Assembly (NCBI RefSeq): GCF_964194025.1
Contig: NC_134477.1
Coordinates: forward strand, 27,280,001 to 27,343,685
DNA from: Convolutriloba macropyga
Taxonomy: Eukaryota
Direction of reading: 5' to 3'
Length of the DNA stretch: 63,685 nucleotides
A program made the position numbers and the translations under genes. This document shows positions 1 through 63,685 of the stretch, one piece after another. Position 1 is the stretch's first letter. Each line of letters begins with the position of its first letter. The notes beneath the pieces were generated by a model. The model did not search any database. It was given only the letters and a program-made list of their open reading frames with translations, and was not told the origin of the DNA.

Positions 1-670
1 TTGGTTGTCTCGGGTGAGAGACAACAATAAAACAGCATTCTGATCGGAACTTGAGAATCTGATGAGTTTGATCAGAACCAACGGGTCCAGCTGATAACAA
101 ATGCCGGTCCCCTCAAGAAAAATTTGAATCAAAGTAGATCAAGACGTTTTTTATGCAGAGCTGTCTAAGTTCATTTTTCAGTTAAAAGCATAAAAAATGG
201 CATACTCAGTAATTTTTTTGATCATTTTTTTTTCGATTTACTTTCATTAACAATACTTTTCAGGATTGGTTTTTTTTGTTAGTTGAATATAAGATTGATA
301 AAATGATAGATGAAATGAATATATTATAACGATATTGAGAGAGATTTGTTCATGTTCAAAATCATTCTCTGATCAGAGGTGATTTCGAGCGCACTTTAGT
401 CTGGGACAATATTTCGAGCGCACTTTAGTCTGGACAATGGTCTGGAACTCGTCTGGACAATGGACTGGAACTTGTCTGATCAGGGGTCACTTCGGTCTGG
501 AAACTCGTCTGATCAGAGGCGGCTTCGAGCGCACTTCGAGCGGACAATGATCTTCGAGCGCATACTCGTCTGATCAGAGGTCACTTCGGTCTGGGACGGT
601 CTGATCAGAGGTCCCACTTGTCTGGGACGGTCTGATCAGAGGTGATTTCGAGCGCGACCTCAACCTGGGG
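1..670. mobile_element. Right arm of a non-autonomous TIR (CACTA/EnSpm-like) element with a subterminal TCTGATCAGA / TTCGAGCGCAC repeat array
   Basis: Dense repeats of TCTGATCAGAGG, TTCGAGCGCAC and GTCTGG(G)ACAATGG at ~367-660, ending in ACCTCAACCTGGG (~657-669). This nearly matches the right terminus of the 5403-6666 element (ACCTCAACCCTGG). The left end is not identified. The superfamily is inferred from CCC-type termini plus subterminal arrays. Confidence 0.55.
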
Positions 671-1208
671 ACTGTTTACAATATGGATTTACCCTTGTCG
701 CTACCTGACATAGAGAGAATTGGTCGAGGCCTTGCCATTCCACCAACCATTGTTATTTCGTTTCGCGGGTTACCTTTACGGGTGTTTTTAGGGATGATGT
801 GGAGGGTATCCACAATTTTATATCCGCATTTTTACCGATATAAAAAAGACCTAAAAGTTAAATAATTGAGTTTAGAGTTTTCGCAATGTTTTGCTCTTCT
901 TTAGAATTACCAATTTTTTTTTTTCAAATTTCCAGAATTCGCTGGTTCTCTTGTCATCTCAATATCTAATGACGGCGAGAAAATACCTCTTGTAAATCCA
1001 TTTGGTAATAAATTGCAGTGTTTGCACAGGAAAGTGTTTTGAAGGTCATTTTTAGATGCTACACCACTACAATTTGTATGCATGTGCGATTAACAGTTTT
1101 TAATTTATAACTTGCAAATTGAACATGTCGCTATCCTCTAGTGCAAGCAACACACACAGAGACTCCGAAGACGCCCAACAAATTCACAAATACACAGGAG
1201 AACACTCA

Positions 1209-1408
1209 NNNNNNNNNNNNNNNNNNNNNNNNNNNNNNNNNNNNNNNNNNNNNNNNNNNNNNNNNNNNNNNNNNNNNNNNNNNNNNNNNNNNNNNNNNNN
1301 NNNNNNNNNNNNNNNNNNNNNNNNNNNNNNNNNNNNNNNNNNNNNNNNNNNNNNNNNNNNNNNNNNNNNNNNNNNNNNNNNNNNNNNNNNNNNNNNNNNN
1401 NNNNNNNN
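1209..1408. other. Assembly gap (200 N)
   Basis: Run of N; the true size is unknown. Confidence 0.99.
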
Positions 1409-2897
1409 CTTGTGACATTTTCAGGATTAAGGTCTATTTTTTCATTCGGTCAAAAAAATAATAGAGGCAGGTGTACCTGTGAAAATTATTTCAGCTGTAG
1501 TATCTGAGAATAGACCAAGGAAAATGAGTATTATTCGATGAGAATTAAACAGATAGCAAACTCTTTGGCAAAGATTTTTCGATAATCACTTGCTGACCCA
1601 ATAATACACACCCTATTTGCCCTTTAATACACCCCAATAATTGCCCTGTTTAATTTGTCGGAACAATTGAACAAGTAATATTTTTATAACAACATTCGAA
1701 AACCATTGTAAAGTGATTTGCTAATAATTATTTTTCTTGAATTTTTTAAATTTAGTCACAATGCAGTAATGAGATTGAAAAGCAAAGAAGTGACTACGTG
1801 GAACGTTAACATTCATTACAACATAATTTATTGTTCTAACTCGACGGATATATAAATTTTGAATCGTAGTATTCTGTAATGTAAATTTTAAAAACTTTTT
1901 ACGTAGAAACTTCCTGTTACTGTTCTGTCTCATTTTTTGAGGCTGAACGAAATGGCAGCAATATTTTACATTTGACTAGCTGCATAACAAGAAGCCAGGA
2001 CAATACATCAAAAAGTCAACAGATCGAATACGAAAATTGGGAAAACAGATCAAAAATTGAATTATTCAAGTTGCGTATTGGCCTATCAGATTTAAGCGGT
2101 CACTTATTATACAACGCCTAATATATTTGCTCGTGATATTTTGTTTGGTTTTGTAGAATTGATATCAAATTTCACGGACTGGTAAGGCATGGCTCGAACA
2201 GATGGGGTTACGTTCTGCCAAGAATGCTTAATTTTAGCCATGAAAAGAGGTTATCTTTTGATCCAATTTTCGATTTTTGATCTCTTGTCCGGTCACCGGA
2301 TAGCATTACAAACCATACATTTTTTGCTGAATGTTAGAATTTAAATCCTGAAATTTTGTAGGAGGCATTTTTGAAGTTTATCCATTATTCTAAGTTTTGC
2401 ACGATTGGACCTAATTCTTACGAGATTGGCAAAATCTCATAGTGTTTTCTACGTCAACTTGAAACGAATACCACTTCAATTGTTCAGTAAGCCGAGTACA
2501 TGTTTCAAAGACATATTGAAAAATTAACATCGCTCGAAAATAGTTCGTCAGTTATAGAAATTTTTGTTTACAACAACTGAGCAACGTTTGCTTTTTTTTG
2601 GGGGGGGAGGGGGGTGTTCAAGCATTAGTTTACATTTTTATGCATAGAAAAAAAATCTAAACAAATTTACTGTTTTTTCTCCTCTAGATAAAATACACCA
2701 TAAAGGTAGGATACTTAAAGTATTGAATGTGCAGTCATTCAAAGAGGACAAGGTGTGCTGTACGTACGGTTTTAGTACCATAGTGTTCTAAATTTACTTT
2801 TTCCTTTTTGCAGTGAATCATGATTGCACGAGAGAACTGTATCATAGAATTAGTTGAAAAAGTTGAACAAAGTTACAAATACCTTTGGAATTGTAGA
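1409..2897 (+). repeat. ~1.5-kb segment, inverted copy of 21454-22942 (copy 1)
   Basis: CTTGTGACATTTTCAGGATTAA at 1409 is the reverse complement of TTAATCCTGAAAATGTCACAAG ending at 22942. Collinear similarity continues with scattered substitutions and indels to TTTGGAATTGTAGA (2897) versus TCTACAATTCCAAA (21454). Confidence 0.92.
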
Positions 2898-3507
2898 TGA
2901 ACAGCTTCTAGTTAAAAAATTAATTGATGCCTCAAATGCTACTAGAATAGGGTTTTTCTTTAATTTGTTGGCTCCCATTTTATCATTGATTTCCCCAAAA
3001 ATACAATAGACAGAACTAAGAGTTAGCGATTCTGTTGTTCGAGAGGTCAAATTGGCAAAAAATTTTGATTTCTTTGCATTTGTTAGCCTCATTTTAAATT
3101 TCGAAATCGACATCGCACAATGGCTAGGTTGAATGTTTTTATGATTTTAAACAAAAAATTGCCGATTTTGCTGTGCAATTGTCAGGTGATAGTCTAAGTT
3201 TGTTTATTTTTCCTCCTAACTGTCGATGCAAAAATTTTAAGCAAGCATCCTAACTCGACGCTCGTTTGGCCGCCCTGTTCGCGTTATAAATTTCTTTCTC
3301 AAATTAGAAAGAATAGAAAGGACTGTATTATGAGACGGTTAATTTCTTGTCTAATTGTCCAAAACAAGTTATAAAGGCATAAAATATAAAGTTAAACAGA
3401 ACGTGCGTAATATTTAAATAGATATATGTTCACTAAATATCAATGAAAGTAAAACCAAATCATATTTATCAATGGTACAACAACTTCAGAGCTTTTATGA
3501 TGAGAAT

Positions 3508-3509
<2 letters not shown>

Positions 3510-3597
<88 letters not shown>
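3510..3597. repeat. (TA)n microsatellite
   Basis: ~88 bp of nearly pure TA repeat with one CA interruption. Confidence 0.98.
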
Positions 3598-3600
<3 letters not shown>

Positions 3601-4569
3601 GAAAGTGTACGTAAAATGACCAAATATGATTGAAACAGATCAAATAGCACTATAATAGCTGAGATTTGAGTACACAATCAATAAACAAGTACAATTTAGG
3701 TAATATGAACTAAATAACAATTTTTCACATTTTCAGCTATGTCCAAATTGGGGCTGAAATGTACGGTTTTTTGACAATAACTCAAAAACTAAAAAAGATA
3801 TAAAGGCCAAATTTTGTGAGTCGATAGACATTGGTAAGATACACATTGTGAGTGAAAATGAAGGTTCTATCTCAAAGCGATGAAGTGCGGCTCTCTTATA
3901 AATTCTATAAGCAATCTTAATACATGGGGAGGCTTTTCAAATGTAAATAGCTCTCACACTAATGATTCAAAATTAAAGAAACTTGGCAGTAATTAGCACT
4001 AGTCTACGATATAGCATATGAAAAAAGAATGAACTAAATCGGACATGTAGTTTTTGAGATAATGAGATTTAAATGTCAGACCGCAACAACGCTTGCTTAA
4101 AATGAGTGCCCATTTCTGACCAATAACGGAACTCAGAATGCAGCACTTGCCCATTATTTGCAATAAGATAGTTGGATGATGATTATTTTTAAAAATCAAA
4201 GTTTTTTTGCAGTTTTTTGCTGGGTATTTTTTACTGTGTTTTTGATTTGCATAATTGAGTCTCTGAGTTGCTCCGTTCCAATAAAAAACTTTTCAAACCA
4301 TTGGGTATCTGTTGTCTCTTCCAACTACCGTTTTTGAGAAGCCGAAGCAGGCGTAAGTATCCTAGTCCACCGTCATCTTATTTAGGTTTCTAATTTTTCT
4401 TACGTACATGCAAATGCAGACAAAATTTAAAACGGAACGGTTAAAACGCACAATAGGATTACCACCTAGATTAATAGAATAAAATAAAATAATAAAAATA
4501 TTCAGTTTTGTTTGTCGCCTTTTTTCTTACTTTTTGTTTGAATGATTGTATAATTATGCCATTTTTCAG

Positions 4570-4707
4570 ATTTGGAGAAGTCTGCGTTTAATCTGTCTAG
4601 AATGACATATCACAATTTTGGTCGCAACAATCACAGATTCATTACAATCTACGATTGTATGTGTGACGAACGCTTTATCAACCAAACATCATCAGGAGTA
4701 TCATCCG
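4570..4707 (+). CDS. GT92/DUF23-like glycosyltransferase, internal exon (first visible plus-strand exon)
   Basis: Acceptor TTTTTCAG| at 4569 and donor |GTGAAA at 4708, phase 1 at both ends. Encodes (D)LEKSAFNLSRMTYHNFGRNNHRFITIYDCMCDERFINQTSSGVSS. FITIYDCMCDER resembles the GT92 N-terminal 'FVYSAYYDxR' motif. Joins in frame to the 8219 exon. Confidence 0.68.
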
Positions 4708-5402
4708 GTGAAAGTGACTGTAGACAAATAGCGATCATCAAACTAACACTTAAGAGCCTCCCTTCACTTGTCATAATATTTGGTACGGACTAATTAATTT
4801 AGCAAAAAACTCAAAACAATTTTCATAGTTTTGTGGAGATAAGTTTTCCACAACTCGCAAACCACCTCGATTTACAGAACCTTTTTAGGAGACAGCCAAA
4901 ACAAGCCGAAATAACTTTTACATTTCAATGGGATTTCTAATTTACATTTATATCATTATCTTTATCGCTATAGCAAGGCTAGGGTATGATAAAATTTGTA
5001 AAATTTTAATGTGAAATGTTGCCTCAAATTATTGGTAACTATTTGTGGTTATCGCCAATCAAGGGTGCACATCCGAATAATTCAATTTTGGTCAATTTTA
5101 AACTCTTCACTTAGTAGGCATTTTCTTGAAAGATGCTTGATTATAAAAAGGCGTTAGGGAGGTTTATCAGTAGTAGCAAACTCCGGCTCCTGTCCTTCGA
5201 AGGGGAGGATGCCAAGTGAAGCGCCAGCCAACCACATCATGGCGCTAGTGAAAATGGCAGACGTGTCAAAATATAGAACATTTATTGCTGACCAATCAGA
5301 ATTGAGAAAATGTTGATTGCACACAACAAAATTTCCATGATTTGAAATATAATATAAACGTTAACATAACATACTCAGGAATCGTGGTATTAAACCTAAC
5401 TA

Positions 5403-6666
5403 CCCGGGTCGAGGTTTTGCCGAAAAATAATGTAAGAATTGCGGTGAAAAAACAATTCTTTTAACGATGAATGTCGTGAAAGCGGTGAATTTTTGTAAGA
5501 TTTGCGGTAAATTTAGCGGTAAAATTTTGTACGGTTTGCGATTCTTGGTGGTGAATTTTTTTCACCGCTTTCACCTGGTAGTGGTCAAAAAAACTCACCG
5601 CTACCAGTCGATTGCGGTGAACAAAAATTCACCGCTAAGAACCGCAAATCTTACAAAAATTCACCGCTAAATTTACCGCAAATCTTACAAAAATTCAACG
5701 CTTTCACCGCATGCGGGCCAGTTGCGGTGATTTTTTTTCACCGCATTTCTTACGTTATTTTTGAGGGCAAACTTGACTGATCAGAAGTCAAAGTCGCACT
5801 ATAGTCTGATCATAGGTTGCTCGAAAGTCTGGACAATGGTCGCACTACGGCCTGCTCATAGGTCTTGCGTTTTTGAACAAAATATAGCTAACGCATTGTC
5901 GGAAAAGTCTTAAAATCAAGTTAAAAAATAACTTTGAGATTTTCTAGCATGATATGTTTTTTCACCCTCCTCTTGTTTCATTCCGGGCTTTAAATTATTA
6001 CACATTTTCATTAGAAATTTGAGTCGCTACAAAAATGTGGTGAATTAGCGGTGAATTTTTGTAAGATTTGCGAATCTTGGCGTTGAATTTTTTTTACCGA
6101 TTTCACCGCAATGACTGCTATTCTTACATCTTTTTTGCAATGTTTTCTCCGCTGACGGTATTTGGTAAAATTAGCGGTGAATTTTTGTCAGATTTTCAAT
6201 TCTTAGCGGTGAATTTTTATCGCCGCAGTCACCGCTATTCTTACATCTTTTTTTGCAATGTTTTCCGCGGTGACGATATCTGGTAAAATTAGCGGTGAAT
6301 TTTTATGAGGTTTCCTATTATTAGCGGTTTCACTGTATTCACCGCTATTCGTACATCTTTTTTGTAATCTTTTTGCGGTGACGATATCTGGTAAAATTAG
6401 CGGTGAAATTTCCTAAGATTTGCGCTTCTTAGCGGTGAGTTTTTCTCACCGCATTCACCGCTATTCTTAAATCTTTTCTTTTGCAATGTTTTCTGCGGTT
6501 ATTTAGCGGTGAATTTAGCGGTAAGTTTAGCGGTGAATTTTTGTAAGATTCTTAGCGGTGATTTCTTTTTCACCGCATTCAACGCTAAAAAAATGCAATT
6601 CTTACATCTTTTTACTGCAAATCTTACATTCTATAGCAATTTTCAGTGTTGACACCTCAACCCTGG
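5403..6666. mobile_element. Non-autonomous TIR element (foldback/CACTA-like) with GCGGTGAA/TTCACCGC subterminal arrays
   Basis: Imperfect TIRs CCCGGGTCGAGGT (5403) and ACCTCAACCCTGG (6654-6666). Dozens of (A/T)GCGGTGAA and TTCACCGC motifs in both orientations at 5440-5750 and 6035-6600. No coding capacity and no clear TSD. Confidence 0.7.
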
Positions 6667-7249
6667 CAGTCAAAATATGAATGTTTTGGGTAAAACTGAT
6701 GTCACATTGGTTTGTGATAGATTTATATGAAGTTACCGATGTATAAGAGTACTGAAACAGAACCTAATATAAATAATGTTCTAAACTTGAAATTAAGAAA
6801 CTCTTCATCAAACCATAAACTTCTTTAAGTTTTTTAGCCACCTTTAATGAAAGCTAATGACGTCAGGTTGCACGAGGTATGTATCAAATTGCACAGGCTG
6901 CGGAGGTATGGCCACGGCCCGGAATTATGATTATTTTCGGAACTTCTCAACAATTGCGCCCTTTGGTAGCAGAGAATTGCCCACTTTCTGTGATATACTT
7001 TACCACAATATTACTTGGCCTACATTTTAGATAGCCGAATATCAGTTTAAGCGCAATTGCGGACCGCTGTTCACGGCCATGCCTCTCATGCGCTGTGAAA
7101 TGTAATTCGGAAATCGACCAGTCGTAAGTTCTTTTCGCTTTGTATTCCGATTTGACTAATTGCAATTTTAATTAGGTAAATTGAACTTAAAAAGATGGAT
7201 TTGATTGCCTCAAGTTGTCTCTAGTTGTTTGTCGGAAAATTGTATTTGA

Positions 7250-7661
7250 ATTCAAAATCTTGCCAGAATCTTGCAAGATTCTTGCAAGATTTCATATTCA
7301 AAAGGCGTTTACGAAAAAAGTCATTTATTTTCGGTTTTGCTGATCAAGAATTCTGATATCAGTCATGATATTTGATTTTCAGATTGTTTTAGCTACCAAA
7401 AACGCATAAATATTTTTTCCGGAATTCAAAATCTTGCAAGATTCTTGCAAGATTTTGAATCCTGGCTAATTTTTTTTCATTGAATTAGGCTTCGTAACTT
7501 GTTTAATAAACAATGGCTTGCTTCAAAGATGTTTTCTAAAACACTTGTACCCAGATTTTTTTGGCTTTGATTGATATCTTGCAAGATTCTTGCAAGAATC
7601 TTGCAAGTTTTGAATCATCTTGAAAGATTCTTGCAAGATTTGAATCCGCTCATCACTATGG
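7250..7661. repeat. Array of the palindrome ATCTTGCAAGAT (relic of a MITE/CACTA-like subterminal array)
   Basis: About ten copies of (A)TCTTGCAAGA(T) in clusters at ~7255-7292, 7430-7455 and 7575-7642. Confidence 0.7.
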
Positions 7662-8218
7662 ATAGCATGGCGTATTTTATTCTATCCAATTTAACGTAGT
7701 ATTCGCTTAGTGGAAACGTATTAGTAGTCTCTGATTGATTAATAAACCCCTCGCTTAAATTCTATTAAAGAATAGACCCCCATTTGCAAAAGGGGTGAGG
7801 GGGAGGGGGCAGTTGTTGAAAAGATCCTTATTTTCTCGATGTTTATCTTGCTTTGACTTTTTTCACTTGTTAACAATCAAGTTAATCATAGCGGAGTGAT
7901 CCAGTGTCTATATTGCGATTTGTCGAAAATTTATGCCGTCAGCTTTATAAGCCGATATGGCTGATCAAAAATTTGTCAAATGAAAAATTGATCAAAAATT
8001 TGGCAACGTGGTAACCGTCACAGAATTCCGTTGGCATATTTCAATGATACGCTTTTTTTTCGCTCAGAGCGAGATATCTGGTTTTTCAAATGATTGCGTA
8101 CAGTAATGCGTATTAGGTTCTACATTATTTATTTAACATAAATGCACTTTGTTTGATGACCGGAAATTTGGTGCAGCTTATAATTCTCACAATCAACAGT
8201 TAAGTCTCATTTTCCAAG

Positions 8219-8640
8219 TGTCAGTCAATGGGTACGTAGGAGAAGCTGATGATTCCTGGTCAATTATTGGGCGAAAGTGGTCTTGTTCATATCAGTTCAA
8301 CCAATCAGATCACTCCAATTTACCACAAAGAGCTCCCATTGGCTACATCGGCGGACGAAAAGACGGATGCCCTTATTTGAATACATTGAGCTACGCAATC
8401 GGAGTTATTATTTGTTACCTTGATCCGGAAATCAAAGTTTGTCCAAGCTATGCCTCATTATTAACAGGCAGTAAGTACGAGTTAGTTCAAAATCGCGTCA
8501 AAGTTACTCGTCAAATTAGAGGGCCGAAAAACAACGTGGCCTTGTGTACCAACGCACCTTTAGCAATTCCAAATTCAGATTTCCTAACTTGGCATAAATT
8601 TGTGGAGTTTATGGAATACCAATTGATGTCTGGATTTGAG
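8219..8640 (+). CDS. GT92/DUF23-like glycosyltransferase, internal exon (start of catalytic domain)
   Basis: Lies within ORF 8149-8676. Acceptor TTTTCCAAG| (8218), donor GAG|GTTGAG (8641). VALCTNAPL...WHKFVEFMEYQLMSGFE matches the GT92 signature 'VCxxPL...xxLVEFIEYYxLxG'. Confidence 0.85.
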
Positions 8641-8732
8641 GTTGAGGATCTGTTTCCTTTTTTAATCCAAAATTAAGTTGGGTCTTTTTAAACGGTCTTT
8701 TTTGCAAAGTGTAGGATACTCATGCAGGATTT

Positions 8733-8901
8733 GGATCTATTCTGTTCGCCCGCCCCCCGTGTTTTTTACGCCCCCAGTTACAATTTATATGTTGTTATAT
8801 AGCACGTTACTATGTAGAAAAAAATGGCACGTGCGCCTGGGAACGTAAAATATTTAAACCCACTAAGCTGAGAGGGGGGGGGGGCAAAACAGAATAGATC
8901 C
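8733..8901. mobile_element. Small MITE with G/C-run TIRs
   Basis: GGATCTATTCTGTTCGCCCGCCCCCC at the left end and GGGGGGGGGGGCAAAACAGAATAGATCC at the right. Internal GGCACGTGCG and CCACTAAGCTG motifs recur near 44345, 46241, 47028 and 47322. Confidence 0.65.
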
Positions 8902-9449
8902 TGGGATTTTTAAGGGAGCAGTTTTTTGACCAATCAGACAAAGGTATTAAAGTGTGTCGTTACACACACCTGGACCTAGTATCTCACGAATATCAGAAGC
9001 GTAGTTGTCTAAGTCTCAGTCCTGGAAAACAATTAGTAGAAGGCAGAAAACGACTAATAAGAGGCAATTAGTCATATTTGCATAGGAATACCAGGACTGA
9101 ATAAAATTAAAACTGACTATTATGCAGCTAACATTGGAGTTCTCTTACTAATGTTGATGCTGAGACGTCACATTTTTAAAATAAATTTGTCAAATGAAGG
9201 CAAAATTTGAAATAGGGCTTCAAATAGTAATAGTGCGTTTGAAATGGAGAAAAATAAAGAAAACAGTATTTTTTTCCTTCAATTGAATGAATAATCATAA
9301 AAACTTTAAGGACATTGCGCTTTTAAATGTTTTAGACATCTTGCTGTATTTTTTGTTTTTGTACCAACTATAAGTAATTTATTATATTACAGTTAAAACA
9401 TAGGTAGATTTACCTTGACTGAATTAAGGTAAAAAGAAATTTCACGGTT

Positions 9450-12400
9450 ATTGTTCCGACCCAATTCAGTGGGGGACGAACTACAAACTCAACTGGGTTT
9501 TTTTTCCAATTCAAAGAGTATCAAATGTATTCGGGTGCTGTCTTTTTACGATTCGAAGAGGAGTATAGATGAAGCGTCTTTTTTATCGGTAAATTTTGTT
9601 GGAGCGTATTTGAAACCAGAAAAGTAGGTCTGAAAAAAATATCCTTAAGCGAGCAAATTTTTTTGATCAAGTGTGGCATTTTCAAAGCAGTTTTCCTTAA
9701 ACTCCAATTTTATCAGTCAACGATGTTTGTATTGCTTGCTCAAACTAGTAATAGTGCGTTTGAAATCTTTTTTGACCATCTGAATCAAAAATGATGTTTT
9801 CGATTCAATTTTGATCTATTTTTACCATTTTGTAATGTACGCTTTTCAGCAACTTTTGTGTTCTTCTTCAAATGTATATAGCCTTTGTGGAGTCTTATTG
9901 TTCAATATTGCACTTTGAGTGATTTCGATTGGCTTAACGATATAATCGTTATTGATTTTGATTTGTTTATTTGAAGATAATTGAGTAGTTTTCAGCAAAT
10001 TTTGGACAATTTTTGTCTTTTTTTAAGTTTGTTTTTGAATATTTTTGCTCATTATAAGCTTGTCACTGTAGTTTTTCTTGGTGAATCTTTAGTTTGGATC
10101 AAATTTACAGGTTTTGCTCCCAAAATGTGCCATTGAAAATCAAAAAAGAGGGCACTTCTCAATAAAATAAATAATACAAGTTTCTTAATTTTTTCAGGTT
10201 TTTTTTAAATTTTTTTGTGCTTGTTTTGTTTTTTAAATGTTTGCCAGATGTTGGGTGGTAAAGCGCCTGAACAGATGCAGTAATAAAATCTGTTTGCCTA
10301 ATGTTTTTTTCCGTTCTCACGATTTTTGTTTCACCACTCCTTTTTTCATCTCCCCAGTTTCTCTACATACACTAACTTTTCGCCTTTTCTGTGAATTAGC
10401 TTTCAGTTATTGAATGAGAGCTAACTTGTCGAAAGGTTTTTTGTCGGTAGTTGTTTTGTAGCCGCAATTCGTAATGTATTTTTGTTATCACTTTTTGTCA
10501 GTTACTTTTCCATTGCTATTTCGCCTGTTTATTGTTTTAAATTGATTAGCATTATCAATTAAGAGGCTCATTATGTTACCTAGGGTTGTCAATTTTCTAC
10601 TTCGAGTTGTTTCCTGGGGTCTTCCCGCTAAGATCTAATCACACATATTCTTGATATATGAAGTTAATTTGTAGTGATGATTTTGGCCACGCCGAAGCAA
10701 GAAGTGGAGCAAAAAAGCGGGTGTTCTTCTGGCGTGAGTTGTTTTCGCTCAAATTTCAAAGTAAGGTGAGAAAAAGGTTTTTGAACAAAATTGTTTTCCC
10801 GCTGTTTGCGTAGTTTCCGCTTTTTTGTTCACATTTTTCGTATTTTCTGCTTAAAGTTTCGTCAGTTTTTGCAAAATATGATTAAGTTGTCAACTATAGT
10901 CTAATTGGTTTTACGTCTAAACATAGAAGAGAGTTGCTGAATTGTGTGAACCAATTTTTATCGCAAAAATGTCAGCTAAATTTTCAAAATTGTGGTTTTT
11001 TCTTTTTTCCTTAAAAACAGCATCAAAAATGCTTATTTGGCACACTTGTCCAGTTGACCGGTGGTGCAGACCGCAAAACTGGTGAAAGAATCTTCATTTA
11101 CTTGGATAATGGCTAATTATGCCTCCGGTTCCCCAGAAAATATTCTAAAAATAACATTTTTGAGGTCTTTCTCTAATTTAACTGATATTCTTAGAAAACG
11201 TATAGTTTTTTTTATATTCTAAAATTTTCGTTTGCCCCAAAAACCCATTGTGCAGTTCTAGAAATTTTATCGGCCGCGCAGCGAGAGCAATGCCAATTGA
11301 GGTCTCATCACTGAGTTTTGTAATGAAAAGGAACTCAGATTGTTTTTTGGTTTTGTCTTTTTGATTTTTTTTGCCTTTCTTTCATTCCAATTATAAGAAA
11401 GTCTTTTCTCATTTAAAGGTGCCATTAATAAGGCTGTCCTGTATGTTCCAATAATGTCCAATGAATCAGTATTATGGTTTATGAGTAAATCCTCTGGGTT
11501 TTATGACTCCGACAAATAATTTTTGTAATTTTATAACGAATTGATGCTCTTTTTGTAGTCTTACTAGTAAGTTTAATTAATCAGATGTTTAAGTTGGCAT
11601 CTAGGGAGCTATCAAAGAAATTTTTTAATGATTTCTGTTGATACATATTGCTTTTTTGTTAATATAACGATAAGTATTCAAGAAAGATTTCAAATCAAAC
11701 CTCAATTATTGAGAATTTCAAATTACGTGCAATGGAGGCAGAATAATATGCATAACAATTTCAACAAAAAGCATAAGTTATTTGGGCTTCAACACCGTTT
11801 CCATCAAAATGTTCTTGAACTTTTGAATTCAGCCTGTAATCAGCTTTAATGTGTAGTCTTTTGATTTAGTGTTACTTATTACATGTATTATTGGCTTCCT
11901 GGGCAATTACAAGTTCAACTATTAAACACTTTTTGGGAAAGTTTACCGTTGTAATTTCTTAAGGATATTAAAATTTATTTTTCAAAAGAATAAGGGCTTC
12001 TTTAGATTTTAACACCTTCAATTGTGTTTTTGCAAAGTTTTAGAATAGTCTCAATAAAGAGAGAACGCCTTCTTTTTCAAGTGAATTTTAATTTAGTTTA
12101 AATAATGGTGTTTCTGTGTTGATACTACGAGTTTGCATAATTTTTTTTGAAGTTTTCAATTTTTGAGGTTTTTTTCAGCTGTTTTGTCCGATCATCATAT
12201 TAATGGCACATTATTGAATAGTCGCACATTATAAAAACGTTGTCGAATGAAGGCATAATTGATTACATGCCTTGTTTTTATGAATGGATTTTTGTCTTAT
12301 AGGTTTCGACACTGTTTCCTCATAAAATGTAAATAATTTTTTGATTTGTGGCTGTATTTCTTCGTTTTTGTAGTTGTTCGAGATTTTGGATTGTGACTGG

Positions 12401-12944
12401 CCCCAATGGTTTTGTTGGAAGATATTGATAAACTGTTGAAAGATTCCAGATGATAGCTAATTGCTTTTCTGACTGTGAGTTAAATTGTTTTCAAAAGTGT
12501 AAGCGTATTTTTTAACTTGGCCCAATTTGTTTTTTTTCTACTTGTTAAATACTCTCAATAAAGACTGGTCCATAATTCAAGTCATTTGGTTTCGTTTGCT
12601 TCTTATCTCGTCCTGTTTTGACTTTTTCATTATTTTTTTTAAAAAAATGGATAGACATTGAAGTTTGGTCGTAAGTAGCGCTTGTTCTTTTTTAATTTGA
12701 TTTTGTTTGTCTTGTTTCTTATGCTCCTTAAAGGCAGTTATTATTGGCCCTCTAGTGAGTTATTGTTTCATTTGTATAGTGGCTGGAGCTTAAGTGATGT
12801 TTTTAATTTGATGAAACAATTATTTTTGAGCAATATGTGAAAGTTTTCTATCCCTTCCTCATTTGGTGGACAATTATGTCAAGAATGTGGTTGAGCGGGG
12901 TCGGAACATTATGTGTAAACGCACATTACTGAGCCTCCTTTTTT
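9450..12944 (+). mobile_element. Helentron-associated non-autonomous element (HINE/DINE-1-like), divergent copy A
   Basis: 5' TTGTTCCGACCC...GTGGGGGACGAAC. 3' GGGTCGGAACA, then hairpin ATGTGTAAACGCACAT, then TACTGAGCCTCCTTTT. Same asymmetric subTIR plus 3' stem-loop architecture as copies B-E. The interior is divergent, so continuity between the two ends is inferred. Confidence 0.6.
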
Positions 12945-13233
12945 GCTTGAGTTGAAAAACAGGTTGCCATTACTATGTTAAAGTTTTTTATCTGACTTTT
13001 TTAAATCTAATTTTTGTGAGCTATATTGCAATATCTTTGTGATTTTTCACAAAGATTATGTCAAGAACGTGGTTGAGCGGGGTCGGAACATTCTGTGCAA
13101 ACGCATATTACTGAGCCTTCCTTTTTTTGCTTGAGTTGAAAAACAGGTTGCCATTACTATATTAAGGTTATTTTATCTGACTTTTTTAAATCTAATTTTT
13201 GTGTGCTATATTGCAATATTTTTGTGATTTTTC
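12874..13233 (+). repeat. ~180-bp tandem duplication covering the HINE 3' end and its flank
   Basis: ATTATGTCAAGAA(T/C)GTGGTTGAGCGGGGTCGGAAC...TTTGTGATTTTTCA occurs at ~12874-13049 and ~13056-13233. Confidence 0.92.
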
Positions 13234-14489
13234 AAATAACTTTGAGGTAGATAATTGAACACTTCGAGTACAAATTTTGCGTCGAATGGGGGCAGACACG
13301 GACGCTTTTTTTGAATACTAGTTTCCTCATTTTTGTTTTCAAGAAAAGAGGAAAGTTGCTTTCCAATATGTAAACCCTGTAATAATTTATTTTAACCAGA
13401 ATGGTAGAAGTGGTTTTTGATCACGGAAACCAAAAAATAAGTTTATGTCAAATCAGTTTTTTTTGCTTTTTAATTAATAAAGCTTGGGTTGTTTTCTCGT
13501 CGTATTTAGTGCTTTTGATTATTTCGCACCTTAGAGACAAAAGTGTTTCCAAAAGTGTTAAAGTCCATTGGTGTATTTTCTTACTGTTTCTTTTTTAAGC
13601 AGCAAATATTGTCGTTTCCGTTACAATTAACTCCAAGTCTCGAGTCTCAATCAAAGGATGGATATAATTTTTTATATTTTCAGATTTTGTATCTTTTGAT
13701 GACGTTTTTTCCCAACGCGTAATGATATTTTTTTTTCAGAAATGTATCTTTTATAGCGTGTTGGGCGTTGGTTGTTTGAACGTTTGCAGCTTTAGTTTTG
13801 TGTTGATTGAAGACCCGAGATTTTTAGTTTCTCTCAAATACCTCCATTATATTTCAGAGCTTAATATTTTCATTTGAATTGAATATTCGAACGCATGTTG
13901 CCCATGTCCGCGATTGCAGCCAACATACTGAAAACAGTCGATTCTGCTTTTAAATGAATTATTTTTGTCGAAAACCTCCATGTGACGAGTTGGCATGTTT
14001 TCATGGACTTGAAAAGTACCTCGTGTTTTTGAGGGTTTGTGCTATAAAATGAAGTTAGCAGAAAATGTTGGTCAAATATTTGATCACAAACAATTAGCAA
14101 AAAATTCCAGTTCTGAATTAAAAACAATTAACTTGGTTAACAAAACGGTGGTTGTCAATACAACAGACCAACAGTTTATGAATCTCATTTCATCGGCATT
14201 TTTTATTTTTCACATGTAAAATGTATGTTTTTATTCTCTCCACTTTGGTCAGGTAAGAATAAAAAAACTAGAACTGCACAAAGATAAGGCTGCCGTTTGT
14301 TGCAATGGTTTTGGCGACTCGTCACTAGAGGACCAATCTGGACTCTTCTTATTCTGAATTGGTTAAATCTGGCCAAAAAAGCGTGTCAAAATCAATGAGA
14401 CAGACCCTTGATCATATCTGTCGACAATGATTGCAACAGTACTGGATCAACCATCTCTCCTCCAAGCGGTCGAGCACCCAAAAAGCAAA

Positions 14490-15640
14490 ATAGTCTACCA
14501 GAGAGCCCGTGCCAGCAATATTTCCGCTGATCCCCAAATAGCGATGATTGACAAGGATTGCATTAGTTTACAAAAAGCTACAGACAACCCCTGCGCTTGG
14601 AAGGAACGATTTTCACTTTACACAGCCAACCGCTTGAGTGTTTTCTTGAAGGTTGTCGATATCCCGCCAAGGACTTCAATTGCAAGGGTAACAAATGTGA
14701 TTCTCATTTTTGCGCAGTTATCGTCGTGGAGACAAAATTTTCTTTCATCTGCTGCATCAAGTGCGTATCCTGCCTTTGTAGCCGCATTAGTGAGAGAGTT
14801 GGATTGCAGCGACGAAGTAACAGTTACATCAAATGCAACAGTTTTCCCCGCTTTCCAAGTCAGGAAAAAGACGTCTCCGGGGCGTGACTGGCTTTCTGGA
14901 ATTAGGTTCTTTTTTTCCACTACTGGTGAGAGATTCGCAGATGAGCAAGCAGACACTATTTTATCTCGAATCCGGTCATGTCTTGCAATTGCGTCTCCTC
15001 GACCGTGACACGCAATGGCATGATCCCCATAGATGTCAAGAATTCCTGTTTTACAGATCGGGCACTTCCTTTCGGCGTCGTAGACAGGGACACCCAACCT
15101 GTACTTTGCACTAGTTTTATACTCATTTGGTGCCATATGAAGCCCAAGAGCTGGAATGGGGGGAGCAGACAACCAAGCTCCAGCTTGTCGATCAGACAAT
15201 GAGAGAAGTCGGGCGTATTCTCTCTCACAAGCTAGATTCTCTTTGAGATCATGAAATTTTTCATTATCAAGAGCATGCTGAATCGTTTTTTGCGAGAGGT
15301 TTGAAATGTCCAGTTGTGCTATACTGGAATAAAGATCCTGAAAAACTTGTCAGTTTTTTGGGTTTTAACCGGTTTTTTTTCAAAACAAGATCTTCAGAGG
15401 AGAAAACAGAACCATTGTATGATGCTTTATACTGGTCTTGGCATTGGCGAACACCCAACCCTGAAATAAATAAAAAATATAAAATTATTGATCGGAGTGA
15501 ATCTTTCTTCTTTGTTAGTGTTTTTTGTTTGGTTGAAAGCTTCAAACTTTTTTCACTTCAACTGTTTTCTATTGGCAATTTATAATGAATATTTTTTAAA
15601 AAAGTTGTTATTAAATCTGTTCCCCAATTTAAGGACCCGA
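14490..15640 (-). mobile_element. 5'-truncated CRE-clade-like non-LTR retrotransposon (end of RT, CCHC finger, restriction-like endonuclease)
   Basis: ORF 14618-15199(-) has AGAWLSAPP, CPIC...GDHAIAC (CCHC), RHD, RPGD, FDVTV and LAIEVLGG, the motif order of RLE-type non-LTR elements. Upstream fragment SGLGVRQ...KASYNGS (15267-15545) resembles the GGLG motif. Disrupted by stops and frameshifts. Confidence 0.85.
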
Positions 15641-15878
15641 TTGATACTGCACCGAATTCGCTGCTAGAAGTTCATTGAATGAGAAGATTTTGTCACTATT
15701 TGTTTACAAAACATTTTATTTGTGTTAGGTAGTTGCTTTGTAGGTACCAAATTTCAATTTTTTAATGTGTTACTTTTAGAATTGTTTCAATTTTTATCAT
15801 TTAGTTATCACTGTTTTTCATTCACAAGTTTGGAAAGCTAATCATTTGATTGCTTCGAAGCAAATAACAAATAACTAT

Positions 15879-18400
15879 AACAAGGATGCTCGTTAACGCG
15901 CGTTCGCACATGATGTTCCGACCCGAGCATCTACGACTTACATTTATGACTTAATTCATCGGCATTTACGACTTACATTTATGACTTAATTGTCAACCAA
16001 ATGTAGAGATAATCAAAATTAGATGCTTCAGTTTAAAAGAATTGTTACACAACCAAACCACTAATTGAATTACACATGCCTCATTGCAATGCTCACTAGA
16101 TCTGCAATTAACAAGAATACGAGAAACAAACAAACAAAAAACAAAATAAGCAAAAACTAAATGTTTCACTGCAAGAACTCAATATCTAAAATTAAACGCA
16201 CCTAGTAAAAACGTCAAAATGCAGTCGGATGAACCTTAACTACACAAATTTACTTTTTCGTAACTATTGAGCATGGGGGAATTTTACTTAACAAGACTGG
16301 GTAACGAGTCACAAAAAATTATGAGGCAAAATTCAAAAACCAATCAACATTATTTAAATCAAATAACTTCAAAATCTAAAAAAATTGTTAACAAAATACT
16401 TCTTGATAAAATTTTAGTCATATGAAGTCATTTAAAGTCATTATGAAACGAATAGGACATGTCTTTGGTTAGACTAAGCCCTAGAAAATGTCTAAAGATG
16501 CAGAAAAACTAAAAAAGTTACAAACAATTAACGAAAACACGAAATATTAAAGCCATTAAAATCTTTAGCTATTAACTGAATATTATTTTTTTTCAACTGT
16601 TACTCACAAACAATCACTGACAAAGATTTTATGAAAACTCTGATTGACCAACAAACAAACATCAGTTACGACATAATATCAATAGACACGTTATTTTTTG
16701 AGTTTCACGGATTTGGTTAGGACCGCTCAATAATGAGAATAAGTTACAGTTTGAGGAAATGAACAAGAAAAAGTGAAAAATTTACAAAATCTTTGAAAAC
16801 AAAAAAGTCATAAATTTTAAGATTTCACTATAAACTGAGTGCATTGAGTAACATCATTCACTCAATCCTCAATTGGAGGTTTATAAGACCGGCCAGTTTT
16901 TTTAATGCTACATAAAAAACAGGCAAAAACAGCAAATTCAAGAGAATTGAGCGAGAAAAGTGGCAGCCTTTAAGAAATGAAGTTTTCAGTAAAAACATTT
17001 CTGTTCTCAGTTAAATTTTTAACCGCAATTTTTATAAGATGAAAATGCTCACCAGATTATTTTGGTTGCAGTAGAAAGGAAGTGGCTCCTTTTTTTACTG
17101 AGCCCGACTTACAGTTCATGAAATCAAGTGTAAGATTGGTTAATGTTCAAAAATGTTTTCGAAAAATTAGTTTTTTTAAGTTTTAACAGCCATTAATCCC
17201 AATTGCTTTTAGCGGAAGTCAATAAAACGCTAAATTGTGCCTTGATGGGTAGACAAGTAAAGCATAGATGGGAATGAAAATTGTTTGTCATTCATAACTC
17301 ATCAATATGACATCACAAAAAGTCTGATGAATATGAAAACATCAAAAATTAGAACACCAAAATTCAGTAGAAAAGTGCGAGAAGAGAGTGTCAGAGCCTT
17401 TTTTATCGATAAGCTTTTTTTATGAAGATTTTATGTCTGAGCCATTGAACGTGTTTGTTAGGTAAATGGGAACTATCAATATTAGGATAATGTGATAAGA
17501 TTTCGAAAGGAACCAAAATTACGAAAAAAATTTACAAGAATTTAATTTAAAAATTATGCAAACTCGTGGCATCAAAGTCATTAAACCAAAAGCTGGACAA
17601 TAAAACCGCTAACCAGGTCAATTTTGGTTGCATTAGAAGGGAACAGGTTCCTGTCTTTACGAGACTGACTTAGAGTTCACAAAAATATTTTTAAGATCGG
17701 TTAATGTTTTTTAAGAAATTTCCAAAAATCGTTTTTAGTTTCAACAGCCATCAGCTGTCCACTCAAAGTACTAGATATGTTCAGTTAATGTTCATTAGGA
17801 ATACTACTACACTTTTTGTCAACGAGTCTATGCCGTAGGACTCCAAAAATTAGAAAATCTGAAACAGTAAATCGTATTTTCAAGGTTTACTCAAGGAGTC
17901 CTTGAAAACAAATGTTTTGTTCATTGGGCGCCATTTTACTGTAAAAGGTTTGCCATTATGAAAAGTGACTACTCTCTTAGTGACTTAAAGAATAAAAAAA
18001 ATAATTTATAAAAAAAACAGCTCTCAAATTTAATTCAAATTTTTTATAGTTAACTTCCCTATGTGACCAAAACTTTGTTTCATTTTGGAGCGTGAAATTT
18101 AATTTTGAGTTAAAAGTGTTTCAGAAAAAAAATTTAAACAAAAATTACAGTAAAAGGTGAACAAAATCTGGCCAAAATCAAGCCAAAAACATGGCACACA
18201 AAACTTTTACACCCGATAACTCCTCGAAAATTACGTAATTAAAAAAAATCTTTTTAATTTTGATTTCTACTCTGGGCAAGCTTTTTAATGATACCACTCA
18301 CATTTCTCTACGATGAATATATCGATCGCCCAAAAATGTCTGAACAAAAAAACCCTTTTGAGTATATAGTTCCTCCCCCCACAAGTGGGGTCGGAGCAAA
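15879..18400 (-). mobile_element. HINE/Helentron-type non-autonomous element, full-length copy B
   Basis: On the minus strand: 5' TTTGCTCCGACCCCACTTGTGGGGGGAGGAAC and 3' GGGTCGGAACATC-ATGTGCGAACGCGCGT-TAACGAGCATCCTTGTT. Interior collinear with copies C, D and E. Confidence 0.8.
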
Positions 18401-20143
18401 TGGTCTTTTTTTCTACCGTTTTTGTTTCATTTTACGCATTTGTTTATGGCAGAATTTTGCAATCTTTTGGAAATCTTGCCAATACAAAAATGAAGATTCA
18501 TTTATTTTTCAATGGCAAACGTGATGAACACATCTTGCTCATAAATATCACAAATGTTTTTTTTATAAATTAGCAACGTTTTTCACCAGATTTGATTAAA
18601 TTTTGGTCTAATTTTGATTACAAAGTCCACACATGAGTACACTGTTTGAAAGCCAATTGATAGTTAAAAGCTAGTGAAACTTGAATGTGAGATTACTTGA
18701 CCGTGTTGACAGTGTTAATCAAGAGCCGTGCAGTGGTTTGACATTTTAGTTGTAATTTCCAAGTGATTTTTCGATTCCTGTAACTTTGCTTGAAAGACGC
18801 ATGTTTCAAGTTTAGAAAAGCCGGTATTTGTTTTACTTGCAATGGTTACCATTTTCTATAACAATTTCCTGCATTCTAAATTCTGACTTCTAAGTTGCGG
18901 CATTTTAAAAATTACATGTTGGCGTTTTAAATGAAACAAAACAAAATTAGATTTATACTAAGTCAAATTTGACAAATTGCTCAATTGTAGGGGTTCTACG
19001 GAGAGTGGGTTTATAATTGTTTTTCAGACTTAGAGTATTCAGTTTTCGAAATAAAAATAGGTTTTTTTTTCAATGAAAACAGACTGAAAAGGAAATAGTT
19101 GCAAGGTCGTGATAATGCCCAAGCCATGGAATCTGACAGATTACCCACTTTCAAAGGATCTTCAGAGGGCAATAGACTTCTATGTGGACAGAGAATCTCT
19201 ACGTGTGCTGGATTTGCCCTATTACGTGTAATCAGAACCCACACATTCGCCCATTGTTGTTGACAAAATTGTGCAGCTTTACATAGAAAGTTGAGATAGC
19301 CGAACTCCGACATTTATATTGTAAGATCTTTCCAAGGTTGTTATTTTGTAATACTCTTGAAGGAAGGTTCTGACAAGATGACCGTCCTTTTTGTAATACT
19401 ATTGCATGAGCACAATATTTTTTGGGCACAACTTTTCTTGTGAGAAACTTGCAACAGTCTGAATAGTTATCAACGGGCTCTAAGTTCTAGAAGCATCATA
19501 TAACTGTACATTTATTCCTCTAAGTAATCGAAATGGCCTTTTTCAGCGCTCATAAAGCTTTTAAACACAATTATGTCACCAACAAAATGCAAGCTGGTGT
19601 GTGTAATAACTAAATGTAAAACCTTTGACAAAACTTTTTATTGATCTCGGTCTTTTCCGTAAGGAAAATAGTCCAATATTTTTTTTATTCTATAAGATTG
19701 TGATGCCAGGCAACTTATTTTATACAAAAAATCTAAATGGTCTAAAGTATGAAAGGTCTAAGATAAAAAAATTTCCAACCCTTCGGTCGGTCAATTTTAA
19801 TGGATATAAAAAATTAAGGGAAAATTATCTGATCCAGTTCAGGTAGACGAAGTTCGAAGTAGACTTCAAGTGTACAGGTGCCTGGAGATCACCTGAAATG
19901 TATTTCGCGTTATTTGTCAGGTGCTAATTGAAAGTTAAGTATTTATGCATTGCATAAACGAGCAAATAAATATAGCAATAAAACGTCAAATTTTTAAACG
20001 ATTAATGCGTAATCGTGTTTCATCTAGTGATCATTTTTTTGGAGGCTAAAACGCAATGGAGCCATGTTTATCAATTGTTTTATGAAGCTTTTTTGTAAAA
20101 TGTTTTATTCCCATAGTATTGTGCATTGCGCCCAAAATTGTAA

Positions 20144-21450
20144 TTGCTCCGACCACCCTTGTGGGGGGAGGAAGTATATACTCAAATGGGTTTTTTTTTG
20201 TTCAGACAATTTTGGCCGATCGATATATTCATCGTAGAGAAAAGTGAGTGGTATCATTAAAAAGCTCGTCCAGGGTAGAACTCAAAAGTAAAAAGAATTT
20301 TTTTTCGAGTAGTTAACGAGGATTGAAGTTTTGTGTGAACACGGATATTTGCACGATTTTGTTCCCTTTTAGTGTAATTTTTCTTCAAAATAAGATTTTT
20401 CTATAAAAATAGTAAACCAAAATTACATTTCACGCCACAAAATAAATCATTTTTTTGATCAAATTAGACGAAAAGGGATAAAAAAGACTAGTTCTGGTCT
20501 CATAGGGAAATTTACATTAAACAAATTGAAATTTATTTGAGAGCTTTTTTAGAAAAATTTTTATAATTTTTAATTTTTTAGTAACCTAGAGATTAAGTAC
20601 TTTTCAAATCGCGGTTTTGTTAATGACAAACTTCATTTACAGTCAAACTAAGCCCAATGAACAAAACATTCGTTTTCTAGGAATCGCTCGTGTTTTTTTT
20701 TTGGAATCGACTCTCAGTTTTGGTAACTTTAAATGAAATTTTGATTTTCTTTTTGAGGTTTTACTAAATTTTCGGAGTCCCATGGCATTCGTTGACTCGT
20801 TGACCAAAAATAAAGTAAATTTCGCAATGATTATTACGTGAACATATCTAGTGCTTTGAGTGGACAGCTAAGGGCTGTTAAGTCTTTGAAAATAAATTTT
20901 CGAAATTTTTTTTTAACATTAATCAATCATAAACTAATTTTCGTGAACTGTAAGCCACTCTCAGTAATGACAGGACCCCTTCCTTCCTACTGCAACCAAA
21001 CTTAATCTGGTTAGCGGTTTAATCTTCTAGCTAATGGTTATATGACTTCAATGCCATAAGATTTCAAAACGTGTTGGCTATTTTCGTATTATTGGATGTT
21101 TTGAAATCTTACCACGTTATCCTTAGATTGATAGCTCCCATTGGCTTAAACAAAGAAGAGGTTCAAGGAATCACAAAAAAAGATTCTAGAGAAAAATTTA
21201 TGGTATAAAAGGCTTTGACACTTTTTTCTCGCACTTTTTTACAGAGATACTGGTGCTTGCATGTATTTTTTGTTTTTTTTTCATGGTAATAAGACTTATT
21301 GTGATGTCTTCGTTATTACCTATGCATAACAGGCAACTTCCCAATGAGGCACAAACGAGCTTATTTAATCACTTTCGTATAAAGCCATTGATATTAATGG
21401 CTGTTACTTAAAAAAAACGTTTTTTTTGAAAAATTTTTTTCAACATTAAT
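20144..21450 (+). mobile_element. HINE copy C, 3'-truncated
   Basis: Begins TTGCTCCGACCACCCTTGTGGGGGGAGGAAG and is collinear with copy D. Breaks off within the internal repeat and joins directly to the 21454-22942 segment. Confidence 0.8.
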
Positions 21451-21453
21451 AAT

Positions 21454-22942
21454 TCTACAATTCCAAAAGCATTTGTAACTTTGTTCAAATTTTTCAACAA
21501 TTTCTATGATACAGCTTTCTCGTGCAATCTTGATTCACTGCAAAAAGAAAAAAGTGAATTAAGTACAATATGGTACCAAAACGCTATGTACAGCACAACT
21601 TGTCCTCTTGGAATGATAGCAGTTTCAGTACTTTATGTACCTTACCTTAGCTTTTTTTGTTAACATGGTGTATTTTGTCAAGAGGAGAAAAAACTCTAAA
21701 TTTATTTACAATTGTTTTTGGTTTTTTCTATACATAAAAACGTAAACTAACGCTTGATTACCCCCCCCCCCCCCAAAAAAAAAACAAACGTAGCTCAGCT
21801 GTTGTAAAGAAAAGTTTCCATAACTGACAAACTATTTTCGAGCGATGTTAATTTTTCAATAAGTCTTTGAAACATGTACTAGGCTTATTGAACAATTGAA
21901 ATGGTATTCGTTGCAAGTTGACGCCGAAAACACTATGTGGTTTTGCCAATCTCGTAAGAAATAGGTCCAATCATGCAAAACTTACAATAATGGAGAAACT
22001 TCAAAAATTCCTTCTCTAAAATTTTGTTATTTAATTTCCAACATTCAGCAAAAAAATGTATGGCTTGTATTGCTATCCGGTGACCGGACAAGAGATCAAA
22101 AATCGAAAATTGGATTAAGCATTTTTCTCAGAACGTTACCCCATCTGTTCGAGCCATGCCTTAGCAGTCCGTGAAATTTGAAATCAATCCTACACAACCA
22201 AACGAAATATCACGAGCAAATATATTAGGCGTTGTATAATAAGTGAGCGCTTAAATCTGATAAGCCAATACGCAACTTCAATAATTCAATTTTCGATCTG
22301 TTTTCCCAATTTTTGTTTTCGATCGGTTGACTTTTCGATGTATTGTCCTAGCACCTTGTTATGCAGCTAGTCAAATATAATATGTTTCGGACATTTGGTT
22401 CAGCCCAAAATGAGACAGAACAGTAACAGGAAGTTTCTACGAAAAAAGATTTTTAAAATTTACATTACAGAAGTACTACGATTCAAAGTTTATATATCCG
22501 TCGAGTTAGAACAATACATTACGTTGTAATGAATGTCAACGTTCCACGTAGTCACTTCTTTGTTTTTCAGAAATAATCTTATTACTGCAATGTGACTAAA
22601 TTTAAAAGTTCAAGAAAAATAATTATTAGCAAATCACTTTACAGTGGTTTTCGAATGTTGCTATAAAAATATTTTTTGTTCAATTGTTCCGACAAACTAA
22701 ACAGGGCAATTATTGGGGTGTATTATAGGGCAAATAGGGTGGGTATTTTTGGGTCAGCAAGTGATTATTTTCGAAAAATGTTTGCCAAAGAATTTGCTAT
22801 CTGTTCAATTCTGATCGAATAATACTCATTTTCCTTAGTCTATTCTCAGATACTACAGCTGAAATAATTTTCACAGGCACATTTGCCTCTATTTTTTTTG
22901 ACCAAATGAAAAAACAGACTTTAATCCTGAAAATGTCACAAG
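21454..22942 (-). repeat. ~1.5-kb segment, inverted copy of 1409-2897 (copy 2)
   Basis: Collinear reverse-complement match to 1409-2897. ORF 22797-23018(-) contains CDIFRIKVCFFIWSKK versus CDIFRIKVYFFIRSKK just right of the gap. Confidence 0.92.
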
Positions 22943-23299
22943 TATTGCAATATTTGGTAAAAACCGACAACAAAATAAGAGAATTTGAAACATTAAATGC
23001 AACAAAAATTTGAAACAAAGATTTCTTGTGGTTGCTATATGCTTGTGTACTCTAATCCAAGTAATTTTTATAAAAACAACAACTTTTTACCTCATCCAAT
23101 AGAATGGGAAGTTGACAAAAAATTACGTTTTATTAAATTACCGAAAAAAGAGAACCGATCTAGAGCGCTGTTCGCTATTTTAGGCATATCTGATCGAGGG
23201 TGGAACCACTTAGTTTCTGATCAATTTAACCAAACCACGATTGCATCAAAACAATGTTTGTTTAATTTAGGTCTTTTGTACCCTATAATCGGCGCTAAC

Positions 23300-23540
23300 C
23301 TTGACTAGGTTTTCCAAAATTCTGTTTAAGCAAAATGTCAGCACATGATCCGATGTCTGAGAGAGCTCTCCACCCACCACGTTTAACAGTTAAAAATACT
23401 GCACACTTCAAATCGTCAATGAAGAAGACTAAGGTCGAGTAAGAGCTGAACACGTAAATTAGTATTAATAAGGCTGAAATTGTGATACAAGCGTAAAGAC
23501 ACGTCTTTAGGTTATCTCGTCTTCTCACGGCATAACCCAT
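23300..23540 (-). CDS. Putative first coding exon of a type II membrane (Golgi glycosyltransferase-like) protein
   Basis: ATG at 23540. Encodes MGYAVRRRDNLK (basic tail), TCLYACITISALLILIYVFSSYSTLVFFI (hydrophobic helix) and a stem. Ends at donor CAAG|GTTAGC in phase 1, which fits the acceptor at 4570. Confidence 0.6.
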
Positions 23541-23832
23541 TGTTGCTTCAGCGATCGTGGAGCTTCTCAAAATTTAAAAATTTTATTCAAATATGACCAA
23601 AACACTTCAAACCATTGTTGGTCTATTTTTACGTTCATTAGTTAATTAACTTTTCCTTTTTAAATAAAATACTGATGAATTAAATTCTAAGATCGTGATG
23701 TTCTCTAAATTAAGTTTTATTGGTAATCGTTAATCGTTTCTAACGTTTATTAACGATTCTAAGCCTTCGTTCAGATTCATTTCCTCACTGAAAAATTGGG
23801 TCATCTATTAGAGAAAACAGATCTATTTTTAA

Positions 23833-26824
23833 TGTTCCGACCCACTTGTGGGGGAAGGAACTATATACTCAAATGGGTTTTTATTGTTCAGACAATTTTA
23901 GCCGATCGATGTATTCATCGTCGAGAAATTTTAGTGGTATGATTAAATGATTAAAGAGCTTGTCCAGTGTAGAATTTGAAATTAATAAGAATTTTTCGAA
24001 TCTCGTTTTTTTCGAGGAGTTATCGAGGTTTAAAATTTTGTGTGAACACGGGATATTTGGCATGATTTTGTTCACTTTTAGGGGAACTTTCGTTCAAATT
24101 AAGGTTTTTTCTTTAAAAAACTAATTCAAAATTACGTTTCACGCCACAAAATGAATCAATTTTTGTTCATAATAGAAGAAAGGTGATAAAAAGACTAGTT
24201 CTGGTCTCATAGAAAAATTTGTCATCAAAAAAATTTGAATTCTAATTAAGAGCTCCTTTTTTTGAAAACGTTTCAAATTGTTTTTGTTTTTTAAATCACC
24301 TAGAGGATAGTCACTTCTCAGATTGCAGTTCCATTAATGACAAACCTCATTTACATTCAAATGAAACCCATTGAACAAAAAATTTGTTTTCAAGGAATCC
24401 CTAATGTTTTTTTTTTACTTCGTCTCTGAGTTTTTGCTACTTTAATTGAATTTTGGCATTCTTTTTTCAACATTAATCAATCAAAAATTTATTTTTGTGA
24501 AGTGTAAGTCAGGGTCAGTAATTACACGACCAATCTGACTAGCAGTTTTATCTTCTAACTATTGATCATTTGACATCAATGCCACAAGATTTCAAAAAAA
24601 CTCAAAATTTTTGGTTATTTTTGTTATTGGTACCTTTTGGAATCTTATCGCTTTATCTTAATTCTGATAGCTCCGATTGGCTTAGAAGAAACGTGCAATG
24701 GATAATAGATAAAGTTTTCAGAGAAAAACATTTGGTTTGAATGGCTTCGACACCTTCTCTTCACACTTTTCTACTGAATTCTTGGTTTTTCCCTACATTT
24801 ATTATTGTTTTCATAGTGATAAGACTTATTGTGATGTCCTATTGATGCTTGAAAAACATCTTTGTACTCCCATTGGGGCATAACTGAGCGTTTTTTTTAA
24901 CATAGATCGAAAGCTATTGAATTTAACGGCGGTCAAATCTTTAAAAATAGATTTTCGAAAATTTTTTGAACTTTAACCAATCGTAAACTTTTTCGTGAGC
25001 TGTAAGTCATTCTCAGTCATGTTAGGACTCTTTTTTTCTATTCATTAAAATTTTATCTAGTTAGCGGTTTTATCTTATAACTAATGGTTTTATAACTTTT
25101 ATAACGATGAATTTCATATATTTTTTAAAAAATTTTTGGATTTTTTTTGTAATTTTGGTTCCTTTTGAAATCTTATCACATTATCTTAATGTTGACATCT
25201 CCCATTGGCTTAGAGAGACGTTCAATGGAGCAAAGATAACGTTTTCAGAGAAAAGCTTAGGTTTAAATGGCCCCGACACTTTCTTCTCGCACTTTTCTAC
25301 TGAACAATTGGATTTTAACTGCATTTTGTAATTTTCATATTCAGTGACCTGTTGAAATGCCTTATTGACGACTTATGAAAAACGAACTTCGTTTTTGTCC
25401 CATCGAGACCTCATTTAGCGTTTTTATTGGCTTCTATTGAAATCTATTGAATTTAGTGGCGTTGATACTACGGTTTTTCTCAAAAATTGGTTGGGTAGGT
25501 TCAATGTATTTGTTCATATTTGTTGTTTTTTTGATGTCATATTGTTCCTGTTCTTATTGTTCCTGTTCATATTGTTCCTGTTTTTTCCTGCTCCTGTTCT
25601 ATTGAATCCTGTTCCTGTTCAAGAAAAAATTGAAACAAGAAAAATTTTTAACTGAAATTTTTTTTAATGGCTTTTCGCTCACTTTTCTCGCTCAATCTTT
25701 TTTTTGAATTGGCTAATTTTGCCTGTTTTTTTTTATTCTTTATGTTGCCGTATAATGCTGACCGTAAAATGTCTTATAAAGTTTTGGTTAAGTTTTGAAT
25801 GAAAAAAATTACCCGGGGTAGTTTGTTTGTAGCGCATAGTCATAAAGTTTATGATTTTAAACAGTTTTTAAAAGTTTTTCAAAATTTTTTAGTTTTTGTT
25901 CTTCTTTTCGTCAACTTGTAACTTATTCTCATTATTGAGAGGTCTCGTGCAATTCCTCGTTTTCCATAAATTAACATGTGTACTGATATTATGCCGTAAC
26001 TGATATTTTATTTGATGGACATTATGCGTTTTCATGAAATTTTTGCGAGTGGTGTAGTGGTTTCTTTTTGTCTTCATTATCACATTCGTGTAATAACAGA
26101 TCCCAATGATTTTCAAATGTGACCCAACTGTATTTATTTGTTTTTAAGTATAATTTTAAATGAGTAAATTTAAATAGAAACTGAAATAATAATGCATATT
26201 ATTCAGATAATAGCTAATGATTTTAATGGCTTCAATAGTTTGTGTTTTCGCAAATTAATCGTAATTTTTTTAATTTCTGTATCTTTAGTCTGTTCCCATG
26301 GCTTAGTCTAACCAAAGACAGGTCCCATTGGTTTCATAATGATTTTTTACCAAATTTATCCGGAATTTTTTTGTTATAAGCTGATGGTTTTTAAGACTTT
26401 TGAAATTAATTGGTTTAAAAATGTTGATTGATTTTTGAATTTCGCCTCATTCTTTTTTTGTCGACTTGATACCTAGTGTTCTTAAGGAAAATTTCCATCT
26501 GCTTTATAGTTCGGAAAAAAAAATAAGTTTGTGTAGTTAAGGTTTCATCTGATTGAATTTTGACGTTGTTACTAGCTGCTTCTAATTTTTGATATTGAGC
26601 TCTGCCTTGAAATTTTTGTTTCTGTAGTCTTTTTGATGGCAGATCTCGTGAGTGTTGTAATGAGTCATGGCGTTATGTAATTCATTTAGTAGTAAGTTTT
26701 TGTAACGAGTGTTTAAGCGCAAACATCTATTTTTTTAATCTCTTACTTGGTTGACAATTAAAAAAAAATTGTAGATGAGCTCGGAACGTAATATGCGAAC
26801 GCACATCATCGAGCCTCCTTGTTT
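23833..26824 (+). mobile_element. HINE/Helentron-type non-autonomous element, full-length copy D
   Basis: 5' TGTTCCGACCCACTTGTGGGGGAAGGAAC and 3' TCGGAACGTAATATGCGAACGCACATCATCGAGCCTCCTTGTTT. Two internal ~500-bp repeat units (anchors near 24497 and 24995) and a TGTTCC-rich microsatellite at ~25540-25620. Confidence 0.8.
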
Positions 26825-27852
26825 AATATGTTTTACAAATTTTTGCTTATATTTTTTGATTTATTCGATGACAGCAAAGTTTTTAGTTGCTCTCAAATAA
26901 AGTTTGCAGTTATTTTGGTCTTTTTAAATGCCGTTTTTCTTGCTACAAACTTTTTCTCGGATAATTTTGTTGTCTCACTATTTGACTTTTCAAGCGCAAA
27001 ATGAATTAAACTGGTGAAGCCCGGAGGGCAAAAAGATATTGAAACGTTGCCCTCCGGTCGCCAGTTGTTTGAATGCAATTCCCCCATGTTAGTTGGATAT
27101 GTTTTAGTGTTGTGATACTGCAATAATTAATCTCGCATTGTTGTTTTTGATAGTCACCTTAACTTAGAAGACAACTGAAATCGAAACTATCCAAGTATCA
27201 TTTTAGCTTTGTTTTGAAAAGCCGACGTAGAATTTCCGCAGCTCTTTATCAGAAATCTTCTTTATACGGATAATTTAGTTTCATTTTTTAGATTCAACAC
27301 AACTTTTTTATTTGATATCCTAATTTTGACTTAAATATTGTCCAAAAAACTGACTGACAAAATATCAAAACAATTCATAAGAGTTCTTATGACGTGTTTG
27401 CTGATATTTGCGTCCTTTATTCAATGCTTCGATATGAAGAGGATTATATTGCACTGGGTTCAGTTTTATACTACTGTCTCTCAGCCATAATGATGTCTAT
27501 GGAGAACAGCTATGATTTTACTATATCTTAGGTCAGTAATAGGGATTGTATGTTGACGCCTTAGTTTGGACATTGTTGGTAGAATGAGACGTTCCTTCAC
27601 GTATACAACTTTTTTCTTCGTTCTTCTGCAACTTACATCAGTTTCATGAGCATACAAAATTTTTTAAAGGATTTAATTTAAGTAAAATACGAATTTTTAC
27701 TAGCAGCGATTTGCTTTTATTGCTGGAAAATTAAATTTTGTTTTTCTTTTCACATTTGTCACACTACACTTTAAGTTTAAAAGCACTGCATCGGAACTCA
27801 TGTTTTAAGAGTAATAACCCAGTTTTGAGAATATAAAACTGAGTAAGTTGAT

Positions 27853-27925
27853 GGCTCTGTGGTGCTTTGGTGCAACATTAGCATGCCTCGCAACGGTTCG
27901 GATGATAGAAGTTTCAAGTCCCCAA
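27853..27925 (+). mobile_element. Possible degenerate tRNA-derived SINE head
   Basis: GGCTCTGTGGTGCTTTGG (A-box-like) and AGTTTCAAGTCCC (B-box-like) at tRNA-like spacing. No complete cloverleaf. Confidence 0.3.
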
Positions 27926-29701
27926 AACTCATATTATTTAGCCGTGAATGGAATTAAAAAAATAACACCGTAAAGATGTTCCGTAAGCTCTTTTTGATGA
28001 ACTCAAATGCGTTTTTACCATTTTTACTTTCCCATTGCTCGGTTTCCGGCATTTATCTTGTCTTTGTTTGGAGGATCACGTGTATTTTTTTCCATTTCTA
28101 CACATCAATATGTAATAAATAAAAAAATATAATCAGCGTTTTTCGAGTTCGTCATTCAATCTTGAACGACTTTCAACTGCTGTACGCCGCGCCCATAAGA
28201 GTTAGATTAAAAAACTGTTATGTTCTTATCAATTTGATATTTAATGCAAATTACAAAAGTTTTTAGTTGATTGATAAGTAGAATAACAGTTAAATAGCTA
28301 CTACTGATTATAACTCTGTTTAACCAGTTGCAACTGGTTTTACCTGTGGGATTTTCTTGCTTATGATTTTTGCTATAGGCGAGCTGACGGTTTTTTATTG
28401 CAATTCTTTCACTGATTTCTGCTAAATTAATTTTTAAGTTATTTCTCAGTTCTATCTAGATACAAATGAAAAATAGAATGGTAGCGTTAAAATCTGAGTT
28501 TATGAATTTTTATTGCATGAGTTATCTTTGTCTAAATCAGTCAACGAATTAAAATCATAAAATCCCGAAATTTGATTTTTTTTTCAAATTTTGTTTCTTT
28601 CACATTTTGATTTAAATTTAGTTCACATCTCCAAAAGCATTGACTACGGCATAGCAGGCAAAAATTTGTACATCGCAAAAACAAATATTACTGTAATTTT
28701 TGGTCCCTTGTTTTCCTTATGTTGGGTAAACAGTGTGACATCTAGATAACTCCTCAAGAGTAGTTTAGAAAGTTTTTTTTTGATTTATGGAAATTATCTT
28801 AACTATAGCGTAGTTTAAACAAATTTAGTCTTGGTTTTGATCAACTTCCATAAAAAATTAAATCAGTCCTTCAAGGCCCGATGATAACAATTGCTAAACA
28901 CAACTTTACTGCGCAACGCCAATTTTCCTCTTTTCTGCATTAAACACTTAGAGGTTAAACTGAGTTCTTCCATTTGGATATTTTGTAACTCCCTGTCGAT
29001 GGATGAGGATAAAAACTAGTAAAATTAACTGACGTCATCACTTATTGGGTGACATTTAAACAAGGAGGGGCTCCCCCCTCATAAAAGGGAGTCCGATATC
29101 ACATGAGTTTAGTGAGTTCTTGAACCGAACTATCTTGACCCTCTCATTGGGCATAGCGGCGTAATTGGATGGGACAGTCCCCATCATTTGTGGCTCAAAT
29201 AGAAAACAAAAGTTCGACAAAAATGTCGATTTAAAGAAACAGAGCTGTCACTAAAAAATGATGGCGCCATATTATGAGACTTATTCATTTCAACCGATAA
29301 CTGTAAAATGATCTCTCGAATCTTCTCAACCACAATAAATCAGAACACCCCATTACGCGCACGAACTTTCATATTGTCGATGAAGAACTATTTAAAAATG
29401 TTGATCTTCCTTTTATTAAAAAATCTCTTCAACTTATTTGAGGAATTTTTTCTTGAAGTGTATCAATAATTCAGCAATTGTCGCAAATTTTAAATTTTTC
29501 CGAGTTAAGTTACTCCGACAGCGTTTTTATTAACGACACTGAACAATTTAACTGAAGAAAATGCAGCTAATAATTCGTAATGGAACTATACACCACTATA
29601 TTTCAGGGGATAAGTTTTCCGCTAGCCGAGATTTGTTTATCGATGTTACTAGGATAAAATATTTTAATTAGTTGAAGTTGAAAAAATTTTAATTTGGATA
29701 G

Positions 29702-29756
29702 ATGCTTCTAAAACCACAATGGGCAAATCAGGGAGGGACATTCTGGAATCCCAAAG
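29702..29756 (+). CDS. GT92-like gene, putative 55-nt exon
   Basis: TTGGATAG| acceptor and strong AAG|GTGAGT donor. Encodes MLLKPQWANQGGTFWNPK. Phase 0 to phase 1 exactly bridges the 8640 donor and the 29898 acceptor. No family motif is recognised. Confidence 0.5.
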
Positions 29757-29897
29757 GTGAGTTTTTTGTTAGTTAAGTGTATATTGATTAATGTTTTTCT
29801 TTTACACGAATGGAGTTAGTAAAAATGAATTGTTTCCTTTTCGTGTGAACATTTTGGTCGTTACCCCGTGTTATTTTCTATACTAATAATGCTGAAG

Positions 29898-30016
29898 ATT
29901 TGGGACTATCAATTACATTTGTTATTGACCAACCAGTACTCTACGCGCACCTAGATATAAGCCTTTACATACAAAACCGATATGGGTTATATAATATACA
30001 TTTGACCAGATGGAAG
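29898..30016 (+). CDS. GT92-like gene, internal exon
   Basis: Branch-like TACTAAT followed by GAAG| acceptor; donor AAG|GTAACA. Encodes (D)LGLSITFVIDQPVLYAHLDISLYIQNRYGLYNIHLTRWK, resembling the 'Y...G...V.+..W' segment of GT92. Confidence 0.58.
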
Positions 30017-30105
30017 GTAACAAACTTAAACTCAATGTTAACTTGGATATTTCTCAGGAGTTCTTTCGTACCACGATTAAAGCACGGGTTTCATAACACG
30101 TTTAG

Positions 30106-30298
30106 AGTGCAAACGACGTTTACTGGATGACAGACTCTGTCAAAGTGTGGCACTACACACACTGTTACCTGAAGCACTCCCTGGAGTTCAAGTACATTAC
30201 AGTGATGGACTTGGATGAGGTGGTAGGATTCGACATGGAGAGATATCCACAAGGAATCAATCAACTATTGGAACAGTTGGAGAAACACTACAACAAAG
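30106..30298 (+). CDS. GT92-like gene, exon containing the DxD motif
   Basis: Acceptor GTTTAG| and donor AAAG|GTATAG. Encodes SANDVYWMTDSVKVWHYTHCYLKHSLEFKYITVMDLDEVVGFD..., matching the GT92 'DCL.R....KY....DxDE' motif. Confidence 0.85.
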
Positions 30299-32756
30299 GT
30301 ATAGAAATATTTTAAGATCAATGACTCAATGTGCGTAGCAATCATTTGTGCTGTCTTGAATTTTTTATAATCAGGTCCATAATGAGGTCCATCTGACTTA
30401 CTGTTTTCCAGCGGCTTGGTTGCTTGCTTCTTGATTTTTTTTAAAAAATATTGCAAATAGTTAAATTGTTTGACTCAGTTATTAGCACTAAACGGCGTCA
30501 AATTGTTACAAAAATGCCCAATTTCCTCACTAAAAATAAAGCGTGTAATCAGAAGTGGGCCAAATCTAATTTTAGAAGGCGTTTTAAATGCTCAACGTTA
30601 ATATCTAAAACGTTAATTAGGCTCCTCGCAATTAACGAAATGTACTGAGTCTAAAATTACAACCATGAACAGAGTAGCACTGTCTGAATAATTTTCTCTC
30701 CCATTTGTCGGCAGCTTATTTGACGTCGGCGGTCAGTCTCTGTTTTTTTATATACTTTTTCTGTATTGTTTATGTACTTTTTCTGTTCATATAATGTGAT
30801 ATATGCACGTGCTTCGGATTGCAGTAACATGCAACGTGAGTCGACAGTTACTGGACAAGAATCATTATTAAAAACTACATTCGACATTTTTGCGCCCATT
30901 TCAATCCCTCTACCTTTTTGTTCGAAGTTACCCCAGCTCCCCTCTCTCTCTCTCTGGGATCTTCAAAGCATACGATTTCAGTGGCCGTTTGCTGGCGGAA
31001 GTTTTCTCCCATTCTGACCATGAAATACAATGTGAGAGCTAAAACACCATTGAGGAGAGCCATGATAATCGATAATTCATCGTTACCTGATACATGCTTC
31101 GGATATCATTGACATTTTCTTTATCTCTCAACAGTAGTACCTCACAAGAACAAGCCAATCGCATTTCAAGAGGGAGCGTCTTGCTCGACTCTTGAATGTT
31201 GTATCACAGGCGATGAGTGATAACTGACAAATATTGATGATAGATCTTGTTTCCAGATTCCAATTGGAACCATACTTTTTATCCAGATAAAAAAATTCTT
31301 TAATACGTCAATATCGTTGGGCACGATTTTATCAAATCCAAAGTCAGATGCTTTCAATGAGGGTTCAAACAGCAATGAATGGGCGTTCTGTAAATCATTT
31401 CAGGCATAATTACAATTCACTCAACTTTTTTCAACAGTGAAAAAATACCTCAGGTTTCATCTGCTCTGCAGAGATGAGTTGGCTCAATTTGCAGCACTGA
31501 CAGTTTTTGCCCAATATTGCGCTCTATCTCTGTGACACTTTGTTTGCAATGGTCTGAAATTCTTACCTTAATCCTTGAAGACTGCATCCCACTTCCTGAC
31601 ATTGTTGATAACTGAGAAACTTTTTTTATCAAAAAGCTAATGTCTTTTGTGTGTCTCCAATAGGGGCGGAAAACACAAGGAGCAGTGCAACAGAATATCT
31701 TTGGTGAAACAATTTCAGCAATGGATATCGGGTGGGTTGCTGTTTGTCGGAAAGTGGCTTTGGTGTGGCCAGAGAATAGTAAAATCAAGGGCACATTGAA
31801 GGCGCTCATTTCTCGAGCCAAAGAACTTTGTCTTCAAGGAAAAGCCCTTTGTCTTCGAAGCACTTTGTCTTCAAATCTTGTCATTGGAAGGTGTTGCATC
31901 TAACAATAAAATTCCTCTATGAACTATGAAAATAGATTCGAAGAAAAATGGAATCCTGGATAAAATGGAAGAATTGATAAAACCTAACAATTTGATGAAG
32001 CAAAAGTGTGTTCATAACTTTACACAAAACTGCACTGTGCCATGAAACTTAGTGCCTTCTTAGCGCGAAAGCAAGCAGCTTCTAATGCATTGGATTCATT
32101 TGGAGCCAATCTGCATCGAGATGCTGTCATGGAGGGAGTCGAGAGCATAGCTTATGCTACAAAATACTCTTCAAAAAAATAAAAGTTCGTGCCGGCTCTA
32201 ATTTGATTTGAGAAAAGCATTCAATTTTGTGAAGCGTAGAAATTTACTGAGGAGCAGTGAAATTTTTGATGCAGAATATATTGTCCTTTGTCCATGTTTG
32301 CTACTCGCCGTCGTGACATGTTGTTCAGTAGCTCAACGGTTGACAATGAGTCTGCTTCGATTGAAAACCAGAAATTCATAATTAATTTTTTTGTTTTTTA
32401 AACAATTTCTTGAAAAGGAAATGTGTTAGATTGCAATTTTAATCTCATCATCTCAGTCTTCGAATCTTGTGTTGGCGTAGGAATGTTAAACCTCACTCAA
32501 TTTGCGTGAGCGCAGTCAAAAATGAAAAACTGGATCTATTCCTAATTGAACTCTATACGGGGGAATCTTTTTTTCCTCCGGTTTACGGTCACATTACTAG
32601 TACCTTGCCCCAGTCTGATTGCATGTCTTTGGTTTACGTAATTTCAAATTTCCGCCTAGCACAGCAATGCACTGCCTAAATTATTAGGAATCTTACAAAC
32701 ACTTCAACTTCGAGAACAGATAAAATTTTCTATTTAGTAATAGTGCTGTGTAAATT

Positions 32757-34271
32757 CTGTGTAAATTCTTCAGATTGTAATTTTTTTATACTGGAAGCTT
32801 TAATCGCCACTTAAGTCAATTGAAACCCAGGGTAAATAAGAGCAGAGAAATTTCACTAGCGTTCGCGGGCGCGCAGATTAAATTCAGTCGGCATTTGTTT
32901 ATGCTCAGCTTTTGGTAAGCCGCTAATTACTTATGCACAGATAAAGATCATAGGAACAAAACCATGCTTGCATGAACCATGCTGAAAAAAATTGATAATA
33001 GCAAAAAGTGACATGACCAGAATAAGGTTTAGACGAAAAACAGAATGCATTTTTGAATGGTTCGGTACTGTGTTAAACTGACACCAAGGTACGGTTATTA
33101 GGCTCAGATCCTTCAGTGAGTTAACATTGATTTACCTATACTGTTTTTTTGCTTCAAAAAAATTTTCCTTTAAAACCATAAATTCTTATAGCTGGTGTTT
33201 CTGATGCGGAGGTGCTCCATTTAAATTAGATGGACATTTTTCTTCTGCCAGTTATACGACTTGAACTGCAACAGTTGTCGCATTCTGAGAGATCTTGTTG
33301 GTGGTTGGTAGACATTTTCCAAAGGCTGCGACCTTGAACATACCGTCCCAAATTCTTCCACTTGGCATCGGGCATTGGATCCACTTTGAAGAAAACATCA
33401 ATTTCAATACAAAATAAACAAAATTGTTTCGCAGATGCTGGGTAGCTGAATGAATACAAAGAGAAAATCAGTTAAAATCAGTTTGGTCAGCATCACCTGG
33501 GTATCATGTGGATGTGGGGTCGAAGGTGTGACTATTTGATAGGGTGAGTTACTGATAGGGTAATTTCACAAGAGGACTCTAGATCAAATTATTCCAATTA
33601 ATTTTTTCTGAAAAGTTTTAACCGATGCATTCACTAACAATTTTTTTTCAATTCACATTTAGTTTTTTTCACATTTTTCATAAACAAGTGCAGCTGAAGC
33701 ATGAATATTTTTTTGCTGTGTAAATTCTTCAGATTGTCATTTTTTTTCTACTGGAAGCTTTAATCGCCACTTAAGTCAATTGAAACCCAGGGTAATTAAG
33801 AGCAGAGAAACTTCACTAGCGTTCGCGGGCGCGCAGATTAAATTCAGTCGGCATTTGTTTATGCTCAGCTTTTGGTAAGCCGCTAATTACTTATGCACAG
33901 ATAAAGATCATAGGAACAAAACCATGCTTACATGAACCATGCTGAAAAAATGTTGATAATACCTAAAAGTGACATGACCAGAATAAGGTTTAGACGAAAA
34001 AACAGAATGCATTTTTGAATGGTTCGGTACTGTGTTAAACTGACCCCAAGGTACGGTTATTAGGCTGAGCTCCTTCAGTGAGTTAACATTGATTTACCTA
34101 TTTTGTTTTTTTTGCTTCATTAAAATTTTCCTTGAAACCATAAATTCTTATAGCTAGTGTTTCTGTTGCGGAGGTGCTCCATTTAAATTAGATGGACATT
34201 TTTCTTCTGCCAGTTATTCAACTTGAACTGCAACAGTTGTCGGATTCTGAGAAATCTTGTTGGTGGTTGGT
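32757..34271 (+). repeat. Two ~550-bp direct repeats (~32757-33309 and ~33717-34271) separated by ~400 bp
   Basis: Both copies run from CTGTGTAAATTCTTCAGATTG to GTTGGTGGTTGGT with few differences. Confidence 0.93.
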
Positions 34272-34931
34272 TGGCATTTTTGTGATGGCTACATTTGCTG
34301 TCCTTTGAAAGTATAGAGAACTTTTCGAAATATTTTACACTTCAATTTCAAACGATTACAAAACTATCTTTTTGAAATCTTTTTTTTCGAAAACTTTTTT
34401 AAAAGTATCACTGGTTTCATAAGCGCACTTTAACTTGAACGGCATTTGATAAGCTTTTACCTAATGATAAAAACTTATTAATTGCTCTTCAACTATTGAA
34501 AAATGGATATTTTTCACTGAGGTAAACGATGTCGATGTCATTCAAAACTAGCAATTATTTTAAGAGTGGTGACGATGCAGGCCTGGTTTTCAGCATGTGA
34601 CCAATCTGCATAAAACAATCATACTTGACGCAGATATGTGAGTGGTCATCCTTTTTTTTAATCATGGACGACTTCAGGAAAACTACCTCGGCCTGCCCTA
34701 ATTCAGGGTTAATAGAGTACGTGTATCTAAATAAAAAACTTAAGTTTTGCTAAAATCTTTAGGCACTTGCAGCTCAACCACCACCATCCAATTTTAATGA
34801 AATTGTACCATGCACCTCCCCGGGCAGTCCAGACTTACGGCGTCTTTTCATTAAAAATATGTCAAAAATCAGTCAAAATTTTATCCATATCCAGAGCATC
34901 TGGATTAAGTGAACTTTGTTTTGCGTTTTAG

Positions 34932-35099
34932 GCAATTCTGTGAAGGCTTTCCAATTGACAGAAAGACGAATGCTGACAACAGTGTGTAGAGACAAACATC
35001 GCAACATATCATCAGTGCGAGTGAACAAAATTGAAAAAGCACTTAACACCTCATGGCGTCAATGGTCTATTTTGACCAGGAACACTGCCACGAGGAAAG
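34932..35099 (+). CDS. GT92-like gene, penultimate exon
   Basis: GTTTTAG| acceptor and AAAG|GTTAGT donor, phase 1 at both ends. Open frame (G)NSVKAFQLTERRMLTTVC...TRNTATRK links the DxD exon to the last exon in frame. Confidence 0.72.
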
Positions 35100-35309
35100 G
35101 TTAGTTTAATGAATAGAAAGGTTCAATTAAATATTTCTAGTCTGTGGATATGAATTAGCCAAGTTTTTGTTGTTTAAGAAAATTGCGGCAACTTAGTTTT
35201 GGGTTGGTTAGGACAAAGGCCAAGCATTGATATTCCATTTGATTGATACACAGCATGCTGCAAGGGAAAGCAAGGGAAAGCATGCTGCAAGAGTAACACC
35301 AGTAACACT

Positions 35310-35870
35310 AGGAGAGGTTGGCTTAGTTTTAATGCCGTCTAATAGTCTTAATTTGGCCTCAGGGTCTCTCAAACCTGAGATAAATTTTATTTTCACCAAC
35401 TCTTCCTCAGGGTTGGTTTCTGTTTTAAGTTTTTCGAAGTCACAATAACGTGCTTCTTCTCTGAGGCGCGCTAGAAAATCGTCGTCAGATTCTCCAACCC
35501 TTGACAACGGACAGAAATTTAGCCCTTTTAGCCGTTACTTCTCTCTCCTTAGGTGAAATATAGTTTTGAATAGCTAGTCTGATCTCTTTAAAAGGAGTGT
35601 CTAACAATTTTTTAGGGCTCAGAAGGCTCCTAAGTTTAAGAAGTGCGTCCTGGCCGCATATACTAAGAAAGAGATTTGTTACCTGTAGGTCCATGATCGT
35701 ACCGTCGTTGTTGACTTTATCTTCTTTCTTCTCTGCGTGACATTTCGCCACAAAAGACATGATCCACGCAGTACAGGATTCAGCATTCTGCAGATCCAAG
35801 GTTTGTCGGTCGTTTGGTGGTCTGGACACCATTGTCGTGGTCTCGAGCACGAGTAACAAGAATTTTATTA
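35310..35870 (-). mobile_element. Ty3/Gypsy gag fragment with probable LTR/PBS junction, frameshifted
   Basis: ORFs 35485-35859 and 35208-35507(-) join to give ...LFLSICGQDAL...RAKFLSVV/RVGESDDDFLARLREEARYCDF...IKFISGLRD (retrotransposon gag). Upstream on the minus strand is AATAAA...CCACGACA-A-TGGTGTCC, resembling an LTR end followed by a PBS. Confidence 0.8.
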
Positions 35871-37097
35871 TTTTAATAATTGAATTCGAAATGGCCTAAA
35901 AGTACAAAATTTCACAGGTATTTATAATTCGTATCAGTATGAAAATTTACAGATCCGTCTAGATATAGATAAACTGATATGTGTTAATTTACACCTTAGT
36001 TGTGATTAAGTTTTTCCCGTTGCCGTATATGGCAAGTACTAGTGCAGTTTTTTGCACTTAACTCATTGTTCTTCCTACCTGAGAACATGTCATTGCTATC
36101 TACTGGGAGGGTCGGAGAGTTGGTTACTGATCGTGTTTGGTGGTGGGAAGGTCGAATCTAACTCACAAAATTATGGTTTATGTACATTGATAAACTTGTG
36201 GTATTAACAAATTTGAATCGACGATTCGGTTCAAATCAGAAGCCATTATTAAATTTCACTTCACCAAACATCAGGTAAGAAAGTTTTCTTTATATATCGA
36301 AGTTTCAAATTAAGTTGCTAAGTTCACTACTTCTCGATATATCACACATTGTACAAGTCTTTCGGGATGGGTGACCGAGTGCAGCTACCTCGAACCGTTC
36401 GAGAAAACCAAAAATGGTGCGAGTACGAAAATCAGACAAACGTACACACCATGAGCCGTTGTTGCCTTTGCCACCTGTTCTTCATTTCAACAGGCATAGA
36501 CTTCAAGAACACTTCCAAGAGGCGAAAATCCACGGGAGTCATGTCGTTCAGAATCCGGACAAGGTTGACTGTGAGTGGTGTCTGATCACTATCGCTGAGT
36601 GGTGTCTGATCACTATTTGGACCTCTTCAACAGTGTTGATAGATAATCTTTGACAAGTTTTCTCCAGAAGTGCGTTGTTCCATAATTTGAAGCTGAAAGG
36701 AGTTTTGCTGTCGATCCTTCCTGGTGGCAGTGAGCTGAAAGTTTTGTTGATCATAACGACGCTCTGCTGATTTTGTCACTGTCAAGACGTTTCAGACGTC
36801 TTTCAACCTTTCAGATGCTTTGATGAGATTCTTGTCGTTGTTTTTTAGTATTGTCGTTGGCTGACATCTGCCGCTTGCAAAGTGACAATAGGCGTTCAGG
36901 AAATTGTCGGTATTCAGATAAAGGAAAGCTTCCGGAAGGATACATCTCGTAACTAAGCAGGTGAAAATGAGGATGTACTTTTTGATTCGTAATTTTGAAT
37001 CTTTTTGAAAAAGAGTCAGAAGATGTAGATACCGCTGCTTGCAATTGGACATTGAGTGGAAATGCAAGTAGGGTAGCCATAACAAGGCGATTCTGGT

Positions 37098-38095
37098 TGT
37101 CGTGCAACAATCAAGTCAGAAGTAAAACTTGAAAAAACATTGACTTTTGTCCTTATCGCAACCAAAACGAGTTGGTTGTTCCCGCAACTTAAAACTGATA
37201 TAAAAACTTACCAAACTAAACTGTCTAGAACAATGTAATTGAACCTTATCTACATTCTCTTACATTTGGGAGCGCTTGATCCAGACCGCGAAACGCACTC
37301 TATTGATCATTCTAGGCTCCAGAAGGCTGTCGCTTGATGTGTTCAGGACAATTCTGGTCGAGACCGAAGCTATATTGAACTCCAGACCACTAACGATTGT
37401 CGCTGACCTTCCAGAAAATGAAATGCCTCTCACGCCAAACCATTTTCTGATCAACAGACCGTTCAACTCTCTCCCACCAGGAAAGTTCGACAGCCAAGAA
37501 CCCGCCAGTTTCAAGTCTTGGAAGAATGTGCAGCAAATGGTCAACCATTTCTGGAAACGACTCGTCAAGGAGTATCTTCCGACACTGTTAAAGAGGTCCA
37601 AATGGAGCGATAGTGACCAAACACCACTCAGAGTCAACGACATCGTTTGGATTCTGAAAGATATGACTCCACGTGGAATTTGGCCCCTTGGACGTGTTCT
37701 TGAAGTCTATCCTGGACGAGATGGACAACACCGTGTGGTGAAGGTGAAAACGGCTTACGGCACGTACGTTCGTCCGGTCTCCGCCCTCGCACGTGTTTTG
37801 GCTGATTAGCCTATTTTTTCTTGACCTTTTTTCGAAACGGTTTTCTAGGCAACTTGGGTTACACCCTCTTCGACGATCTGGTCAAACGTCTGTGATGTGT
37901 TAGTTGGCCTCCCCTTTCCCCTGGAGCATGTCGTGCAACAATCAAGTCAGAAGTAAAACTTGAAAAAACATTGACTTTTGTCCTTATCGCAACCAAAACG
38001 AGTTGGTTGTTCCAGCAACTTAAAACTGATATAAAAACTTACCAAACTAAACTGTCTAGAACAATGTAATTGAACCTTATCTACATTCTCTTACA
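37098..38095 (+). mobile_element. 998-bp internally deleted BEL/Pao LTR element with intact LTRs and TSD
   Basis: 167-bp TGT...ACA LTRs at 37098-37264 and 37929-38095 with one mismatch seen. 5-bp TSD CTGGT at 37093-37097 and 38096-38100. The interior carries only the integrase C-terminus. Confidence 0.95.
37267..37809 (+). CDS. BEL/Pao integrase C-terminal fragment (DUF5641-like region), no start codon
   Basis: WERLIQTAKR...EAILNSRPLT...LTPNHFL...FWKRLVKEYLPTL..RSKW...WPLGRVLEVYPGRDG..RVVKVKT, uninterrupted to the stop. Confidence 0.88.
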   Translation, partial: WERLIQTAKRTLLIILGSRRLSLDVFRTILVETEAILNSRPLTIVADLPENEMPLTPNHFLINRPFNSLPPGKFDSQEPASFKSWKNVQQMVNHFWKRLVKEYLPTLLKRSKWSDSDQTPLRVNDIVWILKDMTPRGIWPLGRVLEVYPGRDGQHRVVKVKTAYGTYVRPVSALARVLAD

Positions 38096-38765
38096 CTGGT
38101 AATGGGCAACCCGTCCGTATAGATAATATGTGAATTTTATGCTCAATAGAGTTTACCTGAGTCATCTGAAAAGATATCTCTGCTGAACGAAAACGTTAAT
38201 TGGTTCTCTTCCCTAATGAATGCAAATATTGTGCAGGTGGTCTAGATAGGGCCTCGAAATTTTGTCTTTATCGCGCAGTATAAATGAAAAAAATTTCAGA
38301 GTCGAGATCCTCTTGAGCAATTTTCAATTTTTTCTCACTGTTTCTCATTGTTTTTTTGATGAAGCAAGAGTTTCATTCAAACGCTTGAACGGCTAGCAGA
38401 AAAATCGGGCTGCTTTTTTGTTGAGGCTCATAAATCAAGAACCACTTGACTGTCTGTCCACAGTACCGGTCGAGTTATGTGGATGTATGATTAGTTCAAT
38501 TCGGTTAAAAGGAGTCAAATTCCAATGACAGTGGTCTTTTTTTACACTTTTGGTACACTAACCTATTAAAATGGCGCAACTTTGCATTTCCATATTTGGA
38601 AACAAGTTGTTTAATTATTGTACGAATCTTAGCTCAATGCTATTTGGTAAAAGGTGTTAGAAAGTAGTCGAGACAGTTTGAATAGATTGGCTTGTTTAAC
38701 TTAAAGGTAACTATCACAGACATCTTGCTTCTTTTATAACTCTACAAATGTTTCACATATTTCAG

Positions 38766-39085
38766 CCAAACATATAGGAAAGGCGATCATACATTCAGAT
38801 GCATGCGTATTTCTCTTCCATCATGGCTGTTCTCGCTACGTGCCTCAACATCGCTCCGAGTTCTTCAACATGAGGGAGCTATCTGGCTTGGAAGATGAGA
38901 AATTCTATCGGAGGATTGACGCTGAAAGATTTGGTGTCTATTTGTATCATTATCGAGATTGTGACTCTAACAGTGAAAAATGTTGCAGTCATAGTGGAGG
39001 ATTAGCCGATTATTATCACCCCAAAAATGAACAATTGCTTCTTGATCGCGTTTACAAAGCAACTTCAGGTCTATTCGGAACATGA
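38766..39085 (+). CDS. GT92-like gene, terminal exon
   Basis: ATTTCAG| acceptor, phase 1. Encodes (A)KHIGKAIIHSDACVFLFHHGC...VYLYHYRDC...GT*, matching the GT92 C-terminal 'K.I+.P......H...HYR' pattern. Confidence 0.83.
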
Positions 39086-41125
39086 AGAACGTGCTGTAAT
39101 TTCTGAAATGAAAGTGCTGTAATTTGAAAGTCTGTTCAGCAAATATTGCAGTTGACTTTAGAATATTTTTGATCTGTTTGATTTGATATGAAGCTCTGAC
39201 CAAAATGTGGACAATTTTGAAACCTGCTACTTCAATACCCCTCGTTACAGCTATTAGCAAAAGTTGGCAATAATCAACGTGCATAGTATGTTCTGTTCGT
39301 AATAGCTGCTGACGTCAAGATAAAACCAGTCTGATTTTTTTCAAGCGAAAATCAATTCAAAGAACGATCTATTATAATGGTCAATTATGACCCTCGCCCT
39401 TTCAAAGCGTCCTTGGTCTCATTTGTGGGTATAACGAACAATGGATTGATTGTACAATTGGTTCAAAATCCGAAATCGAAGGTCGTTGACAAGTTTCTGC
39501 GAGTACAGAGCTGATACGGAAATCCAATTATCAGAGTTTCTCATTATCTAGAGCATTTTAAACTTCAGCTTCAATAATTGAAAGTTTTATTCAGTTTTTA
39601 TTTACTCATCCGATAATTTGTTATTATATATTATATTGATAAATTATTATGTACAATAATCAACTTATAGTTATATTCAACGTTTCCGTTAATTTGAGTT
39701 CTTATTTGAATTTTACGTCGGTCACTCACAATTTTAATTCAGTTTTTGTTGCGCGATAATTGGGGGCGACTTAGTATCAAAACAAATTCAACGAGTGCTA
39801 ATAAAAATATTTGGCACCTTTATTGTATTACATTATTTTGTGGTGGGACGAAGTCATGTCAACAACAGGAGCAAAATGTAATTTCACAGTTTAAGATCCC
39901 GTAGCTCGTCGAAACAATTTATTTTCATGAGTTACTTCTCAAAGACATCTGATTAAGAGCACCGGTGCTCATGTTTTGAGTTCATGCCTAATGAATCGTG
40001 GAGAACTTCAGTTGTTGAAATCCAGAAAACCACACAAGAAAAGTCAATTCATCAAATAAAAAAAATTTGGTTCTTCTCTGACCCGAGTAGTGTGGACAGA
40101 AAAACAAATGGCAATAAAGGCCTACTTAAAGCGTGGAGGAGAGATGAAATTGACTGCTGGTATTTGGTTCCGTAAGTTGTCTTGATGACGATAGTATGCT
40201 AAAAAATATGCAATTAAATATGCTTAAAAATTCATTTACATTTTAGAATTTTTATTTTCTGTTTTTTAAAATCCGAATTAGGTTCATATTATTTTTTACT
40301 CCCCCAGCGAAAAATATATACGACTATTATACGTAATATCAGCACTAAAAGCGCTTAAATATGTAACAACAATGCTGAAATGTTAGACTGTAAGATCAAC
40401 GCTGAAAATTAGCCGTTGAATTAAAAAGTTCGACACTGAAAAGTGTAAGATGAAAACTAAACATTGATGATAATTTGCTTTCATCGCATTTAGCGTTATT
40501 GTTATGATAAACTCAACGCATAATAATGCCAATCTTGAATTTTTTCTGTTATGTTTAAGCGTTGCCACCTAGGCCAGGGTATAGTGTATTTTCAGCAGAT
40601 AGTTAAGGGGTTTGCTAGATTAGTTTTGCCCGATAAAAATATTTGTTTGTAGTTTTATTTTAACAGAATAATGAATCTGGGCCAAAGTTCGGCTATAACA
40701 CAGATCCTAGCATTAATTATCCGATTGCCAAGGAAAACCATTTTGAGGAAACTCAAATCTGTTTCAATTGATTTGGTTTAGAATATGTTGTCGGAAAACG
40801 GTACTCAGGGTTTTTTTTTGGCGACAATAACTGTTTGGATTATTGTGTAAATTAGAAAGTTATAAACTGAAAAGAAAAAAATTTGGTTTTGGGTACAACC
40901 GTTGATTGCTGTCCCATGAAGCTTTATCGGCTTTCAAATAAACAGTCCTTGCAAAATAGAATTTTTAGAGAGAGTTGAAACAGGATGTGAATAATTATTT
41001 TTCAACCCTTGGAAAGCACAAAACAAAGCACATCCTTATCAGTGGTCACAAGTGTTTAACGTGGATGACGTGATGCGTAAATTTTTCAGCCTATCAGCAA
41101 AACATCGTGGTTTGCGAACAATGAA

Positions 41126-41515
41126 GAGCTGTTGACCAGCAATATGAAAATGGGAATACGAAGAAATTTTAAAAGCGGTTTGTCGTGCTAGTTGACAGCA
41201 ACGATTTCTGCGAGATCATTTTTGTCTGTCGAGAGCTAAAGAGCAACTCGACGTTTCGTGAGAATCATCAAGATTGTTAGCAGATTCAATTCTGATTGCA
41301 ACTCAGTTGAACGACAAGGAATACAGAAGACAGGTCCATGGGACATTGCTGAATTTTATTCAAAAAGGAAGCAGATCAATGTCAGCTATTACGCGAACTG
41401 TCTGAGCTGTTGACCAGCAATATGAAAATGGTGGAATACGAAGAAATTTTAAAAGCGGTTTTTCGTGCTAGTTGACAGCAACAATTTCTGAGAAATCATT
41501 TTTGTCTGTCGAGAC
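41126..41515 (+). repeat. ~110-bp direct repeat pair
   Basis: GAGCTGTTGACCAGCAATATGAAAATGG...TTTTTGTCTGTCGAGA at ~41127-41235 and ~41405-41514. Confidence 0.88.
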
Positions 41516-44500
41516 ACCAGTATTTTGAAGCCAAGGCTGAACATTATGGACTCCAAGAACTCTTACAACAAAAAATGATGAATGAGGCAAAGATTTTGTT
41601 GTTTAGCATGCAATCATCATAAAAAAGTTGGCCTCATTACGCTTACGCATAATTATCTGACATGTGTTAGGGGAAATAGCGGGCGTGGCCTCACTCTACA
41701 TCCAAAAGAACCAGTCATAAAAGAACACTCAGAGAATAAGCAGGCTCTAAGAGCCTCTCAGGGGAGTATTGCGCCCTGAAGAACCTGTTTCATTTGGTAT
41801 CCGTGTCATTGACACTGAGTCAAAATTTTACTTCAACTGAAACCCGGTAGGCGTATCAGACAGCTGTGCTGATGCAAAATAAAAGGAATATTTTGAAGCA
41901 TGTCAGGAGAAGCATCTCGTTTGTTCCAATTGTGCTCAGCGTAGACGGCACGGTGGCTGGTTCAAAAAAGTTTGCTGGGTCAAAACAAGAATTTTTTGCC
42001 CTCTGTTGAGCATCAAAACACTGTATAAGAGGTGTGAGACGCCAAAGGCGATCATTCCCGTTCGAACATGGCACATTCTTGAAAATGACTGTTAGTTTGA
42101 TCTCAAGCTACCTCGATCTATTACCGCCAATGAGAAGGGGATGTTTGCCAAGATTGTTAATAGCTCGCTCCAAAAACTGGTGAGATCTATAAGAAAAATT
42201 GAGATCAATAAGAACAACATGTCGAAAAATTTGTGCAATAATCTTGCAGAACGATTGCTTCAATTTTGAAGCTGAATTATTATGTCACCTAATGAGGGGG
42301 GACCTTATTCAATAGTGAATTTTTCTCGAATCACCCAATAAGAGGTGAGTTGAATAAAATGCTTGAGTTATCGGAAATTAAGAAAAGCATCCGATGACAT
42401 TAACGAACAGCAGAGGCGCTAAAATCAATAAGTTGACTGTTGATTTTAATTAGAACCCTGAGAGCAATGAACTAAGTAATAGGTTTCTCCATTGTTGTAA
42501 CTCCTATAGCTGGCTTGTGCTCTTAAATCTTAATTGTCCTTGTCCAACCGCAACTTATCTTGCAGTGAAACTGCAAAACTTCATTCCAATTGATATTAGC
42601 GTAATTACCTCCTCGTAGATTATATCTATCGTTCGTCTGTTATATTTGTTATTATTGGTGGGCTCTAAAGGGAAAGGCCTACTTATAACAATGTGTTCTT
42701 TTATCCAGATTTCACATTGATGCTCGAGCTGATTTTATAAGGCTTATTTCAGGCAACTAATTGGTCACTTACGGATGGCGGTTGATGATTATCCAACATT
42801 AAAACCATACAAAGGACATCTACGATTCTTTGTAATCAACATTTGTATAGTATAGTTTTTCAAAAAATGCATAAAATTCTGAGTCTTTTACAAGGTTGTA
42901 TATGACACGAAAAACGTTACAAAACTCCTGTGAAGTGTGTTCTCGATTTATTTGAATTAACATTCCAGTACCAATATATGTATATAAGGATGTATAATGG
43001 TTTTGAAGGATATTTTGTGCGACACAGATTGATAGTGAAGACGTGGAATCACAGCACTTGGAGTAGTTGGAGCACATGTTTTCACTAAAGTCGATATGTT
43101 AGACTGCCAAAATTGGTTAAATTAATACATGATGTATCATTTTAGTAACTAGTATGGCTAGTATGGGCTCAGCTCAATATGTGTCAGTAGCGTTACAAAC
43201 AGGGAAACAAGCGAGTTTTACTGATATGAACTGAACACAATTCAGCATTATGGTAAAAAGTAATAAGGAAATTGTGTCACAATGTCATGACCTCGTTTAC
43301 TGCAAATTTTTCCTGCGAACGAAACGAGTCTTAATGTTTTAGAAGTAGCCCACATTTTTTTTATTGCCCGGCACTTTTTTAAGGCTCCTCTACAAACTCT
43401 GGTCAAGTTAATGTTTAAATTACCAACTGAGGAAATGTATTACTTAATTATCATTTCTTCAAAAATATAGAGAAATGTATAGTTGTTTCCTCCGTTGAAC
43501 TTTCAGCCATTGTTGAAAAGTTACAATTGTGTTCTTGGCTATATTTCGGAACTCGGGACTGTTTCCTTACCGTGCACAGTTTTTTGTTTTCATTGGTCTG
43601 CGTGGACAAACTAACGGGTGTTTAATTATGGTTTAGGTAGCTTTTGAAGAGGTTGGGCTATCAATTAGAATTCATATATACTCTGTACCGTTAAAATAAC
43701 ATTTATAGGCTGGTACTACCTGGAGGGGGGTAGGGGTAGAATTAGACTTACTTAACATTCAGCAAAAAAGAAGCTCGAAAAGATTTTAGAAGTTTGTGAG
43801 CTGCCTTTAAATGCGTTGTACCAGATTTGTTATTGATCGACAGAGAAGAGTGAACAAAATCAAATTGGTTCCTCGACATTTTCTTACTCAAGTTATTTGA
43901 TTTCTTCTGACGGTTATTCTCATCAAGACTCATGAGTTTCACACCACCGCACGTGCAATTAGCGGAGAACTTACAGACAGTTAACTGGATTCTACAAATC
44001 AGTGAGTATATCCTTTAGATGAGATTACTTCAGTCGAAGGGCGATTGGCGCACTTATGATTTGCACCCCTCAAGAACAAAGATTTTATATGTAATGACAA
44101 ATGTTCCATATATTGGAGGTGCAGGGGTGCATAATAACAGAAAAAATGCTCTTACAATTCATAAAATTTCTTGATGAACTTACTGTATGCTACGCACTAA
44201 ATAAAGTTAAGGTAAATTTACCTTAACGGGGGGGGGGGGGGGGGTGAATAACGTACTGGGTGCACAAACAGAAAAGATCCCAAAGATCTTTTCCGCTTGG
44301 GCCTCCCCATCTTCGTGGGTGCATATTATGTGCACCTCCAGACGCACGTGCCATGTTTTTACATAAAGATTTACCATGTAATGACACGTACTCTGTAACG
44401 GGGGGGGGGGGGTAACTTACACTTACTGGGCAAAAACGGAAAAGGTCCCGAATCTTTTACACGACGATTTACTATATAGTGTATGTCAACGATCTCCCGA

Positions 44501-44629
44501 AAGTTACGAAAAACATAATAATTACTCCCGCCGACGACACTCCCTCGATAATTTAACCAGTCAGTTATTACTCGACATGTCGTCGACATAAAACAAAACA
44601 AAAATTTTCGGGAGGAAAAAAGCTGACGC

Positions 44630-45100
44630 TAAATTTTGATAAACTACAATTCTACAAAAAATTGTTTGGATAAAAGCAGACAAATATCAATTGAAGAGAA
44701 ACAAGATTACAGAAGGTCCAAAGGATACCTTGGAATCTTGATTGACGGGAAACTATGAGCATCACATTCAATATATACTTCCAAATGAACGTCATTTGCG
44801 CAACATTCTATCAATTTAGAAGACCTACATAACCATCCACATTTTTTTTTGCTGAGCGCATGTACAGCCAGCCAATCCTACAGTATGCAGTGTTGGTTTA
44901 TGGCGCAATAGCTTAGATTGGCATCATGAGATTAGATAGCCAATTAAACATTAAATAGAATATATATAGAAAGTGCAAAAATTTACATCACAGAAGAATT
45001 ACATTCATAAGAATTTTTCAAACTAATCATTAGAAAAATGAGGGAGAGATTTAAGCGTAATGGAAACTGTAAACGATTGAAAACGGTAAATTTAGATAAT
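44630..45100 (+). mobile_element. CR1/L2-like LINE RT C-terminal relic
   Basis: Manual translation gives YLGILIDGKL (~44725-44755) and QPILQYAVLVYG (~44870-44905), resembling late RT motifs of CR1/L2 elements. Heavily decayed. Confidence 0.5.
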
Positions 45101-45109
45101 TTGAGATCA

Positions 45110-46097
45110 CCCCAGTGATTCTGGAACTTTTATCGTGTAAGATCTGACAAATTTCTGACAAAACCATCTTGCTAATAGCCTGTAAGGGGATGCATCTTCT
45201 TATCAGATCTGATAAGACGTTTATCAGATCTTACACGATAAAAAATCCTCTTATAAGATCTTACACGATAAAAATTCCTCTCATAAGATCTTACACGATA
45301 AAAATTCCTCTTACAAGATTTTACACGATAAAAATTCCTCTTATAAGATCTTACACGATAAAAATTCCTCTTATAAGATCTTACACGATAAAAATTACTC
45401 TTATAAGACCTTACACGGTAAACATTCTTATACGCCTAAAATTCTTCAAGTATGGCATGTTCTTCATATTTAAGACAATTCAGAATTGCTCTCAAGCACT
45501 AGCCAAAAAACTGCAGCATGCAACACTTTAGTGTCAGAGCAACAAAGAGAAAAAAAATCTTATACTGTCTTTTAAGACTTATAAGATATTGTAAAACGAT
45601 TATTTGAGTGGCAGGGGTTTCCTCCGAAGCGGTGATTATCAAAGTAGGCTGAAAAATTTTCTTCGAAGACCAAAACTATCTGCGACTGCTAAGTTTAGCC
45701 ATAGTACCCAGTTAGGACTCACAATAAAGCTGCCGCCAAAACAGAATCAACAAGCATTTTTTTGTATCATAATTGTTTAGCTGACCGATTATTTTTTACT
45801 TTCATAGGATCTTGACTACGTTATACGTTTATATTAAAATCATTAAAACTTGTCATATCAGATCTTACACGATAAAAATTCCGTCTTATCAGATCTTACA
45901 CGATAAAAATTCTGATAAGAGGAATGTTTATCTTATAAGATGTCTTATCAGATCATACACGATAAAAATTCCCTATCGTGTAAGTTCTGATAAGAGGAAT
46001 TTTTATCGTGTAAGATCTGAGCAGATCTTACACGATAAAAATTCTTAGTCAGCATCTTATCAGATCTTGCACGATAAAAATTCCAGAATCACTGGGG
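45110..46097. mobile_element. ~990-bp non-autonomous TIR element (CCCAG termini, CACTA/EnSpm-like) with 30-bp internal tandem repeats
   Basis: TIRs CCCCAGTGATTCTGGAACTTTTATCGTGTAAGATCTGA and TCAGATCTTGCACGATAAAAATTCCAGAATCACTGGGG. About six to seven tandem 30-mers CTTATAAGATCTTACACGATAAAAATTCCT at ~45225-45420, and the same motif in both orientations at 45855-46080. No clear TSD. Confidence 0.85.
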
Positions 46098-48799
46098 TTT
46101 AGAAAAATTGTGCGAGCCTCTAACTTTTTGGGTTATTTTCAATCTATCTCCCAAGAACGTTCTTCATTCCTCAGCTACAGATCATTGCATAGCAAATCAT
46201 TATATTACACGACCTTCTGGGGCTCGCGACTAATCTGCATCCACTAAGCTGGGGGAGGAAATTGAAAAAACCTATTTTTCATAAGGAAACAATTAACGAT
46301 GACATCAATTCAATAAGAGCAAGAAGAAGAAATAGTAAAATTTTGCAGAAATAGTAAAATTTTGACCCCATCTCGTTGAAGAAATGTAAAAAAAATTACG
46401 GCGTTATGTTAGAAAGATTTAATCTATCGGTTCCGTTAAAATTTTATACTATGTTGGTGATGGTTAATTGTTAGAAGGATTATATTGGGTTTTTCAATGC
46501 CTTGCGTACCCTTAAAAGTTTGAGCAAATGAAAACACAAAATTTTTTGCTCCATGAGACATCACATAACGGGGCAACACTGCTCTTTGCTGTCCTCCCTT
46601 GGCTCAGCAGTATAGGAATATGCAAAAAATTAAAAAGCTTATCCACTCAATTTTAATTTTTTGACCGGAAACAGTTTTTTATTATTATTATTATATTAAA
46701 TAATATATTTTGACACGTGCTCTGCAATGGGGGGGGGGGGGGGGGTGTTGGTTTGCATAACGTAGAGAAGGCCCAAGTGACAAAGATCCAGTAATAAATA
46801 TGTGGCCAGTGCAATAAAAAGTCGTTTATTTGCGTCGGAGTATCATTGTAACGCAACACGCCTGCTTCTTCAGCTATTTGCAATAACAGATTTCCAACCA
46901 GCTTATCTGCTTCACCACTGATATAGAAATATCGGGTCCTTTCCATAAATTTTGCCCCCCCCCCCGGTGAAATTTTAGCCCCCATTTTGGTATGATTACC
47001 ATGATGGGGAGCTATAGGTTATCTGACCACTAAGCTGCGGTGGGGGGGGGGGGGGGTTATAACGAGAAAGACCCAAAAATTTTACTTTGAAACTCAAGTT
47101 ACCCAAAGGAACAAAACGTTTTCAATTGTGCAAGATTTTAGCCAATCTGACAAGTCAAAAATTTTACGCGAGTTTTCTTGTTGGAAAACGTGGCTAGGTT
47201 GCTATCAGCAATTATCAGACATGAGGTGTTCTTCAGTTTATTCGCACCGTTTGGTGGGTTCATGTTTTTTGCACCCTCAAATCCACGGGCCACCTTTTAA
47301 AACCTGAATTTAATGGCACATGGCACGTGCGTTGTACCGGGGGGGGGGGGTTATCCTCTGGGCATAACCTAGTGCTTTGACAAAAACAAAGTAATGCAAA
47401 ATCTTTATTTTAGATTATGTGAGGGGGCTATCTTTTCTTTTTCTATTACAGTTAAAAATCAAATCTTTAAAAAAGTTAGCAATTATGTTGTTGAAATCGA
47501 TTGTTCGCGCCACGTCAAATCAGCAATAAGAACCATCAGATATCAAGAAATAACTTTTGAAACTGAATAAACTCAAATTGGTCAAAATTCAAAAATGGTC
47601 AAGATTTTACAAGTTGAGACCAAAAATTTGTACACCCCCGATTTTGGTAAGGGAAGACCGAAGCAACCCGAGATTATAGCACACGGTTAAGGTAACCTCT
47701 AGGCTATTCATGGACGCAACAAACGTTATGGCATCAGAACCACAATTGTGGCTATTAGCACTTAAATTGCGCAAAAATAGCATTTTTTGATCTTTTGTTT
47801 TTTTTAGTCAGATTTATTAAATTGTTAATTTTGTGATCCTTTAGGTGTTTATTCATAGTCGAATGTCATAGATTTGAGGCAGTTAGATAGAGTTACGTGA
47901 GCAACAGCTTTGCTTATGTCAATAACAAAAAATATTGCAGTTATTTGACATTTACTATGTAAATATTAATCTAAATTACTTACTTGATAAACCAATCAGA
48001 AACGAGTAGGAATGATGTTTCTAATGATGTTTACTTGATTAATTGCTTTTAACGAATTCTTTGAACATTGAAACCAGATTGTTTTTAGATCCATTAGAAA
48101 GTGTCACAAAGAGCGGTTGGCTCCCAGAATAGACTAAAATTTGATTCTTCTTCAATTTCAGCCTTTTATAGATCCTAGGATCTTTAGAATTCTAACTTTA
48201 TTGAAGTTTCTTGACAAGAAGTGAGCAACAGTACTAGCTTTTGACTGACGCCTTTCAAATTTCAGCACGAGAATGAACATAGATTATTGCTAAGGATTTT
48301 CTTAACTTCCATCGAAGTTAAAGTAACAGTCCTTTAATACAACCAAGCGACTAATTGTTTCGACAATATTTTTTGCCAATCAAGATTAAAAAAGAACGAG
48401 GCCAAAATAAAGCTCAAAAAAAATGCTGTGATATTTCGGTTCCGCGTAGATTCTCGAGCAGCTGCAACATTTGGTCTGCTGTACCAGACAAAGACCATTA
48501 CCGTGGCACAAACAGCAGCGACGCATCAATTCAATTAGCTGAACCAAAGCACAGCTAGTAACGATCATAAGAAAATATCCCAGCCCAGCACGCACTGGAA
48601 AACATTTGATTGGATGGCAAGTGGTAAATTTAAGACGCTATGAAAGTGCAAGCTGACCTACTCAAGTTATTCTCCAGACACCTCATCGAGCTAGAAGGCT
48701 ACCTGACACAAAACTAAACAATAGCGTCTGGAAATGCCTAACAGATGTTACTCTTAAATCTAAAGTATTTTGAAAAGTTCTATAATGACACCAAGCGTA

Positions 48800-50250
48800 T
48801 GTTAGAAGAATGCAGTAACGTTTCGAGACGGGTAGTTAGCTAAACACCATTTCTCCGAGACATTGAAAATTTCCGCACAGAATTCGTTGACTGCTGGAAA
48901 GATACAATGCAAGCATACAAATCAGGGAAAACCGCTGTTCTAATTTTGTGTGAACCATCAATATTGAAGAAGAAATTGAAAACAAAAAATTTAAGTGGCT
49001 CTCGAAAATAGACACAGACATGGTGTAATCAGCTGAAACATCTAGTAGGAAAACTAGATGAAATCTACGCAGAATGGATTTGAATGATATAGCCAGAAGG
49101 TTGCACACAAAAAATTTGTGGTCATCAATGATAGAAGTTACTATCGAGACTTGATCAAGCTGTACGGGCACGGCAAGGATTGCGCAAACCAAACAACCTT
49201 AGTGGCATCTACATAGAGTAAAAAAAATCCAAACCAGATGGTAACTGACAACAATAAAGACGCCCCAAATTCAGAGGGAGAAATTGTTGAGACAACATGA
49301 AGTTGAGCAAAAGGAATTTGAAAACTTGATTGCTGAGCAACAAGCACAGAAACAACTGAAAGACCGACAATTTCAAATCAAAATTGAACGTGAAGGATTG
49401 AGACGTGGTCAACAATAAGAAAAGTTACGTTTACAATTACAACAGCGAGAACATAAAGAAGACAACTTATGTCTTTGGCATCGAGAGCAAGTACATTAAA
49501 ACGAAAGAAAGAGAGCAGAGGCTGACAAAGATCAAAGACTTCTATAACTTGGAAAGAAAAATTGAAAAAAGATAAAAAAAAAACTAAATGAAAAACCAGC
49601 TCAAAAGCATCGGGACCAGTTGGAGATGAGATAGAAGGTGTCGACAAGCAATAAAAAAACAGCAGGATAGGCAAAATCAGTGCCCTATTCGCTGTCTGTT
49701 CCGGTCGATGCCGGTACCCTGTTCCGGTCGATACCATCTCCATACCCTGTTATCGAATCTACAACGAATGTCACGCAAACCATCGACCACAAAAGTTTCA
49801 GCGCCTCTTTGGATATTGCCCCGTTAATTGAACGGGGTTTAGGACTGCTTTCAGCACCATTGAGAGAATCGGGCATTCCCAAAAAATCCCAGAAATCCAA
49901 AAAAGTTAGATTTACGGACCCTCAAGTATTCCAAAACAAGAAAAAGAGCCAGAGTCCTATAAAAACTGTCAATCAAATCTGCTTAGTGTGAATATTGGAG
50001 CACAGTGAACCAAGCCACTGCCCAAGTCAATTACCAATAAGTCCCGAGCGGTTGCGCCAGTGGCTTGCCGAAACTAAATCTAACTGTTTTTTCAGGAGAT
50101 CTTCTAGAGTGGCCAGATTGGTCGGGTTTTTTGATGCTGTTGATCATAAAAAACAGCGATACTGAAAAGATGCAATACTTTAGGACAAATTTTGAGGGTT
50201 GGGTTAAGGCAGCTATTTCGGGAATGGGATGGTTTTGAAGATTGATCAAA
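48800..50250 (+). mobile_element. Degenerate BEL/Pao gag region (DUF1759-like)
   Basis: Manual translation of ~50060-50235 gives GLPKLNLTVFSGDLLEWPDWSGF...SDTEKMQYF...VKAAISGMG, typical of BEL/Pao gag. The upstream A-rich region is decayed and the left boundary is approximate. Confidence 0.7.
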
Positions 50251-53200
50251 CTGTACGAATGAAACCCGATACAAACTACAGTGTTATTTGCCACATTATT
50301 TTTTCGTTAACATGCATTAACCTCAAAAGGCCCGAAGAGTGTGCAACAACCCAGCAAAGTATCAGGGCGTAGCCCTCAACGAAAAATCTCTATTCGGACC
50401 ACACCTGCTGCAGTCTGATCGGAATTAAACTTAGCTTCCGAAAAATATCACATAGCTTTAATATCCGACATAGAAGCAACACTTCAAATCGCTGTCCCAA
50501 ACGACGACAGCCGATGTCTCACAAAGAGCAATTGGCTCTCAGAAGTGGCCAAAATCTGATTCTTCATCAACTTAGATAGTTGAGCTTTCTTGACATAAAA
50601 TTAGCAACAACACTAGCTGTTTACTGAAACCTTAGAAACTTCAGCAGGAGGTTGTACATAGATTCGTAAAATGTAACCACTGTTTACTAACGTTGCTCCT
50701 CAGCATTTCAAGATATTTTTGTATTTTCTTGTAAGATCTGATGAGATATCTGAAGATCTTATCAGATCTTGCTCAGTATTTTACAAAGCGAAAATATCAT
50801 ATTGTTTGTAAATTAAAGCTGTTTCTTTGTGCGAGGTCCAATATGTGTAAAATTTTTGCAAGGTAGATAGTTGTTTTGATGTTTAAAATCTGATAAGATG
50901 CGTTTCAAAGTATTGCTCATCCGATGCGTAATCTGATTAAAAGGTGATAATAATTTATTGTTTGTAATTGGAAACAAGTCACACAGTGAGAATGCTTTTG
51001 CTATACAATTTGTCTGAACTGAACTAGATAACATAGCATTTCCCATCTTAAGTTACGTTGCTGGGTGTTTATTGTTGTTTTCTGCAATTTCATTGAAAAA
51101 AATGATTTTGATTTGGCTATTCACAAATGCACAGTTGTTTTTTTTAAAAGGATCCATTCAGCATACATAGTTTTAAAAATCAGAAGCGTTGACCACGTTG
51201 CAGTTAATAGCAGTTTGATCTTTTGATCCCACCTGACCAATTTGTTTTTACCAAAAGGAAAACTCACATTTCAGTCTCGCTAATTTTGAATCGTATGAAA
51301 AGCTGCTGATATAATCAGATTCCCGGGACACCAATTAATACGTACAAAGTATCGGACATTTCTTTTCCCTCAACCCTCATTAATCACCACTCTCGGACAT
51401 GGATTATCTCTTCAACTACTTGCGCACACAGTCGCAAACATCTCTTCAACTACTCGCGCGCACAGTCGCAAAGCATGTCCTTTCCCCCTCTCCCAAATGA
51501 CCCATTTGAACCGAGCCTCTCTGACGAGAGGGTAAATTTTGATCCAGAACAAAAAAACCAACCCGGAAAATCCAAACAGAAATGGTACTAAATTCACTCG
51601 AACCCAAAAAAGGCCCTTGACTCTGTAACATTTGAGGGAGAGAGAAACCTCGACTCGCTGCCTCCGCGAAGGATATGATTAGACTTACTGACAAAACAGA
51701 CCCGGGCAGTGTAAGAGAAATGGCTTCTCTAGAAAATTTAAAAAGGAAGCATCAAAATTGCCAATACCACAAAAATTGAAACAAGAATTCCAAAAATATA
51801 AAGTAAAAGTGCATTTCAATAACAACAAAAACCAAAAAAAAGTAACCTCATGCTTCGTCAGAACAAAAGTTTTGCTAGATGTCAGCCTAGGTCTAAAAAA
51901 GACAAACTAAATGAATCTTGGATTAAAGCTCAAAACTATATAGAATTAAATGCAGCGGAACAAAACAGGAGAACTACTGGTATGAGTCCTAACCAATGAT
52001 GAAAACAAAGCAAGAAAAGCAATTATTAATGGGGTTGTATTACTGAGATAGATCAATGCTTCAATTGCCGACCACATAGTCACAATGCAGCAAACTGCGA
52101 CATAGCATAAAGATGTCCGGGATTCGGAGGACACGACACGACATCACACCGAAGACTATAATCAAATTGAACTTTGCTGCGCAAAATGCAATGAAAAGCA
52201 CAGCTTAGTTTACAAATGTTTTCAAGCAAATGAAGAAGCAGAACAAAAAGCAGATGCTGCGTCAAATGCAGAGGCTCTAAAAAAACCAGAAAGCAAAGCT
52301 AAAGAAATAGCCAAAAAAGCAAGTGATATCCAAACACAAATCGAGATAAACTCCAAAACTATAACAAGGAATCATATTAGATAACTTGAAAGCAAATTAG
52401 AGCAGATAGCAAACACGTAAATGCGCAACGGAGAATTTATCTTCAAGGTCAAATTGACCATTTTAACGCAAGCCTTCAAAACACAAAAAAAAACTAATTA
52501 AAAAAAACAGAGTAAAATTTTAGGAAAAAACTCACAAAAGTTTTAAAAGAAATAAAAAAAGACAACAAACTGACAGTAAAAGAAAAGAAAATGGGACAAG
52601 ATTTCAACAAGCCTTGTGACAACAGACTCTAAAACCATGAAACTTATCAAGGAAACAAAAAAAAATTAAATATCTTAAATAGATGAAACGTTTAAAAATG
52701 GAAACAATATGAAAAATAAATGAAAAATAAATATTACATAAAACTGTTATAGTCACGCAACTAAGATAAAAAAGAGAAATCACAAGAGAAAATAACAAAA
52801 AACTCAAAAATCTTTAGTATAATTGAAAAAAAAACAAAAGCTGACATAGCTTGAGTCAACAAAACAAATTTATGTAAAAAAAATAAACACAGCTGTTTAG
52901 GCTCAACAATCTACATCGACTAAGTTACTTATTCATTGAGACTACTACATATGAATCAGAAAGTAATCAAAGACAAGAAAGATCTCGCTCAAACAAAGAC
53001 TATAAATCACTCAGATTCGTCATTACAATTTCTATGTATCACCACAACCAGGAAAAAAATCTGATCTAATGAAAAAGCCAATCAATGAAGCCCACCTATT
53101 TACTGGCGACGTCCATAGAGATTACACAATGATTGGAGGCAATGACCAACTCACTAACATAACTGGAAGAAAAGTTGAACAATGGCTTGACGAGGAAAAC

Positions 53201-55249
53201 CTTAAATATTACTAAACAATTACGAACTCCCACACAAAGAGGGTAGAACACTAACCAACTCAAAGAGTACAAGATGATTTGAAGAATTTGATGTCTTCAA
53301 CGAAAACCCTGGTGAACATCACTCAAATGAGAGCAGCTATAACATATATAAATTAATCAAATCACGTTTAGTCAAAAAGGTAACCGGAAAAGTACAAATA
53401 TAAAATCTTGCAAAAATCCGATAACATAAAAAGAAGCATAACGAAATCAAAAAGGATTTAGAAACAAACATATATAAAATTACACAAAACATTAAAGATC
53501 CATACAAAAAGAGCGTGTATGTGAAAAACACAAAGCTACAAACCACCAAATTAAAAAGCTGCTAAAGCGAAAAAAGAAACCATTCGAAAGAAACAACAAA
53601 AGCAATCCAAACCAAAACCAAACATTATCCAACACGACCAATATACAGTCGATAGAAATAAGGAAAATAAGTAATGAAAACACAACAAGAGAACAAATAA
53701 AACTAATTGACAAATCAAATCAAGCAGGGAAAGATAACATTTTTTGGAAAGCTGCAAAAAAATTACTCAACCAAAATCAGAAAAACAACGAAAAATCATC
53801 AACGAATGATCAGGAAGCTGCAGATGCTTTTACCAAAAATTTGAAAATTAAAATGAAAACGAATCAAAAACAGCTAAGGCAAAAAAGAAGGAAAAAATCG
53901 TCTCGCTGAAAAAAAGAGAAACAAACGTTAGGGTAAACACGCCAACTGGAGAAAAAAAATACACAGAAATTAAAACCCTAAACTCTTTTAAGTATTTTAA
54001 GAAATCGCAAAAATTATGCACCAAGACATAACGGAATAAGGTATCAGATGAAAAAATTTTACCATAAGAAACACTAGAAAACCTAGCACAAACAATTAAA
54101 GCATCAACACAATTAGGACATGTACCAGCCCAATGGAAAACTAAACTGAAACAATGATACCAAAGGCAGGAAAAGATCACAAAACGTTGAAAGGATGCAG
54201 ACAGTTATCATTAACACACTGCCTTGGAAAACTATTCGAGAGCATTGTAAATGAACAGCCTGTAAATCTCTGTGAACAATTAAAAAAATCAGAGACTAAC
54301 AAACCGCCTACAGATCTGGCATATGCACAAATGAAATTGTGCTAACAGCAACAAACAAAACAACAACAAGCTTCAATTGGACAGGTGTCACAGCTGCTGC
54401 CTTCTTGATGTAGTTCAGGTTTTTCACTCTTATCACGAAATCATCTTATACAAGCAAATTCAGAATTGCACACCATGTTGGATCACAAAATGGTCTAGCA
54501 GCTTCCCAAGTAACAGAAAATTTAAAGTAGATTACAATCAAGCACTTTTAAAATCTGTGCACCCGAAGCAGGGGCGTAATGAGCCCAATATTGTTCCATA
54601 TAAATTTAAGTAAGCCCTAATGTACGGAAACAAATCGGATTCAAACACATGAAAAAGACTCATCAACGCGGTTAAAAACCATATACAATATATTCCCTAG
54701 ACAGGTACTGATTACAAGTCTGAGGCCAACACTAGGGGCAGAGAACATTAACGTCATCAAAGAGCGGTCTTGACCTCAATAATGAATTTCTCGGCCTTGA
54801 CCTCAATGATTAGATGACCTGGACATGTCATGTCAGCAAAATAGTGATAAATTTGTGACAAAGGATCAACATCCTAAAACATCTAAAATCTAAAACCTAA
54901 CATCTAATATTCTCATGTAGTTTTTAAAAACATTGGTAAAACCACTATACAATTATGCATACGTAGATTGCGCAGATGTAACAAAAACTGATCTCGGCAA
55001 GAAGAAAAAACAAAACAAAGCGATAAAACTTGCATATAACCTACTAATGTGGACGAGCGTAGTTGAAGTACTCAAATAAGAGACTTTGAAACGGTATGGA
55101 AAACAATCTAAAAATTTTGCTGGGAATGTCATGTAAGGTCTAAAAAAAAAAGAATCCGAGAAAATTGTAGCAATTTATTTATCGATAGATCAAAGTTTAT
55201 CAATCTCTTTTGCAAACCATCTTTTAACAAAAGCAAACAACGGCGGGTG

Positions 55250-55570
55250 CGAACGTCTTGGGGTATGGTTTGATACGTTAGCTGCAGACATTCAGAAAAC
55301 TCAGCCAAAATTCTGAAAAAAACTGTTTGTGGACGTATGGGGTATCACTCGAGACGTTTGCTCGAGCCATCAAAAGTAGTGACCTTTTCCCCAAAATCTA
55401 AACCAAAGCAAAACAAAGCTGGATGCGATGTTTTGGGGTATAACTCGAGGCGCTAGCTGAAGCCATTCAAAAACCTAAGCTATTATCTGAAACAAAGGAT
55501 AACAATTGTTGATGCGGACGTGTTGGAGTATCACTAGAGACATTAGCTGACGCCATTCAAAAACACACTG
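55250..55570 (+). repeat. Four diverged ~80-95-bp tandem units
   Basis: Core TGGGGTATCACTCGAGACGTTAGCTGAAGCCATTCAAAA recurs in diverged form near 55258, 55338, 55434 and 55524. Confidence 0.8.
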
Positions 55571-55594
55571 CCCGGGCGAACTTTTAATTAAAAG

Positions 55595-55632
55595 TGTATG
55601 TATGTATGTATGTATGTATGTATGTATGTATG
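55595..55632. repeat. (TATG)n microsatellite
   Basis: About nine perfect TATG units preceded by AATTAAAA; possibly a LINE 3' tail. Confidence 0.95.
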
Positions 55633-58600
55633 GTTGACGTTGGGTTTTTATGTGTGTGGGTGTGTACAATACTTGACAAACCAATGAAGTGATAAAAACC
55701 ACAACAAGGTGATCATTGTGGGGACTAGACTAAACATGGGAATCAGTCCACGTCTTGAAGCTGATCCAACTCTAGTGTAACAATAAGGGAAGGCAGTGTG
55801 ATCGTGGGAATCTTGCTCAGACTTTGATACTGTTCTCACACACTGTTAACGCTTCGGAACAACACTCAACTTCACATGGGCGCAAGTAATTGCCTCAATA
55901 ATTGACACAAACTTTTTTCAGATCCTACACAAAAACAATGTGCTCTCAGTGCAGAAGTTGGATGTTTTACCTTTAAAACGGGTTCGAGGTGCACTGCGGG
56001 TGCTTCTTTCTTCACCTCTCGTCTTTCTGTCTTCTTCTTCTTTTCCCCCTTCTGCTTCCCTCTCTGCACAAACCCCTCAAATTAAAAATTCAATTAAACA
56101 AATCGACAACAAAATCTCAACCAAACTAATCTCTCTGCCTCCATCCTCCAGACAAATATTCAACGTAACCCAGTTTTCAACCAACCAAACCAATCTCACG
56201 GCCTCCATCCTCCGTACAAAAGGTCAACATAAACAACCAGAAACCAACAAAAACACCAAAACTAAATCCAACCCAAAGACGAAGCGCAGTTTAAAAAGTG
56301 GTGTAAATTAACACTTAAGAAATCGCAGTTAGGAATTCATTGCTAAATGAACACACTCATTCAGCAGTATTCAAGCTAAATTTTACTCCAGAGGGAAAAG
56401 TTGTGGACAAACTAAATTTGAAAAAAAAGTTGAGCTGAAATCTGTTCACAGATAAACTAAATTTGAGGCAAAATTTGCATTTACATTTGTTGGCTGCGCA
56501 TAGCCTTTCCATTTGTCGTAGTCTAAACCCGTGTTTTATAATTGAAAGAAATTCGTTTTCCTGTCAAAACTTCAATATTAAAGTCATGTTAGAGAGATCC
56601 AAACGCAGTAAAAGTTTAACATCATAATCAAAAAGGTATTTTTGCTTCATTATATAAGTTTTTGATCATTTTATCAACGCTATTGTTTTTATTTTAAAAA
56701 CATGAGTTGTGCATAAGTAGAAAAACATCAAATTAATGTGAAAAACTTGATGGTTACCTGGTGGCTCACAAACTATCTGAACCTTTAGCGGGGGATATGT
56801 GCAACACACTTACAATGTACATGATAGAAATTTAAAGGGAAAATTAGGGAGTGCACAGTTTTTTTGTTCCTTAATTCGAAACGTTTCTTTTCAAAGACCC
56901 TGAAAAAATATTTTTCATAAGTGTAAAAGAGGGAAGTGGCAGGCTCAAACTCAACAATTTTGTATCAATGTATTGTTAGGTCAAACAGCTCACTTGACTG
57001 CGCTCACTGAAGGTCACCTCAACCGGCGAAAAAATTTGCAAGAAAATGAAATTTTGTCATTAACATGACCATTCAAAATAAATTTTTTCACCTTTAACAT
57101 GACAATGTCTATGCCTATCTCCTATAAATTTATATAGACCATCGTAACTAAAAAAACAAACGTTGCTCACATCAGATAAACAGACATATGAAAATGAAAT
57201 TTTAGTTATCGATGGGTAACGAAACAGTTCTTATTGAATGATTTTTCCTCTAATTTAGACATCAAAGATTAGTTCAAATCTTTTCTGTTTCTGATCCACC
57301 CATTACGTAAAGCAACCTGCAAGTCCACAGCACACGCCTTACAATGTAATTCCTTATGTAAAAATCTGGCATGCGCGTCTTGGAGATATAAAAATTATTC
57401 ACCGTTTTTTGAGGTCGGACAAACTAATCAGATCCATTGGCTGTGTTACCTAATTTTAGCTTTACAAGAATCTATTCGGTACAAAAAGTTGAAAACTATG
57501 TTGCTGTTGTTTTTCTGAGCAAATGTTGCTCTTGACTTTCGTGTTCAAAATATTCTAATTTTGACTGATAGTCAAGGGATGTGAACTAAAGAATTTTTTG
57601 TTCCAAATCGATTCTTGATATAGTTACCAACTACATTAGAATCAATTGGAGTCGCTCCAACTATTTCCTTGTTATTTCTCTTGTTATTGCACCCAAATTT
57701 TTCCCGCCATTGGATTACGACTCAATTGATCAAACTGTAAATTTTCAGCTCCCCAATCATTAGATGAGACATCAAAAACTTATCACTAACGACTGTCTTT
57801 ACTCATTGAATGACATATTTTTCAAAAAACACTCAAATTTTAACGGGCCAGATAAGAATTTAAAGGCTTGCTCACGTTCAAAATCTGCCTTTAATCATAA
57901 AACTCTTGCAGACCAACGAATAGCTGTAAATGCCCCAAACAGCTCGTATTAGATATTGTATTGGATAGAAATCCAAATTTGCAAAACTTCAGGGCGTGCT
58001 TGTCTTACTTTCTGTTGTCTCCGGCTGATTTTAAGCGGCTTTTTTCCGCCGCATTTTTACTAAAACTTGATTGCAAAAGGAAATGACGGTAACGTCCATT
58101 GCTGCTTATTTACTCTTATTCGAAACATTTACGGAAATGTGGCCCTGTCTGGAGTTTTTGTCGGGTAGAAAAATGTTCTGCTCGCAGACGGGTGACATTT
58201 ATTCACTCGAGCAGGCTGACACAATTCTGTTTTTTTATTTTATAGTTCGATATTACTCGCAGCAGGTGTTTTAAAGCAGCACGGAATTATTTCGGAGATA
58301 ACTTAGAAAACAGATTTTAAATGGGGCCTTTGGATGAGGAGGCACCCGATTGTGGAAAAGAAAGAGATAGCAAAAGAGTTTTTTCTCCTGTGGAGGTACG
58401 TTTGTCTAAAAACTGTCATCAGCATAGTTATCTGATTCTTCCTGGATTTTTTTAGACGGCTGCATTGTCGCAATTGCACCTGTTTTTCAATTGTTTCAAT
58501 AACTGACATGTTTTTGTTTGGATTATGGCCTGCGAGCTTCTGCGCAAGATGACAAAAATTTAGTCACAAAATCATTACATGCAACTTAAAAATGATCAGC

Positions 58601-58899
58601 TGGTATTATAATTCATCACTGGCTGCTTCCAATAAAAAAGGCATGCCTGTTTTCATGGAGTATCGGACACGAGGGCTCCTAAAGTGGCTTCAAACGTTGC
58701 GCACCGAATCTGTTCATTTTTGCTTTTTTTCTTTGTCTGACGGAAAAATGCATCATAATGACTAGAGTCTTTCAGGCGCATCGGCGCAATAACGCAGGAT
58801 ACTAAAAGAACATTAAATTTCGCTGACAAAAATTGAATCGTCGAGAAGTTCTTCATGATTATTAAATTGTTTCGCTAGACACAATGAAACAAAAGCATG

Positions 58900-60350
58900 C
58901 TTAGCATCCTATAGCAGCTCCTAATACTGCAGTTTCCTCTAAGATGTTCCTTTTCATTCAACTATCAATTTTATTCAAGCCTCGATTCAACTTACCTTTG
59001 TGTGTTTTAAAGCACAGTTTAATCCTGCTATTGAAATAATTTTCCAATGCTTTACATATATGGGTTTTGGAGTTTGCATTAATCCCGTCATTGATATATC
59101 AGCACAATTGTAGAGAATTTGTGTTTGGTTTTCAAAAATGCCAAGTGGCCCCGGGAAAAAATGTACCCAAACAATCTCCCTTTTGTAGTCCTGCCTGACT
59201 GCCAACCGTTCAGCTAATGAAGAAGAAATTCCCATGACTGTAATATAAAAGAAGATGAAAAACATTGTTCCAGGCATCAGAAGTTTTGTTGAGTTTACGA
59301 CATTTTTACGCTTGTCTGAAATGCTTTTATCAAATCAGTACCTAGTCCCACTTTTTGTTTTGTTCTCATTATTATGTTTTTTGCCTCGTCAAGATTGTTC
59401 CTGGCTTCTGCTTTGCTCCAAGAAAATTAAACACGTCGGAAGCCACTTTCTTTGCAATGCACTTGGAGATTAGACGCTAAATTTGTTAACCTACAGCAAT
59501 AAGTCTAATGCCAGTTTTTTTCCATGTCAAGGCTGTTAGTGCAGCAGACTGAGCTCAGGAGATTGCCCTTGGTCGTAGAACAATTCCCTTTGCTTAGCAA
59601 TGTAGCTGACGCGTGGAGTATTTGAAAACTGAACAACTGATGGCCTGAAAGTGCTTGGAGTAATTTTTTGACGGATCCGAAGCTGTAAACCTGCGAAAAA
59701 ACTGAAACTATTTTCAGTTTAAAAAGGTTTTCAGCTACGATTTTGTCTCGGATCATGGTTTTTTCCGCTTGTTTTTCATTGTCAAAAAATGATACGGTTT
59801 GCGGCCGTAACTTTATATTGGGTCAAGGTGTTTCTTCAATTGGCTGCGCTCTTTTGAGATTGACGAAAATTTTTCTGTTTTCTGGCGTTTCTGTTGTTTT
59901 TCACTCTGATGACAAAACTTTTGCCAAACAGCGGAATTGCGCATAAGGACGAAGTGAGGTCTGTTTTTTGTTTTGTACTCTTTACAAAATACTCATCCAC
60001 CCTCCATTGCTGAAATTTATCCATCAATAAGTTTTGCTCATAGTTTTACTAACTTTGTGGGAAGCACGAAAAGACATCTATTTATTGCAATTTTTCCAGT
60101 TGCCTGCGCAGTTAGGATTTGAGAAGCAGCCATCATTGATGAGCCTAAGAAATTCGGGCGATCGCAAAAGGGTTTTTCAGGAAAAAAATGCAGTTTTGGA
60201 ACCTTTGTACTGTAAACTCTTTGCAGATTTGTTATTTTGTTTGAGTTGCTGTCGGAATACTAAATCAAATCCCGGTATTGTTGATGGATCCAACTCGTCT
60301 ATGCGAACAGCTGAATTTTTTGGTATTTGTTCCACTGCTGACAAAATTTA
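58900..60350 (-). mobile_element. Possible decayed Mutator-like (MULE) transposase
   Basis: Minus-strand fragments QQWRVDEYFVK (ORF 59836-60027; cf. 'W..DGTFK') and LNKTSDAWNNVFH (~59295-59255; cf. 'RTNN..E.W+..F') occur in the expected order. Very degraded. Confidence 0.35.
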
Positions 60351-60539
60351 GTGAATTGCAAAAATGCTCAAATTGATATAGAGCATACCCAATCATCATA
60401 GTTTGAACTCCATTGAAAACAGCTGATTTTACATTGGAATAAATTGTGATTCAACATTAGGACTTTTTCAGAGATTATATTTTTATTTGGTATAAAAAAA
60501 GCAACCAAATATTTCATCATTAATTGTTATTTCACTAAT

Positions 60540-63045
60540 CTAATGTGTTAGGCCAGAATATTTGGAGTCCTATAGCATAAAGTTGATAACTAAAACTGCA
60601 ATCGATTTTCAAATAAGCTTTAGGTAAACCTATATAGTGCATCGAGTGGACAGCTAATAGCTGTAAAGACTTTAAAAAGCAATTTTTTTGAATTTTTTTT
60701 AAATATAACAGATATTATACCTATTTTCATGAACAGCAAGTCAGTCTCAGTAAGGACAGGAACCCTTTTTTCTACTGCAACGAAACTATGGTAAGAGATA
60801 AGAGGTTTCATCTGCTGACACTTGATTTTATGAGTTTGATAACAACAGTTCTTTTTTTAAATTTTAAAAGAAATCGGATCTTTTTTTGTAATTTCGGTTT
60901 TTTTGAAATCTGGTATCATTTTCCTAATATTGTTTTTTTCCCAGTGGCTTCTACAAGTTGTGCAATGTATCATAAAAGGGTTCAGAGAAAACATTATTCT
61001 TTAAGTAGCTTCGACACGTTCTTCTCCATTTTCTGCTGAAAATTTTTGATTTTTGCCTTTATTTGTCGTTGTATTCATGATCATAGGAGTTATGGTCATG
61101 TGTCATTGATGTTATTTTGATGATGAACATCCTTGTGTTCTCATTGAGGCAAAAATTAATGTTTTTTTTACTTACTTTCCTTGATAAGTCTTGAAATTAA
61201 TTGATGTTAATACTTATAAGTAATTTTTTATTTTTGAACATAAAAAAACTTAAACTGTTTTTTTGTGAACTTTAAGTCAGTCTCAGTAATTACACGGCGT
61301 CCATTTTTTCTACTGCAACTAAAATAAATCCTCTTACTATTGGTTTTTTGACTTCAACGCCACGCGTTTAAATAATTTTTTTTATAATTTTTGTATATTT
61401 TGTTTTGTATCCCTTTGAGTTTTTATCACATTATCCAAATGATGATACTCCCAGTGGCTCAGCAAAGACTTTTAATGGACCACAGATAAAGTTTTTAGAA
61501 AAAAGATTATGGTTTAAATGGCTTTGACTCTTTCTTGCACTTTTCTACTGTTTTTTCGGTATTTGCCTGCTTTTTGTTGTTGTTTTTATAATCAGAAGAC
61601 TTTTTGTGCTGTCTTATTGACGACTTAGAGGATGACAAACATCACTATCTTCTTAATGAGGCATATTTTTGCGTATTTATTAAGCTCCGTAGAGAGCTAT
61701 TGAATTTAGTGACTGTTAGACTTTAAAAATTTTCGAAATTTTTTTTAACAATATTCTTTACTAGGCTTATTTTCATGAACTGTAAGTCAGTATCAGTAAT
61801 GACAACAGGTCTCCTATATTTTTACTGCAAACAAAATTATTCTGATAACAGGTTTTATCTGCTCACTATTGACTCTATGACTTCGATAACACGAATTTTT
61901 TTATTATTTCAAAAAAATGTTCGGATTTTTTTATAAATAATTTTCTTTTTTTTGAAATCTTATCTCATTATCCCAATTTTAATAGTTCCCATTGGCGTTA
62001 CTTCCACTGGATCATAGATAAACTATTCAGAGAAACGGTTATGGTTTAAACGGCTTCGACACTTTCTTCTTGCATTTTTCTGCTGAATATTTGGACTTTG
62101 CTTGTAATTGTTGTTGTTTTTTTAAGCATAAGACTTGTTGTCATCTCCTGTTTATTTTTTACTTCCGTTGAAAGCTATTGATTTAATGGCGTTGACATAA
62201 CAGGTTTACTGAAAAATTTCTTCTTTATATTATATTTGTTCAAATCTGATGATTTATTGAAGTCATATTGTTAAAAATGAAGAAGAACCCCGTTGCTGTT
62301 AAAGAACAATATGATTTAACGAGATTAGAAAATTTTTTACCAAAAATTTCCTATTTTTGATTTGACAGTTTTCTCGCTCAATTTTTCTTCGAATTTGCTG
62401 TCTTTGATTTTTTAAAATTTTTCATCTGGTCGTAAAGTGCTGACTGTCCTCATAAGATGTTGAATGAATGATGTTGAATGAATGATGTTTTTCAATGCAA
62501 TCAGATTGAATGAATGATGTTATTAAATGCAGTCAGTTTATAGCGAATAGTCTTAAAGCTTGTGATGTTGTTCGTTTTCAAATACTCTTTATAATTTTCG
62601 GTTTTTGTTCTATTCGTCAAATTGTAACTTATTCTCATCATAGAGAGGTTTCATCCAATTATTTGTATTAAAAAACCATTTTTCCATTGATATTATGTCG
62701 TAACTGTTGTTTTGTTTGTTGGAAAATATGCGTTTTCATAAAAGTTTTGTGAGTAGTCAATATTTGTATTTCTTTTCCTCTTCTTCTAGCACATTCGCTA
62801 AAAAATTTTAATTTTTTTGCTGTTTGTTTTTTTCTTTTAGTCTTTCCACTGGCAGATCTTGTGAGCGCTGTACTGAGTCATGGTTTTATGCAGTTCAATC
62901 AGTAGTTCGGTCGTGTACAGATTTTTTAAAACTCAAACATCTATTTTTAATTATCTCATCATTCGGTTGACTATTAATTCAAAAATGTAGATGAGCTCGG
63001 GTCGGAACATCATGTGCAAACGCACATTAACGAGCATACTTATTT
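60540..63045 (+). mobile_element. HINE copy E, 5'-truncated, with three internal ~510-540-bp tandem units
   Basis: 3' end GAGCTCGGGTCGGAACATC-ATGTGCAAACGCACAT-TAACGAGCATACTTATTTT. Repeat anchor TGAAC...AAGTCAGT(C/A)TCAGTAA at ~60730, ~61266 and ~61776. Confidence 0.8.
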
Positions 63046-63685
63046 TTTTAAACTCAATTGAAAGCTGTACGATTTCATTGGTAACTTAGAGGCGTGAGCG
63101 AGACTTTGATTCTTCAAAAGGCAATTTTTTAAGAAATATTCGAGCTCTGCTTTTTTCCTTTCAATGGATCGTCGTGTGGTACAACGTCAAATTGTCATTT
63201 CTCAGTTACTTAAAGCGCTCATCAGATGAATCCGCATTTGTGCCGTCTTTTTGTTGCTCTCTTTGGTATCATTAAAATTTGGCTTCTTTAATTGCTTATA
63301 AAGCTTTATTAGAAGGTTAGCTTTACTTGAAACTCAGTAGAAGTACCCCAAACAAGGTAATTATAAAACCCTAACAGTTTTCACAATTTAGATTTTAAAC
63401 TCTTATTTTAAATAAAGGGTCGAACTTAAAGCGAAAAATTCAATTTTTTTAAAGGTCCTTTTATTGTTTCTTTTCAATTGGGTCTTCTTAAATAGGCCCG
63501 GATCATAGTGACATTATAAATCAGCGCTGAATCATAGTATTTCTCAGTCTGTCTTTTTGTTTTCATCTTTCTTTATTATTAAAAAAGAACGTTTATTAAT
63601 ATTTTATATTATTTCAGCAATTTCAGCCCATCATTCCCAGTTTGTCAGGTGGAAGTCCCGGTTAGAGTTTTGTTCAGAGTCATTT

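What the first reader, a model, noticed from the sequence alone, without database searches (positions are those of the whole stretch)
1409..23540. The glycosyltransferase's apparent first exon lies on the opposite strand inside its own 21-kb intron
Seen: the plus-strand exons begin at a phase-1 acceptor (4570) with no ATG/TM exon visible upstream. A 241-nt minus-strand exon (23540-23300) encodes a type II membrane anchor and ends in a phase-1 donor; ~360 nt downstream begins an inverted copy of the sequence that precedes exon 4570. Joining it to the seven plus-strand exons gives 1656 nt, an open 551-aa frame. Inference, in order of likelihood: (a) an inverted, truncated duplication of the gene's 5' end, with the true plus-strand exon 1 lost in the gap; (b) misassembly or haplotype mixing; (c) mixed-strand trans-splicing as in Drosophila mod(mdg4), or an antisense regulator of the gene.
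Basis: partly seen in the sequence, partly recalled or inferred. Interest (0 to 1): 0.78.

Follow-up and report, generated by a model that had tools for sequence, protein, structure and literature searches.

The report
Inverted spare copy of first exon
An acoel-worm glycosyltransferase gene carries, inside one of its own introns and on the opposite strand, an old partial copy of its first exon. The working first exon is almost certainly hidden in an assembly gap, so this is an ordinary duplication plus a gap, not exotic splicing.

Summary
The window is Convolutriloba macropyga chromosome 10. The gene is RefSeq LOC142348403, a GT92-family glycosyltransferase. Seven plus-strand exons run from 4570 to 39085.

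The minus-strand exon 23540-23300 is real. It has an ATG, a type II membrane anchor and a phase-1 GT donor, and it is 61% identical to exon 1 of a paralogue. Joined to exon 2 it gives an open 556-560 aa frame.

It sits in a 10.5-kb intron (19228-29731), not a 21-kb one. It belongs to a ~2.4-kb inverted partial duplicate. Its arm (22942-21454) is 85-91% identical to 1409-2897, which starts exactly at the 200-N scaffold gap.

DNA contigs from four public runs contain a second, ~8% divergent copy. This copy carries the plus arm's own indels. It runs 455 nt past the gap-edge equivalent, through the intron start and into exon 1. No such copy exists in the assembly.

An independent assembler reproduces the inverted placement at 99.995%. 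A 97%-identical sister gene lacks the inverted segment, which looks deleted between flanking direct repeats.

Misassembly and mixed-strand trans-splicing are unlikely. No RNA runs were served, so transcript use is untested. Interest is low.

The parts
666..1208 (+). last unit of a ~1.07-kb tandem satellite that ends the contig left of the gap
   Evidence: copies at 93-96% at C10:27275327, 27276409, 27277464 and 27278557, and at 26.6265-26.630 Mb
1209..1408 (.). 200-N scaffold gap of unknown true size; inferred site of the unassembled plus-strand exon 1
   Evidence: The assembly was scaffolded with YaHS and has 6,645 gaps. The plus arm starts at the first base after the gap.
1409..2897 (+). plus arm: 5' part of intron 1 of the gene
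4570..4719 (+). exon 2, with alternative donors after 4707, 4713 and 4719; the RefSeq start codon is at 4602
8177..8640 (+). exon 3
19106..19227 (+). exon 4
20138..20754 (+). left direct copy of a high-copy repeat flanking the extra segment
   Evidence: read depth 10^4-10^6
21454..22942 (-). inverted arm: copy of intron-1 sequence 1409-2897
   Evidence: 87% overall
22943..23299 (-). first 357 nt of the duplicated intron 1; its plus-strand counterpart is not in the assembly
23300..23540 (-). duplicated exon 1 (E1'): ATG, membrane anchor, phase-1 GT donor, intact 80-codon frame
23541..23826 (-). sequence upstream of E1', up to the flanking repeat; a possible promoter remnant (inferred)
23827..24466 (+). 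right direct copy of the flanking repeat (78.6% to 20138-20754)
29732..29756 (+). exon 5 (25-nt mini-exon)
30106..30298 (+). exon 6 (holds the DLDE motif)
34932..35099 (+). exon 7
38766..39085 (+). exon 8 with the stop codon

Best explanation
Proposed history. A ~2.4-kb piece of the gene's own 5' end was copied in inverted orientation into what is now intron 4. The piece holds a few hundred nt of upstream sequence, exon 1 and the first ~1.85 kb of intron 1. It has since diverged by about 9-15%. It lies between two direct copies of a high-copy repeat. It is an orphan exon, with no further family exons on the minus strand.

Proposed present state. The gene's working exon 1 lies on the plus strand about 357 nt upstream of position 1409. 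That places it inside the scaffold gap 1209-1408, so the assembly and the RefSeq models lack it. The models therefore start at an internal Met in exon 2, without the membrane anchor. Normal cis-splicing of that unassembled exon 1 to 4570 is expected to make the full type II protein.

What is shown and what is inferred. Shown: the duplicate, its age, its placement, and the existence of a second unassembled copy that continues the plus arm. Inferred: that this copy lies in this gap rather than at the equivalent break of the sister gene, and that it is the exon used in mRNA.
For: 1. E1' is a true exon-1 homologue, with the exon 1/2 border at the same place as in paralogues.
2. In three paralogues, exon 1 lies on the same strand 3.3-12.5 kb upstream of exon 2.
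3. The plus arm starts exactly at the gap edge.
4. Read contigs:
- Besides perfect contigs on 23000-23324, runs X2-X4 each hold a contig with 27 other letters and 3 gaps. Its depths are 12.4, 24.3 and 30.3.
- In X1, a 990-nt contig of depth 3.9 spans 22407-23397 with 64 other letters and 19 gaps.
5. The indels with that same depth signature are +T behind 22405, +AA behind 22406 and -1 at 22449. These are exactly the indels that distinguish the assembled plus arm from the inverted arm. So the plus-arm copy continues 455 nt beyond the gap-edge equivalent, into exon 1.
6. No such copy exists anywhere in the 1.18-Gb assembly.
7. An independent metaMDBG-style contig equals window 20128-40315 at 99.995%, inverted segment included.
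8. The sister gene A is 96-98% identical in its exon-bearing blocks. It lacks 20140-23825, and its single repeat copy is left-copy-like on the left and right-copy-like on the right. The segment is therefore dispensable.
9. tblastn finds no other minus-strand exons.
Against: - No RNA evidence of any kind was available. All four runs found are DNA.
- E1' keeps an intact frame, ATG and GT donor, so function is not excluded.
- In the stretch compared (window 1870-1985) the arms of this gene and of sister gene A do not differ. The unassembled copy therefore cannot be assigned to one gene.
- The listed variant contigs reach only 98 nt into the exon. Coverage further 5' rests on summed bin depths.
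- The flank left of the gap is a satellite. In the sister block that satellite lies ~113 kb from the gene, so this copy could have a real deletion there.
Confidence: 0.85

Rival explanations
1. Misassembly or haplotype mixing. The E1' segment would really belong in the gap in plus orientation, or on another haplotype, and was placed or oriented wrongly between repeats.
For: - The segment is flanked by very high-copy repeats (depths).
- The assembly comes from ultra-low-input HiFi, has 6,645 gaps and spans 36% more than the k-mer estimate.
- A ~540-kb block is present twice on this chromosome at mostly 96-98% identity.
Against: - Two physically different copies exist in the reads, about 8% apart. 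One continues to 2898 and on towards exon 2. The other continues into 21453-21040, supported by perfect contigs in all four runs.
- A second assembler gives the same 20-kb arrangement at 99.995%.
- The sister copy's chimeric repeat fits a deletion of a segment lying exactly here.
Confidence: 0.05
2. E1' is a working first exon. An RNA started at ~23600 (-) would donate E1' by trans-splicing to the acceptor at 4570 of the plus-strand pre-mRNA, as in mixed-strand trans-splicing of Drosophila mod(mdg4).
For: - The frame, ATG, anchor and phase-1 donor are intact, and the joined frame is open.
- Spliced-leader trans-splicing is reported in the related acoel S. roscoffensis. Its exact 32-nt leader occurs 2,612 times (up to 3 mismatches) in this genome, against 0 in the control.
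Against: - A same-strand exon 1 copy exists in the reads next to the plus arm, so trans-splicing is not needed.
- The sister gene, with an intact reading frame, has no E1'.
- An intact 80-codon frame after ~10% divergence is not unusual by chance.
- There is no RNA evidence.
Confidence: 0.03
3. This gene copy truly lacks a plus-strand exon 1. The unassembled copy would belong to the sister gene only. The gene would then make anchor-less or spliced-leader-capped transcripts starting at exon 2, as the RefSeq models suggest, and may be decaying.
For: - The RefSeq models of both copies start at the Met in exon 2.
- A paralogue that has exon 1 also has such an isoform, P0006.
- The variant contig's depth is no higher than that of single-copy E1', which suggests one extra copy rather than two.
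- The satellite abuts the gap here but lies ~113 kb away in the sister block.
Against: - The plus arm breaks off exactly at a scaffold gap, not at a sequenced junction.
- All seven exons are intact and differ from the sister copy at only a few residues.
- The sister copy's arm also breaks off within 100 nt of the same point, which points to a shared assembly drop-out.
Confidence: 0.1

Closest known systems
Partial (exon-level) inverted intragenic duplications and gene fragments lodged in introns, combined with 5'-exon loss in scaffold gaps
   Same: - Two diverged copies in opposite orientation.
- The copy is truncated, flanked by repeats and dispensable in a sister copy.
- The annotated protein is N-terminally truncated because the real exon is unassembled.
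   Different: The orphan copy still has an intact frame and splice donor and faces antisense to exons 2-4. An antisense or promoter role cannot be excluded.
Mixed-strand trans-splicing at Drosophila mod(mdg4) (from my own knowledge)
   Same: Exons of one reading frame lie on both strands of one locus, in an animal lineage whose relatives do trans-splice.
   Different: - In mod(mdg4) the antisense-strand units are alternative 3' exons with acceptors, and no same-strand copy exists.
- Here it is a 5' exon, and a same-strand copy is present in the reads.
- No RNA junction has been seen.
Glycosyltransferase family 92 (Pfam PF01697), e.g. C. elegans GALT-1 and plant GALS1 (from my own knowledge), which are type II Golgi membrane proteins
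   Same: - The Pfam hit is above the gathering score.
- A DxD-like DLDE motif is present.
- Paralogues have an N-terminal signal anchor encoded by exon 1.
   Different: - The family is very divergent and acoel-specific. Only three 90% clusters were found, all from this species.
- Activity and acceptor are unknown.
Spliced-leader trans-splicing in acoels (S. roscoffensis, PMC9911081)
   Same: The identical 32-nt leader is present in thousands of copies in this genome. It could explain transcripts that begin at exon 2.
   Different: The leader adds a non-coding cap sequence, not a coding exon. No leader copy lies in the window.

Membership tests
Glycosyltransferase family 92 (PF01697) | Match to the Pfam model above its gathering score | tested here: met
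   P0010 (this gene) scores 28.6 bits against a cut-off of 23, residues 177-391. Paralogue P0005 scores 22.8 bits, just under the cut-off.
Glycosyltransferase family 92 (PF01697) | DxD-type metal/nucleotide-sugar motif | tested here: met
   The motif DLDE is encoded in exon 6. Its role is inferred, not assayed.
Glycosyltransferase family 92 (PF01697) | Type II membrane anchor at the N-terminus of the encoded protein | tested here: inconclusive
   The anchor is present in E1' and in paralogues. It is absent from the RefSeq protein of this gene because the same-strand exon 1 is not assembled.
Inverted partial gene duplicate | Two diverged copies in opposite orientation, both physically present in DNA | tested here: met
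   Searches show 85-91% identity between the arms. Searches show both versions in read contigs, and one search shows the placement in an independent contig.
Inverted partial gene duplicate | The copy is truncated: no further exons of the gene on that strand | tested here: met
   tblastn with the 563-aa paralogue gives only the exon-1 hit on the minus strand.
mod(mdg4)-type mixed-strand trans-splicing | Mature mRNA joins exons encoded on opposite strands | not testable with these tools
   No RNA run was served. The four runs found are genomic DNA.
mod(mdg4)-type mixed-strand trans-splicing | No same-strand copy of the exon is available for cis-splicing | tested here: not met
   a second copy continuing the plus arm into exon 1 exists in the reads.

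The most novel reading that the evidence does not exclude
E1' would be transcribed from its own retained promoter on the minus strand. It would then act in one of two ways. It could be trans-spliced to the exon-2 acceptor of the plus-strand pre-mRNA, as an alternative first exon in an animal equipped for trans-splicing. Or it could drive an antisense RNA across exons 4-2 that regulates the host gene.
Probability: 0.04. Interest if true: 0.85.

Novelty: new member of a known kind. Interest (0 to 1): 0.15.

Why it matters
The main value is for annotation. The RefSeq proteins of LOC142348403 and its sister LOC142348394 lack their membrane anchor because exon 1 fell into an assembly break, not because the genes are built oddly.

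The case also shows how a gap plus an old inverted exon copy can mimic a mixed-strand gene.

The locus gives a dated example of an intragenic inverted duplication that was later removed from one sister copy by recombination between flanking repeats.

Tried and rejected
- RNA evidence: the look-up of sequencing runs (kind rna) returned four runs of unrecorded type. Laying them showed even coverage of introns, so they are DNA. Expression, strand and junctions could not be tested.
- Pfam on single exons gave nothing useful.
- A protein search with the 80-aa E1' found only a paralogue's exon-1 ORF at 60%. This is uninformative, because E1' itself was not gene-called on its own contig.
- The search of earlier findings returned nothing for this place.
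- I asked whether the two ~540-kb blocks are uncollapsed haplotypes. Identity varies from 83% to 98% and independent contigs have 59x, 59x and 43x coverage. This is inconclusive.
- A simple inversion is rejected. Exons 2-8 are collinear on one strand and the sister copy is collinear with them.
- An origin of the variant contigs from paralogues is rejected. Paralogue homology is limited to 150 nt of the exon, and no other assembled match reaches the 88% likeness needed.
- An origin as an allele of E1' is unlikely. Local allelic differences are about 1% (X3 contigs), and the variant carries the plus arm's indels.
Full report
**Origin of the window**

The window is G000:C10:27280001-27343685 of a 1.18-Gb, 4,694-scaffold assembly. 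Proteins matching it are RefSeq models of the acoel Convolutriloba macropyga on a 62,789,662-bp contig. The genome note (PMC13650328) describes assembly txConMacr16.3.
- It was built from ultra-low-input PacBio HiFi with hifiasm, purge_dups and YaHS.
- It has 6,645 gaps.
- It spans 1,176 Mb against a k-mer estimate of 867 Mb.
- Heterozygosity is 3.65%.

**The gene**

A full-length paralogue (P0001, 563 aa) maps by tblastn to plus-strand exons. Its residues 1-77 map only to 23540-23307 on the minus strand (61.5% identity, E 5e-22).

The three RefSeq isoforms of LOC142348403 (469, 467 and 465 aa) are reproduced exactly by this exon map:

| Exon | Coordinates (+) |
|---|---|
| 2 | 4570-4719, or 4713 or 4707 (alternative donors) |
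| 3 | 8177-8640 |
| 4 | 19106-19227 |
| 5 | 29732-29756 |
| 6 | 30106-30298 |
| 7 | 34932-35099 |
| 8 | 38766-39085 |

All introns are GT-AG. The models start at the Met at 4602 inside exon 2 and so lack a membrane anchor. The protein matches Pfam GT92 above threshold (28.6 bits against 23).

**Check of the observation**

The minus-strand exon (E1') is 241 nt long. It has an ATG at 23540, a hydrophobic anchor at residues ~13-41 and a phase-1 donor CAAG|GTTAGC.

Joining it to 4570 gives GAT-TTG-GAG..., which reads D-L-E-K-S-A-F-N-L. This parallels the exon 1/2 border of the paralogue. The frame is open for 556-560 aa, not 551.

The host intron is 19228-29731, which is 10.5 kb and not 21 kb.

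The inverted repeat is real:
- 1409-2232 matches 22942-22114 at 91.4%.
- 2261-2897 matches 22115-21454 at 85.5%.
- It begins 357 nt downstream of the E1' donor.
- Its plus arm begins at the first base after the 200-N gap.

**Family context**

Exon-1 homologues exist at five places in the genome: E1' (-) and four plus-strand ones. Three of the four lie 3.3-12.5 kb upstream of a detected exon 2. No exon 2 was scored beside the fourth, at 27479161.

A ~540-kb block of chromosome 10 is present twice.
- The sister gene A (LOC142348394) has its exon 2 at 26746418 and an arm 98% identical to the plus arm.
- The paralogues B and B' are 98.4% identical.
- Gene A has no exon 1 of either orientation in the assembly.
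- Gene A's arm match breaks off within 100 nt of the point where the window's arm meets the gap.

**The flank left of the gap**

Positions 666-1208 are the last unit of a ~1.07-kb tandem satellite. Positions 200-669 are a very high-copy element. The gap therefore joins a contig that ended in a satellite to a contig that starts in intron 1. Its true size is unknown.

**Is the inverted segment really there?**

Gene A is collinear with the window from 1509 to beyond 44 kb at 83-98% identity, but it lacks window 20140-23825.

In the window this extra segment lies between two direct copies of a repeat, 20138-20754 and 23827-24466, which are 78.6% identical. A's single repeat copy resembles the left copy on its left side. 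It resembles the right copy in its middle and beyond it. That is the pattern expected after deletion by unequal recombination between the two copies. The segment therefore predates the split of the two genes and is dispensable.

An independently built contig (ENA ERZ25071359, ctg28223_59x, 60.9 kb) equals window 20128-40315 at 99.995%. It includes E1' on the minus strand and exons 5-8 on the plus strand.

**Is there a second exon 1?**

The four public runs that hold E1' turned out to be genomic DNA, because their contigs cover introns evenly. Three observations link a variant copy to the plus arm.

1. On 23000-23324 (intron start plus the last 25 nt of the exon), runs X2-X4 each show a perfect contig and a second contig. 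The second contig has 27 other letters and 3 gaps. Its depths are 12.4, 24.3 and 30.3.
2. In X1, a single 990-nt contig of depth 3.9 spans 22407-23397 with 64 other letters and 19 gaps.
3. Indels with that same depth signature are listed at 22405 (+T), 22406 (+AA) and 22449 (-1). Aligning the assembled plus arm to the inverted arm gives exactly these three indels.

The variant contigs are therefore the plus-arm copy. That copy continues 455 nt past the point where the assembly stops at the gap. It runs through the 357-nt intron start and at least 98 nt into exon 1.

No such sequence exists anywhere in the assembly. Paralogues share only 150 nt of the exon. Local allelic differences are about 1%. 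So this is an unassembled paralogous copy lying beside the plus arm.

I did not derive or print its letters. I also did not read the region of gene A, or of the independent assembly, that corresponds to the gap.

**Interpretation**

An old inverted, truncated duplicate of the 5' end sits in intron 4. The working exon 1 sits on the plus strand in the gap, and the RefSeq proteins are truncated for that reason.

What is not shown:
- That the unassembled copy belongs to this gene rather than to sister gene A. Their arms are identical in the stretch compared (window 1870-1985).
- That it is the exon used in mRNA.

Misplacement or misorientation of E1' is unlikely (0.05), given two assemblers and two physically distinct copies with different inner junctions.

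Mixed-strand trans-splicing remains possible only in principle (0.03).
- The related acoel S. roscoffensis trans-splices a leader onto 30% of its genes (PMC9911081).
- Its exact 32-nt leader occurs 2,612 times (up to 3 mismatches) in this genome, against 0 for the control.
- However, a same-strand exon 1 exists, the sister gene has no E1', and no RNA was available.

A variant reading (0.10) is that this copy truly lost exon 1 and is expressed from exon 2, perhaps with a spliced leader.

**Verdict**

This is a real but ordinary structure that explains itself: a partial inverted duplication plus an assembly gap. Its practical use is to correct two truncated gene models.

Noticed in passing
whole genome; none in window: The exact 32-nt spliced leader reported for Symsagittifera roscoffensis occurs 2,612 times (up to 3 mismatches, many exact; control 0) in this genome. 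This suggests conserved spliced-leader trans-splicing and a very large leader-gene or retrocopy family.
   Followed up: partly
window 666-1208 and C10:27275327-27281208; also C10:26626543-26630165: A ~1.07-kb tandem satellite array ends the contig left of the gap. A second array lies ~650 kb away, in the sister block.
   Followed up: partly
C10:26.63-26.94 Mb versus 27.28-27.48 Mb: A ~540-kb block holding three GT92-family genes is present twice. Identity ranges from 83% to 98% in mosaic fashion. The assembly spans 36% more than the k-mer estimate, so uncollapsed haplotypes versus a true segmental duplication with gene conversion is unresolved.
   Followed up: partly
window 4707-4720: Three tandem GT donors 6 nt apart at the end of exon 2 account for RefSeq isoforms X1-X3 (469, 467 and 465 aa).
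   Followed up: yes
window 37243-37806 (+): A 188-aa open frame in intron 7 matches DUF5641 (E 3e-27). This looks like a retrotransposon remnant. I observed it only.
   Followed up: partly
window 32757-33318 and 33716-34280: Two direct repeats of ~565 nt at ~95% identity lie about 400 nt apart in intron 6. They may be the terminal repeats of a small element.
   Followed up: no
window 18200-18400, 20000-21400, 23830-24000: Elements with read-contig depth of 10^4-10^6 lie in direct and inverted copies around exon 4 and E1'. One more (1994-2290 and 22114-22410) is shared by both arms, so it predates the duplication.
   Followed up: partly
window 45148-46244 (+): Long open frames made of a repeated ~10-residue unit (IRSYTIKIPL-like). 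This is tandem repeat DNA rather than an evident gene.
   Followed up: no
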